Positions 1 through 64,000 of a stretch of 64,000 bases of DNA are shown here, piece after piece (positions within the stretch are counted from its first letter, which is position 1; each line of letters opens with the position of its first letter). A program made the position numbers and the translations under genes. The DNA comes from Dehalococcoidales bacterium (GTDB lineage Bacteria > Chloroflexota > Dehalococcoidia > Dehalococcoidales > Fen-1064). Under the pieces are notes generated by a model. That model did no database searches. It was not told the DNA's origin and saw only the letters and a list, made by a program, of their open reading frames with translations. The stretch covers positions 6,737 through 70,736 of the forward strand of contig JAURWL010000051.1 of the NCBI GenBank assembly GCA_030654965.1. Direction: 5' to 3'.

Positions 1-188
1 AGATGGAAGCGTAAGAAGGTATAGAACACTACCAAGTATATTAAGTCACAAAAGAGTTATTATAACTAATACGGCAATTATGACCTATAGTTGCCGTTTC
101 ATACTTAAAGGATAGGGATTTGCTACTGTTCAAATCAGGGCAGTGTTAGCTTAATATCGTAGCTAACCAAGTATTTTCGGGGGTACGT

Positions 189-247
189 GTTGCGTCAAAA
201 TAAACTGTTACCGAAAGAGTAGTCGTTGCGTCATAAATAGTGTTACC
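189..247. repeat. Left IS end: two direct copies of the terminal motif (189-212, 225-247)
   Basis: The sequences gttgcgtcaaaataaactgttacc and gttgcgtcataaatagtgttacc lie 36 bp apart. Their reverse complements match the right-end copies (ggtaacacta is identical over 10 nt). Confidence 0.65.
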
Positions 248-277
248 AATGTTCTTCTTTTTTGATGGTATTACTGG

Positions 278-1426
278 TCATGCCTTATTATCTGCCATAT
301 CCCATAAAAGTTTCAGGTTATCATTTATCTGTTTCAGGAGCTTAACCGGACTCAGGCTTTGAAAAGCATCCATCAGGTCTCTCTTTTCCCTCTCAGAGAG
401 AATGCCCGACTTTAAGAGACGATAGCAGGGGGTTTGAGCTTCATCATAAGCCTTGTAGACCTTAGCTCCATGACGGCGCTTGCTTATCAGCTTCATTGAA
501 GGCTGGAAGAAGTTAGCATACAACCGTAATAAAGAATAGATTCGGTTAAGCATCTCTAAAGCCTCTTTTGAACTGTAACGTCGGTAACCGATAATTCTCC
601 TCACCAAAGCCCCGTTCTTCTGCTCTACATGACAGCTATCATTCTTTTTGTAAGGACGTGACCGTGTAAAGGTAATGCCCTCATGTTGGCAGTAACGGTA
701 AAGATACTGATTGATAAACTCACTGCCATTATCTGAATCCAGCCCCAGCAAAGGAAAAGGCAGACGGGCGCGTAAGTGATGGATAGCAGCCCCAACCCGT
801 TCCTGTCCTTTCCCCCAGACGCCACCACATTCCGTCCAGCCGGTGGCGATATCAACTGCGGTTAAGGTATTCAGGTAGAAGCCATCAACGCTCTCCCCAC
901 AATGAGCCACCAGGTCAACTTCAAGAAAACCAGGACGGTTATCCTGCCAATCAGCAAAGGTACGGATGGGAATAGAACTCTTCAGTAAACTACCCGGTCT
1001 GGTGGTAGAGAAATGGTGCCGGTCGCCTTGCTGACGGAACGGACGGAGTAGACGGTCAATTGTCGAAGGACTTATCTGGCGGAGTTGTGTTTCCACTGCC
1101 GGCGTTATTTTAATATCGCCATTCTTCTTTAATATCTTCACCAAGTCGTGTAAAAACGGGTGTAGACGTTTCGAGCAGAGCCTGTCAGCCGCTTCCCAGA
1201 CAATTTTTAGCACCGCTACCGCCTCGTGACTGTATTTCCGTGGTCGTCCCCGCTTTTTGCTACCGTGTGACGAAGTCCCTCTGTTCAAGAGCCTGATGGA
1301 TGCTTTGCGGTGTAGCCCAGTAGTTTTCGTAAACTCGTCTAATATCTTCGTCTTTCCCTCTTTCTTAGCTTGCCAATACCTATCACGGATTGCCTGCGCA
1401 TATTCTTGTATACTCTGTCGTGTCAC
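278..1426 (-). CDS. DDE (rve/integrase-core) transposase with N-terminal HTH; IS family not resolved
   Basis: 382 aa ORF with a basic N-terminal HTH region (RGRPRKY). The catalytic-core-like stretch includes LEVDLV ... GLDSDNGSEFIN ... HVEQKNG, typical of retroviral-integrase-type DDE transposases. Confidence 0.9.
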   Translation of the reverse strand: MTRQSIQEYAQAIRDRYWQAKKEGKTKILDEFTKTTGLHRKASIRLLNRGTSSHGSKKRGRPRKYSHEAVAVLKIVWEAADRLCSKRLHPFLHDLVKILKKNGDIKITPAVETQLRQISPSTIDRLLRPFRQQGDRHHFSTTRPGSLLKSSIPIRTFADWQDNRPGFLEVDLVAHCGESVDGFYLNTLTAVDIATGWTECGGVWGKGQERVGAAIHHLRARLPFPLLGLDSDNGSEFINQYLYRYCQHEGITFTRSRPYKKNDSCHVEQKNGALVRRIIGYRRYSSKEALEMLNRIYSLLRLYANFFQPSMKLISKRRHGAKVYKAYDEAQTPCYRLLKSGILSEREKRDLMDAFQSLSPVKLLKQINDNLKLLWDMADNKA

Positions 1427-1451
1427 CTGACCTCCTTATAATGTAGTCCTC

Positions 1452-1509
1452 GGTAACACTAATTTTGAGTCAATACCCCTTCCCTTGGTAACTATTATTA
1501 TGAGTCAAT
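1452..1509. repeat. Right IS end: two direct copies of the terminal motif (1452-1474, 1487-1509)
   Basis: The sequences ggtaacactaattttgagtcaat and ggtaactattattatgagtcaat lie 35 bp apart and are inverted relative to 189-247. Confidence 0.65.
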
Positions 1510-1517
1510 GCGCCACA

Positions 1518-1546
1518 TTGACAATGTAGAAACTATGTGTTAGCAT
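1518..1546 (+). promoter_or_regulatory. Sigma70-type promoter candidate for the glutamate synthase operon
   Basis: TTGACA (1518-1523), a 17-nt spacer ending in TGT (extended -10), then TAGCAT (1541-1546). It lies ~70 nt upstream of the ATG at 1617 and starts 9 bp beyond the IS right end. Confidence 0.5.
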
Positions 1547-1616
1547 TTAAAGCATACGGAAAACGGTTGCCGTATACCTTTCGCTCTCAAGATAGACTAA
1601 ATGAAGGCAAACAGCA

Positions 1617-2075
1617 ATGAAAAGAGTCCTGGTCAATGAACCCGCTTGCATGGGGTGCCATCTCTGCGAGGTGCACTGCCAGCTTCAGCATTCACGTTCC
1701 AGAGACCTGCTCAAAGCCTTCAAGAAGGAATCCCCCAAACCCACCCCCCGTCTCCGTATTGAAGTACGGAAACCGGTCTTCTTCTCGCTTCGCTGTCAAC
1801 AGTGCACGGAACCATCCTGTGTTTCTGCCTGCCTGACTGGCGCCCTCTCCCGCAACCCGGAAACGGGTGTAGTCACCACCGATGAAGACAGGTGCATCGG
1901 ATGCTGGACGTGCATTCTTGCCTGTCCGTATGGTAGTATCCGACAAGATGCCCTGAAACACAAACCTGTGAAATGCGACCTCTGCCAGGGAGCCGAGACG
2001 CCCGCCTGTGTGCTCAACTGCCCTAATGAAGCGCTTACCTGTGAAGAGGTCACTGCTAAGGTTCTGGTCAGATGA
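1617..2075 (+). CDS. 4Fe-4S dicluster ferredoxin-domain protein, first gene of the glutamate synthase operon
   Basis: Cys clusters CMGCHLCEVHC, CQQCTEPSCVSAC, CIGCWTCILACP and CDLCQG..CVLNCP. The stop overlaps the next start (ATGA). Confidence 0.85.
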   Translation: MKRVLVNEPACMGCHLCEVHCQLQHSRSRDLLKAFKKESPKPTPRLRIEVRKPVFFSLRCQQCTEPSCVSACLTGALSRNPETGVVTTDEDRCIGCWTCILACPYGSIRQDALKHKPVKCDLCQGAETPACVLNCPNEALTCEEVTAKVLVR

Positions 2076-2689
2076 TTACAGTTATTGATTATGGCGCTGG
2101 TAATCTGCGTAGTGTGGTCAATGCACTCACGCTACTTGGCTATCCCCACCGGGTGAGCCAGAAACCGGCTGATGTGCTCAGTGCCGATGCTGTTATCTTA
2201 CCCGGAGTCGGTGCTGCCGGCGATACAATGAAGAGCCTGGAAAAACTTTCCCTCATTAAACCAATCAAACAATATATCGCTGAAGGGAGGCCTTTTTTTG
2301 GTATCTGTATCGGACTTCAAGTCCTGCTGACAACCACTGAAGAAGGGGGTAGCCATAAATGTCTGGGTATTATCCCGGGTAAAGTTCGTAAACTAACCCC
2401 CGGGCTCAAAATACCGCACATGGGCTGGAATCAGGTAAAGCAACTCACCGCCCATCCCATCTTCTCGGGTATCCCGGATAACACGAATTTCTATTTCGTG
2501 CACAGCTACTATGCCATTCCAGAGAGCAACACTGCGGTCATCGGCACCACCGATTACGGTATCTCATTCTGCAGTGTTCTGGCACAGGGCAAACTGGTCG
2601 CTACGCAATTTCACCCGGAAAAGAGCGGGGAATGGGGACTGAAGCTATATGATAACTTTCTGAAGATGGCGGGGGAGAACAAGAGATGA
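2072..2689 (+). CDS. hisH: Imidazole glycerol phosphate synthase glutamine amidotransferase subunit HisH
   Basis: HisH hallmarks: GAGNLRSV, GICIGLQ (catalytic Cys), HMGWN, FVHSYY, QFHPEKS. Confidence 0.9.
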   Translation: MITVIDYGAGNLRSVVNALTLLGYPHRVSQKPADVLSADAVILPGVGAAGDTMKSLEKLSLIKPIKQYIAEGRPFFGICIGLQVLLTTTEEGGSHKCLGIIPGKVRKLTPGLKIPHMGWNQVKQLTAHPIFSGIPDNTNFYFVHSYYAIPESNTAVIGTTDYGISFCSVLAQGKLVATQFHPEKSGEWGLKLYDNFLKMAGENKR

Positions 2690-4011
2690 CCGGGACACTG
2701 GACACAAAATATCTCATAATAGGTAATTCCGCCGGTGGTATTGGCGCGGCGGAAGCAATCCGGCAGTTAGACAGGTCCGGCTCCATAACTATTATCTCTG
2801 ATGAGCCTTATCCCGCCTACTCCCGCCCGCTTATTTCCAAATACCTCGCCGGGGAATGCAAAATTGAGAAGATGCTTTTCCGTCCGTCTGATTTCTATGA
2901 GAAAAATTCTATCAGAGCTTTGCCGGGCAGGAAGGCAGTGCAACTTGATACCAAGGGACACACCGTAAAAATTGACGATGGTACAGTCATTGCATGGGAG
3001 CAACTCTTACTTGCCACCGGCGGCTCCCCGATTATTCCACAAATGGAAGGCGGGAACAGTCCTGCTGTCTTTACCTTCACCACGCTGGATGATGCCAGAG
3101 CAATCGACCATTACATAAAGAAGGGAATGCGGGCAGTAGTCATTGGCGGTGGTCTCATCGGCGTGAGTGTCACCGAGGCGCTGGTCAAACGCGGCGTCAG
3201 AGTCACCATTATCGAAATGAAAGACCGCATTCTCAATACGATTCTGGATGAGACAACATCGACGATGGCGACCGCTATTCTGGAAAAACATGGGGTGAAA
3301 ATTATCACCAACCACACAGTCACCGAAATCAACAGTGAATTTACCACCGACCGTATTCACGCCGTTACACTGGATGACAGCCGGGGAATCTCTTGCGAGG
3401 CAGTCATTGTCGCCATCGGTGTGCGACCGCGTTTAGAACTGGCAGCAAGCGCGGGCATCAAAGTCAATCGTGGTATCATCGTTGACCGCACCATGAAAAC
3501 ATCAAAATCGGATATTTATGCATGTGGTGATGCCGCAGAGGCTTATGATTTTATTCAGGGTGAAAACAGGGTCACCCCCATCTGGCCAAATGCCTATCTC
3601 GGCGGGAGGGTAGCCGGCTTTAATATGGCAGGTGTTTCCACAAAATACACCGGCGCTACCTCAATGAACTCGCTCAACTACTTTGGCATGGCAGTCACAT
3701 CCGCTGGCATGGTTATGCCACCCGATAAATCCTATGAAGTTATCAGCCGGCAGAACGAACGGAACTACCGGAAAGTGATTTTAAAAGATGGTTTGCTCAT
3801 CGGGCTAATTTTCTGTGGGGATATTGAGCAATCGGGCATCGTCTATGGCTTAATGAAAGACAGGGTTAATGTGTCCGATTTTAAACAGACGCTGGTCGCC
3901 GACGACTTCAGCTTCGTTTCTCTACCTGAGCCACTCTGGAGAGAGAGGTTAGCAGGTTCATTCAAGCCACAAACGGAGTCCGAACCAATCACCGTGGGGG
4001 TACTGCAATGA
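2686..4011 (+). CDS. FAD/NAD(P)-dependent pyridine nucleotide-disulfide-family oxidoreductase, likely electron input for glutamate synthase
   Basis: Two Rossmann dinucleotide motifs (IIGNSAGGIGAAE and VVIGGGLIGVSVTE) and a CGD motif (YACGDAAE). ATGA overlaps occur at both junctions. Confidence 0.8.
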   Translation: MTGTLDTKYLIIGNSAGGIGAAEAIRQLDRSGSITIISDEPYPAYSRPLISKYLAGECKIEKMLFRPSDFYEKNSIRALPGRKAVQLDTKGHTVKIDDGTVIAWEQLLLATGGSPIIPQMEGGNSPAVFTFTTLDDARAIDHYIKKGMRAVVIGGGLIGVSVTEALVKRGVRVTIIEMKDRILNTILDETTSTMATAILEKHGVKIITNHTVTEINSEFTTDRIHAVTLDDSRGISCEAVIVAIGVRPRLELAASAGIKVNRGIIVDRTMKTSKSDIYACGDAAEAYDFIQGENRVTPIWPNAYLGGRVAGFNMAGVSTKYTGATSMNSLNYFGMAVTSAGMVMPPDKSYEVISRQNERNYRKVILKDGLLIGLIFCGDIEQSGIVYGLMKDRVNVSDFKQTLVADDFSFVSLPEPLWRERLAGSFKPQTESEPITVGVLQ

Positions 4012-5147
4012 AAGACATGAGGAAAGTCAACAATCCGCACAATGATGACAAAGTAATCGATGCCTGCTCCATCTTCGGCGCTATGGACGTCACCGGTCGC
4101 CGATTCTCGGGTAACGGAGTCATCAAAGCTATCACCAATATGCACGACCGTAGTAACGGGTTAGGTGGCGGCTTTGCTGTCTACGGACTGTACCCTGCTT
4201 ATGCTGATTCCTATGCTTTCCACATCATGTACCTCAATGATGCGGCACAGAACCAGACCGAAGCTTTCCTAAAAGAGAATCTCCATATTCTGTATGGTGA
4301 AAAGGTGCCGACAAAGCCGACTGCGGGCATTGTCAACCCGCCGCTCTTCTGGCGTTATTTCGCCGAAGTCGGCAACCATAAACTGGAAGACATCCCTGAT
4401 GATGACTACATCGTCGCGAAGGTAATGCAGATTAATACCACCATTGATGATGTCTTTGTCTTCTCCAGCGGCAAGAACATGGGCGTCTTCAAAGGCGTTG
4501 GCTATCCGGAGCAAATCGCCGCTTATTTCTGCTTGGAACAGTACCAGGGTTATCTCTGGACAGCGCACGGCCGGTTTCCCACGAACACGCCGGGGTGGTG
4601 GGGCGGCGCTCACCCCTTTAGCGTCCTCGATTGGACGGTAGTGCACAATGGTGAAATCTCATCTTACGGCATCAACCGCCGCTGTCTGGAGCAATTCGGC
4701 TACCAGTGTACCATGCAAACCGATACGGAAGTGGTCGCCTATGCCGTCGATTTATTAGTACGCAAACACGGTCTACCCATAGAACTGGTGGCGAAAATCC
4801 TGGCACCGCCCTTCTGGAGCAATATTTCCCGGCAGGCTAACGGACAGAAGGAACTTCTGCTCACACTCCGTCAGGTCTATGGTAGCCTGCTTCTGAACGG
4901 ACCGTTCACCTTTATCATTGCTCATCAGGGGGAGATGATTGGTCTTACCGACCGCATCCGCCTACGCCCGCTCACCGTCGGGGAAAAGGGCAGTATGCTC
5001 TACCTCTCCTCGGAGGAATCAGCCATCCGACTGGTTAGTCCTGACCTTGACCGGGCGTGGACGCCGGTGGGCGGTGAGCCGGTTATCGGCAGGCTGGGCA
5101 AACCACTCCCATCTCAACGTGAATTGGTAATCGCTGGAGTTATGTGA
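4008..5147 (+). CDS. Class-II (Ntn) glutamine amidotransferase domain protein, archaeal-type glutamate synthase domain 1
   Basis: ACSIFG candidate nucleophile Cys, HGRFPTN, and [10 protein letters not shown], a motif typical of GltB/PurF-type amidotransferases. It is a stand-alone ~380 aa protein, as in split glutamate synthases. Confidence 0.85.
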
Positions 5148-5148
5148 A

Positions 5149-5940
5149 ATGCTTACAAAACGTATTATCCCCTGCCTTGATGTAAAAGCCGGGCGGGTCG
5201 TCAAAGGCGTGAAGTTCCGCGACCTCCGTGATGCCGGTGACCCAGTGGAATTAGCCGCTTTTTATAATGAACAAGGCGCCGATGAGCTGGTTTTTTATGA
5301 CATCACCGCTTCCAGTGATGACCGCGCCATCATGCGCGAGGTAGTAGAGCGCACCGCCAACCAGATATTTATTCCTCTCACCGTCGGGGGCGGACTTCGT
5401 ACTGTGGAAGACATGCATCGTATGCTTCAGGTTGGCGCCGATAAGGTCTCGATAAACACCGCCGCGGTTCTGAATCCAAAACTTATTACGGAAGGCGCGC
5501 GACGATTCGGCAGTCAATGCATCGTCTTGGGCATGGATGCCAAGAGAGTTACTGTCTCCAGTCCTGTCCGCTGGGAGGTGTTCACCCACACCGGAGCAGA
5601 CGGCGGACGCGGCACCGGTCTGGACGCAATTGAGTGGGCGCATAAGGCGGTAGAACTGGGCGCGGGCGAGATAGTGGTGAACAGCATTGACGCCGATGGC
5701 ACTCAGGCCGGATACGACCTGGAACTGTTACGGGCTATTTCCGAAAGTGTGACCGTGCCCGTAGTCGCCAGCGGTGGCGCCGGCGCTCCGGATGACCTCT
5801 TTCAGGCGCTCATCACGGGTAAAGCGGACGCCGTGCTTGCCGCCAGCATTTTTCACTACGGCACTTATTCAATTAGAGACGTTAAGAAATTCCTGTTAAA
5901 CAAGGGCATCCCGGTGAGGTTGGAGGTAGGGAAACCGTGA
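5149..5940 (+). CDS. hisF: Imidazole glycerol phosphate synthase cyclase subunit HisF
   Basis: The N-terminus [33 protein letters not shown] and ASGGAG are all classic HisF motifs. Confidence 0.92.
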
Positions 5941-7442
5941 AAATGCTCGTGCCTCCGAAGTTCAGAGTGGTGCGCGATGCGACGCGCTGTATCGGATGTC
6001 AGGTCTGCGTCAACCAGTGCAGTTTTGACGCTCACTATTATGATGCCGAAGACGTCGTCGTATGCAGTCGGGATGAAAACTGTGTCGCCTGCCATCGCTG
6101 TGCCACATTCTGTCCGACGGGCGCTCTGACTATTACCCGTAATCCGCTTGATTACCGTGAGAACCAGAATTGGCATCGCGAGGATATTGAAGACATCTGG
6201 CGGCAAGCAGAGAGCGGCGGCATGTTGCTCACAGGCATGGGTACTGACAAAGGCTACCCTATCTACTGGGACCATCTGCTCCTGAACGCCAGTCAGGTGA
6301 CCAACCCTTCCATCGACCCGCTCCGTGAACCGATGGAGTTGACCACATATCTGGGCAGGAAACCAGATAAGGTTAAAATAAGCCCCGACTCACTAAAACT
6401 TGAAACAGAGATGGCGCCGCAGGTCAGAATTGACGTGCCGGTAATGTTCTCTGCAATGTCCTATGGGGCAGTCAGCCTGAATGTCCACAAATCGCTGGCG
6501 CGCGCCGCCACGGAAATGGGCACGCTCTGGAATACCGGCGAGGGTGGTTTACACCCCAGCCTCTATAAATACGGGAAGAACACAATCGTCCAGGTAGCTT
6601 CGGGGCGGTTTGGCGTACAGCCCAGCTACCTTCATGCGGCGCGTGTCGTTGAAATCAAAATCGGGCAGGGCGCCAAACCGGGTATTGGCGGCCATCTGCC
6701 TGCGGAAAAGGTCAGCGCCGAGGTCTCTATGACACGAATGATTCCCCGGGGCACGGATGCCCTCTCCCCCGCTCCTCAGCACGATATTTATTCGATAGAG
6801 GATTTGACGCAACTCATCTACGCACTGAAAGAAGCGACCAATTACACCAAGCCAATATCGGTAAAAATTGCGGCAGTACATAACTCGGCGGCAATTGCCA
6901 GTGGCATGGTGCGGGCAGGTGCGGACATTATTGTCCTGGATGGGTTGCGGGGCGCTACTGGCGCCGCCCCCAAAGTCATCCGTGACAACGTTGGCATCCC
7001 CATTGAACTGGCACTGGCTTCAGTCGATACCAGATTACGACAGGAAGGCATTCGCAATCAGGCATCGCTGGTTATCTCCGGCGGTATCCGGAACAGCGGT
7101 GATGTCACTAAAGCCATCGCCCTCGGCGCCGATGCGGTCAATATCGGCACAGCGGCGCTCGTCGCGCTCGGCTGTCATGTCTGCCAGCAATGTCACACCG
7201 GGAAATGTGCCTGGGGCATCTGCACCACCGACCTTTCTCTGACACGGCGCATCAATCCCGAAATCGGTGCACGGCGTCTGGCGAATCTCTTGCGCGGCTG
7301 GAGTCTGGAAATCAAGGACATGCTCGGCGGCATGGGTATCAACGCTATCGAAAGTTTGCGCGGCAACCGGCTCCACCTCCGCGGTGTCGGACTGACGGAT
7401 ACGGAATTGGAAATCCTTGGAGTAAGGATGGCGGGGAGTTAA
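5937..7442 (+). CDS. Glutamate synthase FMN-binding/synthase domain protein with N-terminal 2x[4Fe-4S], archaeal-type domain 2
   Basis: [11 protein letters not shown] and [12 protein letters not shown] are followed by a GltS FMN-domain-like core ([42 protein letters not shown]). The GTG start overlaps the hisF stop. Confidence 0.9.
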
Positions 7443-7443
7443 G

Positions 7444-8202
7444 ATGGAAAGAAACAAGACGGCAACACTGGCGACCATTGATGCTACCAGCTTGCACTAC
7501 CGTAATCTCAATGCGCAACTACGCGACCTGGTCGCCGGCGGCACAGAAAAAATTATCATCAACAACGTATATGGCCAGCGGTATATTGGCACGGACTTGA
7601 ATAAGCCGGTCGAAATCGAGATACACGGCACACCAGGCAATGACCTAGGCGCTTTTATGGATGGTCCGACCGTCACCATTTACGGCAATGCCCAGGATGG
7701 CACCGGTAATACTATGAATGATGGCAGAATCATCGTGCACGGGCGCGCGGGCGATATCACCGGACTCTCAGCGCGGGGCGGGGAAATCTATGTCAGAGAC
7801 AGTGTGGGGTACCGCGCCGGCATCCACATGAAGGCATTTGGAGATAAAATGCCAGCGCTTGTTATTGGAAGCACGGCGCAGGATTTTGTCGGCGAGTATA
7901 TGGCGGGTGGTGTCCTTATTCTCCTCGGTATCGGATTGGAAGGAAATCAACATAAAGCCAGCTTCATTGGCACGGGCATGCACGGCGGTGCCATCTACTT
8001 CAGGGGCTCTATCGAAGAACACCAGTTAGGCAAAGAAGTCGGTATCGCAGAACTGAGCGGGGAAGATAGAACTACCTTGACTCGTCTGGTGACAAAATTC
8101 TCCCGCTATTTTAACTGTGATGCGGAAGGTATCCTAAAGGAGAAATTCACCAAACTCTATCCTAAATACCTCCGACCTTACGGTCAACTCTACACCTATT
8201 GA
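7444..8202 (+). CDS. Glutamate synthase GXGXG-domain protein, archaeal-type domain 3
   Basis: Repeated GXGXG-type beta-helix motifs (IHGTPGNDLGAFMDG, IYGNAQDGTGNTMNDG, VHGRAGDITG, GEYMAGG). Confidence 0.88.
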   Translation: MERNKTATLATIDATSLHYRNLNAQLRDLVAGGTEKIIINNVYGQRYIGTDLNKPVEIEIHGTPGNDLGAFMDGPTVTIYGNAQDGTGNTMNDGRIIVHGRAGDITGLSARGGEIYVRDSVGYRAGIHMKAFGDKMPALVIGSTAQDFVGEYMAGGVLILLGIGLEGNQHKASFIGTGMHGGAIYFRGSIEEHQLGKEVGIAELSGEDRTTLTRLVTKFSRYFNCDAEGILKEKFTKLYPKYLRPYGQLYTY

Positions 8203-8870
8203 GGTGCGCTTTGTTTCAGGTTCTACTGGTGGCAAAACCGGGTGGAGAGGCGAGCAAACTGACCGCAGCGCTCAGCCGTAACAACTTTACGTGCAGTATG
8301 GTGGGCAGCGCTGATGACGCCCTACAACAGGTCAACATACGCCTCCCCGACTTATTCCTCCTTGAAGTTGGCAGTATTCCGGAGAGCGAACACCTCTGTC
8401 GGTATCTGCGGGAGGAGAAGAAGCTCCCCGTTCTTGCCATTACCTCAATGGAAACGGCGCTCAATCTCGACGGCACCATCGATGATTTCGTACTCAGTCC
8501 TGTAAACACAGATGAGGTTGTCACCAGAGTAAAACGCCTGCTAAACAAAAAAACGAAAGCCGCCAGCCCGGAACAAATCACCATCGGGAATCTGGTCATT
8601 GATACAATCAAATATGAAGTCTATATCAGTGGCAGACCGGTATCGCTCACCTTCCGTGAATACGAACTCCTCAAATTTCTAGCAACGAACCCCGGTCGGG
8701 TCTTCACCCGGGACGCACTACTGAATGGAGTCTGGGGAGAGGATTTTTTCGGGGGCGACCGCACCGTTGACGTTCACATCCGCAGACTACGCGGCAAAAT
8801 TGATGACCAGACTCACACCTACATTGATACTGTCCGCAATATCGGTTACCGCTTTGTGAAAAAAGCCTGA
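8199..8870 (+). CDS. OmpR/PhoB-family winged-helix regulator with a degenerate receiver domain; start codon uncertain (TTG 8199 or TTG 8211)
   Basis: The C-terminal region (LTFREYELLKFL...VDVHIRRLRGKI...TVRNIGYRF) is a typical OmpR-type wHTH. In a hand alignment to OmpR the N-terminal receiver-like domain lacks the acidic pair, has Glu where the phospho-Asp is expected (DLFLLEV), and has SP instead of KP. Confidence 0.85.
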   Translation: MRCALFQVLLVAKPGGEASKLTAALSRNNFTCSMVGSADDALQQVNIRLPDLFLLEVGSIPESEHLCRYLREEKKLPVLAITSMETALNLDGTIDDFVLSPVNTDEVVTRVKRLLNKKTKAASPEQITIGNLVIDTIKYEVYISGRPVSLTFREYELLKFLATNPGRVFTRDALLNGVWGEDFFGGDRTVDVHIRRLRGKIDDQTHTYIDTVRNIGYRFVKKA

Positions 8871-8880
8871 ACGCCACTCT

Positions 8881-8917
8881 GTAGGCATCTGTAACCGAAC
8901 CGTAATACTGCCGTAAT
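8881..8917 (+). promoter_or_regulatory. Phased direct repeats (GTAGG, GTAAC, GTAAT, GTAAT) upstream of the 122-aa gene; candidate response-regulator operator
   Basis: Pentamers start at 8881, 8891, 8902 and 8913 (spacing 10, 11, 11). They are embedded in a 59-nt block (8889-8947) that matches 9462-9520 at 47 of 59 positions by hand alignment. Confidence 0.55.
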
Positions 8918-8972
8918 AATTCTTCGCTAAAGTAGAGACATCTAAACCAGCAGTAGGATAAGGAGGGCAAAT

Positions 8973-9341
8973 ATGTCATACGATTGGGGACCAAATTTTA
9001 TTGTTCCTTCCGAAACCTTGAAGAAATTTTCCGGCACAGTGAGATTGCGCGAGATGCTTGACGAAGACCTTCTGAAGCAGGAGCTTAAGGAACTGGAACT
9101 GTCTGGTCCTGTTTTAAGAATCACCAATCCGTGGTACTACCGCAAGAAGGGCACCAGCACCTGGATAAAAATTGGCGAATCTGAGGATAAGTCGGAGAAT
9201 TTTGCCGTGCAATGGGACACCAGAAAACTGGCGAATGGGAGATATGAGGTGCTGGGTCTGATGCATGTCTTCGTCAATAGAAGCGGCATGGAATACGCAA
9301 TCGCACGACAGAGCATGGTCGAGGTTTCAGTTAAAAATTAA
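8973..9341 (+). CDS. Hypothetical 122-aa protein of unknown function
   Basis: ATG preceded by AAGGAGG. No recognisable motif. It shares its upstream element with amtB. Confidence 0.6.
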   Translation: MSYDWGPNFIVPSETLKKFSGTVRLREMLDEDLLKQELKELELSGPVLRITNPWYYRKKGTSTWIKIGESEDKSENFAVQWDTRKLANGRYEVLGLMHVFVNRSGMEYAIARQSMVEVSVKN

Positions 9342-9452
9342 TCCACTGTCTCATAACGTACCCGCGACTGAGAGACCGGTCATCTATGTTCTTACAAACC
9401 GGCTTTGATTTCGTTTATCTGAAAATGGTCAAACTGATAAAACCCAGTCGCC

Positions 9453-9490
9453 GTAATTAACCTGTAACATGCCCGTAATACTGACGTAAT
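9453..9490 (+). promoter_or_regulatory. Phased direct repeats (GTAAT, GTAAC, GTAAT, GTAAT) upstream of amtB; candidate response-regulator operator
   Basis: Pentamers start at 9453, 9464, 9475 and 9486, an exact 11-bp period. They are followed by a conserved TAAAGT..AGACATCTAAC block and the RBS. Confidence 0.55.
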
Positions 9491-9536
9491 AATTGCCCGT
9501 TAAAGTGAAGACATCTAACCTGATAGGAGGTGATGG

Positions 9537-10772
9537 ATGTCCATAAACTACGCCGACACTGCCTGGGTATTGATGTCGGCGGCGATGGTCTTATTTATGA
9601 CGCCGGGGCTTGCCTTCTTTTACGGCGGACTGGTGAGACGGAAGAATTTCCTTTCCACCATTATGATGAGCTTCGCCTGCCTGGGTCTGATTGGTGTGCT
9701 CTGGGTAGTCTATGGCTACAGCTTGAGCTTCGGACCTGACAAAGCTGGTATTATTGGCGGGCTGGACTTTTTTGGATTGGCAGGTGTCGGACAAGAACCA
9801 TCATCTGTTTATGCCACCACCATCCCCCACCTCGCCTTTATGACATATCAGGGAATGTTCGCGATTATTACCGTAGCGCTCATTACCGGTGCCGTAGTAG
9901 AACGCATCAAATTCAGCGCCCTCATGCTTTTTTCGGTCTTATGGTTTACCTTTGTCTACACCCCGGTTGCGCACTGGGTCTGGGGAAGCGGCGGCTGGCT
10001 GGCGAAATTGGGCGTGCTCGATTTCGCCGGCGGCACGGTCGTGCATATTGCGGCGGGTATTTCCGCCTTATCACTGGCTCTCTTACTCGGTCCCCGTCGC
10101 GGCTTCAAAGAAAAGGAGCCGATGGAACCGGGTAACATACCGATGGTCGCGCTCGGCGCCGGCATTCTCTGGTTCGGATGGTTTGGTTTCAATGCCGGCA
10201 GTGCCCTGACTTCCGGCGGGTTGGCATCCAGCGCTTTCGTCGCGACGAACATCTCTGCCGCAACGGCCGCCCTGGTCTGGATGATACTATCATGGATTTA
10301 CCGTCGTCCGTCCCTGCTTGGTGTTGCCACCGGCGCCGTGGCAGGGTTGGTAGCAATAACTCCTGCGGCAGGTTTCGTACAGCCGATTATGGGCATACCA
10401 ATCGGCGCTGGCGCTGCCATTCTCTGCTATTATATGATGTTGTTTCGCGCAAAGACCGGGATCGATGAATCACTGGATGTCTGGGCGGTACACGGGATGG
10501 GTGGCACGTGGGGCGCACTGGCAACCGGCATTTTCTCCAGCGTCGCGGTTAATTCTGCCGGGAAAGATGGCCTCATCTACGGCAACCCCAAACAACTTCT
10601 CCTGCAGTTAATCGGCGTTCTTGTTGTCTGGGCATTCGCCTTTATGATGACCTGGGTTATCGGCAAGGTAGTGAATGCGACCATCGGATTACGTGTCAGC
10701 AGTGAAGAGGAATCAGTCGGGTTGGACATCTCACAGCATGGTGAACGCGCCTATGGAGGACCACTGCGATGA
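9537..10772 (+). CDS. amtB: Ammonium transporter AmtB
   Basis: AFFYGGLVRRKN, DFAGGTVVHIAAG, GWFGFNAGSAL and VHGMGGTWGALATGIF. The protein is multi-TM. Confidence 0.95.
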   Translation: MSINYADTAWVLMSAAMVLFMTPGLAFFYGGLVRRKNFLSTIMMSFACLGLIGVLWVVYGYSLSFGPDKAGIIGGLDFFGLAGVGQEPSSVYATTIPHLAFMTYQGMFAIITVALITGAVVERIKFSALMLFSVLWFTFVYTPVAHWVWGSGGWLAKLGVLDFAGGTVVHIAAGISALSLALLLGPRRGFKEKEPMEPGNIPMVALGAGILWFGWFGFNAGSALTSGGLASSAFVATNISAATAALVWMILSWIYRRPSLLGVATGAVAGLVAITPAAGFVQPIMGIPIGAGAAILCYYMMLFRAKTGIDESLDVWAVHGMGGTWGALATGIFSSVAVNSAGKDGLIYGNPKQLLLQLIGVLVVWAFAFMMTWVIGKVVNATIGLRVSSEEESVGLDISQHGERAYGGPLR

Positions 10773-11107
10773 AAAAAATTGAGGCGATAATCCGGGAAGA
10801 AAAACTAGCCCCGGTCAAAAAGTCGCTCGAAGACCTCGGTTACTATGGTATGACCATTACCGAAGTAGGCGGGAGAGGCAGAGAGAAGGGTATCGCTCTA
10901 AAGTGGGGCGCTAAAGAGTATCGCGTCGATTTCCTCCCCAAGCTTAAGGTTGAAGTGATTGTCCTGGATGAAGACCTGTCTCCCGTTTTGAATGCCATTG
11001 TCAGAAGCGCCCGCACCGGTGAGACAGGTGATGGGAAAATTTTCATCATCCCCGTGGAAAATGCAATCCGCATTCGTACTGGCGATTCCGGCAGTAATGC
11101 CGTTTAG
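10769..11107 (+). CDS. glnK: P-II nitrogen regulatory protein, amtB-linked GlnK type
   Basis: 112 aa, MKKIEAIIR..., a T-loop-like GGRGREKG...KEY, and a C-terminal TGETGDGKIFI. The start overlaps the amtB stop. Confidence 0.93.
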   Translation: MKKIEAIIREEKLAPVKKSLEDLGYYGMTITEVGGRGREKGIALKWGAKEYRVDFLPKLKVEVIVLDEDLSPVLNAIVRSARTGETGDGKIFIIPVENAIRIRTGDSGSNAV

Positions 11108-11139
11108 TAATCTGAAAAATGATAAAGGAGGTTATATCA

Positions 11140-12483
11140 ATGCCAGCCAGGAAAAAGGATGAAAGCAAGGAATATGTTCTCAAGATGGCAAAGGAGAATG
11201 ATGTCAAGTTTATCCGCCTGTGGTTTACTGACATCCTCGGTATGCTCAAGAGCTTTGCCATCACCGTCGAGGAACTGGAGGGCGCGCTGGAAGAAGGCAT
11301 GGGATTTGACGGTTCGTCAATCGAAGGGTTCGCACGTATTGACGAAAGCGATATGGTCGCTATGCCCGACCCGGATACTTTCCAGATTCTCCCATGGAGA
11401 CCCCGCGAGCATAATGCCGTCGCCCGGATGTTCTGCGATGTCTTGAAACCCGGTGGTGAACCATTTGATGGCGACCCCCGTTATGTCCTCAAGAAAAACC
11501 TGAAAAAGGCGGCAGACCTGGGCTATACCTATTATGTTGGACCAGAGCTGGAGTATTTCTACTTTAGAGATTCCAAAAGCACAGAGTTTCTTGATGCCGG
11601 CGGCTATTTTGACCTGACCCCACTGGATGCTGCCACAGACATGAGACGTGAAACCGTCCTCACTCTAGAACAAATGGGCATCGGTGTGGAGTATTCCCAT
11701 CATGAGGTCGCCCCCAGCCAGCACGAAATCGATATGCGCTATACAGATGCCCTGACCATGGCAGATAGCGTTATGACCTACCGCCTGGTGGTCAAGCAGG
11801 TTGCCATTAATCATGGTGTCTATGCCACTTTTATGCCCAAGCCTGTCTTCGGTATTAATGGCAGCGGTATGCACGTCCACCAATCGCTTTTCAAGGGCGA
11901 TAAGAACGCCTTTTTCGACCCAAAAGGGAAGTACTATCTATCGAAAATCGCGCGTAGTTATGTCGCCGGTCTATTGAAGTACGCCCCGGAAATCACTGCC
12001 GTTAATAACCAATGGATAAACTCCTACAAACGTCTGGTTCCCGGCTACGAAGCGCCTGTCTATCTATCATGGGCAAAACGCAATCGTAGTGACCTCATCC
12101 GTGTGCCGGAATACCGCCCCGGAAGAGAAAAAGCAACCAGAATCGAACTCCGTTCGCCCGACCCTGCCTGCAATCCATACCTGTGCTTCAGTGTGATGCT
12201 AGCGGCGGGTTTGAAGGGTATTGAGGACGGGCTGGAACCCCCCGAGCCGGTTGAAGAGAACGTCTACGAGATGAATGAAGAGGAACGCGCGAAACGCGGT
12301 ATCCGCACCTTGCCCGCCAGTCTGTCTGAGGCTATCCAGCTAACCGAGAAAAGTAAGCTGGTGCGGGAAGCTCTTGGTGAGCATGTTTTTAGCGCCTTCA
12401 TCACCAACAAGAAGATTGAATGGGACCTCTATCGTACTCAGGTTACCGGGTATGAGGTTAACCGGTACTTGCCAATTCTCTAA
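11140..12483 (+). CDS. glnA: Glutamine synthetase type I
   Basis: DGSSIEGF, MPKPVFGINGSGMHVHQS, NSYKRLVPGYEAP and RIELRSPD. I place the start at ATG 11140, 8 nt after AAGGAGG (11125-11131), rather than at the ORF-track start 11119. Confidence 0.95.
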   Translation: MPARKKDESKEYVLKMAKENDVKFIRLWFTDILGMLKSFAITVEELEGALEEGMGFDGSSIEGFARIDESDMVAMPDPDTFQILPWRPREHNAVARMFCDVLKPGGEPFDGDPRYVLKKNLKKAADLGYTYYVGPELEYFYFRDSKSTEFLDAGGYFDLTPLDAATDMRRETVLTLEQMGIGVEYSHHEVAPSQHEIDMRYTDALTMADSVMTYRLVVKQVAINHGVYATFMPKPVFGINGSGMHVHQSLFKGDKNAFFDPKGKYYLSKIARSYVAGLLKYAPEITAVNNQWINSYKRLVPGYEAPVYLSWAKRNRSDLIRVPEYRPGREKATRIELRSPDPACNPYLCFSVMLAAGLKGIEDGLEPPEPVEENVYEMNEEERAKRGIRTLPASLSEAIQLTEKSKLVREALGEHVFSAFITNKKIEWDLYRTQVTGYEVNRYLPIL

Positions 12484-12519
12484 AGAGGTAGTAATCTGAA
12501 GCTAAAAGGAGGTGGTAAA

Positions 12520-14256
12520 ATGCGCCGCCTGCGGATTGCTATGGCGCAGATTAATACCACCGTCGGCGATTTTGACGGCAATGTAAAAAAGATTCTGGGA
12601 GCCGTTGATACCGCCCGTTCTGCGGGTGCTGATATTGTCACGCTCCCGGAACTTGCCGTTTGCGGTTATCCGCCGGAAGACCTCCTCTTCAAGCCACAAT
12701 TTATCCAGGCAAATCTGGACTCGCTTCAGAAAATCGCTGAGTCCGCAAAGGGCATCACGGTCATCACCGGCTTTGTGGACGCCGATGGCGATATCTATAA
12801 TGCCGCCGCCGTTCTTCACTTCGGCAGAATAGCCGGCTTGTACCGCAAGATTTACCTCCCGAATTACGGCGTCTTCGATGAAAACCGGTATTTCCGCGCA
12901 GGTTCGGACTGCCCCATCTTCGTCATTGGTGGTGTGGCAATCGGCATCACTATCTGTGAAGATATCTGGTATGAAGCTGGACCCGCGACTGTTCAGGCAA
13001 ATGCCGGCGCTGAGGTTATTATTAATATCAGTGCCTCTCCATATCACGCCGGTAAAGGCGCTGCCCGTGAGAGGATGATCGCCACCCGCGCTTCGGATAC
13101 GGTGGCGATATTCGCTTATAATAATGCCGTCGGCGGGCAGGACGAGCTCGTCTTCGATGGTCACAGTGTCATCATGGATGAGAAAGGAATCCTTATTGCT
13201 CGCGGCAAGCAGTTTGAAGAAGACCTGATTATCGCCGACCTCGATGTAGAATCGGTTTTCCGGGCACGCCTGCATGACCCGCGTCAGCGGAAAGAGACCT
13301 TGCTGGCGGAGCAACAGCACTGGCGTCAGACCCGAACCGTCATCTCTGAGACACCGTTCTCCAGCGCCGGACACCCGGCAATAAAACAGCAGGCTGATGT
13401 GCTCGATCTCCCCACTGAAGTCTACCGCGCGCTTGTGCTGGGCACACATGACTACATTTTGAAGAACGACTTTAACAAAGTAGTCATCGGATTATCCGGC
13501 GGGATTGATTCGGCGATAGTGGCGACGATTGCTGTAGATGCACTCGGTAGTGAGAATGTTATTGGGGTATCCATGCCCTCACGCTTCTCATCAGAAGGAA
13601 GCAAAACCGATGCCCAGCGGCTGGCGGAGAACCTGAAAATCAAGCTCCTCACCATCCCCATCGAGAAAGTCTACATGGCATATCTGAACACACTCTCCGA
13701 ATCGTTCACCGGGGCTCAACCCGATATCACTGAAGAGAATATCCAGGCGCGTATCCGGGGTAATCTACTCATGGCGCTATCCAATAAATTCGGATGGTTA
13801 GTGCTCACAACAGGAAACAAAAGTGAAATGGCTACCGGCTATACCACGCTTTACGGTGATATGGTAGGTGGTTTTGCCGTTATCAAAGATGTACCCAAAA
13901 CGCTGGTCTATAAAATTGCCCGGCGCCGTAATCAAATGGCAGGTTATGAATTGATACAGGAATCAATCTTCACCAAACCACCCTCCGCGGAATTGCGTCC
14001 CGACCAGAAAGATATTGACAGCCTGCCACCGTATGAAGTCCTCGACCCTATTCTGACCGCCTACGTGGAAGACGATAAGTCTGTGGAGCAAATCATTGCC
14101 CTGGGGTTTGATAAGGCGACCGCACAGAGGACAGCCAAACTCGTTGACCGTAGTGAGTATAAGCGGAGACAGGCGCCACCGGGAGTAAAAATCACCACCC
14201 GTGCCTTTGGACGGGACAGAAGATTACCTATCGTCAATCGGTTCAAGGAATGGTGA
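12520..14256 (+). CDS. nadE: Glutamine-dependent NAD+ synthetase (CN-hydrolase domain plus PP-loop synthetase domain)
   Basis: The N-terminal nitrilase-like domain has LPELAVCGY and ITICEDIW. The C-terminal domain has the PP-loop GLSGGIDSA. Confidence 0.93.
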   Translation: MRRLRIAMAQINTTVGDFDGNVKKILGAVDTARSAGADIVTLPELAVCGYPPEDLLFKPQFIQANLDSLQKIAESAKGITVITGFVDADGDIYNAAAVLHFGRIAGLYRKIYLPNYGVFDENRYFRAGSDCPIFVIGGVAIGITICEDIWYEAGPATVQANAGAEVIINISASPYHAGKGAARERMIATRASDTVAIFAYNNAVGGQDELVFDGHSVIMDEKGILIARGKQFEEDLIIADLDVESVFRARLHDPRQRKETLLAEQQHWRQTRTVISETPFSSAGHPAIKQQADVLDLPTEVYRALVLGTHDYILKNDFNKVVIGLSGGIDSAIVATIAVDALGSENVIGVSMPSRFSSEGSKTDAQRLAENLKIKLLTIPIEKVYMAYLNTLSESFTGAQPDITEENIQARIRGNLLMALSNKFGWLVLTTGNKSEMATGYTTLYGDMVGGFAVIKDVPKTLVYKIARRRNQMAGYELIQESIFTKPPSAELRPDQKDIDSLPPYEVLDPILTAYVEDDKSVEQIIALGFDKATAQRTAKLVDRSEYKRRQAPPGVKITTRAFGRDRRLPIVNRFKEW

Positions 14257-14303
14257 TGTAGTATAGTGGTATAATTGAACCGCTTATATTCAGGTTCTAA
14301 GGT

Positions 14304-14762
14304 TTAAAAACCTGCTAGGATAAGCCAGAACCAGGCAACGGCAATACCCAATGCCGTTCCCGCGATGACCTGAAACGGCGTGTGCCCGACTAATTCCCGT
14401 AGTTCGGCTTCTAAGACAACTCTCGATTGTCTGAGCTTGAGTTCATGCACAATACGGTTCAGAACGACCGATTGCTGGCTAACTGACTGCCTTACACCTG
14501 CCGAGTCATATATGACTATTAAAGCTAAAACGACCGAGATACCGAAGACTGCCGACCCAAAACCCTCTGTCATACCCACTGATACAGCTAAGGCGCTGAC
14601 CATAGCCGAATGGGCGCTCGGCATACCCCCACTACTGACAAAATAGCTCAGGTCAAACCCATTACCCTTTATCACCGCAATTAACATCTTTAATATCTGC
14701 GCCAGCGCCCAGGTACAAATGGGAATTATCAAAACCTCATTGGTAATAATATCTAATAGCAT
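14304..14762 (-). CDS. Divergent PAP2-family membrane protein (DUF212-like)
   Basis: GGMPSAHSA and IVIYDSAGVR motifs in a small polytopic membrane protein. Confidence 0.8.
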   Translation of the reverse strand: MLLDIITNEVLIIPICTWALAQILKMLIAVIKGNGFDLSYFVSSGGMPSAHSAMVSALAVSVGMTEGFGSAVFGISVVLALIVIYDSAGVRQSVSQQSVVLNRIVHELKLRQSRVVLEAELRELVGHTPFQVIAGTALGIAVAWFWLILAGF

Positions 14763-14983
14763 TCTTTTGCGTGCCCCTTTTATCCTTATCTAACCGTTTT
14801 TCTTTGTGAAATCACTGATATACTGAAACACACGATAGGTATGTCAAATAGAGAGCTTATCTGATAGAGGGATTGTTCTCATGTACAGCAGAGCAAAACC
14901 AAGCGGTTGGTCTGGAATTAAGTCGACTCCATTCTATTTTGGTCAAATAACAAGTATGATAGGTTCACTCACCAGTCTTTTTC

Positions 14984-15673
14984 TTATTGTCCCTTTGCTG
15001 TTCCCCTACCTATCCACAATCTGCGGTCGGTAATATCACGGTCAAAGAGCAACCTGTTAAAGACAACTTTCCCTAACGGCACGCTCTTGCTGAGTTCACT
15101 ACGACGGGCAATCACCCTTTTCATCAATGCCATCGATGTCAATGCCACAAAACCGCAAGTAATTGATAGTTTTTCCTCGATATCCAGTGGTTGCGCCAGG
15201 AACCAGCTTAAGAAAGGCAGGGCAACGAGGGCAATAAATACCCCCAGGGCTAACTGTTTAATGGACGCCCATAAGTAAGGAAACACCAGCATGATAAGCC
15301 CCAGTTTCCAGGAGAACATGGCAATGACACCCAGAGAGGCAAGAATCCCACGTCCTCCGCTTTTGAAACCGAGATATATGGGCCAGTTATGCCCGACAAT
15401 AGCTAGAAGTCCCACCGTCATCTGTTGAGCGGCACTGAGACCAATACTCTGGGCAATCCAGACAGAGAGTGCCCCCTTGCTGATGTCAAAGATGGCGACA
15501 GGCACCACCAGCCATTTGGGACCAGCATTGAGGACATTTGCCGCACCGACTTTACCGGTGCCGACCTTGCGGATATCTACGCCGCGCGACCATTTAACCG
15601 CCAGATAAGCGGCTGGCACCGCGCCCAGTAGATAAGCGCCGATTGCCAGGAGCACAAATTTAATAACATCCAT
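14984..15673 (-). CDS. plsY: Glycerol-3-phosphate acyltransferase PlsY-like membrane protein
   Basis: The N-terminus has LLGAVPAAYL....DIRKVGTGKVGAANV, resembling the PlsY G-S-x-P / GSGNxGATN region. Multi-TM. Confidence 0.75.
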   Translation of the reverse strand: MDVIKFVLLAIGAYLLGAVPAAYLAVKWSRGVDIRKVGTGKVGAANVLNAGPKWLVVPVAIFDISKGALSVWIAQSIGLSAAQQMTVGLLAIVGHNWPIYLGFKSGGRGILASLGVIAMFSWKLGLIMLVFPYLWASIKQLALGVFIALVALPFLSWFLAQPLDIEEKLSITCGFVALTSMALMKRVIARRSELSKSVPLGKVVFNRLLFDRDITDRRLWIGRGTAKGQ

Positions 15674-15685
15674 AGACTATCCTCA

Positions 15686-16540
15686 CTAACGAAAACTGAT
15701 TGCCTTTAGTCCTCGTTGCACGGCCAGCGCCACCAGTTGCTCTGCCGCGCGTGCTGGCACATCCGCGCCGCCTATCATTGTCTCAGCGGTCTCATCGATG
15801 CCGTGGTAATCCGTGCCGCCTGTGGCGATGAGACCATGTTGGTATGCCAGCCCGCGCAATGGATTAATGTCTTCAAAGGAGTAGCTGGCGTAATACACTT
15901 CCATGCCCACCAGTCCCACTGCCTTCAATTCTACTATTGTCCCCTCTACATCGCCGGCAGTCAAGGGGTGCGCCAGCACGGGTAAGCCATCGGCTTTCAG
16001 AATAAGCTTAACCGCTTCCACCGGCGTCAATTTGTCCCTTTCCACATAAGCCGGACCACCGTGACCGATGTAGTTGCGGAAGGCGTCCTGGAATGAACTG
16101 ATATAGCCTTTTTCCAGCATTGCTTGCGCAATGTGAGGACGTCCGAAAGCGCCACCGCCGGCAATTTCTTGCACCCGCCGCCATTCAAGACGGATGCCCA
16201 GTCTCGATAGATTCTCCACCATCTTGCGGGCACGTTCCACCCGCGAATTGCGCATTGTTTCTAGACTTGCCCGGAATTCCTCATCAGTGTAATCAATAAA
16301 ATAACCGAGGATATGAATTTCACCTTTGGGGATGTCCGTGCTAAGTTCTACGCCTGGAATAACACGTAGCGCCGGGTAATTTTTTGCGGTTTCCAAGGCG
16401 GCGGGAATGCCCTCTACGGTATCGTGGTCGGTAATGGCGATAACACCAAGTCCCAGCTCTGCTGCTTTGCGCACGATTTCTGATGGAGTGCATTTGCCAT
16501 CCGAGGCGGTGGTGTGAATATGAAGGTCAACTTTTGCCAC
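15686..16540 (-). CDS. PHP-domain metal-dependent phosphoesterase (TrpH/YciV-like)
   Basis: VDLHIHTTASDG and ITDHDT at the N-terminus, with later His/Asp motifs (LAHP, GGTDYHG). Confidence 0.8.
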   Translation of the reverse strand: MAKVDLHIHTTASDGKCTPSEIVRKAAELGLGVIAITDHDTVEGIPAALETAKNYPALRVIPGVELSTDIPKGEIHILGYFIDYTDEEFRASLETMRNSRVERARKMVENLSRLGIRLEWRRVQEIAGGGAFGRPHIAQAMLEKGYISSFQDAFRNYIGHGGPAYVERDKLTPVEAVKLILKADGLPVLAHPLTAGDVEGTIVELKAVGLVGMEVYYASYSFEDINPLRGLAYQHGLIATGGTDYHGIDETAETMIGGADVPARAAEQLVALAVQRGLKAISFR

Positions 16541-17307
16541 TAGTCGGTCTCTCTCTGGATACGTTCGATTGCAGTAGCGCGACCCGTAGCATTATCCACC
16601 CTGACCAGTACAGCATTGAGTGTAGTTTTACCTTTACCCGCCGACATGCGGTGAGGAAGCTGGGTCAAAAAACGTTGTATAACATTATCCGTATCATCGC
16701 CGATAACGGAGTCAATGGGACCAGTCATGCCAATATCGGTGACATAAGCAGTGCCTCTGGGGAGAATCTGGGCGTCGATAGTGCCCACATGCGTGTGTGT
16801 GCCAAGCACCGCGCTAACCCGCCCATCCAGATAGCGCCCAAGCGCCACTTTCTCGGAAGTCGCTTCTGCGTGAAAATCGACCACAACTACAGGGGGTTTA
16901 TCTTGCACCTGCTCAAGGAGTGCATCCATAGTGCGGAAGGGGCACTCAAAGTTCCCAATGAATGTCCTACCGATGAGATTGACCACCATCACACCTCTGG
17001 TGATGAAATAGCCTCTACCGGGAACACCCGGAGGATAGTTGAGAGGGCGGATGAGGGGCATCTCGCTATCCAGAACCGGGAGGATATCCTTTTGCGCCCA
17101 GACATGGTTGCCGGAGGTCAGGACATCCGCCCCGGAATTGATAAGGTCAGTGGCGGTATCCGGGGTAACACCAATCCCGCCAGCGACATTTTCGGCGTTG
17201 ACGATAGTGAAGTCAACACCGTACTGCCGTTTAATTTCGGGGAGGAACCGGGCTAGCGCCTGTCTGCCCGGCTTCCCAATCACGTCTCCAACTGCCAGTA
17301 TCAACAT
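16540..17307 (-). CDS. ymdB: YmdB-like metallophosphoesterase (2',3'-cyclic-nucleotide phosphodiesterase family)
   Basis: LAVGDVIGKPGR, NAENVAGGIG, SGNHVW and DFHAEATSEK. It lies directly downstream of rny, as in Firmicutes. Confidence 0.85.
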   Translation of the reverse strand: MLILAVGDVIGKPGRQALARFLPEIKRQYGVDFTIVNAENVAGGIGVTPDTATDLINSGADVLTSGNHVWAQKDILPVLDSEMPLIRPLNYPPGVPGRGYFITRGVMVVNLIGRTFIGNFECPFRTMDALLEQVQDKPPVVVVDFHAEATSEKVALGRYLDGRVSAVLGTHTHVGTIDAQILPRGTAYVTDIGMTGPIDSVIGDDTDNVIQRFLTQLPHRMSAGKGKTTLNAVLVRVDNATGRATAIERIQRETD

Positions 17308-17316
17308 ATTTTGATT

Positions 17317-18858
17317 CTACTTTGCGTAGTCTACGGCGCGGGTTTCGCGCAGCACTGTGACTCTTATCTGTCCGGGATACTCCAATCCCTCTTCAATCTT
17401 TTTGACAATATCGCGGGCGAGCCGCATCGCGCCGAGGTCATCAATTTCCTCCGGTTTGACCATAATTCGGATTTCACGTCCTGCCTGGATGGCGAAGGAC
17501 TTTTCCACGCCCTTGAAACCGTTGGCGATATCTTCCAGCGCTTTCAACCGTTTCAAATAGTTTTCCAGTGATTCGCGCCGGGCGCCGGGTCTGGCGCTAC
17601 TGATGGCATCCGCCGCCGCGATAATGAAACCCCAGACCGTGGTATTGGACGTTTCCAGATGGTGTTCGGCGATACCCGCCACAACCTCCGGAGATTTATC
17701 CCACTGCTTAACAATATCGGCACCAATTGCGGCGTGAGTGCCTTCAACTTCGCGGTCAATTGCCTTGCCGATGTCGTGGAGCAAGCCGGCTCTCTTGGCA
17801 ATGGTCGGATTTGCCCCGAGCTCGGAAGCAATCATCCCCGCCATATAGGCAACCTCAATGCTATGTTGCAGGACATTTTGTCCGTAGCTGGTGCGGTACT
17901 TCAATCTGCCGAGCAGGCGGATAAGCTCGGGGCGCAAGCCCTGAACTCCCACCTGAATAGCCGCCTGTTCACCCACGGACTGAATCTCTGCCTCCACTTC
18001 TTCTTCTGCCTTCTTCACCACCTCTTCAATACGCGCCGGGTGAATGCGACCGTCCAGAATCAACTTAGTGAGCGCGATACGGGCAATCTCGCGCCGCACC
18101 GGGTCAAAACTGGAAAGAGTCACCGCTTCCGGGGTATCGTCGACAATAAGGTCGACGCCGGTTGCCTGTTCCAGTGCGCGGATGTTACGGCCTTCCCGCC
18201 CGATGAGTCTGCCTTTCATTTCGTCACTGGGCAGGGGAACACTTACGGCTGTTGTTTCCGAGACCATATCGGAGGCGCTGCGCTGGATTGTCTGCGCCAG
18301 GATATCCTGAGCCTTAACATCGGCTTCTTCCTTGAGTTTAGCTTCCCACTCTCGCATCCGCCGCGCGCCTTCTTCCTTTATCTCGGATTCCATTCTCTGG
18401 AGCAGGACCTCCTTCGCATCGTTGGTGGACATCCCGGAGATGATTTCGAGTTGCTTTAATTGTTTGTTCTTGGCTTCTTCAATCTGCGCGCGGAGGGTAT
18501 CCAGTGATTTTTCCTTGCTCTGCAATTGACGTTCCCTTTGAGAAACGCCTTCGAGTTTGCGCTCCAGGTTTTCTGTCTTGGAAACCAGGCGGTTTTCCTG
18601 GCGCTGGACTTCCATACGGCGTTCCCGGTATTCGTTGTCCGCCGCACTTTTTATTTTCTCTGCCTCCACACGAACCTGGTCGGTAATTCCCTTGGCTTCC
18701 TCTTTAGCTTCGATTCCAATCCGGCTGGCTTTCCGCTGGGCAACACGTAGAAGGCGATTGACTGCCATCCGGCGAAAGAAAAATACAATAGCGCCCCCGA
18801 GAACAACTCCGATAATGAAACTGGATATAAACAATAAATAGATAAACTGGGTTGACAT
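17317..18858 (-). CDS. rny: Ribonuclease Y
   Basis: N-terminal TM helix, a long coiled-coil, a KH region ([15 protein letters not shown]) and an HD domain (LLHDIGKA). Confidence 0.93.
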
Positions 18859-18948
18859 TATCCTTTTACCTCACTTTCCCTGTCATTTCTTGACACCAAC
18901 CACACCACTGCCGCACTTGGGTCAAGGCGAGGGGTATTCCTTAACTCT

Positions 18949-19575
18949 TTAACTTTCCTTTTCCTGCCAGACTCTCTTTACAGTCCGGTTGATAATATCG
19001 TATGCAAAGCCACGGCGTCTGAGAAATTCCCCGAGACGCTGGCGGAACTCTGGATAGTCCAGACGCGAGAGACGGCGCGCTTTAATGACAGCGGCACGGT
19101 AAGCAGATTCTACCTCGTCAATCTCACCGACGGCCTGACTGATGGCATCTTCAGTAACGCCTTTTTTACGCAATTCGCTCCGGGTCATTCCCCGACTGCG
19201 CGGGCGGAAGGTAGCACGGTTTTCTGCCCAGAATCTGGCGAAACTCACATCGTCCAGCAATCCCTGCTCTTTGAGTTTGCTGAGGGTCTGCTCGATATGT
19301 TCTGCCGGGAAACCGCGACGCTGGAGCCGTTCCCGCAACTCCGCTTCACTGCGCGGACGGTAGCTCAAATAGCGGTAAGCCGCATCAAGACAGCGGCTGA
19401 GCCTGAGGGAAGTCATCAGTGCGTCCAATCGGTCACCGGATAGCTCCAGCCCGACCTTAAGTCCTTCCTGAACCACCTTGTCCTTTTCCAGACTGAAGGC
19501 GAATTTACCGTCCAGGAACAGATTTACCCGCTTTTCAATGCGCCTCCCGTTACGGAGAGCAGTGATTGTACTCAT
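18949..19575 (-). CDS. recX: RecX regulatory protein
   Basis: Position immediately downstream of recA. Repeated helical RecX-like segments (LSYRPRSEAELRERLQRRGF..., ...RRRGFAYDII). Confidence 0.85.
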   Translation of the reverse strand: MSTITALRNGRRIEKRVNLFLDGKFAFSLEKDKVVQEGLKVGLELSGDRLDALMTSLRLSRCLDAAYRYLSYRPRSEAELRERLQRRGFPAEHIEQTLSKLKEQGLLDDVSFARFWAENRATFRPRSRGMTRSELRKKGVTEDAISQAVGEIDEVESAYRAAVIKARRLSRLDYPEFRQRLGEFLRRRGFAYDIINRTVKRVWQEKES

Positions 19576-19590
19576 CAGTTTTTACCCGTT

Positions 19591-19622
19591 AAAAACACAA
19601 AAGCCGAGGGATAGACCTCAGC
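19591..19622 (-). terminator. Intrinsic terminator-like hairpin between recA and recX
   Basis: The minus-strand RNA reads gcugagg-ucuauc-ccucggc: a 7-bp stem including one G-U and a 6-nt loop, followed by uuuuguguuuuu. A second 8-bp hairpin lies at 19641-19661. Confidence 0.55.
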
Positions 19623-19665
19623 TTCCGAAAAATACCGCCAGTAAGTAAGCTCGTTACTTACAATA

Positions 19666-20676
19666 TCACTGGTCTTTAGACACGCCGTGCAACGCTGAGG
19701 CTCTAACCTTTTCCTCAATTTCCCGGGCAATCTCCTTTTTCTGGGAAAGGAATTGCTTAGCATTTTCCCTTCCCTGTCCGAGACGGACATCGCCATAGGA
19801 AAAAAAGGCTCCGCTTTTTTTAATGAGCCCCAGTTCCACGCCCAGGTCAACCATGTCGCCTTCGCGACTGATACCGTGGTCGAACATGATATCAAATTCA
19901 GCGGTGCGGAAAGGCGGCGCTACTTTGTTCTTGACAACACGGGCTTTCACCCGCGTACCGGTGGCTACATCACCCTGTTTAATAGTCTCGGAGCGCCGCA
20001 GGTCGATTCTTACAGAAGCGTAGAACTTGAGCGCCCTGCCACCGGGTGTAACTTCAGGATTGCCAAAAACAATGCCGACCTTTTCCCTGAGCTGGTTGAT
20101 AAAGATGACCGCGGTGCCTGATTTGCCGATTGCCGCCGCTAACTTGCGTAGCGCCTGCGACATAAGGCGTGCCTGTAATGCAACCTGGCTATCCCCCATT
20201 TCGCCTTCGATTTCAGCGCGGGGTACCAGCGCTGCAACACTGTCCACAACGATGACATCCACGGCGCTACTGCGCACGAGCGCTTCACATATTTCCAGGG
20301 CTTGCTCTCCGGTATCGGGCTGGGAGATGAGCATCTCGTCGATATTGACCCCGAGATGGCCGGAATAAACAGGGTCGAGCGCATGCTCAACGTCTATATA
20401 GGCGGCGATGCCTCCTGCTTTTTGCGCCTCTGCGATAATGTGCAGAGCCAGTGTGGTTTTACCCGATGATTCGGGGCCGAAGATTTCAGTGACGCGCCCC
20501 CGCGGAATGCCTCCTACCCCAAGAGCAATATCCAGGGAAATTGCACCCGTGGAAATAATACCAGCGATTGCCACACCGGTCGATTCTCCCAGTTTCATAA
20601 TGGCGCCTTTACCAAAGCGTTTTTCAATCTGGGAGATAGCGAGTTCCAGTGCCTTTAACCTTTCTCCTGTGGTCAT
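19666..20676 (-). CDS. recA: Recombinase RecA
   Basis: GPESSGKTT Walker [10 protein letters not shown], and a canonical RecA sequence throughout. Confidence 0.97.
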
Positions 20677-20763
20677 AGTTCGTCTCTACATAATGATAGC
20701 ACAGATGTTTTTAAAAAAACAAGGGATTTTGGCTTGGTTTTGACTTCTGGCAAGGGGGAAGTT

Positions 20764-21501
20764 TTAGAGTTTCCACGAAGGTGGCAACGGCGGCACTTTC
20801 CTCTTGTGCTCACTCTTTGCTTTTAGTGACTCAATTGTCGTTTTGATTTTTGCGTCTGCTTTGCCCGTCAATAGATAGCGGTCAAGTGCTTCGTAAGTGA
20901 GTCCCATTTCAGCTTCATCGGTCTGCCCGGGCCAGAGTCCCGCGGATGGCGGTTTATCAATTATAGGCTGGGGAATACCCATGTATTTTGCCAGCTCTAC
21001 AACTTCCTGTTTCACCAGGTTGCCGATAGGCATCATATCTACTCCACCATCTCCCCATTTCGTAAAATATCCGACCGAAAGTTCACTCCGGTTGCTACTG
21101 CCCACCACCAGATAGTTGAGTCGGTTGGCGTGGTAATAGAGCGTCACCATGCGGAGCCGCACTTTAAGGTTAGATAGGGCGAGGCGGTCGAGAGAGGGGT
21201 CTACTTTATCCGCAGGGAGGAGTTTCAGAAAGCTATCGTAAATGCCATCAAGAACAATTACTTTGTACGGGATGGAGAATTTCTTTGCCACCAGTTTTGC
21301 GTGTTCCTGGTCTTCCGGATTGCTGTGGCAGGGCAGGTTGATACAGAGTGTGTTATCCGGGAAGGCGCGCTTGCAGAGGACTGCCACCACCGCAGAATCG
21401 ATGCCGCCGCTCAATCCCAGTAACCCCCCCTTTCCACCTGCCTCCGTGACTCTCTCTTTTATCCAGTCGACCAGCTTCCCGGTCAATATTTCGATGTTCA
21501 T
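20764..21501 (-). CDS. nadE: NH3-dependent NAD+ synthetase-like PP-loop ATPase (short NadE)
   Basis: 245 aa with the PP-loop GLSGGIDSAVVA and no CN-hydrolase domain. Confidence 0.85.
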   Translation of the reverse strand: MNIEILTGKLVDWIKERVTEAGGKGGLLGLSGGIDSAVVAVLCKRAFPDNTLCINLPCHSNPEDQEHAKLVAKKFSIPYKVIVLDGIYDSFLKLLPADKVDPSLDRLALSNLKVRLRMVTLYYHANRLNYLVVGSSNRSELSVGYFTKWGDGGVDMMPIGNLVKQEVVELAKYMGIPQPIIDKPPSAGLWPGQTDEAEMGLTYEALDRYLLTGKADAKIKTTIESLKAKSEHKRKVPPLPPSWKL

Positions 21502-21596
21502 ATATACCTCTTGTTGCTGTTGTCAGTTATGGTAAAGTATACTTGCTTGTGGGGGAGAGAGTCAAAGAAGATTACGGATAGTTACCTTATCTACTT

Positions 21597-21735
21597 TGTC
21601 ATACTGAGCCCTTCAGGGTGAATTCTTATTCAGGGTGAACCCTTCATTATCATTCAGGATAAACTCCGCGAAGCATCTAGTAACCATAGAACTGGAGACT
21701 AGATTCTGAGTCCGATTTCATCGGACTCAGAATGA
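21597..21735. repeat. Composite of short palindromic repeat modules (REP/MITE-like)
   Basis: tgtcatactgagc (21597-21609) and cgcgaagcatctagt (21667-21681) match the unit at 63953-63983. Here the two halves are separated by an insert containing two ttcagggtgaa copies (21612-21622, 21629-21639). A perfect 14-bp-stem hairpin, attctgagtccgat-ttc-atcggactcagaat, lies at 21703-21733. Confidence 0.6.
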
Positions 21736-21763
21736 TAATTGAAAACGGCATCGGAGGAATTTT

Positions 21764-23314
21764 GTGCCCACCGCTGACTTGATTCTGAAAAACGCCAGTG
21801 TCATCACCATGGACTCCAAGCAACCGACTGCCCAACTGGTTGCCGTGAAAAACGGGCGCATTGCTTTTGTCGGGTCTATGGATGCGTTGGAGGAATGGCA
21901 GGGCGCCGGCACAAAGGTGATTGATTGCGGCGGTAAAACCGTGACGCCCGGTTTCAATGATGCCCACTGCCATATCTACTCCTTTGTCAGAAAATTGCTC
22001 AGTATCGACCTGAGCGCGCCGAACATTAAATGTATTGACGATATTAAGACGATTATCAAGCGGCGGGCGGAAAAGACGGCACCCGGTGAATGGATTACTG
22101 CCACCGACTACAATGATTTCACACTAGCGGAAAAGCGTCATCCCACCCGCTGGGAGCTTGATGAAGTTGCTCCGGATAACCCCGTTGTCCTTTCCCACCG
22201 CTCTCTGCACGCCTGTGTGCTCAATAGCAAAGCGCTGGCGATGGCAGGCATCACTATTGCCTCCCCCGAACCTCCCGGCGCTTTCATTGGCAGGAGGGTT
22301 GATGACGGCGAACCGAATGGCTTGCTCGTAGAGATGCTCGGCTACGTACGGGAACATGTAATGCCATCGATGGAAGGCGAGGAATTGGAACGAGGTATCA
22401 AGCTCGCCAACGAACACTATCTGTCACAGGGGCTAACATCACTGCAAGATGCCACCTTTGTTAACGACCTCAAACGCTGGCGATACCACCAGTACTTCAA
22501 GGTAGAGGGTATGTTAAAAAGCCGCGTCTACATGATGTTCGGCAAAGAAACCATGCCCCAGTTCCGGGCAGACCACATGGGATTCGGTTCCGGGAGCCAT
22601 TACCTGAGGCTTGGCGCTATGAAAATTGTGCCGAGCATGATTTCCGATAAACTACATCCACCCCAATCGGAGTTGATTGAGCAGGTTCTTATGGCGCACC
22701 GCGCGGGCTATCAGGTTGCCATTCACGCTGTGCAGGAAAAGCTCGTTGAAGCTATTGTGGGGATATATGAAGCGGTGAAGAGCCAGTCGCCTGATTTTAC
22801 ATCCCGGCGCCACCGTATCGAACACTGCGCGGAATGCCCGCCGCAGATTCTGGAACGCATCAAACGACTCGGGCTCGTCGTTACCACCCATCCGTCCTTT
22901 GCTTACTACAGCGGCGATAGATACCTGGCAACCGTAGCACCCGCCGTAATTCCCTACCTCTACCCGATGAAGTCGTTCATGGAGAGCGGACTGGTAATTA
23001 CTGGCGCTTCCGATTCACCTGTGGTAAACAATAATCCAATAATGGGCATCTACGGTGGTGTCACCCGCCTGACCGCTTCCGGAAAAAGGATGTCACCGGA
23101 GCAGTGTGTTACTGCGCAACAGGTATTGACGATGTATACTACCAACGCCGCCTATGCCTCACACGAAGAGCACGTCAAAGGCTCGATTACTGCCGGCAAA
23201 TACGCGGATATGGTGGTGCTCAGCGCCGACCCAACGAGTGTCCCACCCGAAAAAATCAAAGACACCCGTGTAGAAATGACCATCATCGGTGGGGAGATAG
23301 CATGGGAAGGTTGA
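21764..23314 (+). CDS. Amidohydrolase-family metal-dependent hydrolase (YtcJ/amidohydrolase-3-like)
   Basis: PGFNDAHCHI metal-binding motif near the N-terminus, with later HA.. and ..SD motifs. GTG start preceded by GGAGGA. Confidence 0.8.
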   Translation: MPTADLILKNASVITMDSKQPTAQLVAVKNGRIAFVGSMDALEEWQGAGTKVIDCGGKTVTPGFNDAHCHIYSFVRKLLSIDLSAPNIKCIDDIKTIIKRRAEKTAPGEWITATDYNDFTLAEKRHPTRWELDEVAPDNPVVLSHRSLHACVLNSKALAMAGITIASPEPPGAFIGRRVDDGEPNGLLVEMLGYVREHVMPSMEGEELERGIKLANEHYLSQGLTSLQDATFVNDLKRWRYHQYFKVEGMLKSRVYMMFGKETMPQFRADHMGFGSGSHYLRLGAMKIVPSMISDKLHPPQSELIEQVLMAHRAGYQVAIHAVQEKLVEAIVGIYEAVKSQSPDFTSRRHRIEHCAECPPQILERIKRLGLVVTTHPSFAYYSGDRYLATVAPAVIPYLYPMKSFMESGLVITGASDSPVVNNNPIMGIYGGVTRLTASGKRMSPEQCVTAQQVLTMYTTNAAYASHEEHVKGSITAGKYADMVVLSADPTSVPPEKIKDTRVEMTIIGGEIAWEG

Positions 23315-23316
23315 AA

Positions 23317-24279
23317 ATGTGGAAGTCACTCACCGTCATCATTACCACGATTCTTTTATTATCGGGGTGTAGCGGACAACCGGCGGCAAAGAAAGAAACT
23401 CCTCCAAAGTCGCGGCTTGAATTAATACCGATAACTGCTGTCAAACAGTCGCCTTCGTCCGATCGTCTTCCCCCACAGCTACACTCCAGCGAATTTCAGC
23501 CACCCGTGCCTGTGGATAGCGCCGTCAATACAGCGGGCGCGGAAGACTCGGCTTTCGTTACCTCGGATGGCAACTCCCTCTACTTCTTTTTCACTCCCGA
23601 TGGCAATATCCCGGCGGAGAAGCAGTTAACTGATGGCATGACCGGCATTTACCTTGCGCAGAAAGTCGGGGGACAATGACAACCGGCGGAGCGAGTGCTT
23701 TTGCAGAAAGCGAATGATGTCTCCCTGGACGGTTGTGTGCTTGTGCAAGGTAATCAGATGTGGTTCTGTTCAGCACGTGTGGGGAACTACCGCGGTGTGG
23801 ATATGTGGACAGCAGAATATAAAGATGGCAAATGGACTAACTGGCAAAACGCAGGCAAGCTATTGAATCAGGATTATGAAATGGGTGAAATGCACATTAC
23901 CGCCGATGGCAATGAAATCTATTTTCATTCCGCGCGTGCCGGGGGAAAGGGTGGTTATGACATCTGGGTGACGCGGAAGGTCAATAACAAATGGCAAGAG
24001 CCTGAGAATATCGAGGCTATCAATACCGCTGACACCGAAGGCTGGCCCTTTGTAACGCAGGACGGCAAAGAACTATGGTTTACCGGATGGTATCTCGGGT
24101 CGCCGGCTATTTTCCGGTCGCAGAAAATCAATGGGCAGTGGAGCACACCGGAGCTCATCATTTCCCAGTTTGCCGCCGAGCCCTCGCTGGACAATGACGG
24201 CAACCTCTACTTCACACACCACTTCTACTGGGATAGCAAACAGCTGGATGCGGATATCTATGTGGCATACCGGAAATAA
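23317..24279 (+). CDS. PD40/TolB-like beta-propeller lipoprotein interrupted by an in-frame TGA at 23677-23679 (nonsense mutation, sequencing error or readthrough)
   Basis: Signal peptide with lipobox LLSGC. ORFs 23104..23679 and 23695..24279 are in the same frame and are separated only by TGA plus 5 codons. Repeated SDG/ADG..L/IYF ... DI/MW ... G.W motifs run across both halves. The start at 23317 follows GGAAGG; the alternative is ATG 23302. Confidence 0.7.
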
Positions 24280-24338
24280 GCCATGAACTCTGTGATTTCA
24301 ATTACGGGATATCGCACCCTCTGAGAATGTCACCTGAT

Positions 24339-25484
24339 TTATTCACCCCTGATTAGCTGGCGGGCGATGGTCATTCTCTGCATCTCCGAGGTTCCTTCGT
24401 AGATTTCAGTGATGCGGGCATCGCGGAAATACCGTTCGATGGGGAAGTCCTTGATATATCCGTAACCACCGAAAATCTGCAGGGCTTTGGTTGTTACAAA
24501 ACTTGCTGCTTCCGCCGCATAGACCTTCGCCATGGATGCCTCTTTCGTGAAAGGTTGATTCTGGTCTTTGAGATAAGCCGCCCGATAGGTCAGCAAACGC
24601 GCCGCATCAATCTGTGTTGCCATGTCTGCCAGCATCCACTGAATCGCCTGAAAATTCGCAATTGATTGCCCGAACTGCTGACGTTCCTTACCATAAGCAA
24701 GGGCTTTATCGAGCGCCCCCTGAGCAATGCCGACCGCCTGCGCCGCAATCCCGATGCGACTGACATCAATCGATTCGAGGGCAATGCGGAATCCCTTACC
24801 TTCAGAACCAAGTCGATTCTCTTCAGGCACAAAACAGTTATCGAAAATAAGCTCGGTGGTTGATGAGCCACGGATACCCAGTTTCCGCTCGTGTTTACCT
24901 ACCGAAAATCCAAGCATCCCTTTCTCGATGATGAACGCCGTCACACCACGGTAGCCCTGTGACTTATCCAGCGTGGCGAAAGTAACGATTATCTCGGCTT
25001 CTGCGCCATTGCTGATAAAGATTTTATTGCCGTTGAGCACGTAGCCGCCAGCCTTCTTTGTGGCAGTTGTGGACATAGCGGCGACATCACTACCGGCGCC
25101 CGCTTCAGTCAATCCAAAAGCACCTAATTTTTCGCCTTTAAGGAGTGGAGTAAGGTACTTTTTCTTCTGCTCTTTAGTTCCGAATGCATAAATAGGATAA
25201 GAGACAAGCTCATTGGTTACAATCAAGATGACACTCGTGGAAGCGCAGACACGCGCCAGTTCTTCAAAGACAATCGTCTGCTCTACAGCGCCGCCGCCGC
25301 TCCCGCTATCGGTCTCCGGATACCCTGTGCCCATCAAGCCAATCTCTGCCGCTTTTTTAATAGCCGCCGCTGGAAAGCGCGCTTCCTCATCTGTCTTCGC
25401 GGCGATTGGTTCCAATTCCTTCTCTGCAAACTCACGCACAACTGCTCGGAGCATTTTCTGGCCTTCACTGAGTGAAAAGTCCAT
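24339..25484 (-). CDS. Acyl-CoA dehydrogenase
   Basis: Typical ACAD sequence (GLTEAGAGSD, ...IYEGTSEMQR...). I place the start at ATG 25484, 5 nt after GGAGG, rather than at GTG 25499. Confidence 0.9.
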   Translation of the reverse strand: MDFSLSEGQKMLRAVVREFAEKELEPIAAKTDEEARFPAAAIKKAAEIGLMGTGYPETDSGSGGGAVEQTIVFEELARVCASTSVILIVTNELVSYPIYAFGTKEQKKKYLTPLLKGEKLGAFGLTEAGAGSDVAAMSTTATKKAGGYVLNGNKIFISNGAEAEIIVTFATLDKSQGYRGVTAFIIEKGMLGFSVGKHERKLGIRGSSTTELIFDNCFVPEENRLGSEGKGFRIALESIDVSRIGIAAQAVGIAQGALDKALAYGKERQQFGQSIANFQAIQWMLADMATQIDAARLLTYRAAYLKDQNQPFTKEASMAKVYAAEAASFVTTKALQIFGGYGYIKDFPIERYFRDARITEIYEGTSEMQRMTIARQLIRGE

Positions 25485-25550
25485 ACTGCCCTCCGTCACT
25501 ATTTATAAGCTGGATTATATAATCATATTGTTAATACTTGCTCTGGCACG

Positions 25551-26077
25551 TTACCGTGTGTACCACCCCTTGCCCTTGAGTAAACCACGAACATACCCAG
25601 CCTGCCCGATGTGCGCGAAGTTGTAGATAACGCCTATCAGACGTCCTTCTACCGACGCCATCGATTCTAAAGTTGGGCTCCAGACCTGCCGGTTGAGGTC
25701 GTCTTCGGTAAGGCGGGTTTTTATATATTCCTGCGTCCTTTTGGAAACAGCGCGGTAGTAATCAAGCAGTGTTTTACTATCCGGCGCTTGAAAAGCCGCC
25801 ACCTGCACTGACGTATGTCTGACTCCTGTGTCCTTCTGGTCGGGAGGGCGATTGAATTTGGCGTGCCATTTTTCACTTACCCAGAGCTGGTCTTCCCCGA
25901 ACAGGTCGGCATTCATGCGGTCCTGACTGCGCGTAGAGTGCCAGATAAGCCAGCCGATGCTGTTGGAGTCCGGTTTGGTAAAGTATTCAGGTCTTCAGGG
26001 GTAAGCCCATCTAGCACCAGTTCCAGTTCGCTGGCTAGCCGCGCAAATATATCGAGCATGAATTCCTTTAATTCCAT
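25551..26077 (-). pseudogene. DinB-family (DinB_2-like) gene split by a 1-nt frameshift near 25974-25976
   Basis: The N-terminal frame from ATG 26077 (RBS AAGGAG) reads MELKEFMLDIFARLASELELVLDGLTPEDLNTLPN and then runs to a stop. The other frame reads KPDSNSIGWLIWHSTRSQDRMNADL... and continues to 25551. One extra A in the coding-strand AAA run would restore LPKPDSNSIGW. Confidence 0.75.
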
Positions 26078-26142
26078 TGGTATGTCAACTCCTTATTTAT
26101 AGCATTTGGGGTGTTTTTTGCACTTGGATGTTTCTTACCTTG

Positions 26143-27708
26143 CTATTTTTTCTCCCCGTACTCGTCCCGGAGCACGCGCTTTAAAACCTTGCCCACCGAA
26201 CTGCGGGGGAGCTCTTTTACAAAAATCACCGAGCGCGGGCGTTTATAACTTGCCAGGTTCTGCCGACAATACTCCATGATTTCTTCAGGAGTACAGTCTG
26301 CACAGCCTTCTTTAGGCACACAAATCGCCTTGGGCACCTCACCCCATTCCTCATCCGGCACCCCGATGACGGCGACATCATCAATCTTGGGATGGGCAAA
26401 GATGACATTCTCCACCTCTTCCGGTGAAATGTTCTCACCGCCGCGGATGATTAAATCCGTAGCACGCCCCGCCAAGAAGAAATAACCATCTTCATCCCTG
26501 TATCCCGTATCGCCGGTATGCACCCAGCCGTCCTTATCAATTGTCTTTTTTGTCTTTTCCTCATCCTTCCAGTAACCGGTCATCACCCTGGGCCCACGAG
26601 CGACAATCTCTCCAACCTCCCCCGGCGGCAGGTCTTTACCGTTTTCATCGATAATCCTCATCTCCACATCAGACATCGGCTTACCGATAGAGCCAAGCCG
26701 CTTAAGTTTCTTCTCCCGTTCTGCTTCCGTAGCGCCGGTGATGACGTGGTCTTCGGGGCTGAGTGAGGTAATAGTGGAAGCCGTCTCGGTCTGCCCGAAG
26801 GCATTGATAAAGCTGACTTTCGGAAAGACATTAATTGCTTTCTTGATGACCTCCAGCGGCATCGGCGCCGCGCCGTAGGTGATAACCTTGAGACTGCTCA
26901 GGTTATAGTCTTTGAATTTGGGATGGTCAATCAACTGCTTCAACATCGTGGGTACCATCATTGCTCGTCCCACTTTTTCCGTCTGTACCAGTCCCATCCA
27001 CTCGGTCGGCTCGAACTGCCGCTCAATCACCAGGGTACGGCCACCATACACCGCCGCCATCATTGCCTGAATACCGGCAACATGGTAGAGGGGCACAGTG
27101 AGAATATTCTTTTCGATTGTTTCCGTGTCTGGAGGAGTGACATTATCCAGGACATATACGGTGAAACTTTTATGAGTGAGCATCACCCCTTTGGGGAAAC
27201 CGGTAGTACCGGCGGTATACATCAAAATGGTCATATCATCGTCGCCGATTTCGGTGAAAATATCATCGGGAGAGCCAGACTTTAGCAGGTCGTTATAGAA
27301 CAGCATACCTTGATGTGGCTTATCCACCGAGATAACGTGCTTCACGGTGGTCAGGTTGGGTTTGATCGATTCCACCAGTTCGAGATACCGCTCCCCAACA
27401 AAGACGGCGGTGGCTTCGGCGGTATTGAGCATGTACGTCAACTCATTACCCTTTGCCCGAAAGTTGAGAGGCACATAGACACCTCCTATCTTGGCAGTGG
27501 CAAAGTAGGTCTCAATGCACTGGTTGCAGTTCACCATCAGGGTAGCAACGCTCTCACCCTTCTTCATCCTCAGACCCATCAACGCATTGCCCAGCCGGTT
27601 CGTGCGTTCACCCAATTGAGCAAAGGTACACCGCTTCCCCTCAAATACTATCGCCTCTTTGTCCGGACAGATTGCCAATGTGATAGTAAGAAACTCGGTA
27701 GTGTTCAT
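26143..27708 (-). CDS. AMP-dependent acyl-CoA synthetase/ligase
   Basis: AMP-binding motif YTAGTTGFPKGV, plus TGD..DEDGYFF and GKVLKR at the C-terminus. Confidence 0.9.
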   Translation of the reverse strand: MNTTEFLTITLAICPDKEAIVFEGKRCTFAQLGERTNRLGNALMGLRMKKGESVATLMVNCNQCIETYFATAKIGGVYVPLNFRAKGNELTYMLNTAEATAVFVGERYLELVESIKPNLTTVKHVISVDKPHQGMLFYNDLLKSGSPDDIFTEIGDDDMTILMYTAGTTGFPKGVMLTHKSFTVYVLDNVTPPDTETIEKNILTVPLYHVAGIQAMMAAVYGGRTLVIERQFEPTEWMGLVQTEKVGRAMMVPTMLKQLIDHPKFKDYNLSSLKVITYGAAPMPLEVIKKAINVFPKVSFINAFGQTETASTITSLSPEDHVITGATEAEREKKLKRLGSIGKPMSDVEMRIIDENGKDLPPGEVGEIVARGPRVMTGYWKDEEKTKKTIDKDGWVHTGDTGYRDEDGYFFLAGRATDLIIRGGENISPEEVENVIFAHPKIDDVAVIGVPDEEWGEVPKAICVPKEGCADCTPEEIMEYCRQNLASYKRPRSVIFVKELPRSSVGKVLKRVLRDEYGEKK

Positions 27709-27760
27709 ATGTCCCCTTTATTCTCTGTTTTTATCTCCGCGCTATTTTCGTGCGCGCGCT

Positions 27761-28483
27761 TCAACTTAACAATCCACAGCCAAGTCGTGCCTCAAGTTCA
27801 AGCCCCTGCGAAAGAGGCAAATCAAGCCCGCGGGTCACTGCCTGCTTGGCATAGCTCACCACGATGGGGTCATAGCCCCTTATTTTGTCTGCCATCTTCT
27901 CTACCACAGATAGAAGCTCCGTTCGCGGCACGACCCGGTTGACCAGCTTCATCCGGCAGGCTTCGTCCGCTTTCACCCACCGGCCAGAAAGGAGCATCTC
28001 CAGGGCATAGCCACGGTTGACCACACGGGGCAGGGTCTGACTGCCACCCGCCGCCGGAATAATCCCCAGCCCCATCTCTGGGACTCCGAACTGAGCGTCT
28101 TCAGAAGCAATACGGATATCACAACACAATGCCATTTCAATGCCTGAACCGAGTACATAACCATGGAGAGCGGCAATTAGCGGCTTGCGGATATTCAGAA
28201 AGAGTCCCCAGACATCGCGCTCAAACCGCACCTGGCGGGCAATCACCGGGGAAGGTGCCGTGAGGAATTCGGAGAGGTCCGCCCCGGCGCAAAAGGCTCT
28301 TTCCCCGGCGGCTTTAAGAATGCCCACCCGCACATCAGGGTCATCCCGCACCGCCTGCAAAGCCTGAAAAAGCTCATCACGCATGCGGATATTGTAGACG
28401 TTAAGGACTTTCGGACGGTTAAGGGTAATATAACCCTTACCATCCCGCTTTTCGTAGATTATGGTCTCAAAATCCGACACCAT
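27761..28483 (-). CDS. Enoyl-CoA hydratase/isomerase (crotonase fold)
   Basis: RPKVLNV, FCAGADL, ALHGYVLGSGIEMAL and GLGIIPAAGGSQ. Confidence 0.88.
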   Translation of the reverse strand: MVSDFETIIYEKRDGKGYITLNRPKVLNVYNIRMRDELFQALQAVRDDPDVRVGILKAAGERAFCAGADLSEFLTAPSPVIARQVRFERDVWGLFLNIRKPLIAALHGYVLGSGIEMALCCDIRIASEDAQFGVPEMGLGIIPAAGGSQTLPRVVNRGYALEMLLSGRWVKADEACRMKLVNRVVPRTELLSVVEKMADKIRGYDPIVVSYAKQAVTRGLDLPLSQGLELEARLGCGLLS

Positions 28484-28620
28484 ATTAACTCAAACTTCAA
28501 AGGTTAAAACTTAAAGCCATAGCTAACAGTGAAAAAGTACTCGCGCATATTTTCCCGATAAGTTTTTATCTTTTACCTATAGTTTTGACTTATGAGCTTT
28601 GAGATTTGACTTTATATCAG

Positions 28621-29424
28621 TCACTTTCCTTTAAACTCAGGTGTTCGTTTCTGTGAGAAGGCTTGAATGCCCTCAGTCCTGTCTGATGTTGTGTGCAGAA
28701 GGAAATAGAGGTCGGCTTCCAGCCGAAGCCCCTGTTCCAGTGTCATGTCCGTCCCTTTGTGCACCGCTTCCTTGATGTAACGCAGAGCGATTGGGGCTTT
28801 GGTCGTCATTGCTTTTGCTAACGCATTTACTTCCGCGGCAAGAGATTCCGGCGCCACAACCTTACTCACCAGTCCGATTTTCTCCGCTTCGCCAGCGCTG
28901 ATTGTATCCGCCATTAAAATGAGCTCCAGCGCTTTCCCCTTGCCGATAATGCGTGACAAACGCTGGGTGCCGCCATCCATCGGGATGATTCCCCGCGCGA
29001 CGTTCGGAAATCCGAGACGCGCCGTAGACGAAGCGATGCGGATATCACAGGCGAGGGCAAGCTCCAATCCCTGCCCGAAAGCATCACCATTAATTGCGGC
29101 AATCACTGGTTTTTCCACGCTGGCAATAGTCGTCGCCACATTGTACTGCGTTCCCATCTCTTCAGTTATGAGCTGTTTGCGCCTGGACTTTCGGGACTGT
29201 TCCAGTGTACTACCCGCGCAGAAGATGTCCCCGGCGCCGGTAATGATGACCACGTAGATACTCTCGTCCTCATTTGCCTGCCGGCAAGTTTCTTCAAGTG
29301 CCTGTCCCAGTTGAAGATTGATGACATTACCGATAGATGGACGATTGAGCGTAATCTGGGCAATATGGTTGCTTTTCTGAAAAACTATTAATGAATCAGG
29401 CATCTCACTAACCCCGTCGCTCAC
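28621..29424 (-). CDS. Enoyl-CoA hydratase/isomerase (crotonase fold), second paralog
   Basis: ITLNRPS, FCAGS, AINGDAFGQGLELAL and GIIPMDGGTQ. Confidence 0.88.
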   Translation of the reverse strand: MSDGVSEMPDSLIVFQKSNHIAQITLNRPSIGNVINLQLGQALEETCRQANEDESIYVVIITGAGDIFCAGSTLEQSRKSRRKQLITEEMGTQYNVATTIASVEKPVIAAINGDAFGQGLELALACDIRIASSTARLGFPNVARGIIPMDGGTQRLSRIIGKGKALELILMADTISAGEAEKIGLVSKVVAPESLAAEVNALAKAMTTKAPIALRYIKEAVHKGTDMTLEQGLRLEADLYFLLHTTSDRTEGIQAFSQKRTPEFKGK

Positions 29425-29505
29425 CTTTCAGGATGAGCACACCAGAGATTATCTTATCCGACCACGCTACCGCCGTCAAGGACAGTCAGCAGCAGTCGGG
29501 TCTGT

Positions 29506-29545
29506 AAAACAAAGAACTCCATAAGGGCGATACCTCACGGAGTTC
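29506..29545 (-). terminator. Terminator-like hairpin downstream of the biotinyl-domain gene
   Basis: Minus-strand gaacucc...ggaguuc (7-bp stem, 18-nt loop) followed by uuuguuuu. Confidence 0.45.
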
Positions 29546-29600
29546 CATTTGTAGATAAAATGCCTTTACGGTATTATGCTCTATTGTTTTGTATGCTTGC

Positions 29601-29822
29601 TCAGTATTCAATTACCATGAGCGGCTTACTGGTTTCCACCACCTGCTTCGCCGCTGCCATAATCTCGGTAATCTTGCCATTGACCGGCGCCATGATGGGG
29701 TTCTCCATTTTCATCGATTCAATGTAGAGGAGCACATCACCCTCTTCAACTTTATCCCCCACCTTGACCTCAATACTGATAATGGTTCCCGTAATGGGCG
29801 CTTCGATTACTTCTTTAGCCAC
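29601..29822 (-). CDS. Small biotin/lipoyl-attachment domain protein (BCCP-like, 73 aa)
   Basis: EAPITGTI...GDVLLYIESMKMENPI, with the biotinylation-type SMKM motif. Confidence 0.8.
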   Translation of the reverse strand: MAKEVIEAPITGTIISIEVKVGDKVEEGDVLLYIESMKMENPIMAPVNGKITEIMAAAKQVVETSKPLMVIEY

Positions 29823-29934
29823 GCTATAACTCCTTTATAGGATTCAGCATGCCTGATGGTTCGGTTAAAAAGAAAAGGGCGTTGTCCTCACTTTAGAAAC
29901 CCCACCCTTTTCATACTCTAATACCTATCTGATA

Positions 29935-32424
29935 TTATGCTTTACTTTCGCCAACCAGCGCCACTTCTTCTGCCCGCTTCAAAACCCTCAAAACAATGTG
30001 CCCGTCTTCTACATCTGCCACCACGGTATCGCCATTGCGGAACTCACTACGCAGGATGGCTTCAGACAGCTTGTCTACTATCATATCCTGTATTGCACGG
30101 CGTAACGGACGGGCGCCAAAAACTTCATCATAACCTTTTTCCCCGAGCAGGTCTTTAGCCGCTTCCGTGACCTCCAGTTTGATATCCTTTTCGGACAATT
30201 GCTTGCTTACCTGACCGAGCATCAGGTCGACAATAGAACGGATATGCATTTTATTCAGCGCATGGAAGACAACTGTCCCGTCAATGCGGTTGAGAAACTC
30301 GGGACGGAAGACCTTTTTAACCTCACCCAGTAGTTTCTCTTTCATCTTATCGTATTCGAGTTCACGGATTTTAGAATCATCGGTGCGAGAAACAAAACCC
30401 ATGGTAGAACCTTTCCTGATTAAGTCCGCGCCTATGTTGCTCGTCATAATAATGATGCTATTGCGGAAGTCAACACGCCGTCCTTTGGCATCGGTAAGGT
30501 GCCCGTCATCAAAAATCTGGAGAAGGATGTTAAACACATCCGGGTGCGCTTTCTCGATTTCGTCAAAGAGGATACAACAGTAGGACTTGCGTCGTACTGC
30601 TTCGGTAAGCTGACCGCCCTCATCATAGCCGACATAGCCTGGCGGCGCCCCGACGAGACGGGAAACCGTGTGCTTCTCCATAAACTCGGACATATCAAGG
30701 CGGATGAGCGCATCTTCACTGCCGAACATAAACTCGGCAAGCGCCCGTGCCAGTTCCGTTTTACCGACCCCCGTAGGTCCTAAGAAAATAAAGTTGCCGA
30801 TGGGATGGCGCGGGTCTTTAAGACCGGCGCGTGCCCGTCGGACCGCCTTGGAGATGGTGTCAATGGCTTCATCCTGCCCGATGATGCGCTTGTGAAGCGC
30901 CTCTTCCATGTGTAGCAAGCGGCTGGTCTCATCACTACCCAGTTGGGTAACCGGGATGCTCGTCCACATGCTCACCACTGTGGCAATGTCTTCCGCCGTC
31001 ACGACCGGCTGTTCCTGCTCTTTTTGCTCTACCTGCCACTCTTTTTCCAGATTCTTAATTTTCTCTTCAATCTGTATTTCCTGCTGGCGCTTTTCCGCGG
31101 CATAGTCATACTGCTGTTTTGCCAGAGCGGTTTCTTTCTCCTTGCGGATGCTATCCACCAGCCGTTTAGCTTCTTTAAGTGTGATGGGCGTGCTGTGCTT
31201 CTGAATTCTTACGCGGGAAGATGCCTCGTCAATGAGGTCAATCGCCTTATCCGGCAGGAAACGGTCGGGTATGTACCGTGCTGCCAATGTCGCTGCAGAA
31301 CTCAGGGCTTCATCGCTAATCTTAAGCTTATGGTGCTCTTCATAACGTTGTCGAACACCCTTAAGGATTTCCAGCGTCTGCTCAACCGTAGGTTCTTCAA
31401 CAAGGATTGGCTGGAAACGCCGTTCCAGCGCCGGGTCACGTTCCACATGCTTGCGGTAGTCATCGAGGGTCGTGGCACCGATGACCTGCAGTTGTCCGCG
31501 CGCCAGTGAAGGTTTAAGAATGCTTGACGCATCCACAGCCCCCTCCGCCGCTCCTGCACCAATGATGGTGTGGAATTCATCTATGAACAAAACACAATTG
31601 CCGGCTGTCTTTATCTCATCGATAATTTTCTTGAGTCGCTCTTCAAATTCGCCACGGTATTTGGTACCAGCCACTACCGCCGCCATATCAAGCGTAACCA
31701 ACCGCTTGTCTTCTAGTGTTTCCGGAACATCACCTTCAGCGATACGGTGCGCCAGACCTTCAACAATGGCTGTTTTACCCACGCCGGGTTCACCGATTAA
31801 GGCAGGATTGTTCTTGGTGCGGCGGCTGAGAATCTGGATGACACGTTGAATCTCTTTTTCCCGCCCGATGACGGGGTCGAGCTTGCCTGCTTTCGCCAGC
31901 GCTGTCAGGTCCGTGCTTAACTGGTCTAATGTCGGGGTTTTGCTGGTACTGCGGGTAGCGGCGCGTGGTTGTTTCTGGGAATTCTGATTCAGCATGCGGG
32001 TAACTTCGGCGCGCACTTGTTCAAGATTGATACTAAAACTATCCAGCACGCCCGCGGCAACACCACCGCCTTCGTGGAGCAGACCGAGCAGGAGATGCTC
32101 GGTACCAATATAATTGTGTCCGAGGTGACGCGCTTCATCAATCGCCAGTTCAATGACACGTTTCGCCCTGGGAGTCAGTCCAATTTCACCGGTATTCGGC
32201 TTATCGCCACGCCCGATAATAAACTCAACACCACTACGCACTTTGCCCAGATTAGCGCCGAGACTGACAAGAACCTTAGCGGCAACCCCCTCCTCCTCCC
32301 TCAATAAACCCAAAAGAATATGCTCGGTGCCAATATAGCTGTGGTTCAGGTGCTGTGCTTCTTCCTGGGCAAGGGTAAGCACCCTCCGGGCTCTCTCTGA
32401 AAATTTCTCAAATCGGCTTGCCAT
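29935..32424 (-). CDS. clpC: ATP-dependent Clp protease ATP-binding subunit ClpC
   Basis: Duplicated Clp_N repeats, Walker A motifs GEPGVGKT and GPTGVGKT, and a UVR-like coiled linker. 829 aa. Confidence 0.93.
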
Positions 32425-32490
32425 ACACGCCTCCTTGAGACCAATTCATTAAAATCTCCACCCCACCCACTATGAACTAGGTTATAATAA

Positions 32491-32615
32491 GCTTCCTGGC
32501 AGTGGCATATTTTCCACAAAAGGTTGCCCTCTCAGTATCGTCTGCGCTGAAGCGTTTCACTTCCGTGTTCGGGATGGGAACGGGTGGTGCCACTTCGCCC
32601 AAACCACCAGGAAGC
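32491..32615 (-). rRNA. rrf: 5S ribosomal RNA (ends +/- 5 nt)
   Basis: The reverse complement contains ccacccguucccaucccgaacacggaagugaaacgc and gauacug. The terminal helix is gcuuccuggugg / ccacugccaggaagc. Confidence 0.9.
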
Positions 32616-32968
32616 CTATTTACTTGTTAACAATTTCAGAGGGCTACTTCTTCCCACCTTCCGGTGAGAGTTTATGCCCCATCCGGGTAGATTATGGTCT
32701 CAAAGCTTTTCGCTGATACTTCTATCATACGGCACAAGAGCCTGCTTGCGCAAGAGACCATAAGTTTCGGAGCGCTATAATGGTCTCAATCAAATCTTAT
32801 TGTAGCACACACATGCCAGAACGTAAAGGCTCAAAGCGGAAACCTGAAATCAATTTACGTGGTGAAGTACTTGCTATGTATTAAAGATATAGTACTGCAC
32901 TTATATAGAAAAACCGAGCTTTTCGGCTCAGTTTTTCCAAGGAGGGAGCCAATACCAACTCTGAAACA

Positions 32969-35936
<2,968 letters not shown>

Positions 35937-36101
35937 TGTTTCAGACTTGATATTGGCCCTATTCAATTTTTAAAGTGCGCTGGACAAACTTAAAGCGGCT
36001 TGATGATTTGCACCAAGCCGCCTAGCTGGTTTCAACCACCAATTCGCTACTTTATGTTTGTCCGTTCATTGTCACTATTTATTCCTCTAGTGCCAAAGAT
36101 A

Positions 36102-36130
36102 ACTATACCATGCCATATCAGGGGTGTCAA
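36102..36130 (-). promoter_or_regulatory. Sigma70-type promoter for the 23S-5S unit
   Basis: On the minus strand: TTGACA (36130-36125), a 17-nt spacer, then TATAGT (36107-36102), ~160 nt upstream of the 23S 5' end. A second, weaker TTGACA lies at 36216-36211, with CAGAAT 18 nt downstream. Confidence 0.6.
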
Positions 36131-36420
36131 TACCATTTTACTCGTTCAGAAGCCCCTGTACACTTTCCCTTTCCAGATATTGAGTAATTCTGCAAAAAGA
36201 ATCGGTGGGGTGTCAAATAATTGAGCGCCTGATAAAGACGGACGGTGATGCGGGTCGTTCTCCAGTAGCGCGGAGACAGACACGAAGTTGTTTGTGACAA
36301 AATTGACCGTGGCTAAGATGCAAACGGATGCTGTTTTGCGATATCGCGATACGCATTCGAGGGTACAGAAAAATCACAAAAATGTAGCGAGAGTTCCTGT
36401 CGGTTTACCGGGGAGGTAAT

Positions 36421-37140
36421 TCACTTTTTCCCATGGAAGATTTTCTTAACCTTGGCGTTCATCTCATCCTGGGTTTTTGCCAGCTTGGATTTCGCACTGA
36501 GCGTGATTTGTATTTTCCCCCGCTCACCTTCATGAACGTGCTCCACAGCAAGTACCTGGGGAAGAGAGCACAATTTTTCAATATAGTCCACAGCCTCGCT
36601 CGAGCCGACTTTGAAAATGCTTTTATCCACCATAGTTATGAGCTCAACTGAGATTACCTGAGGCAAACTATTCAGGTACACATTAATAGCTTCTATTTCA
36701 TCCTGGTCTCGTGGGGGCAATATCTCTAAATCTGTCCATATTGTGGAATCTGTGTTATTTATCGGGATTTCTAATGTCGGTATTTCCTTAGTAGTACCGT
36801 TGCCGTTGGGTTCAACCAGTTTGGAAATATACGTGATAACTTCGTCGATATATTCTGTACTAAAAGCGGCAGATGTCGGAGCCGCCTGTGCTCTAGCCCG
36901 GATTATTTTTTTCCCTTCTTCAACCATGTCTCTGATAGCAGTTTTGTTCTCTTCTACCAGTAGTTCGACTGCTTTTTGTCTCTCTTCGGTTAATCTTAGA
37001 GTCGCTTCCCGCGTTTCTTCATCGAGGGCACTTCCCACAATCCTGTAGATTTGTTTTTTTACCGATTCCTTGTAACTAATATAGGAGTCGGTTGTTGAAG
37101 CGACACTATTCATTACCTGACGATTTTCATTATTCATCAT
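36421..37140 (-). CDS. Hypothetical protein (coiled N-terminal half, unknown C-terminal domain)
   Basis: ORF 36421..37164. The likely start is ATG 37140, after GGGAAGG. No recognisable motif. Its 5' end overlaps the 3' end of the upstream HTH gene. Confidence 0.6.
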   Translation of the reverse strand: MMNNENRQVMNSVASTTDSYISYKESVKKQIYRIVGSALDEETREATLRLTEERQKAVELLVEENKTAIRDMVEEGKKIIRARAQAAPTSAAFSTEYIDEVITYISKLVEPNGNGTTKEIPTLEIPINNTDSTIWTDLEILPPRDQDEIEAINVYLNSLPQVISVELITMVDKSIFKVGSSEAVDYIEKLCSLPQVLAVEHVHEGERGKIQITLSAKSKLAKTQDEMNAKVKKIFHGKK

Positions 37141-37393
37141 CTCTTGCCTTCCCGACGTATTCAACCTTGACCGTCTCTGCTTCTTCTCTAATCAAGTCAA
37201 GGTCTTTTTCAGTGAACATGCGCCATCCACGTCGGTCTCTATGAGTCTCTCTCAGGATTCCTGCCTTTAACCAACGAAATAATGTAGCTCGACTGATACC
37301 TGCTCTCGAGCAAGTCTCAGCAGTCCGGTAGTAAACCTGCCCGTTTATTTCGATAGCCACCGATTTATTACTCTCCCTTGTCTTGATAAGCAT
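37130..37393 (-). CDS. Small MerR-N-terminal/excisionase-type HTH protein (paralog A)
   Basis: YYRTAETCSRAGISRATLFRWLKAGIL...HRDRRGWRMFTEKDLDLI. It aligns closely with the 43148..43363 product. Confidence 0.7.
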   Translation of the reverse strand: MLIKTRESNKSVAIEINGQVYYRTAETCSRAGISRATLFRWLKAGILRETHRDRRGWRMFTEKDLDLIREEAETVKVEYVGKARDDE

Positions 37394-37565
37394 TGATACT
37401 ATTTGAATCTATTGTGATGCGTATACGTGTTTTATTCAATCCACCATTAAGGCTATTCCACATGGTACTATCGTAATCCATGATAATAGATACCTGAGTG
37501 AATTCCGGTAGCGGCATAACAGGTACAATCCATTTCAATAAACGTAGTCTCTACCAAACCGTTCC

Positions 37566-37597
37566 AAAAAGGTAAGGAGCAGGTAAATACCTGCTCC
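37566..37597 (-). terminator. Intrinsic terminator after the DUF4382 lipoprotein gene
   Basis: Perfect 9-bp stem ggagcaggu/accugcucc with a 4-nt loop (37576-37597), followed on the minus strand by uuacc uuuuu. Confidence 0.65.
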
Positions 37598-37648
37598 CAC
37601 TTTCGCCTGTTACTAACAAGCGCTAAATATTGATAGGTTAAAGACAGC

Positions 37649-38797
37649 TTAAGGCGTCGCGGCTTTATTTATGCGAATGGTTATCACCTGAGTATCGGTG
37701 TTCGCCGCACTATCAGTTACTTTAACTGTGAAGCTGTAGTCCCCCTTATCAGCCGGAGTACCCGAAATGACGCCAGTGTTTGAAAGGCTGAGACTTGCTG
37801 GGAAACCAGTTGCGGGAGAAAGCTCCCACAACGAATATATTCCGCTTCCGCCAACGGCAACCAGTGTAGCGCCGGGATAGACAGCATCTTCAGTGCCATC
37901 GGGTAGACTGGTCGTGATAATCTGCAACACGCCATTCGCCGCGATGTTGATGCTAAAAGTCTTGGTGGCGCTCTTTTGGGGTGTAGAACCATCCACGACC
38001 TTAATGGTGAAGGTATAATCACCCGGTATATTAGTAATGTCAGGTGTACCCGAAATAAGACCGGTTCCGGAAGCGAGGGCCAAACCGTTAGGTAATGGGG
38101 CACTCCCTGTGTCCAGGCTCCAGGCGTATGGGACAACTCCACCAGTGGTAGTGAGTGTGGTTGGCGTGTAAGCCACTCCTGCCTCACCATTGGGTAAACT
38201 GGGGGTGGTAATCACAAAATTCCCCTTCGGTTGCTTGGTCGTAGTGAGCTTGATAACCGGCTTGAACATATACTTATCATTACCGGTCACGTTCACGGAC
38301 TTAAGAGCATCGAAGTCGAAGAGAAGCTCCGTGTCTTCACCAGCGACAATTTCAAACGGATGGACGAATTTTAACGTGCCACTGGGTAGTTTCGCTTTCT
38401 CGAAAACATTGGGTAGGGCACCCACGAGCCCAATTTCAACCAGACTGACTTCCATTCTAATCTGGGTGTACTTGCCCACAGTGAGGTCTACTGCTGCCAG
38501 TTTTGTCTGGATACCACCCGTGAGAGTAAGCAGGTCAAAACGGGCAGGTGCAACCAAACCCACCTCCCGCCAGCCCACGCCGTCCTCATGAACCTCCACT
38601 TTCCCTACCGTTAACCAGACTTCTTTAATTTGCGGTGCAGCGGGCGCATCGGTGATGTTAATGACAAGGCGCCCCGCCATAGTCGACGTTTGCCCAAGCG
38701 TAGATGAGGTGGACGCAGTTCCGGAGGTACAACCTGATACCAGAGTTAATAGTGCTGTGAGGATACCGATGGTAAAAAATACAGTCTTACGCTTCAT
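37649..38797 (-). CDS. Lipoprotein with a DUF4382-like beta-sandwich domain and two putative Ig-like (He_PIG-like) repeats
   Basis: Lipobox LVSGC. The pattern INITDAP...FDLL.L.GG...L....L..GKYTQIRM...LPSG.LKF resembles DUF4382. Two ~85-aa repeats contain SLPNG/SLPDG ... ISGTP ... GDYxFT(I/V)KV.D. Confidence 0.75.
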   Translation of the reverse strand: MKRKTVFFTIGILTALLTLVSGCTSGTASTSSTLGQTSTMAGRLVINITDAPAAPQIKEVWLTVGKVEVHEDGVGWREVGLVAPARFDLLTLTGGIQTKLAAVDLTVGKYTQIRMEVSLVEIGLVGALPNVFEKAKLPSGTLKFVHPFEIVAGEDTELLFDFDALKSVNVTGNDKYMFKPVIKLTTTKQPKGNFVITTPSLPNGEAGVAYTPTTLTTTGGVVPYAWSLDTGSAPLPNGLALASGTGLISGTPDITNIPGDYTFTIKVVDGSTPQKSATKTFSINIAANGVLQIITTSLPDGTEDAVYPGATLVAVGGSGIYSLWELSPATGFPASLSLSNTGVISGTPADKGDYSFTVKVTDSAANTDTQVITIRINKAATP

Positions 38798-38864
38798 GAT
38801 GCTACTCCTTTGTGATTTTGTTTATTTGCTACCACTATTAATAACGAGAATAGTGGCAGGAATG

Positions 38865-39794
38865 TCAGGGTTGTTTCTTGGGCTCTCCCTGACCCTTTTC
38901 CTTGCCTGGGGCTGTGGGCTTGTTGGTCACTGGTGTCTGGCTTGAACCACTCTCACCAGCCTGTGGCTTCAGCAGATATTTGCCACCATCCTGGATATTA
39001 CCGGTCTTTACCACGGTAAGGTCATAAGTAAATGTAGTAACTGACTCGGCGCTAACCGTAAACGGTATTTTTAGCTTCAGCTCTTCGGGTGGTAATTTTA
39101 TCTCGATTGTTTCTCCGGTTTCTTTAAGGGTACCGAATACCTGTTTAACATATATAACGACCCTAGTATACTCACCTAACGGCACATCTCCACGCCAGAG
39201 TTCTTGAGTTGTGTCTCCGGGCAACAATGCCAGGTCGAATCCGGTTGTCTGGGGAGTAAACTCCACCCACCGCTCCTGGTCCCCGGTCTGGAGAAGCGCA
39301 ACTTTTTCGATGGTGACATTCACGGTGCTAAAATCTTCGATGGCATTGACATCATCACTTACAAGGAAGATAAAGTTTCCGTTCGCACTAGCTCCCGGAA
39401 TAGTGATCGAAGGCAAATCCGGAATCTGCGTATCCTCGGGCGGAGTCTCCAGTAATCCCGGCCATAAGACGGGCCTCATTACTACGAGACTGATAACCAG
39501 CAGTATAAGAATGCTCACCGTGCTGACCCACGCCAGACGCGGTCGTGCTATACGCTGCCAGAAAGAGGGCTGTCGACGACGTTCCAACTCAGAATAGAAT
39601 CTCAACCGTGCATTTCGCTTGACTTCCGGTGAAGGCACAAACGAATAAGCCGTCGCAGTTTCCGTCATGGCTTTCAGCAGTGGTTCGAGCCGGGTTTTGT
39701 GTTCCGGATAATCTGCAAGGCACTTCTCCAGACTCTCGCCGCGGCTGAGCCGGTCAATGCACTTATCTAATATCATGTCAAATTCGTTTGTCAT
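38865..39794 (-). CDS. Putative anti-sigma factor: cytoplasmic N-domain, one TM helix, extracytoplasmic DUF4382-like domain
   Basis: Immediately downstream of the ECF sigma gene. The N-terminus has CIDRLSRGESLEKCLADYPEH..LEPLL, the TM helix is LAWVSTVSILILLVISLVV, and the C-terminal part (FDLALLPGD...LGEYTRVVIYV...LKIPF) resembles the neighbouring lipoprotein domain. Confidence 0.65.
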   Translation of the reverse strand: MTNEFDMILDKCIDRLSRGESLEKCLADYPEHKTRLEPLLKAMTETATAYSFVPSPEVKRNARLRFYSELERRRQPSFWQRIARPRLAWVSTVSILILLVISLVVMRPVLWPGLLETPPEDTQIPDLPSITIPGASANGNFIFLVSDDVNAIEDFSTVNVTIEKVALLQTGDQERWVEFTPQTTGFDLALLPGDTTQELWRGDVPLGEYTRVVIYVKQVFGTLKETGETIEIKLPPEELKLKIPFTVSAESVTTFTYDLTVVKTGNIQDGGKYLLKPQAGESGSSQTPVTNKPTAPGKEKGQGEPKKQP

Positions 39795-39804
39795 CTTTGT
39801 TCTT

Positions 39805-40347
39805 CTAAGGTCTATTTACATCTAGTAATTGCCGCAGTCTCTCCAGGGCTGCTCTCTGCATCTCGCGTACTGCTCCATCGCTCTTATTCAGAACGCCTGC
39901 CGCTTCCCGCGATGTCAGTCCACCGAAAAATCGGAGCCGTAGCACTTCCCTCTGCTCTTCCGTGAGTTGTACCATTGCTGCACCCACTTTTTCCATTTCA
40001 ATCTTCTTCTCAGCGGCATCCACCGGGTCATTATCACCAACAATTTCGACCGTATCAATCGGGACGGTCTTGATTCTGCTTACCTTACGCAGGTGGTCAA
40101 CCACCAGGTTATGAGCTATTTTAAAGAGCCAGGCTTGCATCGGGGGTCCCGTATCCCGGTATGTTTTTATTGACTTTAACGCTTTTAAGAATACCTCGCT
40201 GGCAAGGTCCTCCGATTCAGATTTATCTCCAATACGTGTATATATGTAGCGTGCGATTTTGTCATAATACTCTTCGTACAGTGATGCTAACCGTGCTTCG
40301 TTGTTTCTTATTTCTTCGTTCGCGCCGTATGGCGTTGTGGATGCCAT
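39805..40347 (-). CDS. ECF-type RNA polymerase sigma-70 factor
   Basis: Region 2 (DLASEVFLKAL....WLFKIAHNLVVDHLR) and region 4 (REVLRLRFFGGLTSREAAGVLNKSDGAVREMQRAAL). Confidence 0.88.
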   Translation of the reverse strand: MASTTPYGANEEIRNNEARLASLYEEYYDKIARYIYTRIGDKSESEDLASEVFLKALKSIKTYRDTGPPMQAWLFKIAHNLVVDHLRKVSRIKTVPIDTVEIVGDNDPVDAAEKKIEMEKVGAAMVQLTEEQREVLRLRFFGGLTSREAAGVLNKSDGAVREMQRAALERLRQLLDVNRP

Positions 40348-40455
40348 TCCCAGTTTTCCTGTCTTTCTCGCTTTCCAATATACTACTATATTTCAACCGG
40401 CATCCGTAAATCGCTATCGCCTCCATCTATCTTCAATTTTTCACAAAGGGTACAA

Positions 40456-40689
40456 TTACTGCGGATTTTCCCTGTACGCGTTGTAATCAGTAAGAAAACG
40501 CATCAAATCCTCTCTAAAAAGCCTCCTGTCCCCTCGAGAGCTAATACGATACGAGACAAGCAAACCGACATCACTCCACCGCCGCAGTGTATTAGCATGC
40601 ACATGAAAGAATTCTGCGGCTTCGCTGATAGTAAGAAGAGGGGCTGCTTTGCTGACATCCATAGTAGCCGTGTATGTCATCTCCATCAC
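40456..40689 (-). CDS. Small excisionase/MerR-type HTH protein (paralog C, more divergent)
   Basis: LLTISEAAEFFHVHANTLRRWSDVGLL...GDRRLFREDL. Confidence 0.7.
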   Translation of the reverse strand: MMEMTYTATMDVSKAAPLLTISEAAEFFHVHANTLRRWSDVGLLVSYRISSRGDRRLFREDLMRFLTDYNAYRENPQ

Positions 40690-41345
40690 CTCTAGACAGA
40701 AGATATATTCTCTTTGTTGAGTTTTTCTTCTACTATTAGTAACGAAGCCATAGTATTTTTGTCAGGAGGATTCGGGATAGTGCTCATAAGATAAGAAAAT
40801 ACCACCGACTGCTGAAGCTATTCAGGTGATTCTCACTCTATCGGCGGAACTACTATTGACGGCGTTTCATGCGGAGTGTGGACATTACATAGCTTTGTAT
40901 TACAGAATATTACTGACTCTAATGTACAAGCTCTTCAAAGGTAACTAAATGTTATTTAGTAAAATCCATGTATACGTGTTATCCATAACAATGTATAGGC
41001 GGTATTATTGCCGCCATCATCTGGAAATACGCATTCGAAGAGCGTGTTGCCTAGTCGGCTACGTCGGCGCAAGGACCAATAGCGGACAAGATGTCACTAA
41101 GCCTTACCACAATGAAGAGGACTCTTTTAGTTTCACAAGAGGTCAATTGAGATTAAGGGAGGAAGTACTGTACCTCGATGGTACAATTCGCTCAATCTTG
41201 TAGCTCTCAAAACGACAACTTACCGAAGTCGAAGAAGTCGGGGTAACAATCTGACTGAACGTGAGAAAGAGCGTTAAATTTAGTCTGCTGGCTCTCAGAT
41301 ACTTGCGCGGGTTCCTGGGTGATGCCACAGGCGGTTCCTCAGGAA

Positions 41346-43121
41346 TTAACCGGAGACGACTCTATCTCTGCCTTCCTGCTTAGCTTTGTACAAAGCAGTA
41401 TCCGCCACACGCAGGAGTTCTTCCATCCTAGTACCATTAGCTGGATACGCGGCGACTCCCATAGACACGGTAATGGCGCCAAGTATCTGTCCTTGAAAAA
41501 CTATCTCCATCTTTTTTACTTCTTCCCTCAGGGTATCCGCACGCTTCACTGTATCTTCCCGCGATGATTCGGGGAGAATAACTAGGAATTCCTCTCCTCC
41601 GTACCTGCAGGCAATATCCGACCCTCTGAATTTGTCTTTCAATAGTTTGCCCATTTGACTGATAATCTTATCGCCTGCCGCATGCCCGTAGACGTCATTG
41701 AACTTCTTGAAGTGGTCGAGGTCAGCCATGATGATGCCAATCTGCGCCTGCTTCCTCGCGGCTCGTAAGATTTCACGCTGTAGTGATTCTTCCATAAAGC
41801 GCCTGTTATACAACCCGCTCTGGGGGTCTTGAATAGATTGCATTGAAAGGTTTTCACTCAGCTTTACATTGGCAAGCGAGAGCGATAGGTACTCAGACAG
41901 AGTAACTGCCATTTCTTTCAAGTCTACTATCGCCTGGTCTTGTCCCGATTCTTTGATATTGAAGTCATTCATTAGATGAAGCAATCCCAGAATGTCACCT
42001 TTTGCCATCAGTGGCAGGCACACGTAAGATGATGTCGGTGTGTGCTTCAGGTGCGGGCAGATGGGTTCTATGTTTACATCGTCAACCACATGAGCTCGTC
42101 CGCGTCTTAATCCCCAGCAAGCGTCCGGAGTAAAAATATTGTCGTCTGGATTTGTCGGAAAACCTCCCCATGTGACGATAGATTCGAGGTCCGACCGGGA
42201 ATTACTTAAGAGGAACAAGGCACCTTGTGATGCAGGGAATAATTTTTTCATATAACCCATGATTATAGGAGCAGTTTCTGCCATCTTTGAGCATGCCTGA
42301 AGCATGTCTCTCATTTCCGCCAAGATGACACTCTGCCGGCGCTGACCCTCAAGTTGCTTGACCATTCCGGTTAATTTTTCATTCGCATGGCGCGTTTCTT
42401 CCTGCATCCGTTTACTTTCGGTAATATCCATGAAGTTGCCCAGGGTGGCTCGTTTCCCCTGAGTCCGATATGAAATAACCGTCTCCAATATCCATTTGAT
42501 CTGGCCGGACTTGGTCACTACCCGGTATTCATACGGTTGGCACACCCCGCTTTTCAGTCCATTGACGGCGCTATTTCTAACCAGCTCACGGTCTTCCGGG
42601 TGAATGTAACCCAATGACTTCGTGCTCAATAGTTCATTCATGTTGTAGCCAATTATTCTCTCAAATTGGCGATTAATATATTGGAATATCCCGTCCTGTA
42701 CAATGTAAATACCTATCGGGGAACTCTGCGTTATTGCATCAAATAGCTCTTTTGTTTGCTCCCGTTCAGCCGTATTACGCACGAAAATCACGAAAGCGAT
42801 GACACTACCGGATTCGTCTTTAAGCGGCGAGACTGTAAGCGAGACGTGCACACGGCTGTCGTCTTTTCTCTTGTGGACGGTATCGTAACAAGCGCTCGGC
42901 TCTCCCTGCCTGATTTTTTTAAATACTTCTAATGTATTATCCTTAACATCGAAAGGCACCAGGAAAGAGTGCTCTCTTCCTACAACATCTTCGGCCGAAT
43001 AACCGTAAAGGTCGTGGGCTCCTTTATTCCAATCGGCAATGACGCCATCCACGGTCTCCAAAATGACACCGTTTTCCCACGATTCAAAAACCTGGCTTAA
43101 CTGTTTGATCTCTTTTTCCAT
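41346..43121 (-). CDS. PAS-PAS-GAF-GGDEF diguanylate cyclase
   Basis: Two PAS-like segments, a GAF-like middle region, and a C-terminal GGDEF domain with an intact RYGGEEF active site and DHFKKFND. Confidence 0.9.
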   Translation of the reverse strand: MEKEIKQLSQVFESWENGVILETVDGVIADWNKGAHDLYGYSAEDVVGREHSFLVPFDVKDNTLEVFKKIRQGEPSACYDTVHKRKDDSRVHVSLTVSPLKDESGSVIAFVIFVRNTAEREQTKELFDAITQSSPIGIYIVQDGIFQYINRQFERIIGYNMNELLSTKSLGYIHPEDRELVRNSAVNGLKSGVCQPYEYRVVTKSGQIKWILETVISYRTQGKRATLGNFMDITESKRMQEETRHANEKLTGMVKQLEGQRRQSVILAEMRDMLQACSKMAETAPIIMGYMKKLFPASQGALFLLSNSRSDLESIVTWGGFPTNPDDNIFTPDACWGLRRGRAHVVDDVNIEPICPHLKHTPTSSYVCLPLMAKGDILGLLHLMNDFNIKESGQDQAIVDLKEMAVTLSEYLSLSLANVKLSENLSMQSIQDPQSGLYNRRFMEESLQREILRAARKQAQIGIIMADLDHFKKFNDVYGHAAGDKIISQMGKLLKDKFRGSDIACRYGGEEFLVILPESSREDTVKRADTLREEVKKMEIVFQGQILGAITVSMGVAAYPANGTRMEELLRVADTALYKAKQEGRDRVVSG

Positions 43122-43147
43122 GTTCTGTCCCCAAGCACTTTGTCTCT

Positions 43148-43363
43148 TCAGGTTTTACTTATTCTCTCGATATGATTCACATGGGCTTTCAATCGCTGTA
43201 CATCATCCTCGGTAAAGAGCCTCCAGCCGTTTCTATCTCTATGCTCTACATCAGTGAATTTTTTTTGTCTCACCCACCGTAGAAAAGTGTGTCGATTGGT
43301 ACCGGCGAGCTTACAGGCTTCCCGCGTGTTATAAAAAGTTCGGTCATCAAGATTCAAAGGCAT
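43148..43363 (-). CDS. Small MerR-N-terminal/excisionase-type HTH protein (paralog B)
   Basis: FYNTREACKLAGTNRHTFLRWVRQKKF..HRDRNGWRLFTEDDVQRL. It lies 26 nt upstream of the cyclase gene. Confidence 0.7.
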   Translation of the reverse strand: MPLNLDDRTFYNTREACKLAGTNRHTFLRWVRQKKFTDVEHRDRNGWRLFTEDDVQRLKAHVNHIERISKT

Positions 43364-43630
43364 TCCAAAAACTCCGCCATTTATTATCCATATGTAACCA
43401 TAGTTGAGTATAGTTCACATCGCAGTATGTACCAATCACCAGAACGTACCGATTTATTCAGAAAATAGTACTAGTGCTTAATCGGGTAAGAAATACAACG
43501 TCTATCCAAAGCTAAAATGAAGCAACCAAATCGCGTTAGTATCTGAATACAAACCAGCCTCACCTAGTACTCAGAATGGCGATGCCGCTCAAAAAAGGGG
43601 GTTCCGGATGTTTACACGAACCAGGGGGTA

Positions 43631-43659
43631 TTGACAATTCCATCCGGGCATTATATTAT
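43631..43659 (+). promoter_or_regulatory. Near-consensus sigma70 promoter with no adjacent ORF
   Basis: TTGACA (43631-43636), a 17-nt spacer, then TATTAT (43654-43659). Confidence 0.55.
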
Positions 43660-43666
43660 ATGTTCT

Positions 43667-43780
43667 CTGTATGAGAACTCCTTATGAGAAAGGGATGCCT
43701 ATCGTAGTAGAGTCGTAGAGCACTGGTTGTTAACCCGAAAACCTGAAGAGGTGGTGTAAAGTGCTCCACCTTTTCTTTTT
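43667..43780 (+). ncRNA. Candidate ~115-nt small RNA or regulatory leader bounded by promoter and intrinsic terminator; family unknown
   Basis: It starts ~7 nt after the -10. It ends with a 10-bp stem (43745-43754 / 43766-43775, including one G-U), an 11-nt loop and a U-run (43776-43780). An alternative 7-bp pairing, gagcact (43719-43725) with agtgctc (43760-43766), competes with the terminator. Confidence 0.35.
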
Positions 43781-43834
43781 GTTGGGGGCGTAGTAAATTT
43801 GTAACCAAAATGTTACATGTTTGTAACGTTATCA

Positions 43835-43863
43835 TTACCAGAGGCAGGAATTGTTAATATTAT
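43835..43863 (+). promoter_or_regulatory. Second promoter candidate upstream of the zinc-ribbon gene, overlapped by phased GTAAC/GTTAC palindromes (43801-43838)
   Basis: TTACCA (43835-43840), a 17-nt spacer, then TATTAT (43858-43863). Pentamers GTAAC, GTTAC, GTAAC and ATTAC start at 43801, 43812, 43823 and 43834. Confidence 0.4.
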
Positions 43864-44022
43864 CGTAACCATAAGGGTTTATAGTTGTATCTCGTAAATC
43901 GGAGACCATTCGAGAATTTATTGTTAAGCTGAAAAGGTCGTAAGCGGGTGGCGATAACCAACCCGCAAGTAACAAGGGAAGAGCTTCAGGAGAAGCTCTC
44001 GGCTCCCCGGGAGGTGGTTAAT

Positions 44023-44235
44023 ATGGCGGTCTGGAAGTTGAAGAGTTGCCCTCGCTGCAATGGCGACCTCTTCATTCAGCGTGAAATTGACGGCTGGTAT
44101 GAAGAGTGTTTGCTGTGCGGCTATCAGCGCGATGTGTCCAACATTGTTGCGGCAGACACTGATGGTCAAATCAAAATCAAGGGTCAACTGGCAGATAAGA
44201 GACTGTATACCAACGTTCGCTCTAACGCGAACTGA
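44023..44235 (+). CDS. Small zinc-ribbon protein (70 aa; alternative GTG start at 43948 gives 95 aa)
   Basis: CPRC-(18)-CLLC four-Cys ribbon. The ATG at 44023 is preceded by GGAGGTGG at ideal spacing. Confidence 0.6.
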   Translation: MAVWKLKSCPRCNGDLFIQREIDGWYEECLLCGYQRDVSNIVAADTDGQIKIKGQLADKRLYTNVRSNAN

Positions 44236-44290
44236 TACCACGGTTCATCGAATCACGCTTACAAAGCTTAGACGCCGTGGATAATTCGGA

Positions 44291-44324
44291 AACCCCTCGC
44301 AAACATCGGGGGGTTTTCTGTTTC
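44291..44324 (+). terminator. Intrinsic terminator after the zinc-ribbon gene
   Basis: Stem cccctcg (44293-44299) / cgggggg (44307-44313), loop caaacat, followed by ttttctgttt. Confidence 0.7.
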
Positions 44325-44487
44325 TAGGAACTTTGCCTAACGGCAATTGCGAATTAGCACATACCTGTTATATCCGCGAAGCAAATTCTTGCCTGAAATT
44401 CGAAATCCGAAGCCTCGTCCCAGCAAAAGCAGGGAACGAAATCCTAAATTAGAGTTTAGTGTTTTGAGTTTCGGGTTTACCTATATG

Positions 44488-44496
44488 TGTTATAAT
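44488..44496 (+). promoter_or_regulatory. Extended -10 element TGTTATAAT located 8 nt upstream of the folK start
   Basis: tgt tataat at 44488-44496. The GTG start is at 44505 and no Shine-Dalgarno lies in between. Confidence 0.45.
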
Positions 44497-44504
44497 CCCA
44501 AATT

Positions 44505-45377
44505 GTGAAGCCGGTAATAGTCTATCTGGGGCTGGGGTCAAATCTGGGAGACAGGGAAGCAAATCTCCGCCGGGCGCTGGAATTGCTGTCGGCGAATGTA
44601 AAAGTGGCAAAGGTATCACCCACCTATGACACCGCACCCATCGGGAATACCGACCAGCCGCGCTTCCTCAATCTCGTGTGTGAGGCAAAAACCCCACTCT
44701 CCCCACCCCACCTCCTCAGCTTTGTCAAGGACATCGAAACAAAGATGGGACGAGTAAACGGTCCACGGAATAGCCCTCGCCCCATCGATATTGATATACT
44801 GTTCTACGGCGACCTTGTGCTGGAAACGCCGGCGCTGGTCATCCCGCATCCCCATCTGACGGAAAGGGCGTTTGTGCTGGCGCCGCTGGCGGATATCGCC
44901 CCTTACTTAACGCATCCGGTCAGCGGCAAGACAGTGAGCCGGTTGCTGAAGGAACTCAAGAGAACGGCAGGAGACGCCATCCGGCGACGTGAATCAGGAG
45001 GAGCTATGTACGAAATATCAGTCGAAAAAGACTTTGACGCCGCCCATTTTTTACGAGGTTATCAGGGCAAGTGTGAAGCGCTCCACGGGCACCGGTTCAA
45101 GGTAGCGGCAACTGTGCGGACGGATAAGCTGAACGACATCGGGCTGGGGTATGATTTCACGGAGTTGAAGCAGAAACTGGACGAGGTGCTGGCGCGGTTC
45201 GACCACACGTGCCTGAATGACATCGCGCCCTTTAAGGGTATCAACCCTTCATCAGAGAACATCGCCACAACGATTTACAAGGAACTGAAGCGGAAGCTCA
45301 AGGGCGCGCCGGTCGTTATTACCACCATCGAGGTATGGGAATCGCCGCAGAGCCGGGTTACTTACCGACCGGACTAG
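44505..45377 (+). CDS. folK: Fusion protein: HPPK (FolK) N-terminal domain plus 6-pyruvoyl-tetrahydropterin synthase/QueD-family C-terminal domain
   Basis: The N-terminal domain has LGLGSNLGD, RPIDIDILFY and IPHPHLTERAFVL. The C-terminal domain starts at M168 (ATG 45006, preceded by AGGAGGAG) and has AAHFL and the CEALHGH (Cx3HGH) motif. No stop codon separates the two domains. Confidence 0.85.
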   Translation: MKPVIVYLGLGSNLGDREANLRRALELLSANVKVAKVSPTYDTAPIGNTDQPRFLNLVCEAKTPLSPPHLLSFVKDIETKMGRVNGPRNSPRPIDIDILFYGDLVLETPALVIPHPHLTERAFVLAPLADIAPYLTHPVSGKTVSRLLKELKRTAGDAIRRRESGGAMYEISVEKDFDAAHFLRGYQGKCEALHGHRFKVAATVRTDKLNDIGLGYDFTELKQKLDEVLARFDHTCLNDIAPFKGINPSSENIATTIYKELKRKLKGAPVVITTIEVWESPQSRVTYRPD

Positions 45378-45555
45378 CGGGCTTATCCTGTGGCAGGAGA
45401 TTGGGGATAGTTTCCTCGATGGGATAGCGGACATCGCACTTGCCGCAGTAGAGCGAACCGCTCACGATTTCCTTTTCATTTTCCTGGGTTACCGTGAGGG
45501 TGAGCTTGCCCTTGCAAACCGGGCAGACCAGGATATCCATCAACTCTTTTTTCAT
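45358..45555 (-). CDS. Trm112-family small zinc-ribbon protein (UPF0434/YcaR-like)
   Basis: LVCPVCKGKL ... LYCGKCDVRYPIEETIPNLL. Confidence 0.8.
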   Translation of the reverse strand: MKKELMDILVCPVCKGKLTLTVTQENEKEIVSGSLYCGKCDVRYPIEETIPNLLPQDKPASPVGK

Positions 45556-45676
45556 ACTGATAATGAGTATAGCATAGAGAAAACTCTAATACCTAATATC
45601 TAAATCCTAATGAAAGTGGTGTCCATAACGACATTACTTGTGCTATTATACTGAACAAAGATGGGGGAAATAGTAA

Positions 45677-46204
45677 ATGAAAGAAATCTATTGCGACCCT
45701 ATAATAATCAAAGGAAAACTAACCCGTCATGAAATAGTACAGACGGTTGTTAATGTTTTCATCCAAACTGAATATGAGAACCGAGGGAAAGGTGTACGCT
45801 TCAACTATCCCGTCGAGCGGTTTACTGACGGGTCGTCTTTATTCATCTTTCGTCCGGCAGGATTGCGGAAATGGAATTTTGATTTCAAAGTGAACGTAAC
45901 GCCCGAAATGGGACTTGGGAAAGGAACTCACGCTGAAATCGCCCAGGATTTCACAAACAAAAAGAAGGAGAATGAAAGAAGTTTTGTGGAGCTAATAAAA
46001 GCTATGGAAGAAATGTGCACCGGCTCGGAAGCTGACGTTAGTGAAATCCTGAAGAAACATCCGAGCCTGCAGACATCATTTCAAACAGGGTCCAATGTTG
46101 AAGTTCCATTAAAGGTACTGAAATGGATGTTCATAATGGAGGACATCGTTTATTGGAATTACGATGGTAGAATGAAGCTATACAACTACTTGAAAGAAGT
46201 ATAA
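45677..46204 (+). CDS. Hypothetical 175-aa protein; candidate type II restriction endonuclease partner of the adjacent methyltransferase
   Basis: It ends 5 nt before the methyltransferase gene, in the same AT-rich islet. A possible PD-(D/E)XK-like arrangement is D51 ... D69-F-K71. No family was recognised. Confidence 0.45.
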   Translation: MKEIYCDPIIIKGKLTRHEIVQTVVNVFIQTEYENRGKGVRFNYPVERFTDGSSLFIFRPAGLRKWNFDFKVNVTPEMGLGKGTHAEIAQDFTNKKKENERSFVELIKAMEEMCTGSEADVSEILKKHPSLQTSFQTGSNVEVPLKVLKWMFIMEDIVYWNYDGRMKLYNYLKEV

Positions 46205-46209
46205 GAAAT

Positions 46210-47058
46210 ATGGGAATTGAAGGGTTTCTAGATAAAGTTTTCCCGAAAGATATCATCGGCCTTCTCAAGGAACTACCTGATGGAAGCGTCGATATGGTCT
46301 ATGGTGACCCTGACTATAATGTTGGGGTGAAGTACGGCGAGAAATCCTACACCAAGACTTTTGATGATTATATTGATTGGTATGTAGAACTGGCAAAGCA
46401 GTCACTGAGAGTCTTGAAAGATACCGGGAATATGTTCCTGATAAATTATCCCAAGCAGAACGCCTATTTGCGAGTGAAATACCTGGACAAAGCCTGTTAC
46501 GAGGTTTCCGACTACGTCTGGGTATATAACACAAATGTCGGGCATACTCCCAAGCGCTTTACTACTGCACATCGCAGCATTTTACATTGCCGCAAAACAG
46601 CAGACAACAACTTTTATAAGGATAATGTTGCTGTCCCCTACCTGAATCCGGGTGATAGACGCATATTGAGAAATATAGAGAATGGTTCTAAGGGAAGAAT
46701 GCCTTACGATTGGCTTTATTTCAATCTGGTTAAAAACGTGAGCAAGGAAAAGACCTTTCACGCCTGTCAGATTCCCCAACAACTGTCTGAAGTACTGATT
46801 AAAAGTTGCACGATGCCGGGTGATACTGTTCTGATTCTCTTCGGCGGTAGCGGTTCCGAAATTGAAGTATGTAAAATCCTGAATAGGCACTTCATTTCCG
46901 CTGAAATTGATGAAAAATACTACAATATGATTCAAGACAGACTGAATAAGGGCAAGATAGAAGAAAAATATCGACTAAGACTGAACCGCTATGAGAAAAG
47001 AAATGCCGAAGCCCAACTGGTACTCATGGAGGAAAAAGAAAAATATCTAACGGAATGA
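46210..47058 (+). CDS. Beta-class N6-adenine/N4-cytosine DNA methyltransferase (N6_N4_Mtase family)
   Basis: The catalytic motif DPDY (VYGDPDYN) precedes the AdoMet motif FGGSGS near the C-terminus. This order is typical of beta-class enzymes. Confidence 0.9.
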   Translation: MGIEGFLDKVFPKDIIGLLKELPDGSVDMVYGDPDYNVGVKYGEKSYTKTFDDYIDWYVELAKQSLRVLKDTGNMFLINYPKQNAYLRVKYLDKACYEVSDYVWVYNTNVGHTPKRFTTAHRSILHCRKTADNNFYKDNVAVPYLNPGDRRILRNIENGSKGRMPYDWLYFNLVKNVSKEKTFHACQIPQQLSEVLIKSCTMPGDTVLILFGGSGSEIEVCKILNRHFISAEIDEKYYNMIQDRLNKGKIEEKYRLRLNRYEKRNAEAQLVLMEEKEKYLTE

Positions 47059-47083
47059 ATTAAAGTTTCCCTCCCCCCAACCC

Positions 47084-47092
47084 TGTTACAAT
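47084..47092 (+). promoter_or_regulatory. Extended -10 element TGTTACAAT located 9 nt upstream of the ATG at 47102
   Basis: tgt tacaat at 47084-47092. There is no Shine-Dalgarno before the ATG. Confidence 0.45.
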
Positions 47093-47101
47093 ATAACTAC
47101 C

Positions 47102-48202
47102 ATGCCAGATAATTCTTTTCTCTTCCCCGCCAATTGTCGGACTACCGCCATGGGCATTATGCCGCATACTAATGTTACGCAAGCCCTGAAACTGGCGCTC
47201 AGTCTGGATATTCCCTTCTGGCCGCAACTGCCCAATACCAGCTTCTATGAAGATATGTACGTGCAGGCATCGGAGGGATTTCCCGGCATCACGGTCGACC
47301 TTGAAAACAAAAAACTGCACTTCGACCGCGCGAAATTCGATGAAGGTCTCGGCGATTATTCCACACGGATGTCAGACCTGCGCAACTTCGAATTGAGCCG
47401 CGACTACTCCGTAGTTTTCCACCGATTTCTGCAAGAAGACCTGACGCGTTACACCGCCATCCGGGGTCAGTGTATCGGTCCCGTGAGCTTCGGCTTCCGC
47501 GTCACGGATGCCGACAACAAACCAATTATTTATGATGACAGTGTCCGGTCGCTGATGTTCGATTTTCTGCAGAGGAAGATAAATGTACAGCGCCGGCAGA
47601 TGCGGGAGAAAAATGCCAACGCCTTTGTCTGGCTGGATGAGCCGGGGCTGGGATGGGTGTTCAGTGGCCTATCCGGTTACAGCGATGTCCAGGCAAAGCG
47701 GGAATACAAAGATTTCATGGACGGGCTGGAGGGGATTAAAGCGCTCCACCTCTGCGCCAATGTCAACCTGCCCTATCTGCTCGGCATGGGCATCGACCTG
47801 CTCTCTTTTGACGCCTATCAAATCGAGATTATGCCGAGAGGCTACGCAGACGCCGTCGCCGGTTTTATCAGAAAGGGTGGCATAATTAGCTGGGGGATTA
47901 TCCCCACTGATTCCGTCAGTCTCGGCAGAGAAACACCTGAAACCCTGTTCCGGTTGCTCACCGGTTACTGGGAAGTGGTTTCACAGAACGCGGGGCTTGC
48001 TATGAAAGAGATCGCCGGGCAAGCCCTTATCGCGCCGGCGCGGTGCTGTCTCAAGAATATCGGGAAGGTGGGCGCCCGGGACGATTCTTCGACCGGTAAG
48101 ATTTCCGGTAACGGCGCCACAAGTGAAGAGCGGGTTGTGGAGAAGGCATTCGGCTATTTGAAAGAACTATCCGGACTTCTGAGAGATAAATATGGCTTGT
48201 AG
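47102..48202 (+). CDS. MetE-C-terminal/UroD-superfamily TIM-barrel protein (putative Zn-dependent methyltransferase)
   Basis: The overall pattern and the HLC (HxC) motif in ALHLCAN resemble the Zn site of cobalamin-independent methionine synthase and MtaA-type enzymes. The assignment is tentative. Confidence 0.55.
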   Translation: MPDNSFLFPANCRTTAMGIMPHTNVTQALKLALSLDIPFWPQLPNTSFYEDMYVQASEGFPGITVDLENKKLHFDRAKFDEGLGDYSTRMSDLRNFELSRDYSVVFHRFLQEDLTRYTAIRGQCIGPVSFGFRVTDADNKPIIYDDSVRSLMFDFLQRKINVQRRQMREKNANAFVWLDEPGLGWVFSGLSGYSDVQAKREYKDFMDGLEGIKALHLCANVNLPYLLGMGIDLLSFDAYQIEIMPRGYADAVAGFIRKGGIISWGIIPTDSVSLGRETPETLFRLLTGYWEVVSQNAGLAMKEIAGQALIAPARCCLKNIGKVGARDDSSTGKISGNGATSEERVVEKAFGYLKELSGLLRDKYGL

Positions 48203-48265
48203 AAACGGAGCAGACCCCCCTCAACCTTATGAGAGAGGTCTGGCGTCTCTGGTATCCGCTTCATG

Positions 48266-48484
48266 TTACCGCTTCATCGTGTTCCTGATGATGTAGGTGA
48301 AGTAAGCCGACCAGGCAACTGTGACCAGTGCGCTTGCGACCACAAAGACGATAATTGTCGCCTTCAACAGCTCCGACCATTCACCTGCCGGCACCATACC
48401 GGTCAACCACTTTGCCACGACGATGCAGAGTACCGTCAAGCCCGCGGTCACCAGAACAGGGATGAAGATGCGCAGGAATTTCAT
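48266..48484 (-). CDS. Small two-TM membrane protein (72 aa)
   Basis: Two hydrophobic helices. RBS GGAGGGAG upstream. It is the last gene of the small-protein operon. Confidence 0.6.
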   Translation of the reverse strand: MKFLRIFIPVLVTAGLTVLCIVVAKWLTGMVPAGEWSELLKATIIVFVVASALVTVAWSAYFTYIIRNTMKR

Positions 48485-48544
48485 GTATCACTCCCTCCTT
48501 CTGAGAGCTTTATTATCCCCTTCGGGATTATCGCCGTTCCTTTA

Positions 48545-48697
48545 CTATTTAGTGGTTACCTTTTCCGTAACTTTGCGGGCCCGGGCTTCCCTTACCGCCT
48601 GGAACACCCCACCGATGTTCAGATACCAGACGAACGCTGCGGGGAAGAGTATTACCGGGATGGCGATTGCCAGTGCGATTATTACCTGTCCTTCCAT
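48545..48697 (-). CDS. 50-aa single-TM protein, copy A of a tandem duplicate (absent from the ORF track because it is shorter than 60 aa)
   Basis: Hand translation: MEGQVIIALAIAIPVILFPAAFVWYLNIGGVFQAVREARARKVTEKVTTK. RBS AGGAGGAC lies 4 nt upstream of the ATG. Confidence 0.6.
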   Translation of the reverse strand: MEGQVIIALAIAIPVILFPAAFVWYLNIGGVFQAVREARARKVTEKVTTK

Positions 48698-48743
48698 CGT
48701 AGTCCTCCTTCTATTATTACCTTTCGGTTACTTTGCCTCTTTG

Positions 48744-48896
48744 TTATTTGGTGGTCGCTTTTTCCGCAACTTTGCGGGTCCGGGCTTCCCTCACTGCCTG
48801 GAACACCCCACCGATGTTCAGATACCAGACGAACGCTGCGGGGAAGAGTATTACCGGGATGGCGATTGCCAGTGCGATTATTACCTGTCCTTCCAT
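48744..48896 (-). CDS. 50-aa single-TM protein, copy B of the tandem duplicate
   Basis: Hand translation: MEGQVIIALAIAIPVILFPAAFVWYLNIGGVFQAVREARTRKVAEKATTK. It has the same RBS as copy A. Over 100 nt are identical to copy A, with a 199-bp period. Confidence 0.6.
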   Translation of the reverse strand: MEGQVIIALAIAIPVILFPAAFVWYLNIGGVFQAVREARTRKVAEKATTK

Positions 48897-49601
48897 TGTA
48901 GTCCTCCTTTTTTATTGCTCCGTTCTTTTTCTTTCCACCATTATCGTAACATCGTCTCCAACCCGCGACTTCTGCCATTCTACTGATTCTGTTACCTGAT
49001 AAACGCCTAAAAAGCAAGCCTCCGTATGACGTTGTCGGCTTATCTAGAAGGCTTGTTTTTACGCAGATTTGCCTATAACCTTATTGCGCACCTAACCCCA
49101 TTTTCTAAAATATTTAGCTTCAACCATATTGAAAATTGTCATAATGTGACGTATAATAAATTGAAAGGGGGCAGGTGGTTGGTCAAACAATTGATTGATG
49201 GCTTGTCTCTGAGCAAATAGAGTATTTGCGGGTTAAATCTCAAAGTTCCCGCTTTGAAATACGAATCGTAGAAGTAAATAAGTTGTAGTACCGGTGAATT
49301 AAGTCTTTACAGTTGCGGAATTCTAGCTGAGTTGCTGTTTTTGTCACCGGAGATTCAGGAAGGAACCAAAGCGAGAGACCTTTCTTAGGGTTAGTGTGCA
49401 CTTTGAGCCGATTGCAGTGCAACCCTCTTTGCTCAGGGCAGGGCTGGGAGTAAAGGGCATACGGATGCTGGAGACACTCTGTTGTGCCAAACCCAACCCG
49501 GTTCAAGTCATTGCCGATAGGTGGAGAATACACCTCTACCCGGACACCTTCCTGACAGGCATCATCTGTCTGACCGACCCAGTTGAATCAGGGCGTTAAT
49601 T

Positions 49602-51770
49602 ATGAAGATTCAATTGGGCAACGGTAAAGGTAAAAAGGAAAATAGCCTTACGCTTCTTCACGGCGAGGCAGCCAGTTCCGCTGTGGAAAGCGCCGGCTGT
49701 GCTTATCAATCGCCCTCGGTCATTGCCGCTGGCGCCAGCGCGCAAGGCGTCGCCCTTCTCAGTACCCTGACCCACCTTGTGCTCTCTATCCTTCTCATCA
49801 AAGTTCCCTCTCTCGTCGAAGGCAAACAGAGCTCATTGAAACGAACGACTCTGCTGATAGCTGTTGTCAGCGCCATTACCTGGTTGCCCATCATATTTGT
49901 CATGCTCTTCATGAAAAACGTCAGCCCTCTGCTATTGACCGCGCTCTGGATTATAGGATTGGTGCCAACGACGCTACTGTACCCATTTCGTGACAACTGG
50001 CTGGCTGGGCTGGTGCCTGCCGCGAAAATGGGGCGTTATTTAAGCTTGCGTTCCGTGATTGCCGGCGTGTGTTACCTGGCTACCTTCTATCTGATGGGAT
50101 TTATCCTGGATAGAACCACCGGCTTTGAATCCCGCAGTTACGCGTTCATCCTGGCGCTTGCTTTCCTGGCATCAGCAGTTAGTGTTGTTCTCTATTGTGG
50201 CGTGCGTCCCCTCGCGACCCCAAAAACTATCGAGAAGAAGCCGACTCTTACTTTCATCAGCTTTCTAAAAGATACCAGGAAAAATCACCTTGGCACTTTT
50301 ATTCTCTTCGTTTCCCTGTATACATTTGCGGTGAATCTGGCTGGCCCGCTCTTTGCCTCATATATGCTGCGCGACCTGAATTTTAGCTACATGACCTTTA
50401 CCGTGGTGGTTTCCAGTGAATATATTGCCCGCATCATCAGCCTTACTTTCTGGGGCAGGCAGGTAGACAAATCCGGGAGTCTAAGGATTCTCAGTCAAGT
50501 CTCGTATTTCATACCATTTGTCCCGATTCTCTGGCTCTTTTCCAGTAACTATTTATATCTTTGCGGTGTGCAGATGCTGAGCGGCACTGTCTGGGCGGCT
50601 TTTGACCTCTCCGTACAGACGTTTATCTACAAAGCCACCCCCCCCGACCAGCGCCTGAGATACATTGTGTATCATCGAAGCCTCACCTCTTTCTCGGTAG
50701 CGCTCGGGGCAATTACCAGCGCTTTTATGCTGAATCATATGTTCAGCGTTTTCGGGAGCCAGATACTGGGGATGTTCCTTATTTCCGGTTTACTCCGTTT
50801 GGCTATCGCCAGACTCATGTTACCCAAGCTTTCCCTCCAGGGTATTCCGGATGCTGTCGTCCATCCGGAGCTTGCGGCAGAACTGGCAACGGTTCCGTTA
50901 CCAATAAGAATGGGACTCTATTACTATCCGGATGCATGGAAACGATTTACTCGTCGCGCGGCGTCTGCCGGGAGTAACATTATCGGCAGGGCAGTCAGCA
51001 CGATTGCTCTATCACAGAATGGACTTTTCTATAAACCGGCGAAATGGGCAGAATACAGAAACAGAGCTGGTACCCAACCGGCGACAGTGGAAGCCAAGGA
51101 CACAAACCAGCCTACACATAATAGCCTCTTCCACAAGCCGGGAAAATGGCTGGAATACCTGACCGGGATTGGCGCTCAACCGGCACCCGTTGAAATCAAA
51201 AGCCCTATTCAGCCCGTACGCGATGGCCTTTTCTACCACCGCGAAGGCTGGGCTTACTTCCAGGAACAGCAAGCAACCGAGAATACCGGCAAAGCCAGTA
51301 GACAGAGCACGAGCCGCGGTGGTCTTTTCCATAACCCACAACGCTGGGGTGATTATATGAAGCAATCGCTGGTGCTAAACACAACCACGATGCACACCGG
51401 CGGTGAGGGTCTAACGCTCCGTCAACCCGTCTTCTATCACCCTGAGATGTGGGAAAAATACCAGAAAGAAACCGCCGGTTCCAAAATTAATGCAAGAGCG
51501 AAGGCACCAGCTCCTCGGGAAGCACTCCTCTACCATCCGGATGAATGGCAGAAATACAGCGCGCAATCAGCAACACGCAAGAACAGAAGGACATCGCCGC
51601 AAATTGGCGCCACGATTACCGCTACGGTGAGGACTCCGAAATATGTAAAACCTCAGACGGCGACCATGCAGACAACTCGGAAGGTACCTCCTGTGACGAC
51701 CACTCATTCAGCCCGCGCCATTTCCAGCACACCCATTCGGCGTATCAGGACGTCAGCGGCGCTGGCATAA
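49602..51770 (+). CDS. MFS-like polytopic membrane protein with a ~290-aa repeat-rich hydrophilic C-terminal tail
   Basis: The first ~430 aa are multi-TM. The tail contains seven copies of a (G)LFYxPxxWxxY-like motif. The start codon has no obvious RBS, so the 5' end is uncertain. Confidence 0.7.
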   Translation: MKIQLGNGKGKKENSLTLLHGEAASSAVESAGCAYQSPSVIAAGASAQGVALLSTLTHLVLSILLIKVPSLVEGKQSSLKRTTLLIAVVSAITWLPIIFVMLFMKNVSPLLLTALWIIGLVPTTLLYPFRDNWLAGLVPAAKMGRYLSLRSVIAGVCYLATFYLMGFILDRTTGFESRSYAFILALAFLASAVSVVLYCGVRPLATPKTIEKKPTLTFISFLKDTRKNHLGTFILFVSLYTFAVNLAGPLFASYMLRDLNFSYMTFTVVVSSEYIARIISLTFWGRQVDKSGSLRILSQVSYFIPFVPILWLFSSNYLYLCGVQMLSGTVWAAFDLSVQTFIYKATPPDQRLRYIVYHRSLTSFSVALGAITSAFMLNHMFSVFGSQILGMFLISGLLRLAIARLMLPKLSLQGIPDAVVHPELAAELATVPLPIRMGLYYYPDAWKRFTRRAASAGSNIIGRAVSTIALSQNGLFYKPAKWAEYRNRAGTQPATVEAKDTNQPTHNSLFHKPGKWLEYLTGIGAQPAPVEIKSPIQPVRDGLFYHREGWAYFQEQQATENTGKASRQSTSRGGLFHNPQRWGDYMKQSLVLNTTTMHTGGEGLTLRQPVFYHPEMWEKYQKETAGSKINARAKAPAPREALLYHPDEWQKYSAQSATRKNRRTSPQIGATITATVRTPKYVKPQTATMQTTRKVPPVTTTHSARAISSTPIRRIRTSAALA

Positions 51771-51870
51771 AAAGTCTGGTTTTAACTGCGCCTTATCTTA
51801 TGGTATCACAGCTTATTTGCTTCTGGTTACCAGTAACACCCGCCATTGCGTTGTGTTGGTTTCTCAGATA

Positions 51871-51994
51871 GGGCCCTGCTGCAACGCCCGATTACCCCCA
51901 GAGCTCCGGTCACGGGAGGGGTGGTGGCGATAATTTAAGCCGGGGAATGGCGTCCTCTCCATCCCCAACACTCTGGTTTCCCCCAGCAGGGCCC
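51871..51994. other. GC-rich 124-nt element closed by a perfect 11-bp inverted repeat; possible structured RNA or palindromic repeat
   Basis: gggccctgctg (51871-51881) pairs with cagcagggccc (51984-51994). Inner pairings are ccagag/ctctgg (51898-51903 / 51971-51976) and ggggtgg or ggggaatgg with ccatcccc. Confidence 0.35.
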
Positions 51995-52314
51995 AAGGTA
52001 GTCGCATTAAATTCACTAGCCGCTCTATGACGAAAAGATATGAATATCCTCACCCAGTTTAAAAAATCAAAACCGCGGGTAGAAACCATCCTTCCATCCT
52101 CGTCAGGACAATCTTATAATGTACCTCACCCCTTGTCCTATTATCGTAAACAATGTTCGCATAAGATTATTGCCACTCAATATATGACAGGTTTATCATT
52201 TTGTCAAGTACTTGTACTCGTTCAGTTGGGTTATTGTGGAGTGACTTCGTTATCCGATAGTTGAACAAGAAGCAAATGGTGCCTCTGCCAGAGAAATTTA
52301 GACTATAGTCGTAT

Positions 52315-52338
52315 GCAATGATATAATTATATGCATTG
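52315..52338. promoter_or_regulatory. Imperfect palindrome overlapping a TATAAT upstream of marR; candidate autoregulatory operator
   Basis: gcaatg-atataattatat-gcattg. The central 12-mer is a perfect palindrome containing TATAAT (52322-52327). Confidence 0.4.
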
Positions 52339-52397
52339 GATGAGTATTACTAAACAGGATGGTATGTGTGGACACCTTGGTAAAGAATGGAGTCAAT

Positions 52398-52901
52398 ATG
52401 AATTCGATGTTATCCACCGACCAGGATTATAATCTCTGGGTACTTTTACGTCAGACCAGGGATGCTATGGTCAAAGCCAGGGAAAGAGAACTGGAGAAAT
52501 ACGGAATTTCCAGCATACAGGCGGCGGTGCTTTTTACTATCCAGGCAATCGGAGCGGAAGCAACCCCGGCGGAAATTTCACGTCGCCTGGTGAGAGAACC
52601 CCACTCCGTGTCTGGGCTACTCAACCGTATGGAAAAACAGCGTCTTATCACACGTGTTAAAGACCTCCCCAAGCGGAATATGGTGAGGGTGGTAATGACG
52701 GACAAGGGCAAGGAAGCCTACGAACAGTCTACAAAACGACTCAGTATGCACGAAACTATGTCTGTGCTTTCTGAGGCAGAGAGAAATCAGATGTGGGGTT
52801 ACTTGGAGAGACTGCGAGATAAGGCTATGAAGCTTGCCGGTATCGGGTATGAACTCCCGTTCCCCCCACACTGGTCAGATGCGGACGAGGAGCTCAGTTA
52901 A
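52398..52901 (+). CDS. MarR-family transcriptional regulator
   Basis: Winged-HTH region (GISSIQAAVLFTI..ATPAEISRRLVREPHSVSGLLNRMEKQRLITR). I prefer ATG 52398, after GGAG, to the ORF-track start 52359. Confidence 0.85.
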   Translation: MNSMLSTDQDYNLWVLLRQTRDAMVKARERELEKYGISSIQAAVLFTIQAIGAEATPAEISRRLVREPHSVSGLLNRMEKQRLITRVKDLPKRNMVRVVMTDKGKEAYEQSTKRLSMHETMSVLSEAERNQMWGYLERLRDKAMKLAGIGYELPFPPHWSDADEELS

Positions 52902-52920
52902 TACTTCGCCTGATTTACGC

Positions 52921-54462
52921 TCATTTCAGTTTAAATACAACGTGATGTTGCCATTCAGGCTTTTTTTGTGGAAAATCAGAGCGGAAATGAGCGCCCCGGC
53001 TCTCTTCTCTGATAAGCGCCGCCTCGGATATCAAACGTCCGGTAATCACCATGTTGCTCAATTCCTGGGAGGCGCGTTCCGCAGTAGGTGGTAGCGCTCT
53101 TTGCCAGGCGGCAAGAGTTTGCACCGCCTCCATTAGAGTCTGTCGGTTGCGGATAATGCCTACCTTATCCCACATCAACGATTGCAGATTGGAAGCGGTG
53201 AGTTCGGGGATATTGTCTGGCATCTTCCGTCTGGGTAACGTGTGGAATTCATCGGCGGCAGGCTTTTTTACAATCGTGCCGGTGCTATTGCTACGGCTTT
53301 TCTCCAGAATCCGTTTACTGAAGACCAGCACTTCCAGCATAGAATTGGAGGCGAGTCGGTTAGCGCCATGAACCCCGGTGCAGGCTGTCTCCCCCGTAGC
53401 GAATAAACCCGGGACGTTGGTCTCGCCCCATGTATTAACCTTGACTCCACCCATCATATAGTGCGCCGCCGGAGCCACCGGCACAGGCACCTTGGTAATA
53501 TCCATTCCGTGTTCGAGACAGAAACGGTAGATATGCGGGAAACGGCTGGTGGTCAAACTGCGGGACAGATGCGTCACGTCAATGAGTACATGGTCGGTTT
53601 TCGTCTTTTCCATCTCATAGACAATACTGCGTGCTACTACATCACGCGGCGCCAGTTCACCTTCAGGTGTATAGTCGTACATAAAACGACGGCCATTGAC
53701 GTTACGGAGGATGCCACCCTCACCGCGCACCGCCTCAGAAATCAAGAAAGGCGGCACATCCGGTTTGAAAAGACAGGTGGGGTGAAATTGGAAGAATTCC
53801 ATATCCGCAATTTCCGCCCCGGCTTTGAATGCGAGCGCAATGCCGTCACCTGTGGCAATCTCCGAGTTCGTATTGAGTTTATACAACTGACCCCCACCGC
53901 CGGTTGCCAGTATTATTGATTTTCCCGCAAAATCCTCGCTTTTACCGGTGCGGCAGTCTATTGCTCTGACACCCCGGGCGCGACCCTTTTCCAGCAGAAT
54001 TTCGCTGGCAAGGCACTGCTCTATCACCTTGATATCAGTGGCACGAACACGTTTGCTCAGAGTGACTTCAATATGCTCGCCAGTAGCATCACCGCCGGCA
54101 TGAAGGATACGCGGGACGCTATGAGCGGCTTCCGTGGTGAGGGCTATCTTGCCATCCAGTGTGTCAAAAGGCACGCCCAGGTTCACTAGGTCGGCAATGC
54201 GGTCGGGCGCTTCCGTGGTGAGAATTCTCACCGCCTCTTCATTGCACAACCCATCACCTGCCGCGATAGTATCACGAAAATGCAGTTCGGGGGAGTCATT
54301 GGCGCCTATCGGCGCCGCGATACCCCCTTGGGCATGCCTGGTATTGCAGTCCTCGATATTTCCCTTGGTCAGAATGAGGACACTGCCCTGCTCCCGTGCC
54401 AGCAAGGCAGTATACAGTCCGGCAATGCCGCTCCCAATCAGTATGTAGTCAAAACGCCTCAC
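52921..54462 (-). CDS. nadB: L-aspartate oxidase
   Basis: FAD motif IGSGIAG, RHAQGGIAA, HYMMGG, and GANRLASNS typical of NadB and the succinate dehydrogenase flavoprotein family. Confidence 0.93.
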   Translation of the reverse strand: MRRFDYILIGSGIAGLYTALLAREQGSVLILTKGNIEDCNTRHAQGGIAAPIGANDSPELHFRDTIAAGDGLCNEEAVRILTTEAPDRIADLVNLGVPFDTLDGKIALTTEAAHSVPRILHAGGDATGEHIEVTLSKRVRATDIKVIEQCLASEILLEKGRARGVRAIDCRTGKSEDFAGKSIILATGGGGQLYKLNTNSEIATGDGIALAFKAGAEIADMEFFQFHPTCLFKPDVPPFLISEAVRGEGGILRNVNGRRFMYDYTPEGELAPRDVVARSIVYEMEKTKTDHVLIDVTHLSRSLTTSRFPHIYRFCLEHGMDITKVPVPVAPAAHYMMGGVKVNTWGETNVPGLFATGETACTGVHGANRLASNSMLEVLVFSKRILEKSRSNSTGTIVKKPAADEFHTLPRRKMPDNIPELTASNLQSLMWDKVGIIRNRQTLMEAVQTLAAWQRALPPTAERASQELSNMVITGRLISEAALIREESRGAHFRSDFPQKKPEWQHHVVFKLK

Positions 54463-54518
54463 CTGAACTCCTTTTCGCGGTCAGGCAGGTCTCGAGTAAA
54501 AACGCGACTTCTCTCCGT

Positions 54519-54932
54519 CTATTTCGGACCGGTCTGAGGTTGTTGTTCGCTGACTTTGGTGGCAATAGCAGATTTAACGAAACGCATAATCGTGCCGGAT
54601 TCGATACGAATCGTGACGCTATCTTCGGATACGCTTTCTATGGTGCCGTACAAGCCGCCGATGGTGACAATCTTATCACCCCTCTGAAGGTCCTGCATCA
54701 TCTTCGTTTGTTCCTGCTGGCGTTTCCGCTGAGGCCGTATGGTGAAGAAATACATCATCACGAAGATGAGCACGACAAAGCCAATCATCAGAAGGGAACT
54801 TGTCCAAGAAGTACCCGTTGTCGTCTCGTCTGTGCCCGTGTCTGTTGTTGTCGGGTAGCAACTCGCCAGTAAAGCCGCGGTGGTTATCAACCCGATGATT
54901 AATCCCAGAATTAGTAGTCTTGTTCTGCGCAA
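54519..54932 (-). CDS. yajC: Preprotein translocase subunit YajC with an N-terminal extension
   Basis: FFTIRPQRKRQQE....GDKIVTIGGLYGTI. TTG start 6 nt after AGGAGG. Confidence 0.85.
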   Translation of the reverse strand: MRRTRLLILGLIIGLITTAALLASCYPTTTDTGTDETTTGTSWTSSLLMIGFVVLIFVMMYFFTIRPQRKRQQEQTKMMQDLQRGDKIVTIGGLYGTIESVSEDSVTIRIESGTIMRFVKSAIATKVSEQQPQTGPK

Positions 54933-54943
54933 ACCATTCCTCC

Positions 54944-56191
54944 TTATTGACGCAATTTACCCTGGAGTGACCAGGGACTGGTGCGTTCTATCTCCAGTAT
55001 AGCAAGTTTTCCCAGCCAGTCGTTATCACTACTGAAGAATACAATTTTATCAGTTCTGGTCCGCCCGTACCACTTTCCCTTCTCTTTCACCTCTACCAGC
55101 ACTTCAATTGCCTGTCCCAACAAGCAAGCATTGATTTCCGCGGCGATATCTTCTTGAAGTTTCTCCAGCGCCTGCAACCGCCGTTTTTTTTCAGCCGCTG
55201 GCACATCGTCAGGGTACTCACGAGCGGCAATGGTGCCGGGGCGGGGGGAATAGGCGGCAATATGAACAGTATCGAACTTAAGGTCGGTAAGCAAGCTGAC
55301 AGTCTCCTGGAATTGCGCTTCCGTCTCTGATGGGAAACCGACAATGACATCATTACTCAATGCCACGCCGGGAATTTTATCACGAATCTCAGTTATCAAA
55401 CGACGGTACTGCTCGATTGTATAGCCGCGCCGCATCAACTGGAGAATTTCATTGCTCCCCGCTTGCGCGGGTATATTTATGGCAGGGCAGACCTTATCCA
55501 GACGGGCAATGGTATCTATCAGTCGGCCGCTCATATCTTTCGGGTGGTTGGTGAGAAAGCGGATGCGCCACAAGCCATCAATGGTGTTTAATTCGGTGAG
55601 CAGTCCAGCCAGTTCCGGTTTATCAGGCAGGTCATACCCGTAGGAGTCTACGTTTTGCCCCAGCAGGGTTACTTCCCGCGTGCCACGCCGTACCAGTTCC
55701 CGTACTTCGCAAAAAATTTCCGAAAGCGGACGGCTCTTCTCACGGCCACGCCGGTACGGAACAACGCAATAGGCGCAGAAGTTATTACAACCTTGGATAA
55801 TGGGGACATAGGTGGTTACCTGTGGGTTGTTCGGTAATGCCTGCCGCCATTCGTCCGGCTCCTGCCAGGGCGGACACTCACCCGCTCTGAAAAAGTGGTC
55901 TATGTACGGGTGATTTTTCTTAAGCTGGTCGATATTGGAATCCACCCAGCATCCTGTCACCGCCAGCTTCAGGTTGGGGTTCGATTTTTTCATTGATTTC
56001 AACGAATGTAACTTATTGGTGACGCGGTCTTCGGCGTGCTTGCGGACGACACAGGTATTGAGCACAATGACATCAGCTTCTTCAGCGCGGTCGGTTGACT
56101 GTAAGCCGTCCTTTTCAAACAGGCTGGCAAGCCGCCCCGATTCCGCCTTGTTCATCTGACAGCCGATTGTCCAGATATGATATTTATGCAT
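54944..56191 (-). CDS. miaB: tRNA methylthiotransferase MiaB (radical SAM)
   Basis: N-terminal TIGCQMN, the radical-SAM motif CNNFCAYC, and a TRAM-like C-terminus. Confidence 0.92.
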   Translation of the reverse strand: MHKYHIWTIGCQMNKAESGRLASLFEKDGLQSTDRAEEADVIVLNTCVVRKHAEDRVTNKLHSLKSMKKSNPNLKLAVTGCWVDSNIDQLKKNHPYIDHFFRAGECPPWQEPDEWRQALPNNPQVTTYVPIIQGCNNFCAYCVVPYRRGREKSRPLSEIFCEVRELVRRGTREVTLLGQNVDSYGYDLPDKPELAGLLTELNTIDGLWRIRFLTNHPKDMSGRLIDTIARLDKVCPAINIPAQAGSNEILQLMRRGYTIEQYRRLITEIRDKIPGVALSNDVIVGFPSETEAQFQETVSLLTDLKFDTVHIAAYSPRPGTIAAREYPDDVPAAEKKRRLQALEKLQEDIAAEINACLLGQAIEVLVEVKEKGKWYGRTRTDKIVFFSSDNDWLGKLAILEIERTSPWSLQGKLRQ

Positions 56192-56253
56192 AATTTAACA
56201 ATTTATAACTGGAAATTGGAGCGAAAAGACGATTTCAAGTTTTTCTTTTGCGG

Positions 56254-57188
56254 CTACTCAAAATGTCTATTTCCTTTTCCTAAATTACAATCTTCGCAAA
56301 GTGTTTGTAAATTTTCTAAAATTGTTTTTCCACCTTTTGAAAAAGGAAGAATATGATCAATATGTAATCTGCAAGACGGATCAGTTGCGGGACTCCTGCC
56401 ATCTTTAACACACTTAAATTTATCTCTGCTTAAAACTTTATAACGCAATCCAAGTTTAATTTCGTGTCGATCTTCACTTGAGACACTATGTTTTTTTATC
56501 TCTTCCCTAATTATTTCCTTTGGTCCTTTTATAGTTAATCGGGATAACTCTTCCACTCCCGATTCACCATTATCCTGATTCATTTTAGCAACAAAAGCTT
56601 CAAGTGCTTTTCTCCAACTTCCAAACCGGCATTCGTATCCGGTAGATGTGACAGCTGATGGAAATTGATTCATTTCTTTTAGGAATGGCTGACGACCATG
56701 ATGTGTCCAAACATTAAGTAAGTTTTCAAAATATTCATCCTCGGAGTATCTACGCGCATTTGGTGCAAATCCTAAGCCAGATTTTTTATCCCATTAGGCC
56801 AAGAACCAAATCTATAAATCACTGTTGAAGGACTGATTATTTCAGAATTATTATTCACTTCTTCTTGAGACACATAATCCTTACCGAGTTTCTTGGCAAC
56901 TACTCGTAGCTCATCCAAAACTTCTTCATCAGTTAATCTTTTACTTTGATGGCGCATTTTTTCAGAAATTGTCGGGCCAGAATATTTATGTCCAAGTCCG
57001 GCCACCGTAAGAGCTTTTTGCCAACCACCTAATCTCTTTTGAATAGCACCAGAAGTAATTTTACCAAACTCGTCATAATCTTTCTTAGTTAAAAAATCTT
57101 TATTGACTATTATATCAACGCGTTTGATCTCGTCAATTATTTCTTCATCGGAGCAATTTCTTGGCAAACTGTTTAATTCAAATTTCAT
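56254..57188 (-). pseudogene. HNH endonuclease with three homing-endonuclease-associated repeats, split by a 1-nt frameshift in a homopolymer (56782-56787)
   Basis: The upstream ORF ends ...RFGSWPNGIKNLA*. The frame of the downstream ORF is open back to 56793 and reads WDKKSGLGFAPNARRYSEDEYF...FGSWRKALEAF...HIDHILPFSKGG...CEDCNLGKGN. One extra A in the coding-strand A6 run would give FGSWPNGIKKSGLGF, matching the repeat pattern GGWQKALTVAGLG. Confidence 0.75.
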
Positions 57189-57267
57189 AACTACTTCACA
57201 AATCAGCGGGTAACAGCTTAATCAGGAATTTCTTCACTATCTATAGAATACATCAAATTCTCCCCCT

Positions 57268-57294
57268 TGTCGTTCCTGCGAAGGCAGGAATCCA
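57268..57294. repeat. Palindromic repeat unit (GTCGTTCCTGC-gaag-GCAGGAATCCA)
   Basis: The hairpin ttcctgc/gcaggaa has flanks resembling the units at 60442-60525 and 63898-63929. Confidence 0.55.
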
Positions 57295-57490
57295 TGAATC
57301 CACCCTTACCCATCTTAATTAGTCTATTCAAACTCAGGCATATCTTAGTTTAGGCGATTATAGAATCATTCCTGTATTCACGGACACACCTGATGAGGTA
57401 GTAACACCAATGTACAGGGTGCCGTATGGTTTGCTAGCAAGGATGTATACATAATAGCAGTTCATGATTCCCTGCACAGGTGGTCTTGTG

Positions 57491-57512
57491 GATTCCTGTT
57501 TTCACAGGAAAG
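57491..57512. repeat. Palindromic repeat unit (GATTCCTGT-tttc-ACAGGAAAG)
   Basis: 7-bp stem ttcctgt/acaggaa, a variant of the same family. Confidence 0.5.
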
Positions 57513-57591
57513 ACACCCGCAAATTGATTGACGTTTGACAATTGGTTTTTGTTTGATTATTGTTTATTGAAATTTGGAACTTGGTAAGGAG

Positions 57592-57683
57592 TGGCGGAGG
57601 GAGTGGGATTCGAACCCACGACCCCGATTTCTCAGGGCAACCGCTTAGCAGGCGGCCGCACTAGGCCACTATGCGATCCCTCC
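57592..57683 (-). tRNA. tRNA-Ser (anticodon GCU), CCA encoded
   Basis: The reverse complement folds with acceptor GGAGGGA/TCCCTCC, anticodon loop CUGCUAA, a long variable arm (characteristic of Ser) and T-loop GGTTCGAATCC. Confidence 0.93.
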
Positions 57684-57898
57684 ACTCGACAACTTTTATT
57701 ATTTTACTACTTTGCATGGCGGTCTGTCATTGAATCCGTTGCACTATACCACGCGGTTATAAAGGATTCAACCGGAAAAAATATTGCTGGTGATTTATGA
57801 ATTTAATGTTTATTGGGGGCAGTTTTTGCATTGAAAACCGAGATGGTGAGAAGTATAATTAGCTTTGTATACGAGAGATGTGCTACGGTTGAAAAAGG

Positions 57899-57977
57899 TG
57901 GTCGGGGCGAGTGGATTCGAACCACCGACCTCAGCGTCCCGAACGCTGCGCGCTAAACCAGGCTGCGCTACGCCCCG
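57899..57977 (-). tRNA. tRNA-Pro (anticodon CGG), CCA encoded
   Basis: Acceptor CGGGGCG/CGCCCCG, anticodon stem-loop CAGCG-UUCGGGA-CGCUG, T-loop GGTTCGAATCC. Confidence 0.9.
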
Positions 57978-58024
57978 CAACGACTATTATAGGCGGAATC
58001 TGCTCTCATTAGCAAGGAACGTGT

Positions 58025-59212
58025 GTGAAATATTGTGTGCTTATAATGGATGGAGCCGCCGGATTGCCCTTGCCTGACTACGGCGGTAAGACTTCCCTGG
58101 AGCTTGCCCGCACGCCGAATCTGGATGCGATGGTGAAGACAGGAATGGTTGGACTGGCTCACATGGTGCCGAAAGACATGGAGCCGGATAGCGCCGTCGC
58201 CTGCATGTCTATCTTTGGTTACGACCCGAAAGTCTACTATAGCGGCCGTGCCCCAATCGAGGCTATCAGCCTGAATATACCTATCAACCCCGGTGAGGCG
58301 CTTTTCCGCTGTAATCTGGTGACCGTACAGAATGGTGCGATGGTGAGTCATAGCGCCGGTTCAATTAGTACGGCGGAAGCTCATGAGCTTGTGGAAGCAC
58401 TGAACAAAGCTCTCGGCAACGAGCGTATTCATATCTGTCCCGGCATAAGCTACCGTGGTATTCTGAAACTAAAGGGCGCGGTGGAGACAACACAAGCAGT
58501 GTGCACACCACCCCACGATATCCCTGACAAACTCGCGGCGGAGTATCTTCCGCGTGGCGCGGGTAGTAAGCTCCTGCTGGATTTGATGGCGCACTCTCAG
58601 GAGGTGCTTAAAGACCACCCCGTGAACAAGCAGAGAATCGCCCGCGGTGACCTGCCTGCTACGAGCATCTGGCTTTTTTGGGGGAGCAGTCGCATTCCGA
58701 CCATGCCGTTATTCTATGAGACGTATCATCGTAAAGCGGCAGTGACTTCGGGAGTAAATCTCCTCCAGGGGCTTGGGAAAATGGCAGGTATGGCAGTCCT
58801 GGAGATTTCGGGCGTCACCGATGGTCTTGATAACAACTATGCGGCGCAGGCAAAAGGTGCTCTTGACGCGCTAAAATTTTATGATATAGTTATAATTCAT
58901 ATTGAAGCCCCGGATGAAGCAGGTCATACCGGTTCGGTGAAGGAAAAGGTAGCGGCAATAGAGAAGATTGATAAGCTCGTGGTGAGGCAAGTGCGGGACT
59001 GGCGTGGAGATGGATTGAGACTCCTGGTTACTTCTGACCACCCTACCCCAATCTCCATTCGCACGCATACCGATGCCCCGGTGCCTTTTCTGCTGTGGGG
59101 CGCCGGCTTTAATCCGAATGGAGCAAAAAGGCTTACCGAATCTGAAGCCGAACGCACGGGGCTGACGATTAACCCCGGCTGGAATATCATGCGCAGGCTA
59201 ATTGGAGAATAA
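58025..59212 (+). CDS. Cofactor-independent phosphoglycerate mutase family protein (archaeal ApgM type); possible homoserine kinase role
   Basis: The N-terminus ILIMDGAAG...LELARTPNLD, a metalloenzyme-superfamily pattern, and HIEAPDEAGH. It ends 5 nt upstream of lysC. Confidence 0.85.
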   Translation: MKYCVLIMDGAAGLPLPDYGGKTSLELARTPNLDAMVKTGMVGLAHMVPKDMEPDSAVACMSIFGYDPKVYYSGRAPIEAISLNIPINPGEALFRCNLVTVQNGAMVSHSAGSISTAEAHELVEALNKALGNERIHICPGISYRGILKLKGAVETTQAVCTPPHDIPDKLAAEYLPRGAGSKLLLDLMAHSQEVLKDHPVNKQRIARGDLPATSIWLFWGSSRIPTMPLFYETYHRKAAVTSGVNLLQGLGKMAGMAVLEISGVTDGLDNNYAAQAKGALDALKFYDIVIIHIEAPDEAGHTGSVKEKVAAIEKIDKLVVRQVRDWRGDGLRLLVTSDHPTPISIRTHTDAPVPFLLWGAGFNPNGAKRLTESEAERTGLTINPGWNIMRRLIGE

Positions 59213-59217
59213 GAACT

Positions 59218-60435
59218 ATGGCACTCATCGTACAAAAATATGGAGGTAGCTCAGTCGCCACTGCCGAGCGTATTAAAACCGTGGCGAAACGGGTCGGTAA
59301 AACCTTCGACAATGGCGACCAGGTAGTGGTAGTAGTTTCCGCAATGGGAGACACCACAGATGACCTCATCAAGCTGGCAGGTCAAATCACCAAACAGCCG
59401 CATCCGCGGGAGATGGATGTTTTAGTGTCCACCGGAGAACTGGTTTCCAGCGCTCTACTGACTATGGCTTTGCATGAAAACGGTTATAAGGCGGTCAGTC
59501 TCAGTGGGGCGCAGGCAGGTATCAGAACAGACGCCAACTTCCGCCGGGCAAGGGTTTTAAAGGTTGAGACCAAGCGGATTCAGGTAGAACTCGAAAAAGG
59601 ACAAATTGTCATCGTTGCCGGCTTTCAAGGTACTACTGAGGATATGGATGTAACCACTCTCGGTAGAGGTGCTTCAGATATCTCAGCCGTAGCTCTGGCG
59701 GCGGCGCTGGGAGCAAAAGTCTGTGCGCGTTACACTGATACCGATGGAATTTACACTGCTGACCCGCGTATTGTCCCGAATGCCAAGCGTCTTGAAGAAA
59801 TTGGCTATGAAGAAATGCTGGAGCTTGCTACCTACGGAAATAAAGTGATGCAGCCACGCGCTATCGAACTTGCGGAACTATACAATATTCCCATCAAAGT
59901 GGCGTCAAGTTTCAATGATAATCCCGGCACTTTAATTCACGGAGGCGTTTCAATGGAAAACAGGAACAAAGTAAGAAGTGTTGCCTATGATATGGATGTT
60001 GCCAAGATTACGGTAGTCGGCGTCCCGGACAAGCCCGGCATTGCCGCCGCAATCTTCGTGCCGCTGGCAAAAGCCGGCATCAGCGTCGATACCATCGTGC
60101 AGAATGCCAGTGTTAATAAAATTACCGACCTCACCTTCACTGTTACCCGCGACCAGATGCAGGATGCTCTGAAGGTTATCAAGCCGGTCGCTAAGAAGAT
60201 TGGCGCTAAAGACACCGCCAGTGATGCCAAACTGGGTAAGGTGAGCATTGTCGGCACGGGTATGCAAAATTCACCGGGTTTTGCCGCCAAGATGTTCGCG
60301 ACACTCAGTGAAAAGGGTGTGAATATTGAACTCATCAGCACCTCGGAAATCAGAATCACGTGTATCGTTGATGAGGCGAAGGTGGAAGACGCCGTGCGCG
60401 CGCTTCATCAGGCATTTGAAGTGGAGTTGGGTTGA
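59218..60435 (+). CDS. lysC: Aspartate kinase with C-terminal ACT domains
   Basis: VQKYGGSSV, VVVVSAMGDTTD and GRGASD, plus two ACT-like repeats. Confidence 0.95.
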   Translation: MALIVQKYGGSSVATAERIKTVAKRVGKTFDNGDQVVVVVSAMGDTTDDLIKLAGQITKQPHPREMDVLVSTGELVSSALLTMALHENGYKAVSLSGAQAGIRTDANFRRARVLKVETKRIQVELEKGQIVIVAGFQGTTEDMDVTTLGRGASDISAVALAAALGAKVCARYTDTDGIYTADPRIVPNAKRLEEIGYEEMLELATYGNKVMQPRAIELAELYNIPIKVASSFNDNPGTLIHGGVSMENRNKVRSVAYDMDVAKITVVGVPDKPGIAAAIFVPLAKAGISVDTIVQNASVNKITDLTFTVTRDQMQDALKVIKPVAKKIGAKDTASDAKLGKVSIVGTGMQNSPGFAAKMFATLSEKGVNIELISTSEIRITCIVDEAKVEDAVRALHQAFEVELG

Positions 60436-60441
60436 CGCATT

Positions 60442-60577
60442 GTGTCATTCCCGTGAAACTTGTCCCGTTCACGGTGAACCCGTTCAGGGTGAACCCGTAC
60501 TTGATACGGGAACGGGAATCCAGAGGTCAGGGAGATTCTTCGGGGCGAGGGATTTTTCTACGCCCCTCAGAATGACA
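60442..60577. repeat. Composite of palindromic repeat modules downstream of lysC
   Basis: The outer pair is gtgtcattcccg (60442-60453) ... cgggaatccagag (60513-60525). It encloses the gttcacggtgaac and ttcagggtgaaccc palindromes and the cccgta-cttga-tacggg hairpin. These are followed by the ggggcg...cgcccc hairpin and ctcagaatgaca (60566-60577). Confidence 0.6.
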
Positions 60578-60586
60578 AAATGAGGA

Positions 60587-60615
60587 TTGACCTTTACGTT
60601 AAAGTACGCTAATAT
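60587..60615 (+). promoter_or_regulatory. Sigma70-type promoter for the TPR-gyrA unit
   Basis: TTGACC (60587-60592), a 17-nt spacer, then TAATAT (60610-60615). Confidence 0.6.
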
Positions 60616-60651
60616 GTGTCAACATTTCGCGGGATATGGTGGAGGCAAGGG

Positions 60652-61467
60652 ATGACCTATCAGGAAGAGGAACAATCTAGATTACGCAGACAGAGTAGTC
60701 GCGAAGCCATCGCCCTGGCGCTACAGGGGCAGTGGCGTGAATCGATTGTTGTTAATAAAAGTATTATCGAGGTATTCGCCAATGACATCGAAGCCCTGAA
60801 CCGGCTCGGTAGGGCGTATATGGAGCTAGGCGAATACAGTGAGGCGGAAGCCGCATACCGCCGGACTCTGGAAATAGATTCATATAATGCCATTGCGCAG
60901 AAGAACCTCCAGCGTCTGGTGCTTCTGAAAAAAAATAAATCCTCTAAGCAAACAGTGGTTCACAAACTCGAGCCGCAGGTGTTCATCGAAGAGATTGGGA
61001 AAACGGGTGTCGTGCAACTAAATAACCTTGCTCCGCCTGATGTACTGGCGCGGGTAGTAGCCGGTGATGTAGTCAACCTCAAGGTCAAAGGCAATAATCT
61101 GATTGTCGAAACTCCTCGTGGCGGTTATATCGGGCAGGTGGATACCAGGCACGGTCAGCATCTCATCCGCCTGATTAAAGGGGGCAACAAATATTCGGCG
61201 GCAATTGTCAGCTCCACAGAAAGGTCGGCCTCAGTTATTGTCAGGGAGACCTTTCAACACCCCAACCAGGCGGGTCAACTCTCTTTCCCGACCCGTGGCG
61301 TTGAGGGTGCCCGGACGGAAATCACCGACCGTGTCATCCGCCGTGAGATAGAGCAGGAGGAATCGCTCCTTGGAGAGACGGGATACACGGTAGTCGGGGG
61401 TGAGGAGTCGGAGGTTCTGCCGGAAGAGCCTGTCGAAAACGATTTTGATGATGATATGGAGTCTTAA
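60652..61467 (+). CDS. TPR-repeat protein with an uncharacterised C-terminal domain
   Basis: TPR-like segment ALNRLGRAYMELGEYSEAEAAYRRTLEIDSYNAIAQKNL. I prefer ATG 60652, after GGAGG, to GTG 60616. It ends 6 nt before gyrA. Confidence 0.75.
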   Translation: MTYQEEEQSRLRRQSSREAIALALQGQWRESIVVNKSIIEVFANDIEALNRLGRAYMELGEYSEAEAAYRRTLEIDSYNAIAQKNLQRLVLLKKNKSSKQTVVHKLEPQVFIEEIGKTGVVQLNNLAPPDVLARVVAGDVVNLKVKGNNLIVETPRGGYIGQVDTRHGQHLIRLIKGGNKYSAAIVSSTERSASVIVRETFQHPNQAGQLSFPTRGVEGARTEITDRVIRREIEQEESLLGETGYTVVGGEESEVLPEEPVENDFDDDMES

Positions 61468-61473
61468 TTACTG

Positions 61474-63888
61474 ATGGTAACTGGAAGGATTCAACCGGTC
61501 ACAATTGAAGAAACCATGCGCAGTTCCTATCTGGACTACGCTATGAGCGTGATTGTCGCGCGTGCCTTGCCGGATGTACGGGACGGACTGAAACCCGTGC
61601 ACCGCCGTATCCTTTACGCCATGTCCGAAATGGGCATCACCTGGAACACCTCTTACAAGAAGAGCGCCCGTATTGTCGGTGAGGTGCTGGGCAAGTTCCA
61701 TCCGCACGGTGATGGTCCTGTGTACGATGCCATGGTGCGTATGGCGCAGGACTTTTCCATGCGTTACCCGCTCATTGACGGACAGGGGAACTTCGGTTCG
61801 ATTGATGATGACCCGCCCGCCGCCATGCGGTACACGGAAGCTCGTCTTGCCCGTATCGCCGAGCAAATGCTCCTGGACATCGATAAGGATACGGTCAACT
61901 TCGTGCCTAATTTCGATGATAGCCTCAAAGAACCGGTGGTTCTGCCCGCGCGTCTCCCTAACCTCCTGGTAAACGGGAGTTCCGGGATTGCCGTGGGTAT
62001 GGCGACCAATATCCCGCCCCACAATCTGGGTGAGGTGTGCGATGCTCTCGTCTATCTGCTTGATAACCCAGATGCGGCTGTGGATGCTCTTTCTGGATTC
62101 ATAAAAGGACCGGATTTCCCAACGGGCGGCGTGATTCTGGGCGAGGACGGTATCCAGAGCGCTTATGCCACCGGCAGGGGTAGAATTATCGTGCAGGCGA
62201 AGGCGTATGTGGACCATGCCCGTCGCCAGATTGTGGTCAATGAAATACCTTATCAGGTGAACAAAGCGACACTCGTGGAGAAGATTGCCGAACTGGTCAA
62301 TGATAAGAAGATTACCGGCATCGGCGACCTGCGTGACGAATCGGACCGCCAGGGTATGCGGATTGTCATCGAGCTGAAGCGGGAAGCTCAGCCGGAAATG
62401 GTGCTGAACAGCCTCTACAAGTACACCACCATGCGGACCACATTTGCCGTTAATATGCTGGCGCTGGTAGATGGTCAGCCTCGCGTTATCAGCCTCAAGG
62501 AAGCCCTCCAGGCATTCATCGATTTCCGCCGCGAGGTCATCACCCGCCGTTCTAAATTCGAACTGAAGGGCGCCAAAGAGAGAGCTCACATTCTGGAAGG
62601 GCTCAAGATTGCCCTCGATAATATCGATAAAGTCATTGCCATCATCCGCAGTTCGCAGACCACGGATAACGCTCGGCAGAATCTGATGGGCACGTTTAGT
62701 CTGAGCCGTTTACAGACGGACGCCATACTGGAAATGCCTCTCCGCCGCCTCGCCGGACTGGAGCGGAAGAAGATTCTCGATGAACTGGCGGAGGTGCTGA
62801 AAAACATATCCTACCTCGAAGATTTACTTGCCAAGCCCGCCCGCATTTTGGGTGTGACGCGACAGGAAATCGTCGATTTGAAAGATAAGTTCGCAGATGA
62901 GCGCCGCACGGAAATCAACAAAGAGGGTCCCGTCGATTTCAAGATGGAAGACCTTGTCCCGCACCAGGAAATGGCGGTAACCATCACCATGCGTGGTTTC
63001 ATCAAGCGCGTGCCGTCCCGTGTCTTCAAGACACAACACCGTGGCGGCAAGGGTATTATCGGTATGACCACGCGGGAAGAGGATGCCGTGCGTCTGCTCG
63101 CGGTGGCGGACACCCACGATTACCTTCTGCTCTGCAGTAACCGGGGCAGGATGTTCAGTATCAAATGCTATGAACTGCCGCCCGATACTTCACGCGTGGC
63201 GAAAGGCACGGCGGTCGTCAACCTCTTCGCTATCCCGCCGGAAGAGCGCATCACGGATATGGTCGTGGTTAAAGATTTTGTGCCGGATACCTACCTCCTG
63301 ATGGTCACACGTGGGGGCGAAATCAAGAAGACCTCACTCGACCATTTTGCGGCTGTGCGCAGTAGCGGTTTGATTTGTATGGATGTTGAATCCGGTGATG
63401 AACTGGTATCGGCGCATACTGCCACGGAGAAGGACGATGTGGTCCTGGTCACACGGAAGGGTCAGTCCATCCGGTTCGGGGTCGACAGCATCCGCACCAG
63501 CCAGCGGACGAGCGGTGGGGTGCGGGGTATCCGCTTATTGCCCGGAGACGAGGTAGTAGGTATGGGCATTGCCTATCCGAAGTCCTACGTTCTCGTGGTT
63601 AGCACGGAAGGGCATGGTAAGCTTTCCCAGATAGAAAATTATCCCAAGCAACAACGCGCCGGTAGCGGCGTGAAAACAATCAAACTGGTGGATAAGACCG
63701 GCGATTTGGCAGATGCAAGGATTGTGACACGCGCCCACCAGGTGATATTCGTCTCAACCAGCGGACAGGTAACGCGCAGTCCTGTCAAAGAGATATCCGT
63801 ATTGAGCCGGGCGACTCAGGGTGTACGGCTGATGCGGCTCGATGAAGGCGACCGCGTGGCGAGCGTGGCTTCCATTGAGCAGGATTAG
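61474..63888 (+). CDS. gyrA: DNA gyrase subunit A
   Basis: [24 protein letters not shown], the active-site [10 protein letters not shown], and C-terminal beta-pinwheel repeats. Confidence 0.97.
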
Positions 63889-63897
63889 TTTTCTGTA

Positions 63898-63983
63898 GTG
63901 TCATTCCCGACTTGATCGGGAATCCAGAGCCATTATAATATACGCGCCTGTTTGTCATGCTGAGCTACGGCGAAGCATCTAGT
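63898..63983. repeat. Two palindromic repeat units downstream of gyrA
   Basis: gtgtcattcccga-cttga-tcgggaatccagag (63898-63929) and tgtcatgctgagc-tacg-gcgaagcatctagt (63953-63983). They share termini with the units at 60442 and 21597. Confidence 0.6.
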
Positions 63984-64000
63984 GCTCCAAGGTTGCCGAC

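Follow-up and report, generated by a model that had tools for sequence, protein, structure and literature searches.

In Clostridium thermocellum, a five-gene cluster for a split (archaeal-type) glutamate synthase, Clo1313_2032-2036, which adjoins glnA, has been studied genetically; when ammonium is limiting, the cluster is upregulated or used, its electron donor was annotated as ferredoxin, and its activity was never measured (PMC9888227). The operon analysed here resembles it at the gene-cluster level in its separate GltB-domain genes, its ferredoxin-type subunit, the nearby glnA and the lack of GltD, whereas Clo1313_2032-2036 was described without his genes. In the 2010 pan-genome metabolic model of Dehalococcoides mccartyi, gene 290 is GlnA, genes 292+293 and 295 are GltB parts, 296/298 are 'GltAB', 294 and 297 are IG3PS, and 273 is a further HisF (PMC2930330). 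This numbering mirrors the order glnA ... gxgxg-fmn-hisF-gat2-oxidoreductase-hisH-fdx, plus a second hisF (supplement, PMC2930330), and the paper leaves the interleaving undiscussed. The interleaving is already present, unremarked, in published Dehalococcoides genomes, so the layout itself is no discovery. Literature searches found no paper on hisH/hisF within a glutamate synthase operon, and the genes of the operon are not mentioned in the main text of a 2014 D. mccartyi transcriptome paper. What is new here is one predicted promoter with a conserved palindrome behind it, which recurs before nrpR and resembles the operator of archaeal NrpR. NrpR is a repressor of nif and glnA that acts in a 2-oxoglutarate-dependent manner (PMC9765008).

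The window, i.e. the whole stretch of 64,000 nucleotides of Dehalococcoidales DNA that was analysed, lies on contig C18. Its ORFs and their family profiles agree with the gene order of the original prediction, namely seven plus-strand genes at 1617-8202 (fdx, hisH, oxidoreductase, GATase, hisF, FMN, GXGXG). Inspection of the sequence likewise agreed that every junction is a 4-nt overlap or a 1-nt gap: the fdx/hisH, hisH/oxidoreductase and oxidoreductase/GATase junctions are ATGA overlaps, the hisF/FMN junction is a GTGA overlap, and the GATase/hisF and FMN/GXGXG junctions are 1-nt gaps. The gene of an OmpR-type regulator, the ortholog of which comes after the GXGXG gene in most relatives, overlaps the end of this last gene by TTGA, and the transcription unit probably comprises eight genes, the regulator included. 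The features are as follows:

185-1516, minus strand: IS element with an rve/IS481-like transposase ORF at 278-1426 (Pfam rve, NCBIfam IS481)
1518-1546, plus strand: predicted sigma-70-type promoter of the form TTGACA-17-TAGCAT, its -10 box extended by TG; no promoter-like match across 1300-14600 is better
1556-1573, no strand: palindrome ACGGAAAACGGTTGCCGT, predicted NrpR-type repressor site, downstream of the -10 box and ahead of fdx
1617-2075, plus strand: fdx, poly-ferredoxin of 152 aa with four Cys-cluster motifs, HydN/DmsB/AegA-N/PadI-N-like (Fer4_11)
2072-2689, plus strand: hisH (TIGR01855, catalytic triad, single copy, tree, PDB matches)
2686-4011, plus strand: FAD/NAD(P)H oxidoreductase of 441 aa, PadH/NirB-N-like (Pyr_redox_2 and Rubredoxin_C; GGGLIG dinucleotide motif at residue 154)
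4008-5147, plus strand: GltB domain 1, class-II (Ntn) glutamine amidotransferase of 379 aa (PF00310/PF13522)
5149-5940, plus strand: hisF, canonical copy (TIGR00735, kept catalytic/gate residues, tree)
5937-7442, plus strand: GltB domain 2, FMN/synthase of 501 aa with an N-terminal 2x[4Fe-4S] module (PF01645, 457 bits)
7444-8202, plus strand: GltB domain 3 (GXGXG), 252 aa (PF01493, 106 bits)
8199-8870, plus strand: OmpR/PhoB-type regulator (Trans_reg_C only, no receiver domain being detected by Pfam)
8973-14256, plus strand: downstream nitrogen string, composed of the next five genes
8973-9341, plus strand: orf122
9537-10772, plus strand: amtB
10769-11107, plus strand: glnK
11119-12483, plus strand: glnA
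12520-14256, plus strand: nadE, glutamine-dependent

Within 1617-8202, we found neither an equal-scoring, TG-extended plus-strand promoter site nor a convincing plus-strand terminator. This lack of clear internal signals, together with the gene spacing, suggests co-transcription from one promoter.

Each of the three GltB domains forms a polypeptide of its own, as had been predicted: domains 1, 2 and 3 were matched on three ORFs by PF00310 (37 bits, plus GATase_6/7), PF01645 and PF01493, respectively. Domain 1, the orthologs of which are 60-83% identical and identically positioned in relatives, possesses a candidate nucleophile, Cys20 (ACSIFG), behind a 19-residue leader. Cys20 would need processing by propeptide removal, a step that bacterial GltB and PurF are known to undergo. 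The FMN protein has two CxxCxxCxxxC motifs (residues 18 and 49) and is the only protein with a full Glu_synthase domain found in a search of the genome. The predicted lack of a GltD-like small subunit holds for the operon and extends to the genome, where the best GltD-family match scored 263 bits versus a GltD equivalog cut-off of 447.7. The matches to Fer4_11 and Pyr_redox_2 support the related proposal that a ferredoxin and a pyridine-nucleotide-disulfide-type flavoprotein are present instead; judging from sequence, this ferredoxin and this PadH-like flavoprotein occupy the place of GltD. In the corresponding mechanism, GltB1 would free ammonia from glutamine, GltB2 (FMN and 2x[4Fe-4S]) would form glutamate out of 2-oxoglutarate, and GltB3 (GXGXG) would be structural. 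NAD(P)H would hand electrons to the PadH-like flavoprotein (the proposed entry point), from which they would pass to the four-cluster ferredoxin (the proposed electron wire) and on to the clusters and FMN of GltB2, the ferredoxin-flavoprotein module thereby substituting for GltD. This conserved pair is a concrete candidate for the electron-input route of split enzymes, the donor of which was never measured.

HisH scored 224.3 bits against TIGR01855 (equivalog cut-off, 105.4), has the class-I amidotransferase triad (Cys79 in GICIG; His181 and Glu183 in HPE) and matched PDB HisH proteins over their full length (100-131 bits), with its residues 2-203 aligned to HisH 4gud. The operon copy of HisF scored 377.8 bits against TIGR00735 (cut-off, 294.55) and lower against the models of paralogs (WbuZ, 275 with a cut-off of 300; AglZ/HisF2, 220; HisA, 131). 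Its match to T. maritima HisF (1thf/1gpw) reached 259 bits, PDB HisF matches spanning 259-277 bits. An alignment of 131 HisF sequences showed that it keeps D11, D130, the gate residues R5/E46/K99/E167 (all in T. maritima numbering) and both phosphate-binding motifs, ASGGAG included. In trees, this HisF falls inside the canonical Chloroflexota HisF clade (SH-aLRT 99), and HisH lies in a Chloroflexota clade (SH-aLRT 98) with L136, L075 and Chloroflexia HisH; outside the Dehalococcoidales group, the HisF and HisH proteins of these clades are encoded in hisH-hisA-hisF(-hisI) operons. The trees indicate that the operon hisF and hisH are canonical, vertically inherited copies. The refuting result named with the original prediction, a clustering with non-histidine paralogs next to canonical copies in a complete his operon elsewhere, did not appear. 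hisH occurs as one copy in 34 of 41 genomes, this one among them, and as two copies in none, a second hisH being found neither in this genome nor in the 40 relatives, three closed or nearly closed ones included.

Similarly to the imidazole glycerol phosphate synthases of Thermotoga maritima (1GPW/1THF) and Thermus thermophilus (1KA9), the HisH-HisF pair has the same triad, D11/D130 and ammonia-gate residues. Unlike them, its genes adjoin neither each other nor other his genes, and they lie inside a nitrogen-assimilation operon, behind a predicted nitrogen-type operator. Genome-wide family searches located hisA and hisI on contig C237, and hisG, hisD, hisC and hisB, with a hisZ-like gene, on contig C106; they matched no other his gene on the contig of the window, in line with the predicted isolation of hisH and hisF. 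The loci of the relatives were covered by tblastn with the HisA and HisI proteins of this genome. It is worth noting that non-adjacent genes are unusual for an obligate heterodimer, which counts against the explanation that we favour below. A second, divergent hisF (type B) sits on contig C23 in an nrpR-hisF-GltS-like operon; its product scored 323 bits, above the HisF cut-off, and belongs to an outlier clade in the tree, the operon copy (type A) being the canonical ortholog. The 530-aa GltS-like protein yielded no match in a PDB sequence search, and its family was named by a language-model atlas only. Five relatives have only type B, without hisH, and since they keep hisA (and four of the five hisD), type B is probably able to serve the histidine pathway.

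As to synteny, at least 16 genomes from many families share exactly this interleaved order (among them G003, G024, G028, G032, G039, G057, G116, G117, G136, G166, G204 and a named Dehalococcoidales MAG), including the closed genomes G117 and G032 (1.36-1.52 Mb). A chimeric assembly was ruled out by contigs from three other studies, which cover 1517-6031, 1517-5633 and 5887-8172 with the gene order unchanged. Because these independent contigs and many genomes, some of them closed, repeat the order, it is not an assembly artefact. The comparison indicates that the interleaved layout is inherited and standard for the whole Dehalococcoidales group, hence not special to this genome.

The palindrome consists of the half-sites TACGGNAA-N4-TTNCCGTA. 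Its 16-mer core has six copies in the genome, three of them intergenic: one ahead of fdx, one ahead of nrpR (by 18 nt) and one ahead of nuoE (by 12 nt). With one mismatch at most, it is present in 13 of the 22 regions examined upstream of fdx in relatives (0.3% in shuffles), GGAA-N6-TTCC-like versions precede nrpR in relatives, and an operator-like site lies upstream of hisH-hisF in G005 and G008, two genomes that have lost the glutamate synthase genes. The strict 18-mer is present in 31 of 201 Dehalococcoidia genomes, which is no commoner than the reversed control; because it shows no genome-wide enrichment, the case for an operator is one of positional conservation only. An NrpR homologue is encoded at L012:9549-10547 (PF01995, 279.5 bits; HTH_12, 77.9 bits). 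The operator consensus of archaeal NrpR is GGAA-N6-TTCC. An NrpR homologue is shared with the archaeal systems (Methanococcus maripaludis, Methanosarcina mazei), and the palindrome that stands before both nrpR and the glutamate synthase operon is a candidate operator resembling theirs; unlike in these systems, the host is bacterial, the predicted promoter is of the sigma-70 type and histidine genes are among the predicted targets. Tentatively, and with more doubt than confidence, we suggest a bacterial NrpR regulon in which the palindrome would place the split glutamate synthase, HisH-HisF and the operon of nrpR, the hisF paralog and the stand-alone GltS-FMN gene under common control by the NrpR homologue. 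If this were true, these bacteria could reach the histidine precursor by two routes, both nitrogen-regulated, one fed by glutamine and the other, through the HisH-independent HisF paralog, probably by free ammonia, since the five type-B-only genomes lack hisH. Through the conserved predicted operator that nrpR also carries, NrpR-type nitrogen control could be studied in bacteria; cultured strains of Dehalococcoides and Dehalogenimonas matter for bioremediation where nitrogen is limiting.

From these lines of evidence, we consider it quite likely that the locus is one nitrogen-assimilation operon for two separate glutamine-using enzymes, the split glutamate synthase and HisH-HisF, the latter being, with the same good confidence, the housekeeping imidazole glycerol phosphate synthase of the organism. 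The departure of hisH and hisF from the his operon would date to an ancestor of Dehalococcoidales and related Dehalococcoidia; it would have left hisA-hisI adjacent and hisG/D/C/B apart, and the two genes would have been inserted at two places within the glutamate synthase operon. The eight genes would all be read from the single promoter at 1518-1546, controlled by a repressor at the palindrome, most likely the NrpR homologue sensing 2-oxoglutarate, and the glutamine-consuming step of histidine synthesis would thereby track nitrogen status. Co-regulation by nitrogen or glutamine status, the original prediction having put forward glutamine supply, is the best-supported reason for the layout, in view of the predicted promoter and conserved putative operator, the nearby glnA and nadE, and the context that hisH-hisF keep in relatives. 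The placement of hisH and hisF is real but ordinary co-regulation, and it provides an example of a his operon that was broken up, with the glutamine-dependent step alone joining a predicted nitrogen regulon. Repression of an essential histidine gene at plentiful nitrogen would require leaky or basal expression, a point that weighs against this explanation.

The 1-nt gap and the 4-nt overlap that fix hisF between the GATase-II and FMN genes, a position conserved exactly across many families, could also reflect assembly order, HisH and/or HisF being physically part of the split glutamate synthase, e.g. through a shared ammonia channel or glutaminase. The hisF gene that adjoins a GltS-FMN-type gene in the second operon, and glts530 in G008, would fit such a composite enzyme. 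Yet in eight Dehalococcoidia genomes the five glutamate synthase genes form one uninterrupted run (fdx-oxidoreductase-gat2-fmn-gxgxg) without his genes, and G026 (100% complete) and others retain hisH-hisF without the split glutamate synthase. Since each module also occurs alone, and with HisF and HisH being canonical orthologs that keep all catalytic and gate residues, we regard a composite enzyme as highly improbable. We give equally little credence to the operon copies being non-histidine paralogs, with type B HisF serving histidine synthesis: type B does exceed the HisF cut-off, and the type-B-only relatives do keep hisA and mostly hisD, but the HisF model favours type A (378 vs 323 bits), which is the canonical ortholog and the only hisF recovered in 10 of 40 sampled relatives (G026 included), and the only hisH of the genome lies inside the glutamate synthase operon.

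A historical accident, in which dense gene packing froze a neutral rearrangement of no regulatory benefit, is unlikely, if less so than these two readings. No mechanism demands two insertion points, and the his genes are missing from about half of the class's split glutamate synthase operons, both of which speak for an accident. Against it, hisH-hisF remain beside glnA, amtB or a regulator after the loss of the glutamate synthase in several lineages, the operator-like site is kept in G005 and G008, a glutamine-dependent nadE belongs to the same gene string, and a xenologous hisH-hisF pair of deltaproteobacterial type, in genus g7, also stands directly before glnA. Together, these data favour nitrogen-status co-regulation of the two enzymes.

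Upstream of the operon, a single nucleotide separates the IS element from the -35 box. The element is strain-specific: contigs of runs X2 and X10 show the empty site, with position 184 joined straight to 1517. Two GGTAAC motifs, near 1452 and 1487, were rejected as fdx boxes, both being part of the IS end, and the IS-free sequence upstream of fdx contains no GTAAY (GlnR-type) box; GTAAY boxes precede orf122 and amtB.

The following features, all on the forward strand where a strand is given, comprise the seven ORFs called at 1617-8202, whose products were assigned with Pfam and NCBIfam, and the sites preceding them:

1518-1546, + strand: predicted promoter (TTGACA-17-TAGCAT, TG-extended), which is the best promoter-like match across 1300-14600
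1556-1573: palindrome ACGGAAAACGGTTGCCGT, ten nucleotides downstream of the promoter
First gene, + strand: fdx, ferredoxin of 152 aa carrying four cluster motifs
Second gene, + strand: HisH (TIGR01855, 224 bits versus a cut-off of 105)
Third gene, + strand: oxidoreductase, a 441-aa Pyr_redox_2 flavoprotein closest to PadH and the N-terminal half of NirB
Fourth gene, + strand: GltB domain 1, a class-II amidotransferase
Fifth gene, + strand: HisF type A (TIGR00735, 378 bits versus a cut-off of 295)
Sixth gene, + strand: FMN subunit, a Glu_synthase FMN domain with two CxxCxxCxxxC motifs at the N-terminus
Seventh gene, + strand: GXGXG protein

The coordinates match those reported earlier, and the original prediction of this gene order with 4-nt overlaps or 1-nt gaps was borne out (three ATGA overlaps, one GTGA overlap and two 1-nt gaps). 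The next gene, an OmpR-type regulator, overlaps the GXGXG gene by TTGA, and is followed by orf122, amtB, glnK, glnA and a glutamine-dependent NAD synthetase gene. The same gene order occurs on contigs from three other studies (covering 1517-6031, 1517-5633 and 5887-8172), which rules out an assembly artefact as the source of the interleaving. In the GltB amidotransferase, 19 residues precede the candidate nucleophile cysteine (ACSIFG; 4008-4070), as in relatives whose alignments begin at residue 1, so that removal of a propeptide would be needed.

Using genome searches and phylogenetic trees, we asked whether hisH and hisF are the housekeeping histidine genes. The rest of the pathway lies elsewhere in this 85.6% complete MAG, in which the window is on contig C18: a hisZ-like gene, hisG, hisD, hisC and hisB on contig C106, and hisA-hisI on contig C237. 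The hisG gene (L146:1399-2832) encodes 477 aa with a tandem pair of HisG domains (TIGR00070, matched in two stretches, 233 bits), and the HisZ/HisS-like gene upstream of it scores below both equivalog cut-offs. The original prediction would have been contradicted by canonical copies elsewhere and paralogs in the operon; what we found is a single hisH in the MAG, the in-operon gene, and a type A HisF that is canonical in the tree. No second hisH was found in any of 40 relatives. Of the 41 genomes, 34 carry exactly one copy, a count that covers G011, G026 and G032, all closed or nearly so. In a tree rooted on HisA, type A HisF falls amid Chloroflexota sequences inside the starred clade of canonical bacterial HisF (SH-aLRT 99), whose members outside this group are encoded in hisH-hisA-hisF(-hisI) operons; the HisH tree agrees. 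HisH keeps its catalytic Cys79, His181 and Glu183, and type A HisF keeps D11, D130 and the gate residues R5, E46, K99 and E167 (T. maritima numbering); PDB matches to both proteins are full length. From the single hisH, the canonical trees and the intact residues, we conclude at the sequence level that the in-operon pair is the ordinary HisH-HisF, i.e., the housekeeping enzyme.

The MAG has a second hisF above the HisF cut-off, on contig C23 (323 bits, versus 378 for type A; 51% identical). This type B HisF forms a separate clade and keeps the catalytic aspartates; its residues 5 and 123 are K and D/E, respectively. Its gene nearly always stands in a unit of nrpR (whose product is homologous to the nitrogen repressor of archaea), hisF and glts530, the gene of a divergent 530-aa FMN-binding protein of the glutamate-synthase family; on C23 these are followed by nuoE-like, nuoF-like and hoxU-like genes, making L012:4135-10547 a second nitrogen operon. 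In the five relatives with type B only (G007, G013, G025, G030, G037), no hisH was detectable, yet hisA (5/5) and hisD (4/5) are kept, which suggests that type B HisF can function without a glutaminase, as an ammonia-using IGP synthase in these lineages.

The fdx-hisH-oxidoreductase-gat2-hisF-fmn-gxgxg order, where gat2, fmn and gxgxg encode GltB domains 1 to 3, is identical in G003, G024, G028, G032 and G039, partly present in the same order in G038, identical in genomes of other families (G057, G116, G117, G136, G166, G204), and found on a contig named 'uncultured Dehalococcoidales bacterium'. Most genomes with the identical order have the regulator, amtB, glnK, glnA and nadE after it. The layout is inherited across Dehalococcoidales and related Dehalococcoidia. 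Our literature search found no paper discussing the interleaving. In the SBML file of the 2010 Dehalococcoides model, genes are numbered consecutively, 290 being GlnA, 292+293 and 295 GltB parts, 296/298 'GltAB', 294 and 297 IG3PS, and 273 a further HisF (PMC2930330). This numbering mirrors the gene order of the window and of the closed genomes G032 and G117, so the layout was already present in published genomes.

Such interleaving could mean that HisH and HisF are part of the glutamate synthase complex. Against such a composite enzyme, each module occurs without the other, and the two are therefore separable. Among 201 genomes of the class, about 43 have a close FMN-subunit ortholog, with hisF directly upstream in 20 of them, and in eight genomes the five glutamate synthase genes form an unbroken run that contains no his gene. 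Conversely, hisH-hisF stands without adjoining glutamate synthase genes in G026 (100% complete), where a genome-wide search found no split FMN subunit ortholog and orf122 is the only recognised neighbour, and in several others, where glnA, amtB or the regulator is still adjacent. A contig of run X9 passes straight from the end of hisH into the start of hisF (2631/5150), and G002, of the same genus, has a fdx remnant followed by hisH-hisF and no adjoining glutamate synthase genes (L015, L159); close relatives have therefore deleted these genes precisely while retaining hisHF. The persistence of the link between hisHF and nitrogen genes argues for selection on co-regulation, which supports the original co-regulation reading, and we infer that HisH-HisF and the split glutamate synthase are co-expressed within a nitrogen regulon. 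In genus g7 (L047:4309-7210 and other loci), HisH and HisF cluster with sequences from deltaproteobacteria or Poribacteria, not Chloroflexota, and the gene pair lies immediately upstream of glnA, an apparent xenologous replacement in place. In the un-interleaved G049 (L179:4347-6281), hisH lies immediately upstream of fdx on the opposite strand and hisF is on a different contig, possibly an intermediate or a rearranged state.

The findings on the promoter and predicted operator are new for this window. Inside the operon, no forward-strand site has an equal score plus a TG extension (the site at 2768 also matches 10/12), and no convincing forward-strand terminator was found. The palindrome is similar to the archaeal NrpR operator. 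As described in PMC9765008, NrpR represses nif and glnA and responds to 2-oxoglutarate. The 16-mer core, CGGNAA-N4-TTNCCG, has six copies in the genome versus about 1.8 expected, three within genes and three intergenic, the latter at 1556-1573 and, in the C23 cluster, 18 nt upstream of nrpR and 12 nt upstream of the nuoE-like gene. The strict 18-mer palindrome showed no genome-wide enrichment over a reversed control, and the case for 1556-1573 as a predicted NrpR-type operator therefore rests on its position and its sharing with nrpR. In 13 of 22 relatives, with interleaved and un-interleaved operons alike, the core lies 27-87 nt upstream of fdx with no more than one mismatch, a level reached by only 0.3% of shuffled sequences. 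In relatives, the nrpR/type B hisF operons are preceded at 15-47 nt by GGAA-N6-TTCC-like versions, and a one-mismatch copy is still found upstream of hisH in G005 and G008, where the glutamate synthase genes were lost. The orf122 and amtB promoters carry phased GTAAY boxes, unlike the fdx promoter with its palindrome.

The predicted operator and a candidate electron-input module of glutamate synthase are both useful leads. In C. thermocellum, a five-gene glutamate synthase cluster lies beside glnA and its deletion alters ammonium-limited physiology; its activity and electron donor were never measured (PMC9888227).

The 122-aa orf122 protein (8973-9341; L155:6329-6694; L156:11249-11614), which accompanies the cluster, has no match in Pfam or NCBIfam; its gene lies between fdx and hisH in G003 and directly before hisH-hisF in G026.

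Upstream, a 1332-bp IS481/rve-type element (185-1516) stops 1 nt short of the operon -35 box, leaving promoter and predicted operator intact. Contigs of two other studies (runs X2 and X10) join 184 directly to 1517, i.e., an empty site, and the element is polymorphic and strain-specific. It displaced the sequence formerly upstream, in which an inverted repeat (GTTAGCT-N9-AGCTAAC) lies at 145-167, by 1.3 kb.

Follow-up and report, generated by a model that had tools for sequence, protein, structure and literature searches.

The closest described counterpart of the locus analyzed here is actinobacterial GlnR, an orphan global nitrogen regulator of the OmpR/PhoB type, for which structures are available of the M. 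tuberculosis GlnR-TAC (8HIH) and of the S. erythraea DNA-binding domain on DNA (8HML/8HIG). GlnR boxes combine an a-site (gTnAc) and a b-site (GaAAC) with 6-nt spacers, usually four sites in all, and the M. tuberculosis GlnR-TAC scaffold spans -64 to +13, with its proximal site downstream of the -35 element. In the GlnR receiver, as the review PMC10704036 describes it, the conserved and unphosphorylated Asp50 forms with Arg52 and Thr9 a charge network that stabilizes the dimer. Two further groups of regulators are relevant for comparison, namely the canonical activators E. coli PhoB and PhoP of Mycobacterium and Streptomyces, which have an intact pocket, need Asp phosphorylation by PhoR and serve phosphate genes, and the atypical OmpR-type regulators ChxR, HP1043, NblR and RitR, which have a receiver fold lacking the phosphotransfer residues and for which constitutive dimerization has been proposed or shown. 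Where pseudo-receivers have lost the acceptor Asp, Glu most often stands in its place, and a Glu that acts as a phosphomimic is proposed to interact with the Lys (PMC12632262).

The window, a stretch of 64,000 nucleotides from a Dehalococcoidales bacterium, encodes a regulator that we consider, with a probability of about 70%, to be a GlnR-type, phosphorylation-independent activator of nitrogen assimilation, most likely acting, to judge from the sequence, on the ammonium-uptake and glutamine-synthesis genes next to it. GlnR-like control of these genes is proposed because the best structural-database matches are GlnR proteins, reciprocal rankings point the same way, the synteny with amtB-glnK-glnA is conserved and the promoters carry 11-bp repeat arrays with the geometry of GlnR boxes; a sequence-only reading had already suggested a GlnR-like nitrogen regulator, possibly in a different lineage, and both elements of that suggestion are supported, the relatives among the matches listed being metagenome-assembled genomes of Dehalococcoidales or Dehalococcoidia. 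All features of the window described below lie on the plus strand.

The longest open reading frame of the regulator occupies 8199-8870, as previously read, with a TTG start at 8199 and a stop at 8868-8870. The true start is nevertheless probably the TTG at 8211, giving a gene of 219 codons at 8211-8870, because homologues are 219 amino acids long with the N-terminus MFQ(V/I)LL and a Shine-Dalgarno sequence, GAGGTG, stands ahead of it at 8201-8206. TTG 8211 sits 8 nt past the glutamate synthase stop codon (8200-8202), so the overlap with that stop, claimed from the longest frame, holds as a 4-nt overlap if translation begins at 8199 and becomes an 8-nt gap with the probable start. The upstream operon (1617-8202; open reading frames and Pfam matches) encodes a ferredoxin, a hisH-like GATase, an FAD/NAD oxidoreductase, a GATase_2 subunit of glutamate synthase (GOGAT), hisF, and the FMN/Fe-S and GXGXG subunits of GOGAT, and it is probably co-transcribed with the regulator gene. 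Its eight genes, the regulator included, make seven junctions between 1617 and 8870 rather than the eight counted earlier, with five 4-nt overlaps and two 1-nt gaps, the last junction being the one that depends on the choice of start. Upstream of the GOGAT operon there are no repeat arrays, either in the window (1427-1616) or in the related locus L086, which leaves autoregulation unsupported.

The C-terminal half (residues 121-219; 8571-8867) had been recognized as an OmpR/PhoB winged helix, and Pfam agrees, Trans_reg_C matching residues 145-219 at E=4.5e-28. In a single-sequence search of the PDB the best matches are M. tuberculosis GlnR (8hih_O, 128 bits) and 8hig_A (124.5 bits), and the S. 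erythraea GlnR DNA-binding domain (8hml) scores 111.6 bits against at most 79 for the other chains that contain this domain only; with a family profile the GlnR matches stand at 157/155 bits and the 8hml domain alone at 139.8, against at most 110 for others. Identity to GlnR is 51% in the DNA-binding domain and 35% overall, and this domain outscores other OmpR-type regulators by a modest margin (124-130 versus at most 116 bits). When GlnR proteins are the queries, the Dehalococcoidia family comes next to the GlnRs in rank, ahead of the other 67 OmpR-type regulators, within a comparison set (L016-L080) that was picked by similarity to the query and does not sample the OmpR family evenly; Micrococcus GlnR places every family member above the other OmpR-type regulators in this set, and the Mtb and Sae queries intersperse one or two canonical regulators (L018, L016) with the family members that score lowest. 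A neighbor-joining bipartition uniting GlnR and the family recurs in 99 of 100 bootstraps on all columns and in 30 of 60 on the DNA-binding domain only. Foldseek yields matches to the DNA-binding domain with an rmsd of 1.8 Å; a PDB search with the full model fails to separate the members of the OmpR family from one another, GlnR coming second and all full-length regulators scoring alike.

The recognition helix (RTVDVHIRRLR) is also identical in E. coli PhoB and alone is therefore no proof of GTAAC specificity; it also counts as a point in favor of a PhoB-like assignment, to which we return. In the alignment, every residue with which S. erythraea GlnR contacts bases (R186, V190, R193, R194) or phosphates (R169, W177, T187, H191, R196, T209, R211, N212, Y215; PMC10235972) is identical in the window protein. 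The RNA polymerase contacts of M. tuberculosis GlnR (R167, V168, F169 and D182-F183-F184-G185) are invariant in the Dehalococcoidia family, the GRVF patch and the DFFGG motif both being retained in the window protein; at the position of His164, one of the two GlnR residues most sensitive to substitution, the window protein has Asn and the family consensus His. By these comparisons the nearest characterized relative of the regulator appears to be GlnR, with the likeness confined to the DNA-binding half, in which the protein is probably a homologue of GlnR and more than the mere functional analogue first proposed.

The gene order strengthens the assignment. In 13 of 14 Chloroflexota reference loci, as well as in L081, L084 and L085, amtB-glnK-glnA or glnA follows immediately after the regulator gene, which in most cases is itself preceded by GOGAT or hisHF. 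The predicted target operon in the window, assigned from its open reading frames, a P-II Pfam match and synteny, comprises amtB (9537-10772), glnK/P-II (10769-11107), glnA (11119-12483) and nadE (12520-14256), with intergenic gaps of at most 36 nt; an Rfam search near the gln genes returned no riboswitch or other RNA element. The regulator had been described as facing amtB; it is instead on the same strand and upstream, separated from it by a 122-codon open reading frame (8973-9341), a conserved gene with its own repeat-array promoter that we predict to belong to the regulon. This arrangement differs from that of GlnR, in that the gene ends a glutamate synthase operon and directly precedes its predicted targets, while the targets themselves, predicted here from synteny and promoter motifs, are the amtB-glnK and glnA genes that GlnR also controls.

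The two intergenic regions flagged beforehand as candidate binding regions do share an element, at 81% identity. Ahead of the 122-codon frame it reads GTAAC-n6-GTAAT-n6-GTAAT (8891-8917), followed after 10 nt by TAAAGT (8928-8933), a predicted promoter (8891-8933) found in a repeat scan and kept in L084 and L085; ahead of amtB an array scan finds GTAAT-n6-GTAAC-n6-GTAAT-n6-GTAAT (9453-9490), again 10 nt before TAAAGT (9501-9506), in a predicted promoter spanning 9453-9506. The repeat pattern has 3 matches in the window against 0.14 expected, and 9453-9490 is the only four-site array with at least 19 of 20 matching positions in the 64 kb, against 0.03 expected. In related promoters, too, GTAAC-like pentamers recur every 11 bp, three or four times, and exactly 10 nt separate the last of them from a TAnnnT hexamer. 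Four-site arrays of at least 19/20 with this spacing and hexamer number 14 in the window and 12 related loci; eleven of them occupy the stretch that directly separates the regulator gene from amtB, the remaining three, of which L009 has two and L084 one, are located farther downstream, just ahead of amtB, and L085 has the same two promoters as the window in a three-site scan. The architecture of the amtB promoter is shared by 13 related loci. PhoB pho boxes, too, lie 10 bp upstream of the -10 element. The predicted site centers, near -58, -47, -36 and -25, match the GlnR-TAC scaffold, and the repeat layout of these promoters (GTAAC-like pentamers at 6-nt spacing, in three to four copies, the proximal copy downstream of the -35 position) is, at the level of sequence, that of GlnR boxes.

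The same protein and the same sites could also serve repression, the array covering the core promoter and blocking RNA polymerase when nitrogen is sufficient. This reading draws on a sigma-70 scan that finds GTAACA-18-AATAAT at 9464-9493 (9 of 12 matches), inside the repeat array, and on the precedent of repression by actinobacterial GlnR at some of its targets, ald and citA among them (PMC10704036). We regard it as unlikely, although it fares best among the alternatives. The AATAAT hexamer is limited to the closest relatives of the window, whereas a last repeat followed by 10 nt and TAnnnT, without a usable -35, recurs in all 14 arrays across divergent loci; in the amtB promoter itself the sigma-70 scan finds no promoter that pairs TAAAGT with a good -35 and no usable -35 hexamer, and the layout equals that of the GlnR-TAC amtB promoter.

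The N-terminal half (residues 1-118; 8211-8564) is a pseudo-receiver of the (beta-alpha)5 fold, as judged from HMM alignments, column counts and an AlphaFold2 model. The regulator falls below threshold both for the Pfam model Response_reg (16.5 bits versus a cut-off of 30.2) and for GlnR_1st (PF21695; 16.6 versus 27), the latter matching only 9 of 22 relatives at E<0.1. Receiver positions were mapped by profile and pairwise HMM alignments to RegX3, MtrA and GlnR, and these uphold the earlier hand alignment: the acidic pair is replaced by Ala8-Lys9 (8232-8237), the acceptor position holds not Asp but Glu52 (GAA, 8364-8366), and the KP motif reads Ser96-Pro97 (8496-8501), with Ser96 (codon 8496-8498) in place of Lys. 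Thr78 is retained, so that the active-site quintet reads AK / E / T / S. The AlphaFold2 model (pLDDT 87.1) keeps the receiver fold from beta1 to alpha5 and places Glu52 at the end of beta3. Column counts show Asp92, Phe93, Glu102 and Arg106 to be invariant and Asp91 to be present in 110 of 112 sequences, residues that match the alpha4-beta5-alpha5 dimer interface and that, together with the winged-helix fold, the regulator has in common with PhoB and PhoP. This half is thus a receiver in predicted fold and dimer-interface residues that, by alignment, lacks the chemistry of His-Asp phosphotransfer. Its Cys63 was considered as a redox sensor and rejected, the same Cys being present in RegX3, MtrA and GlnR. 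Another cysteine, Cys28, is found in 104 of 112 family sequences.

The acidic pair is absent from every family member in the column counts, and the acceptor column varies, being E, D, S or G in close relatives, with Asp in about 11%, and E, D or A in more distant ones, with Arg in one locus (L006). Hence the Glu that had been proposed as a possible phosphomimic is no family rule, and Glu52 itself occurs in a regulator without the Lys that such a Glu is proposed to engage (PMC12632262). The receiver had also been called more degenerate than that of GlnR. This is true of the active-site residues and fails for the overall sequence, which is far nearer to canonical receivers than the GlnR receiver is: against a profile of the family's receivers, GlnR receivers score lowest of 99 regulators, at 8-10 bits, and canonical receivers score 45-63 bits. 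The receiver half is accordingly not recognizably GlnR-like, and the Asp50/Arg52/Thr9 network of GlnR is absent, with Glu52 here (Asp or Ala in relatives), Gly at position 54 (T, G, S or N in the family) and Ala8-Lys9; GlnR, moreover, is without the beta5 Lys that about half of the Dehalococcoidia family keeps. The regulator resembles ChxR, HP1043, NblR and RitR in having a receiver fold without phosphotransfer residues, but these are distant in sequence (44.8 bits for 2hqr, HP1043, and about 50 bits for the RitR structures) and have unrelated regulons, none tied to nitrogen assimilation except through the nutrient-stress role of NblR.

An ordinary two-component response regulator, with a kinase encoded outside the window and with phosphorylation that uses a non-canonical residue or is weak and on Glu/Asp, would fit the retention of the beta5 Lys in half of the family and of an acceptor Asp in some close relatives; the window covers just 64 kb of the genome, and phosphotransfer can survive substitutions at DD, T or K (PMC12632262). 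Such a regulator is nonetheless very improbable given the missing acidic pair, the drift of the acceptor among Glu, Asp, Ala, Ser and Gly, the sub-threshold Response_reg score and the sharp contrast with the nearest canonical relatives (L016-L019), which have an intact D...D...T...KP. Consistent with what had been reported, the window contains no histidine kinase among open reading frames of at least 180 amino acids or by an H-box/G-box regular expression, and no adjacent kinase occurs in 17 of 18 related loci (L002-L014, L081, L084-L086), the kinase/regulator pair beside the gene in L001 being unrelated. In its two domains, its apparently non-phosphorylatable receiver and the lack of a partner kinase in the window and in these related loci, the protein parallels actinobacterial GlnR. 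A PhoB/PhoP-type phosphate regulator that merely lies near nitrogen genes, with repeats that are pho-box-like, is scarcely credible: PhoB is the best NCBIfam model, some relatives (otherwise generically annotated) are named PhoP by JGI, and in Streptomyces PhoP competes with GlnR where their sites overlap (PMC10704036), but the NCBIfam score of 139.6 bits is far under the cut-off of 296, the PDB search with the family profile gives the GlnR DNA-binding domain 139.8 bits versus 96 for PhoB, PhoB/PhoP scores remaining below those of GlnR, there is no phosphorylation pocket, and synteny in nearly every related locus is with amtB, glnA or GOGAT and never with pst or pho genes.

On the preferred reading of a GlnR-type activator, the regulator would be co-produced with glutamate synthase from one shared transcript, and three or four protomers would bind head-to-tail to GTAAC/GTAAT pentamers 11 bp apart, covering roughly -60 to -23 of the two promoters without a -35 (8891-8933 and 9453-9506). 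As in the activation complex of M. tuberculosis GlnR, contacts to sigma region 4, the beta flap and the alpha subunit may then let the bound protomers recruit or stabilize RNA polymerase, with the pseudo-receiver acting as a module for oligomerization and polymerase bridging. PhoB and PhoP, too, bind in tandem, head to tail, to direct repeats phased at 11 bp that take the place of the -35, and contact sigma region 4 (3T72), traits that the regulator would share. Candidate routes by which a nitrogen signal could reach the regulator are GlnK/P-II, a metabolite, and modification of Ser/Thr or Lys as in Streptomyces GlnR. A broader and rather doubtful scenario would have GlnR-type regulation be an older Terrabacteria system or the product of cross-phylum transfer, the locus a compact circuit whose regulator closes the GOGAT operon beside its own targets and GlnK, the pseudo-receiver a nitrogen sensor (binding, e.g., GlnK/P-II or 2-oxoglutarate/glutamine) and the 122-residue beta-sandwich protein a new partner or effector; if true, such a one-locus system would be a simple one in which to identify the input signal of GlnR.

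Full-text literature searches turned up no paper that ties GlnR, or any regulator of the OmpR type, to the nitrogen genes of Dehalococcoidia or Chloroflexota. We regard the regulator as an undescribed GlnR-type variant outside the Actinobacteria, in a class of the phylum Chloroflexota, the Dehalococcoidia, that is abundant in the subsurface and the sea, includes organohalide respirers and has an essentially uncharted nitrogen regulation. Should the proposal hold, a regulator, its DNA motif and part of its regulon, including the highly conserved 122-residue protein, could be named for a whole bacterial class, the activation mode of GlnR would extend beyond the Actinobacteria, and the conserved Asp network of GlnR would prove dispensable for it. 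The finding is useful rather than surprising, because Glu pseudo-receivers are common and the proposed mechanism is already known. The 122-residue protein encoded at 8973-9341 has no Pfam match and no PDB sequence match; its 1091 homologues are all unnamed or 'hypothetical' except two with an unrelated channel annotation, and its AlphaFold2 model (pLDDT 83), for which PDB fold matches are only weak, is an Ig-like beta-sandwich.

The open reading frame at 8199-8870 (+) is real, and the closest matches of its product among all solved structures are actinobacterial GlnRs, of which the sequence-only reading had proposed it to be an analogue: M. tuberculosis GlnR comes first (8hih, 128 bits), followed by S. 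erythraea GlnR (8hig, 8hml), these entries being GlnR structures according to PMC10235972. The C-terminal half, where an OmpR/PhoB winged helix had been recognized, is indeed a strong Trans_reg_C match (E=4.5e-28), and this DNA-binding domain alone gives GlnR 111.6 bits as a single sequence and 139.8 bits as a profile of the family (the regulator and its close Dehalococcoidia homologues), against at most 79 and 110 bits, respectively, for other chains consisting of a DNA-binding domain only. The first non-Chloroflexota match among those listed in the genome scan is a Micrococcus GlnR; when three GlnRs served as queries, the family came next after the GlnRs themselves and outscored the 67 other OmpR-type regulators, except that for the M. 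tuberculosis and S. erythraea queries one or two canonical ones (L018, L016) were interspersed with the family members of lowest score. Neighbour-joining groups GlnR with the family in 99/100 bootstraps over all columns and in 30/60 over the DNA-binding-domain columns alone, and since both groups have lost canonical residues, the 99% value may be too high. Residues R186, V190, R193 and R194, through which S. erythraea GlnR reads GTAAC (PMC10235972), are identical in the regulator, as are the phosphate contacts. Most RNA polymerase contacts are kept as well: the residues described for M. tuberculosis GlnR as touching the beta flap and sigma region 4 (R167, V168, F169) and the alpha-CTD (D182-F183-F184-G185) are invariant across the family, and at H164 the regulator has Asn where the family consensus keeps His. 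Orphan nitrogen activators of the OmpR type that carry a pseudo-receiver are already known; what is new is the lineage in which this one occurs, its receiver and its gene arrangement, and among the papers that could be searched none connects nitrogen genes of Dehalococcoidia or Chloroflexota with GlnR or a regulator of the OmpR type.

The two intergenic regions flagged earlier, 8881-8947 and 9453-9520, do share a common block, which is 81% identical. At the amtB promoter it reads GTAAT-n6-GTAAC-n6-GTAAT-n6-GTAAT (9453-9490), followed after 10 nt by TAAAGT (9501-9506); at the promoter of ORF 8973, three such pentamers (8891-8917) stand 10 nt ahead of TAAAGT (8928-8933). Arrays of this form are absent elsewhere in the 64-kb window, where four-site arrays gave 1 match against 0.03 expected and three-site arrays 3 matches against 0. 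The element is conserved and locked in position: in the window and 12 related loci, 14 arrays reach 19-20 of 20 and have TAnnnT exactly 10 nt further on, even though their spacer sequences differ. Among the Chloroflexota loci, L009 has two tandem amtB copies, each with its own four-repeat array (10672-10709 and 12040-12077) and TAnnnT in front, and L012 has GTAAC-TTAAC-GAAAT-GAAAC with TAGACT; the three-site scan found counterparts of both window promoters in the related locus L085, and no array was found in L004 and L007, which lack a downstream amtB. The GlnR box, as given in PMC10235972, comprises an a-site gTnAc and a b-site GaAAC, 6-nt spacers and four sites with the consensus GTAAC, and the pentamer array is, as a predicted site, a GlnR box.

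When TAnnnT is taken as the -10 hexamer, the pentamers lie near -58, -47, -36 and -25, and a sigma-70 scan gave no usable -35 hexamer. In the M. tuberculosis GlnR activation complex, a scaffold from -64 to +13 carries four protomers head-to-tail around a poor -35, the proximal one downstream of the -35 element; the repeats here follow the same layout. By this analogy the regulator would oligomerise via its pseudo-receiver without phosphorylation, bind the repeats head-to-tail and activate the ORF 8973 and amtB-glnK-glnA-nadE promoters through contact with RNA polymerase, and its amount would be tied to the glutamate synthase operon through co-transcription. The main alternative is that, under a different reading of the promoter, the array mediates repression; against it stands the 10-nt spacing to TAnnnT, conserved across divergent loci. 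Array scans of the window found no repeat array in front of the glutamate synthase operon that carries the regulator, and there is thus no indication of autoregulation.

Downstream of the putative -10, both window promoters have in common the block (A/G)(G/A)AGACATCTAA (8934-8947 and 9507-9520), which recurs, as such or in close variants, at the amtB promoters of L001, L084 and L085, is absent in more distant relatives and could mark where transcripts start or serve as a second site. A further 11-bp-phased array at 43790-43838, in which GTAAC and GTTAC pentamers alternate and give a similar reading on both strands, is situated some 190 nt ahead of a small ORF (about 44023-44235) with a Cys-rich, zinc-ribbon-like product; because TAnnnT is lacking at +10, it probably serves a different regulator.

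The N-terminal half scores 16.5 bits against Response_reg (cut-off 30.2) and 16.6 bits against GlnR_1st (cut-off 27) in Pfam, and the AlphaFold2 model of the protein (built on 112 sequences) is confident (pLDDT 87.1), keeps beta1-alpha5 and places Glu52, numbered from TTG 8211, at the C-terminal end of beta3. HMM alignments to RegX3, MtrA and GlnR bear out the loss of phosphotransfer residues previously read by hand: Ala8-Lys9 stand where the acidic pair is expected, Glu52 in place of the acceptor Asp and Ser96-Pro97 in that of Lys-Pro. The acidic pair is absent in all 112 close relatives, whose acceptor position is occupied by E (97), D (12), S (2) or G (1), the Lys position by K in 61 and S in 27, and the Thr position by T in 52, V in 26 and A in 25; among Chloroflexota relatives further away (L001-L014), E, D and A occur at the acceptor, and Arg in L006 only. 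The canonical pattern is intact in the next-nearest proteins, from other phyla (L016-L019), and it is unlikely that the regulator itself is a canonical phospho-dependent one. Asp92, Phe93, Glu102 and Arg106 never vary, and Asp91 is kept in 110/112 sequences; these five align with the alpha4-beta5-alpha5 dimer salt-bridge residues of PhoB-type regulators. With its pocket lost and its interface residues kept, the receiver domain would thus have been retained for structure and oligomerisation and not for phospho-switching. Cys28 (codon 8292-8294), in beta2, is kept in 104/112 relatives and absent from RegX3 and MtrA.

Glu is the commonest substitute for the acceptor Asp in pseudo-receivers, according to a review (PMC12632262). 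The regulator has Ser at the Lys position, and the acceptor in relatives is also Asp, Ala, Ser or Gly; therefore the phosphomimic role suggested for Glu is not a family rule, and is possible for the Glu/Thr/Lys subgroup. The receiver halves of GlnR and the family are dissimilar, the family receiver profile giving GlnR receivers 8-10 bits, the lowest of 99 regulators, against 45-63 bits for canonical receivers, and the Asp50/Arg52/Thr9 network described for GlnR in PMC10704036 is missing from the regulator; degeneration may therefore have taken place separately in the two pseudo-receivers.

The absence of a histidine kinase gene from the window holds for all 64 kb, and none adjoins the regulator gene in related loci, except for an unrelated canonical kinase/response regulator pair just upstream of the GlnR-like gene in L001 (2610-4798). 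The amtB-glnK-glnA-nadE genes of that locus (6001-11592) are 76-88% identical to those of the window, yet its regulator is only 51% identical, which suggests partial cluster recombination or transfer. No signalling protein is obvious in the window apart from a 591-aa one (41346-43121, -) with a C-terminal GGEEF motif, typical of diguanylate cyclases, and an N-terminal part that looks sensory (PAS/GAF-type) by eye.

The regulator lies immediately upstream of amtB-glnK-glnA(-nadE) or glnA in 13/14 Chloroflexota loci listed by the genome scan and likewise in L081, L084 and L085, and its upstream neighbours are usually glutamate synthase or hisHF genes. Source names for the proteins are generic or PhoP; a phosphate regulator is unlikely. 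More than 100 homologous protein clusters are listed, almost all of 211-222 aa and from Dehalococcoidales/Dehalococcoidia metagenome-assembled genomes; because these begin at the position of TTG 8211, with GAGGTG (8201-8206) in front, the probable start is TTG 8211, not the overlapping TTG 8199. The protein would then have 219 aa, and the supposed overlap with the glutamate synthase stop gives way to an 8-nt gap after that of the GXGXG subunit. The seven upstream genes, joined by 4-nt overlaps or 1-nt gaps, encode a ferredoxin, a hisH-like amidotransferase, a pyridine-nucleotide oxidoreductase, the GATase_2 subunit of a split glutamate synthase, hisF, and the glutamate synthase FMN/Fe-S and GXGXG subunits; with the regulator this makes eight genes and therefore seven junctions, not eight.

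In this single tightly packed operon, hisH-like (GATase class I; 2072-2689, +) and hisF (5149-5940, +; His_biosynth, 271 bits) genes are mixed in with those for the subunits of a split glutamate synthase of archaeal type. In L010-L013, by contrast, the regulator is directly preceded by hisH-hisF. An rve-integrase (transposase-like) gene (278-1426, -) is the operon's immediate upstream neighbour and points away from it; in the spacer, two copies of GGTAAC..TGAGTCAAT form a direct repeat with a 35-nt distance (1453-1510), and the operon's native promoter may have been displaced by insertion. ORF 8973-9341 (+), with its own repeat-array promoter, encodes a 122-aa protein with 1091 homologues and very strong conservation (at least 65% identity across more than 100 clusters, except for a few 150-aa insertion variants at 49-57%; some relatives with a 28-aa insertion), for which neither a Pfam match nor an informative name was found. 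AlphaFold2 predicts an Ig-like beta-sandwich (pLDDT 83) whose N-terminus is disordered and whose PDB fold matches are only weak, and the protein also adjoins the regulator or gln genes in L003, L008, L011, L084 and L085. Elsewhere in the window, 23S and 5S rRNA genes occupy 32494-35936 (-), with no 16S gene beside them by Rfam, and tRNA genes lie at 57595-57683 and 57902-57977 (-).

Follow-up and report, generated by a model that had tools for sequence, protein, structure and literature searches.

Two neighboring transcription units of an uncultured groundwater Dehalococcoidales bacterium (Chloroflexota), one with a gene for a 122-aa protein and the other beginning with amtB, are preceded by closely similar copies of one upstream element and follow directly on the gene for an OmpR-family regulator, raising the question of what this element does and which protein acts through it. 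Our scan of the host genome comprised a 64-kb stretch (hereafter the window), on whose forward strand all the features described below lie. The blocks 8889–8947 and 9462–9520 are identical at 47 of 59 positions, exactly the figure given in an earlier note on this DNA, against a best 59-nt match with a mean of 26.4 and a maximum of 33 identities across 200 shuffles of both intergenic regions; a repeat search extends the similarity to 76 nt at 74% identity (8889–8964 versus 9462–9537), with the two copies lying 573 bp apart. Each copy is organized around GTAAY pentamers, all of which are found where that note had placed them: the promoter of the amtB operon has four (9453–9490; GTAAT 9453, GTAAC 9464, GTAAT 9475, and GTAAT 9486) and that of the 122-aa gene three (8891–8917; GTAAC 8891, GTAAT 8902, and GTAAT 8913), which we predict to be regulator-binding sites. 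The claimed phasing of exactly 11 bp is correct for every one of the four amtB pentamers and for these three, but not for an additional GTAGG (8881–8885), which is a degenerate and poor match, stands 10 bp from the next pentamer, i.e., 1 bp out of phase, and is replaced in close relatives (GCAGG in L001 and GCATG in L005) that keep the pentamers corresponding to 8891, 8902, and 8913. Being off-phase, poor, and unconserved, GTAGG is probably no site, leaving the 122-aa gene copy with three good ones. In the window, the pattern GTAAY-N6-GTAAY-N6-GTAAY has three perfect matches, all within the two promoter regions, and with up to 2 mismatches it has 7 matches against 0.45 expected.

The element is conserved well beyond this organism. 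Every related Dehalococcoidia contig that carries amtB or glnA has it ahead of one or the other, with a common layout of two to four G(T/A)AA(C/T)-N6 units (GAAAY variants of the pentamer included), N10, and TAnAGT, in relatives whose regulators range from 88% down to about 52% identity to the one encoded here. The most conserved base is the A in the fourth position of the pentamer (50 of 56 pooled sites), and T predominates in the fifth position in this clade. A promoter weight matrix constructed solely from distant relatives (regulator identity at most 73%) assigns 42.2 bits to the promoter of the 122-aa gene and 40.2 bits to that of amtB, as against 3.3 bits for the runner-up match in the window and a maximum of 11.1 bits in shuffles; the amtB four-site array alone scores 30.2 bits. 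The same kind of scan reveals no strong box upstream of the glt operon, which has a sigma-70-like TTGACA-17-TAGCAT instead. At the strain level, the best-supported substitutions within the arrays fall in the spacers only (8899, 8901, and 8908 in the 122-aa array; 9470 and 9484 in the amtB array), and in the 50 nt that precede the amtB array related strains show no fewer than 8 substitutions along with 2 indels. For enrichment we used a geometry search of 240 kb from 14 contigs, with context loci drawn mainly from contigs encoding regulator homologs and two further useful loci contributed by a scan of genome contigs with the regulator. This recovered 19 matches versus 0.48 expected, 17 of which sit 28–78 nt upstream of amtB (11), glnA (3), or the 122-aa gene (3). 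The proposal of a nitrogen-regulon operator, which the earlier note had offered together with the expectation that there would be further instances, a link to nitrogen genes, and conservation in related genomes, is well supported on each of these counts. When metagenomes were scanned for precisely this promoter geometry, the matches were dominated by unrelated 11-bp tandem satellites and are hence a source of examples rather than of unbiased enrichment; they added at least 5 further independent amtB contigs with the element. Among the metagenome matches listed, the same promoter geometry is also seen at pst operons of other organisms, indicating that the shape of the motif is not specific to nitrogen genes.

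Exactly 10 nt past the proximal pentamer, both promoters display the hexamer TAAAGT (8928–8933 and 9501–9506), which we predict to be their -10 element. This assignment was made by conservation and geometry: the N10 spacing and a TAnAGT hexamer recur throughout the lineages examined, and a strain variant (A8930T) has TATAGT in the 122-aa promoter. A generic sigma-70 scan did not detect the TAAAGT promoter, and at most 2 of 6 bases fit TTGACA in the sequence 16–18 bp upstream of the hexamer. Further downstream is an AGACAT block (8936–8941 and 9509–9514), conserved among relatives, which can be read as a discriminator followed by a CAT start site; the predicted starts are A8940, 7 nt past the -10 hexamer, in the 122-aa promoter and A9513 in the amtB promoter. 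A search of RNA-seq runs for the window sequence had no match. The earlier note had counted the segment TAAAGT..AGACATCTAA as part of the repeated element; it is indeed common to both copies but is better understood as the -10-like hexamer and probable start-site region than as operator. Numbered from the predicted starts, the pentamers fall at about -49, -38, and -27 in the 122-aa promoter and at about -60, -49, -38, and -27 in the amtB promoter.

The amtB promoter (9453–9506) probably serves an amtB-glnB-glnA-nadE operon (9537–14256; amtB 9537–10772, glnB 10769–11107, glnA 11119–12483, and nadE 12520–14256), given that the genes overlap or nearly abut, and the same gene order is also found in relatives. 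The other promoter is that of the 122-aa gene (8973–9341), whose product is a protein of unknown function and a predicted Ig-like β-sandwich, structure prediction and a PDB fold search having indicated a generic sandwich of this type and nothing more specific. This protein belongs to a large family normally encoded inside glutamate-synthase operons; here the gene lies elsewhere and is served by a promoter copy of its own. That copy probably arose when the gene left the glutamate-synthase operon for the amtB side in this clade along with a duplicated amtB promoter. A terminator-like hairpin past the 122-aa gene (9366–9381), with similar sequence in L001 and L005, is likely to part the two transcription units.

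The earlier note's further observation that an OmpR-family regulator is encoded immediately upstream is borne out: the gene at 8211–8870, with which the glt operon ends, encodes a protein that matches Pfam Trans_reg_C (E=4e-28) but has no match of significance to Response_reg; the element adjoins the gene for this regulator in nearly all related contigs. Its likely start is the TTG at 8211 behind a Shine-Dalgarno sequence GAGGTG (the mechanical ORF begins at 8199), giving a 219-aa protein, in line with homologs of 216–219 aa that have equivalent starts. The N-terminal domain scores 16.7 bits with GlnR_1st (PF21695; cut-off 27) and 16.6 bits with Response_reg (cut-off 30.2), and 20 of 26 family members have Glu at the acceptor position aligned with the Asp of GlnR. 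The receiver is degenerate and probably phosphorylation-independent. No histidine kinase gene (HisKA/HATPase) adjoins the regulator in the window or at any related locus examined, and tblastn retrieved neither a second OmpR-family gene nor an NrpR-like regulator in the window. The best PDB matches of the regulator are structures of GlnR (8hih, 8hig, and 8hml). In comparisons with solved structures, its DNA-binding domain has its highest scores with GlnR (112–114 bits, versus 81 for VicR, 72 for PhoB, 70 for RegX3, and 62 for MtrA), with which it shares 55% identity, the overall identity being low. The published DNA-contacting residues of GlnR are all kept, save for a conservative K151 to R replacement, and those that contact bases do not vary among the 26 members of the regulator family. 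The regulator also has the GlnR-specific N212 and, as in GlnR, lacks a 2-residue loop insertion. The four base-contacting residues are, however, also present in WalR and VicR, and the DNA-binding domain alone hence leaves orthology to the actinobacterial GlnR plausible but not proven. Members of this family are currently annotated as "OmpR family" or mislabelled as "PhoP."

The similarity to GlnR extends from the protein to its boxes. GlnR recognizes 5-nt a and b sites with the consensus GTAAC set 6 nt apart, in boxes of the form gTnAc-n6-GaAAc or t/gTAAC-n6-Gc/aAAC, in which the fourth A is irreplaceable (PMC10235972; PMC10704036). Four protomers are arranged head-to-tail on a1-b1-a2-b2, and the promoters have a non-optimal -35 with the proximal site downstream of it, the scaffold at amtB starting at -64 (PMC10235972). 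Like the system considered here, the actinobacterial one (Streptomyces, Mycobacterium, Saccharopolyspora, and Amycolatopsis) has an orphan regulator of the OmpR/PhoB subfamily, GTAAC/GnAAC-type 5-nt sites with 6-nt spacers (typically two boxes, i.e., four sites), a key fourth A, and amtB and glnA as targets; a span of sites from about -60 to the absent -35 would also fit the GlnR layout, provided that TAAAGT is the -10. The system of the present organism differs in its occurrence in Chloroflexota, in the fifth pentamer base being mostly T, in a regulon that looks small, in the co-transcription of the regulator with glutamate-synthase genes, in an N-terminal domain that falls under the GlnR_1st threshold, and in having mostly Glu at the acceptor position where the actinobacterial GlnR retains a conserved, unphosphorylated Asp. 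By contrast, NtrC, NtcA, AmtR, the GlnR and TnrA of Bacillus (MerR family), and the archaeal NrpR perform the same role in controlling amtB, glnB, and glnA but belong to unrelated protein families with unrelated operator types; the Bacillus GlnR has only its name in common with the protein discussed here. Several of the related contigs have genes for NrpR-like proteins (PF08461 + PF01995) next to nitrogen genes.

Taken together, the evidence makes it probable that both promoters are of the sigma-70 type, depend on an activator, and belong to a small nitrogen-assimilation regulon whose sites are bound by the GlnR-like orphan regulator. We propose that the 8211–8870 product would occupy the pentamers head-to-tail, with one protomer on each, such that the protomers share a single face of the helix between about -60 and -23 and the promoter-proximal ones stand in for the absent -35 contact to recruit or stabilize RNA polymerase; scarcity of nitrogen would then activate transcription of amtB-glnB-glnA(-nadE) and of the 122-aa gene. 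In this scheme, the element, its phasing and conservation, its association with amtB, glnA, and the 122-aa gene, and the kinship of the regulator with GlnR are observed, and the binding of the regulator, its activating effect, the transcription start, and the nitrogen signal are inferred. The earlier note had taken the element for an activator site of the OmpR/PhoB type, a reading favored by the 11-bp phasing, the absent -35, and a DNA-binding domain closest to that of GlnR.

That the boxes act in activation is the most likely interpretation, and its chief competitor retains the same regulator and sites but inverts their effect. The pentamers themselves provide a weak -35/-10 pair (GTAACA 9464–9469, 18 bp, AATAAT 9488–9493), which the sigma-70 scan indeed offers with 9/12 matches at 9464–9493; since this pair lies inside the array, its use would imply repression by occlusion, wherein the bound regulator keeps RNA polymerase off under nitrogen excess, transcription starts near 9500, and TAAAGT and AGACAT fall within the leader RNA. 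Such an upstream start would place the whole AGACAU...AUGUCU complementarity in RNA and accommodate a possible leader hairpin (9509–9541), in which the AGACAT block pairs with the start-codon region AUGUC of amtB. The hairpin, which conflicts with the canonical start site, is suggestive only: the leaders fold better than shuffles when begun at the A of AGACAT, as only an upstream start would permit (mean z -2.4, versus -0.9 from the canonical start), but RNAalifold yields no consensus structure across 12 amtB leaders. Keeping amtB and glnA repressed when nitrogen is plentiful is, moreover, a common regulatory logic in other phyla (AmtR, TnrA, and NrpR). Nevertheless, we regard repression as unlikely, because the proximal pentamer of distant relatives makes a poor -10 (AAACAT, AACAAT), whereas TAnAGT, with its critical A2 and T6, stands at an invariant N10 in every lineage; a CAT also lies exactly 7 nt past the TAAAGT hexamer. 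The span of the four sites from about -60 to -23 likewise mirrors the GlnR activation complex, and the N10-TAnAGT geometry recurs at pst promoters, which are classically activated.

The recurrence of an identical geometry at pst operons in other organisms also raises the prospect that the boxes are bound by another OmpR-family regulator encoded elsewhere, of the PhoB/PhoP or WalR type, with the adjacent one being a bystander. In pho boxes, 11-bp direct repeats take the place of the -35 and stop 10 bp short of the -10, and the analogy that the earlier note drew with them is apt as to geometry; the more precise relative, which it did not name, is the actinobacterial GlnR box. PhoB of Escherichia coli and its relatives shares with the present system the geometry, the regulator family, and the head-to-tail mode, a likeness of geometry that does not amount to membership: PhoB has PhoR as its partner and phosphate genes as its targets, whereas here there is no PhoR, the receiver is degenerate, and the targets are nitrogen genes. 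WalR, an essential canonical regulator that has a partner kinase and controls cell-wall genes, has the motif TGTWAH-N5-TGTWAH, a consensus that the boxes fit. Indeed, the WalR/YycF/VicR proteins of Firmicutes recognize a near-identical word with identical spacing, and their DNA-binding domains, with the four base-contacting residues noted above, are 48–49% identical to that of the regulator here, which nonetheless differs in having no partner kinase and in sitting with nitrogen genes rather than being directed at cell-wall ones. PhoP and MtrA have also been reported on GlnR-target promoters in Streptomyces (PMC10704036). Against a separate regulator, the gene for the GlnR-like protein lies within about 5 kb of the boxed amtB/glnA promoter in every lineage examined, and directly next to it in most; its product scores far below the NCBIfam cut-offs for PhoB (TIGR02154, 139.7 versus 296.2) and YycF/WalR (NF040534, 128.3 versus 340); the window has no second OmpR-family gene that could supply an alternative; and 0 of the 19 geometry matches in the context loci precede a phosphate or cell-wall gene. 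On these scores, and with no kinase nearby in either case and no phosphate targets in the former, we reject membership in both the Pho and the WalR/YycF/VicR regulons, and control by a regulator encoded elsewhere appears distinctly improbable.

The least probable account, which we give hardly any credence, is that the repeat is a functionless recent segmental duplication, as its 74% identity over 76 nt and the relocation of the 122-aa gene (which shows that a duplication took place) might suggest, or else that it functions as RNA, for instance as a 5' UTR riboswitch; both are largely refuted by conservation, as relatives with no duplication and with regulators down to about 52% identity keep the pentamers while their spacers have diverged. 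Known cis-regulatory RNAs, e.g., the glutamine riboswitch, were likewise rejected as candidates: Rfam has no match at E up to 1 in 8000–12600, and none at the gathering score near the promoters in a search of the whole window, and the two stretches from repeat to ATG, pentamer regions included, fold no better than shuffles (z +0.16 and -0.17).

Returning to the activator-dependent promoters that we favor, the pentamers as predicted sites of a GlnR relative imply that GlnR-type nitrogen control appears to be present outside Actinobacteria. We incline, with some reserve, to the broader view that such control is native to Dehalococcoidia, in the form of an orphan activator with a Glu pseudo-receiver, four protomers of which would act on GTAAC-type boxes at promoters with a missing -35, maybe with a leader hairpin in addition. 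The GlnR literature regards this protein as actinobacterial, and in our literature search we found no link between GlnR-type regulation and Dehalococcoides or Chloroflexi; GlnR-type boxes in Chloroflexota are hence a familiar mechanism that is apparently undescribed in the phylum. What we offer is accordingly a bioinformatic prediction of such a familiar mechanism and no new kind of system.

Its interest lies in the organisms. The Dehalococcoidia abound in aquifers and sediments, and among their members are the organohalide respirers employed in bioremediation. A 2012 study by Lee et al. reportedly deals with how Dehalococcoides strain 195 responds to nitrogen limitation. The regulation of nitrogen assimilation in the class is, to our knowledge, hardly described. 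If true, our proposal would give this largely uncultured and environmentally important group its first predicted nitrogen regulator and operator, along with a minimal predicted regulon consisting of amtB-glnB-glnA-nadE and the conserved 122-aa protein with its link to glutamate synthase. With a regulator, an operator that can be read from the sequence, and a minimal regulon in hand, nitrogen regulation in Dehalococcoidia becomes directly testable, and annotators of metagenomes could give a name to a family that now passes under generic or erroneous labels. For the study of GlnR, whose activating signal is still unknown, it would add a distant natural variant with a Glu acceptor and a minimal receiver.

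In the window of this uncultured Dehalococcoidales bacterium, which derives from groundwater metagenomes, a split, archaeal-type glutamate-synthase (glt) operon (1617-8202; Fer4, GATase-1, Pyr_redox, GATase-2, HisF-like, GltB, and GXGXG) is followed by the OmpR-family regulator gene (8211-8870), the 122-aa gene (8973-9341), and then amtB, glnB, glnA, and nadE, four genes that overlap or follow one another closely. The regulator gene starts 9 nt past the GXGXG stop codon, with a Shine-Dalgarno sequence GAGGTG in front, and is probably co-transcribed with the glt operon, whose predicted sigma-70-like promoter is TTGACA-17-TAGCAT (1518-1546). Between this promoter and an integrase-like gene on the minus strand (278-1426; rve at 28.4 bits, under the 32.6 cut-off), GGTAAC-N9-GAGTCAAT occurs twice, at 1452-1474 and 35 bp farther on at 1487-1509. 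The glt operon also encodes a HisH-like class-I amidotransferase (2072-2689) and a HisF-like His_biosynth protein (5149-5940), an unusual imidazole-glycerol-phosphate-synthase-like pair for a glutamate-synthase operon that recurs in relatives (contigs L019 and L023). Farther along, 23S and 5S rRNA genes occupy 32494-35936 (minus strand) and the 16S rRNA gene is absent from the entire 64-kb window, so that the rRNA genes are unlinked here; unlinked rRNA genes have been reported in Dehalococcoides.

The pentamers before the 122-aa gene start at 8881 (GTAGG), 8891 (GTAAC), 8902 (GTAAT), and 8913 (GTAAT), and those before amtB at 9453 (GTAAT), 9464 (GTAAC), 9475 (GTAAT), and 9486 (GTAAT). Re-reading of the window sequence reproduced all these words and positions as listed in the earlier note, along with the 47 of 59 identical positions that it had counted between 8889-8947 and 9462-9520; the exact 11-bp phasing that it had claimed holds except at GTAGG 8881, which is 10 bp from the next pentamer. 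As this GTAGG is also degenerate and not kept in close relatives, it is probably not a fourth site, and we count three good sites in the copy before the 122-aa gene and four in that before amtB. Shuffled intergenic regions gave a best 59-nt match of 26.4 positions on average and 33 at most, and a repeat search lengthened the similar stretch to 76 nt (74% identity). Scanning the 64 kb for GTAAY-N6-GTAAY-N6-GTAAY gave three perfect matches, all in the two promoter regions, and seven with up to two mismatches (0.45 expected). A third phased cluster, alternating in orientation (43788-43885), comprises GTAAC 43801, GTTAC 43812, GTAAC 43823, and ATTAC 43834, followed by TTAAT-N6-GTAAC-N10-TATAGT (43854-43885); a terminator-like hairpin precedes it, and a small ORF for a zinc ribbon, with a weak match to Lar_restr_allev, lies downstream (about 44024-44235). 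Its score with a four-site matrix is borderline (17.6 versus a shuffle maximum of 16.9), and it could be a site of the same regulator, a site of another protein, or a chance occurrence.

Only the C-terminal winged-helix domain of the regulator gives a significant Pfam match, the N-terminal domain being sub-threshold for both Response_reg (16.6 bits, cut-off 30.2) and GlnR_1st (16.7 bits, cut-off 27). In a 26-member family alignment the DNA-binding domain hardly varies and the receiver is degenerate: it lacks the usual acidic pair, has Glu (20 members) or Asp (6 members) at the acceptor position, and, in the window's clade, carries Ser in place of the conserved Lys. The best matches among all solved structures are 8hih, 8hig, and 8hml, the first being M. 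tuberculosis GlnR in a transcription activation complex and the last the S. erythraea GlnR DNA-binding domain on DNA (PMC10235972). The DNA-binding domain alone scores 112-114 bits against GlnR, versus 81 for VicR, 72 for PhoB, 70 for RegX3, and 62 for MtrA, with identities of 55% to GlnR, 48-49% to VicR and WalR, and 39% to RegX3. All the base-contacting residues of SaeGlnR (R186, V190, R193, and R194) are present, as are 10 of the 11 phosphate-contacting ones, K151 being conservatively replaced by R. Since VicR and WalR carry the same four base contacts, these mark a specificity class rather than orthology; among the sequences compared, only GlnR shares N212 with the regulator and, like it, lacks a two-residue loop insertion. 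The regulator scores far under the NCBIfam cut-offs of PhoB, YycF, and MtrA.

GlnR, described in its literature as actinobacterial (PMC10704036), binds a and b sites of consensus GTAAC, with four protomers head-to-tail on a1-b1-a2-b2 (PMC10235972); the box takes the forms gTnAc-n6-GaAAc in S. coelicolor and t/gTAAC-n6-Gc/aAAC in M. smegmatis, and the A at the fourth position is irreplaceable (PMC10704036). At its amtB promoter the -35 element is non-optimal, the -10 is consensus, the proximal b2 site lies downstream of -35, and the structural scaffold spans -64 to +13 (PMC10235972). If TAAAGT (9501-9506) is the -10 hexamer of the window's amtB promoter and A9513, in a conserved CAT 7 nt past it, the start site, as we predict, the amtB pentamers would stand at -60, -49, -38, and -27, the same span as the GlnR sites. 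The would-be -35 positions read off the window sequence have at most two of the six bases of TTGACA; by this span and the poor -35, the element looks like a GlnR box array and would work like one. A literature search returned no paper tying GlnR-type regulation to Dehalococcoides or Chloroflexi.

Across contexts of relatives whose regulators are 88% down to about 52% identical, the regulator gene always adjoins amtB-glnB-glnA, a lone glnA, or glt genes, or sits at most about 5 kb away from them, and none has an adjacent histidine kinase gene. In every lineage the region upstream of amtB or glnA carries two to four G(T/A)AA(C/T) pentamers at 11 bp, N10, and TAnAGT, usually followed by nnAGACAT; in 56 pooled sites the A at position four is the best-conserved base of the pentamer (50/56), with C/T before and A after the pentamer. 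A matrix built only from relatives with regulators at most 73% identical, leaving out the window and two close relatives, gave the window promoters 42.2 and 40.2 bits; the runner-up among 128,000 positions reached 3.3, and the best of 50 shuffles 11.1. A rule that asked for a -10-like hexamer preceded by N10 and a proximal pentamer, and for another pentamer one helical turn farther upstream with at least four of five bases, yielded 19 matches in 240 kb of 14 distinct contigs (0.48 expected), of which 17 lie 28-78 nt upstream of amtB (11), glnA (3), or the 122-aa gene (3). The earlier note had proposed a nitrogen-regulon operator bound by the adjacent regulator; this conservation and enrichment, the genomic context, and the regulator sequence support and narrow it, the likely explanation being a pair of GlnR-type activator-dependent promoters.

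Contig L018 encodes a second, receiver-less paralogue of the regulator (8840-9166; 108 aa, Trans_reg_C only) with its own GTAAT-N6-GTAAT-N10-TATATT upstream and a second boxed amtB downstream (9401 onwards), which hints at autoregulation and a DNA-binding-domain-only variant. Several related contigs also have NrpR-like regulators (PF08461 + PF01995) of the archaeal nitrogen-repressor type beside nitrogen genes (L009 5880-6914; L010 15372-16367; L013 13545-14540; L019 13585-14369, cut at the locus end; L021 4211-5209), suggesting a second regulatory layer in those lineages; there is none within the 64-kb window.

The main competing explanation, that the same regulator represses by occlusion, is considerably less probable and would be favored if transcription starts earlier than we place it, as a folding signal in the leader might indicate. 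At 9509-9541, AGACAT, a conserved block past the -10 hexamer, has its complement in AUGUCU at the start of the amtB ORF; as an RNA hairpin, the two would sequester the Shine-Dalgarno sequence and AUG. When the fold begins at the A of AGACAT, the window leader reaches -14.2 kcal/mol (z = -3.0), and z is below -2 in 6 of 12 distinct amtB leaders. Relatives with the block and start region include L009, L010, L013, L018, L067, and L077, with compensatory-looking changes in L077 (AGGUAU/AUGCCU and a CGG/CCG extension), L067 (AGGCAU/AUGCCU), and L010 (CUAA/UUAG extension). In a fixed register 73% of cells pair, a level reached by 14 of 500 shuffles, versus 26-42% with one arm slid. RNAalifold found no consensus structure in the amtB leaders, and the signal is lost for an RNA with the canonical -10-to-start distance (mean z -0.9); the hairpin exists only if the start is within about 3 nt of the -10 hexamer or an upstream promoter is used. 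Hence, either the complementarity is not realized in RNA or transcription starts earlier than inferred.

A metagenome scan with GTAAY-N6-GTAAY-N6-GTAAY-N10-TANAGT mostly returned unrelated 11-bp satellites; its other matches include at least five further amtB contigs and at least one with the 122-aa gene. Among the matches listed are also pst operons of other organisms (pstS in L035 and L124, pstCAB in L099, pstS-phoU-pstC in L100), presumably pho boxes of PhoB-type regulators with a GTAAY-like half-site. This identical geometry agrees with the pho-box likeness drawn earlier and, being found at both amtB and pst operons, is a general one for OmpR/PhoB-type activator-dependent promoters. Nitrogen control of the window promoters is assigned, provisionally, by genomic context and regulator sequence, and binding of their boxes by a different OmpR-family protein appears improbable. 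A functionless duplication or an RNA element is the least credible reading. The best-supported array substitutions in related-strain contigs (8899, 8901, 8908, 9470, and 9484) all fall in spacers, and the 50 nt directly upstream of the amtB array have at least eight substitutions and two indels.

The 122-aa family, which no Pfam or NCBIfam entry matches, runs to more than 1,000 clusters at 65-70% identity, almost every one of exactly 122 aa; a confident model of the protein (pLDDT 83) is an Ig-like beta-sandwich with no informative structural neighbor. In other lineages the glutamate-synthase operon contains the gene, flanked by those for Fer4 and GATase-1 (L019, L023, and L024) or directly 3' of a glutamate-synthase gene (L021), and the family is embedded in operons of this archaeal type across Chloroflexota-like contigs. 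The protein is a conserved, uncharacterized partner of glutamate synthase. A related-strain contig (run X9) fuses the distal part of the amtB upstream region, up to 9470 (9311-9470), to 122-aa promoter-like sequence from 8902 (8902-8945) and then continues like the amtB leader, a junction that gene conversion between the copies may have produced. The window glt operon has no 122-aa gene at the Fer4/GATase-1 position; the gene instead separates the regulator from amtB and has a three-site promoter copy of its own and a terminator-like hairpin after it (9366-9381), an arrangement common to the close relatives L001 and L005. With the gene gone from the glt operon and set beside amtB with a promoter copy, the repeat records a relocation that would have placed the 122-aa gene under the direct control of the regulator.
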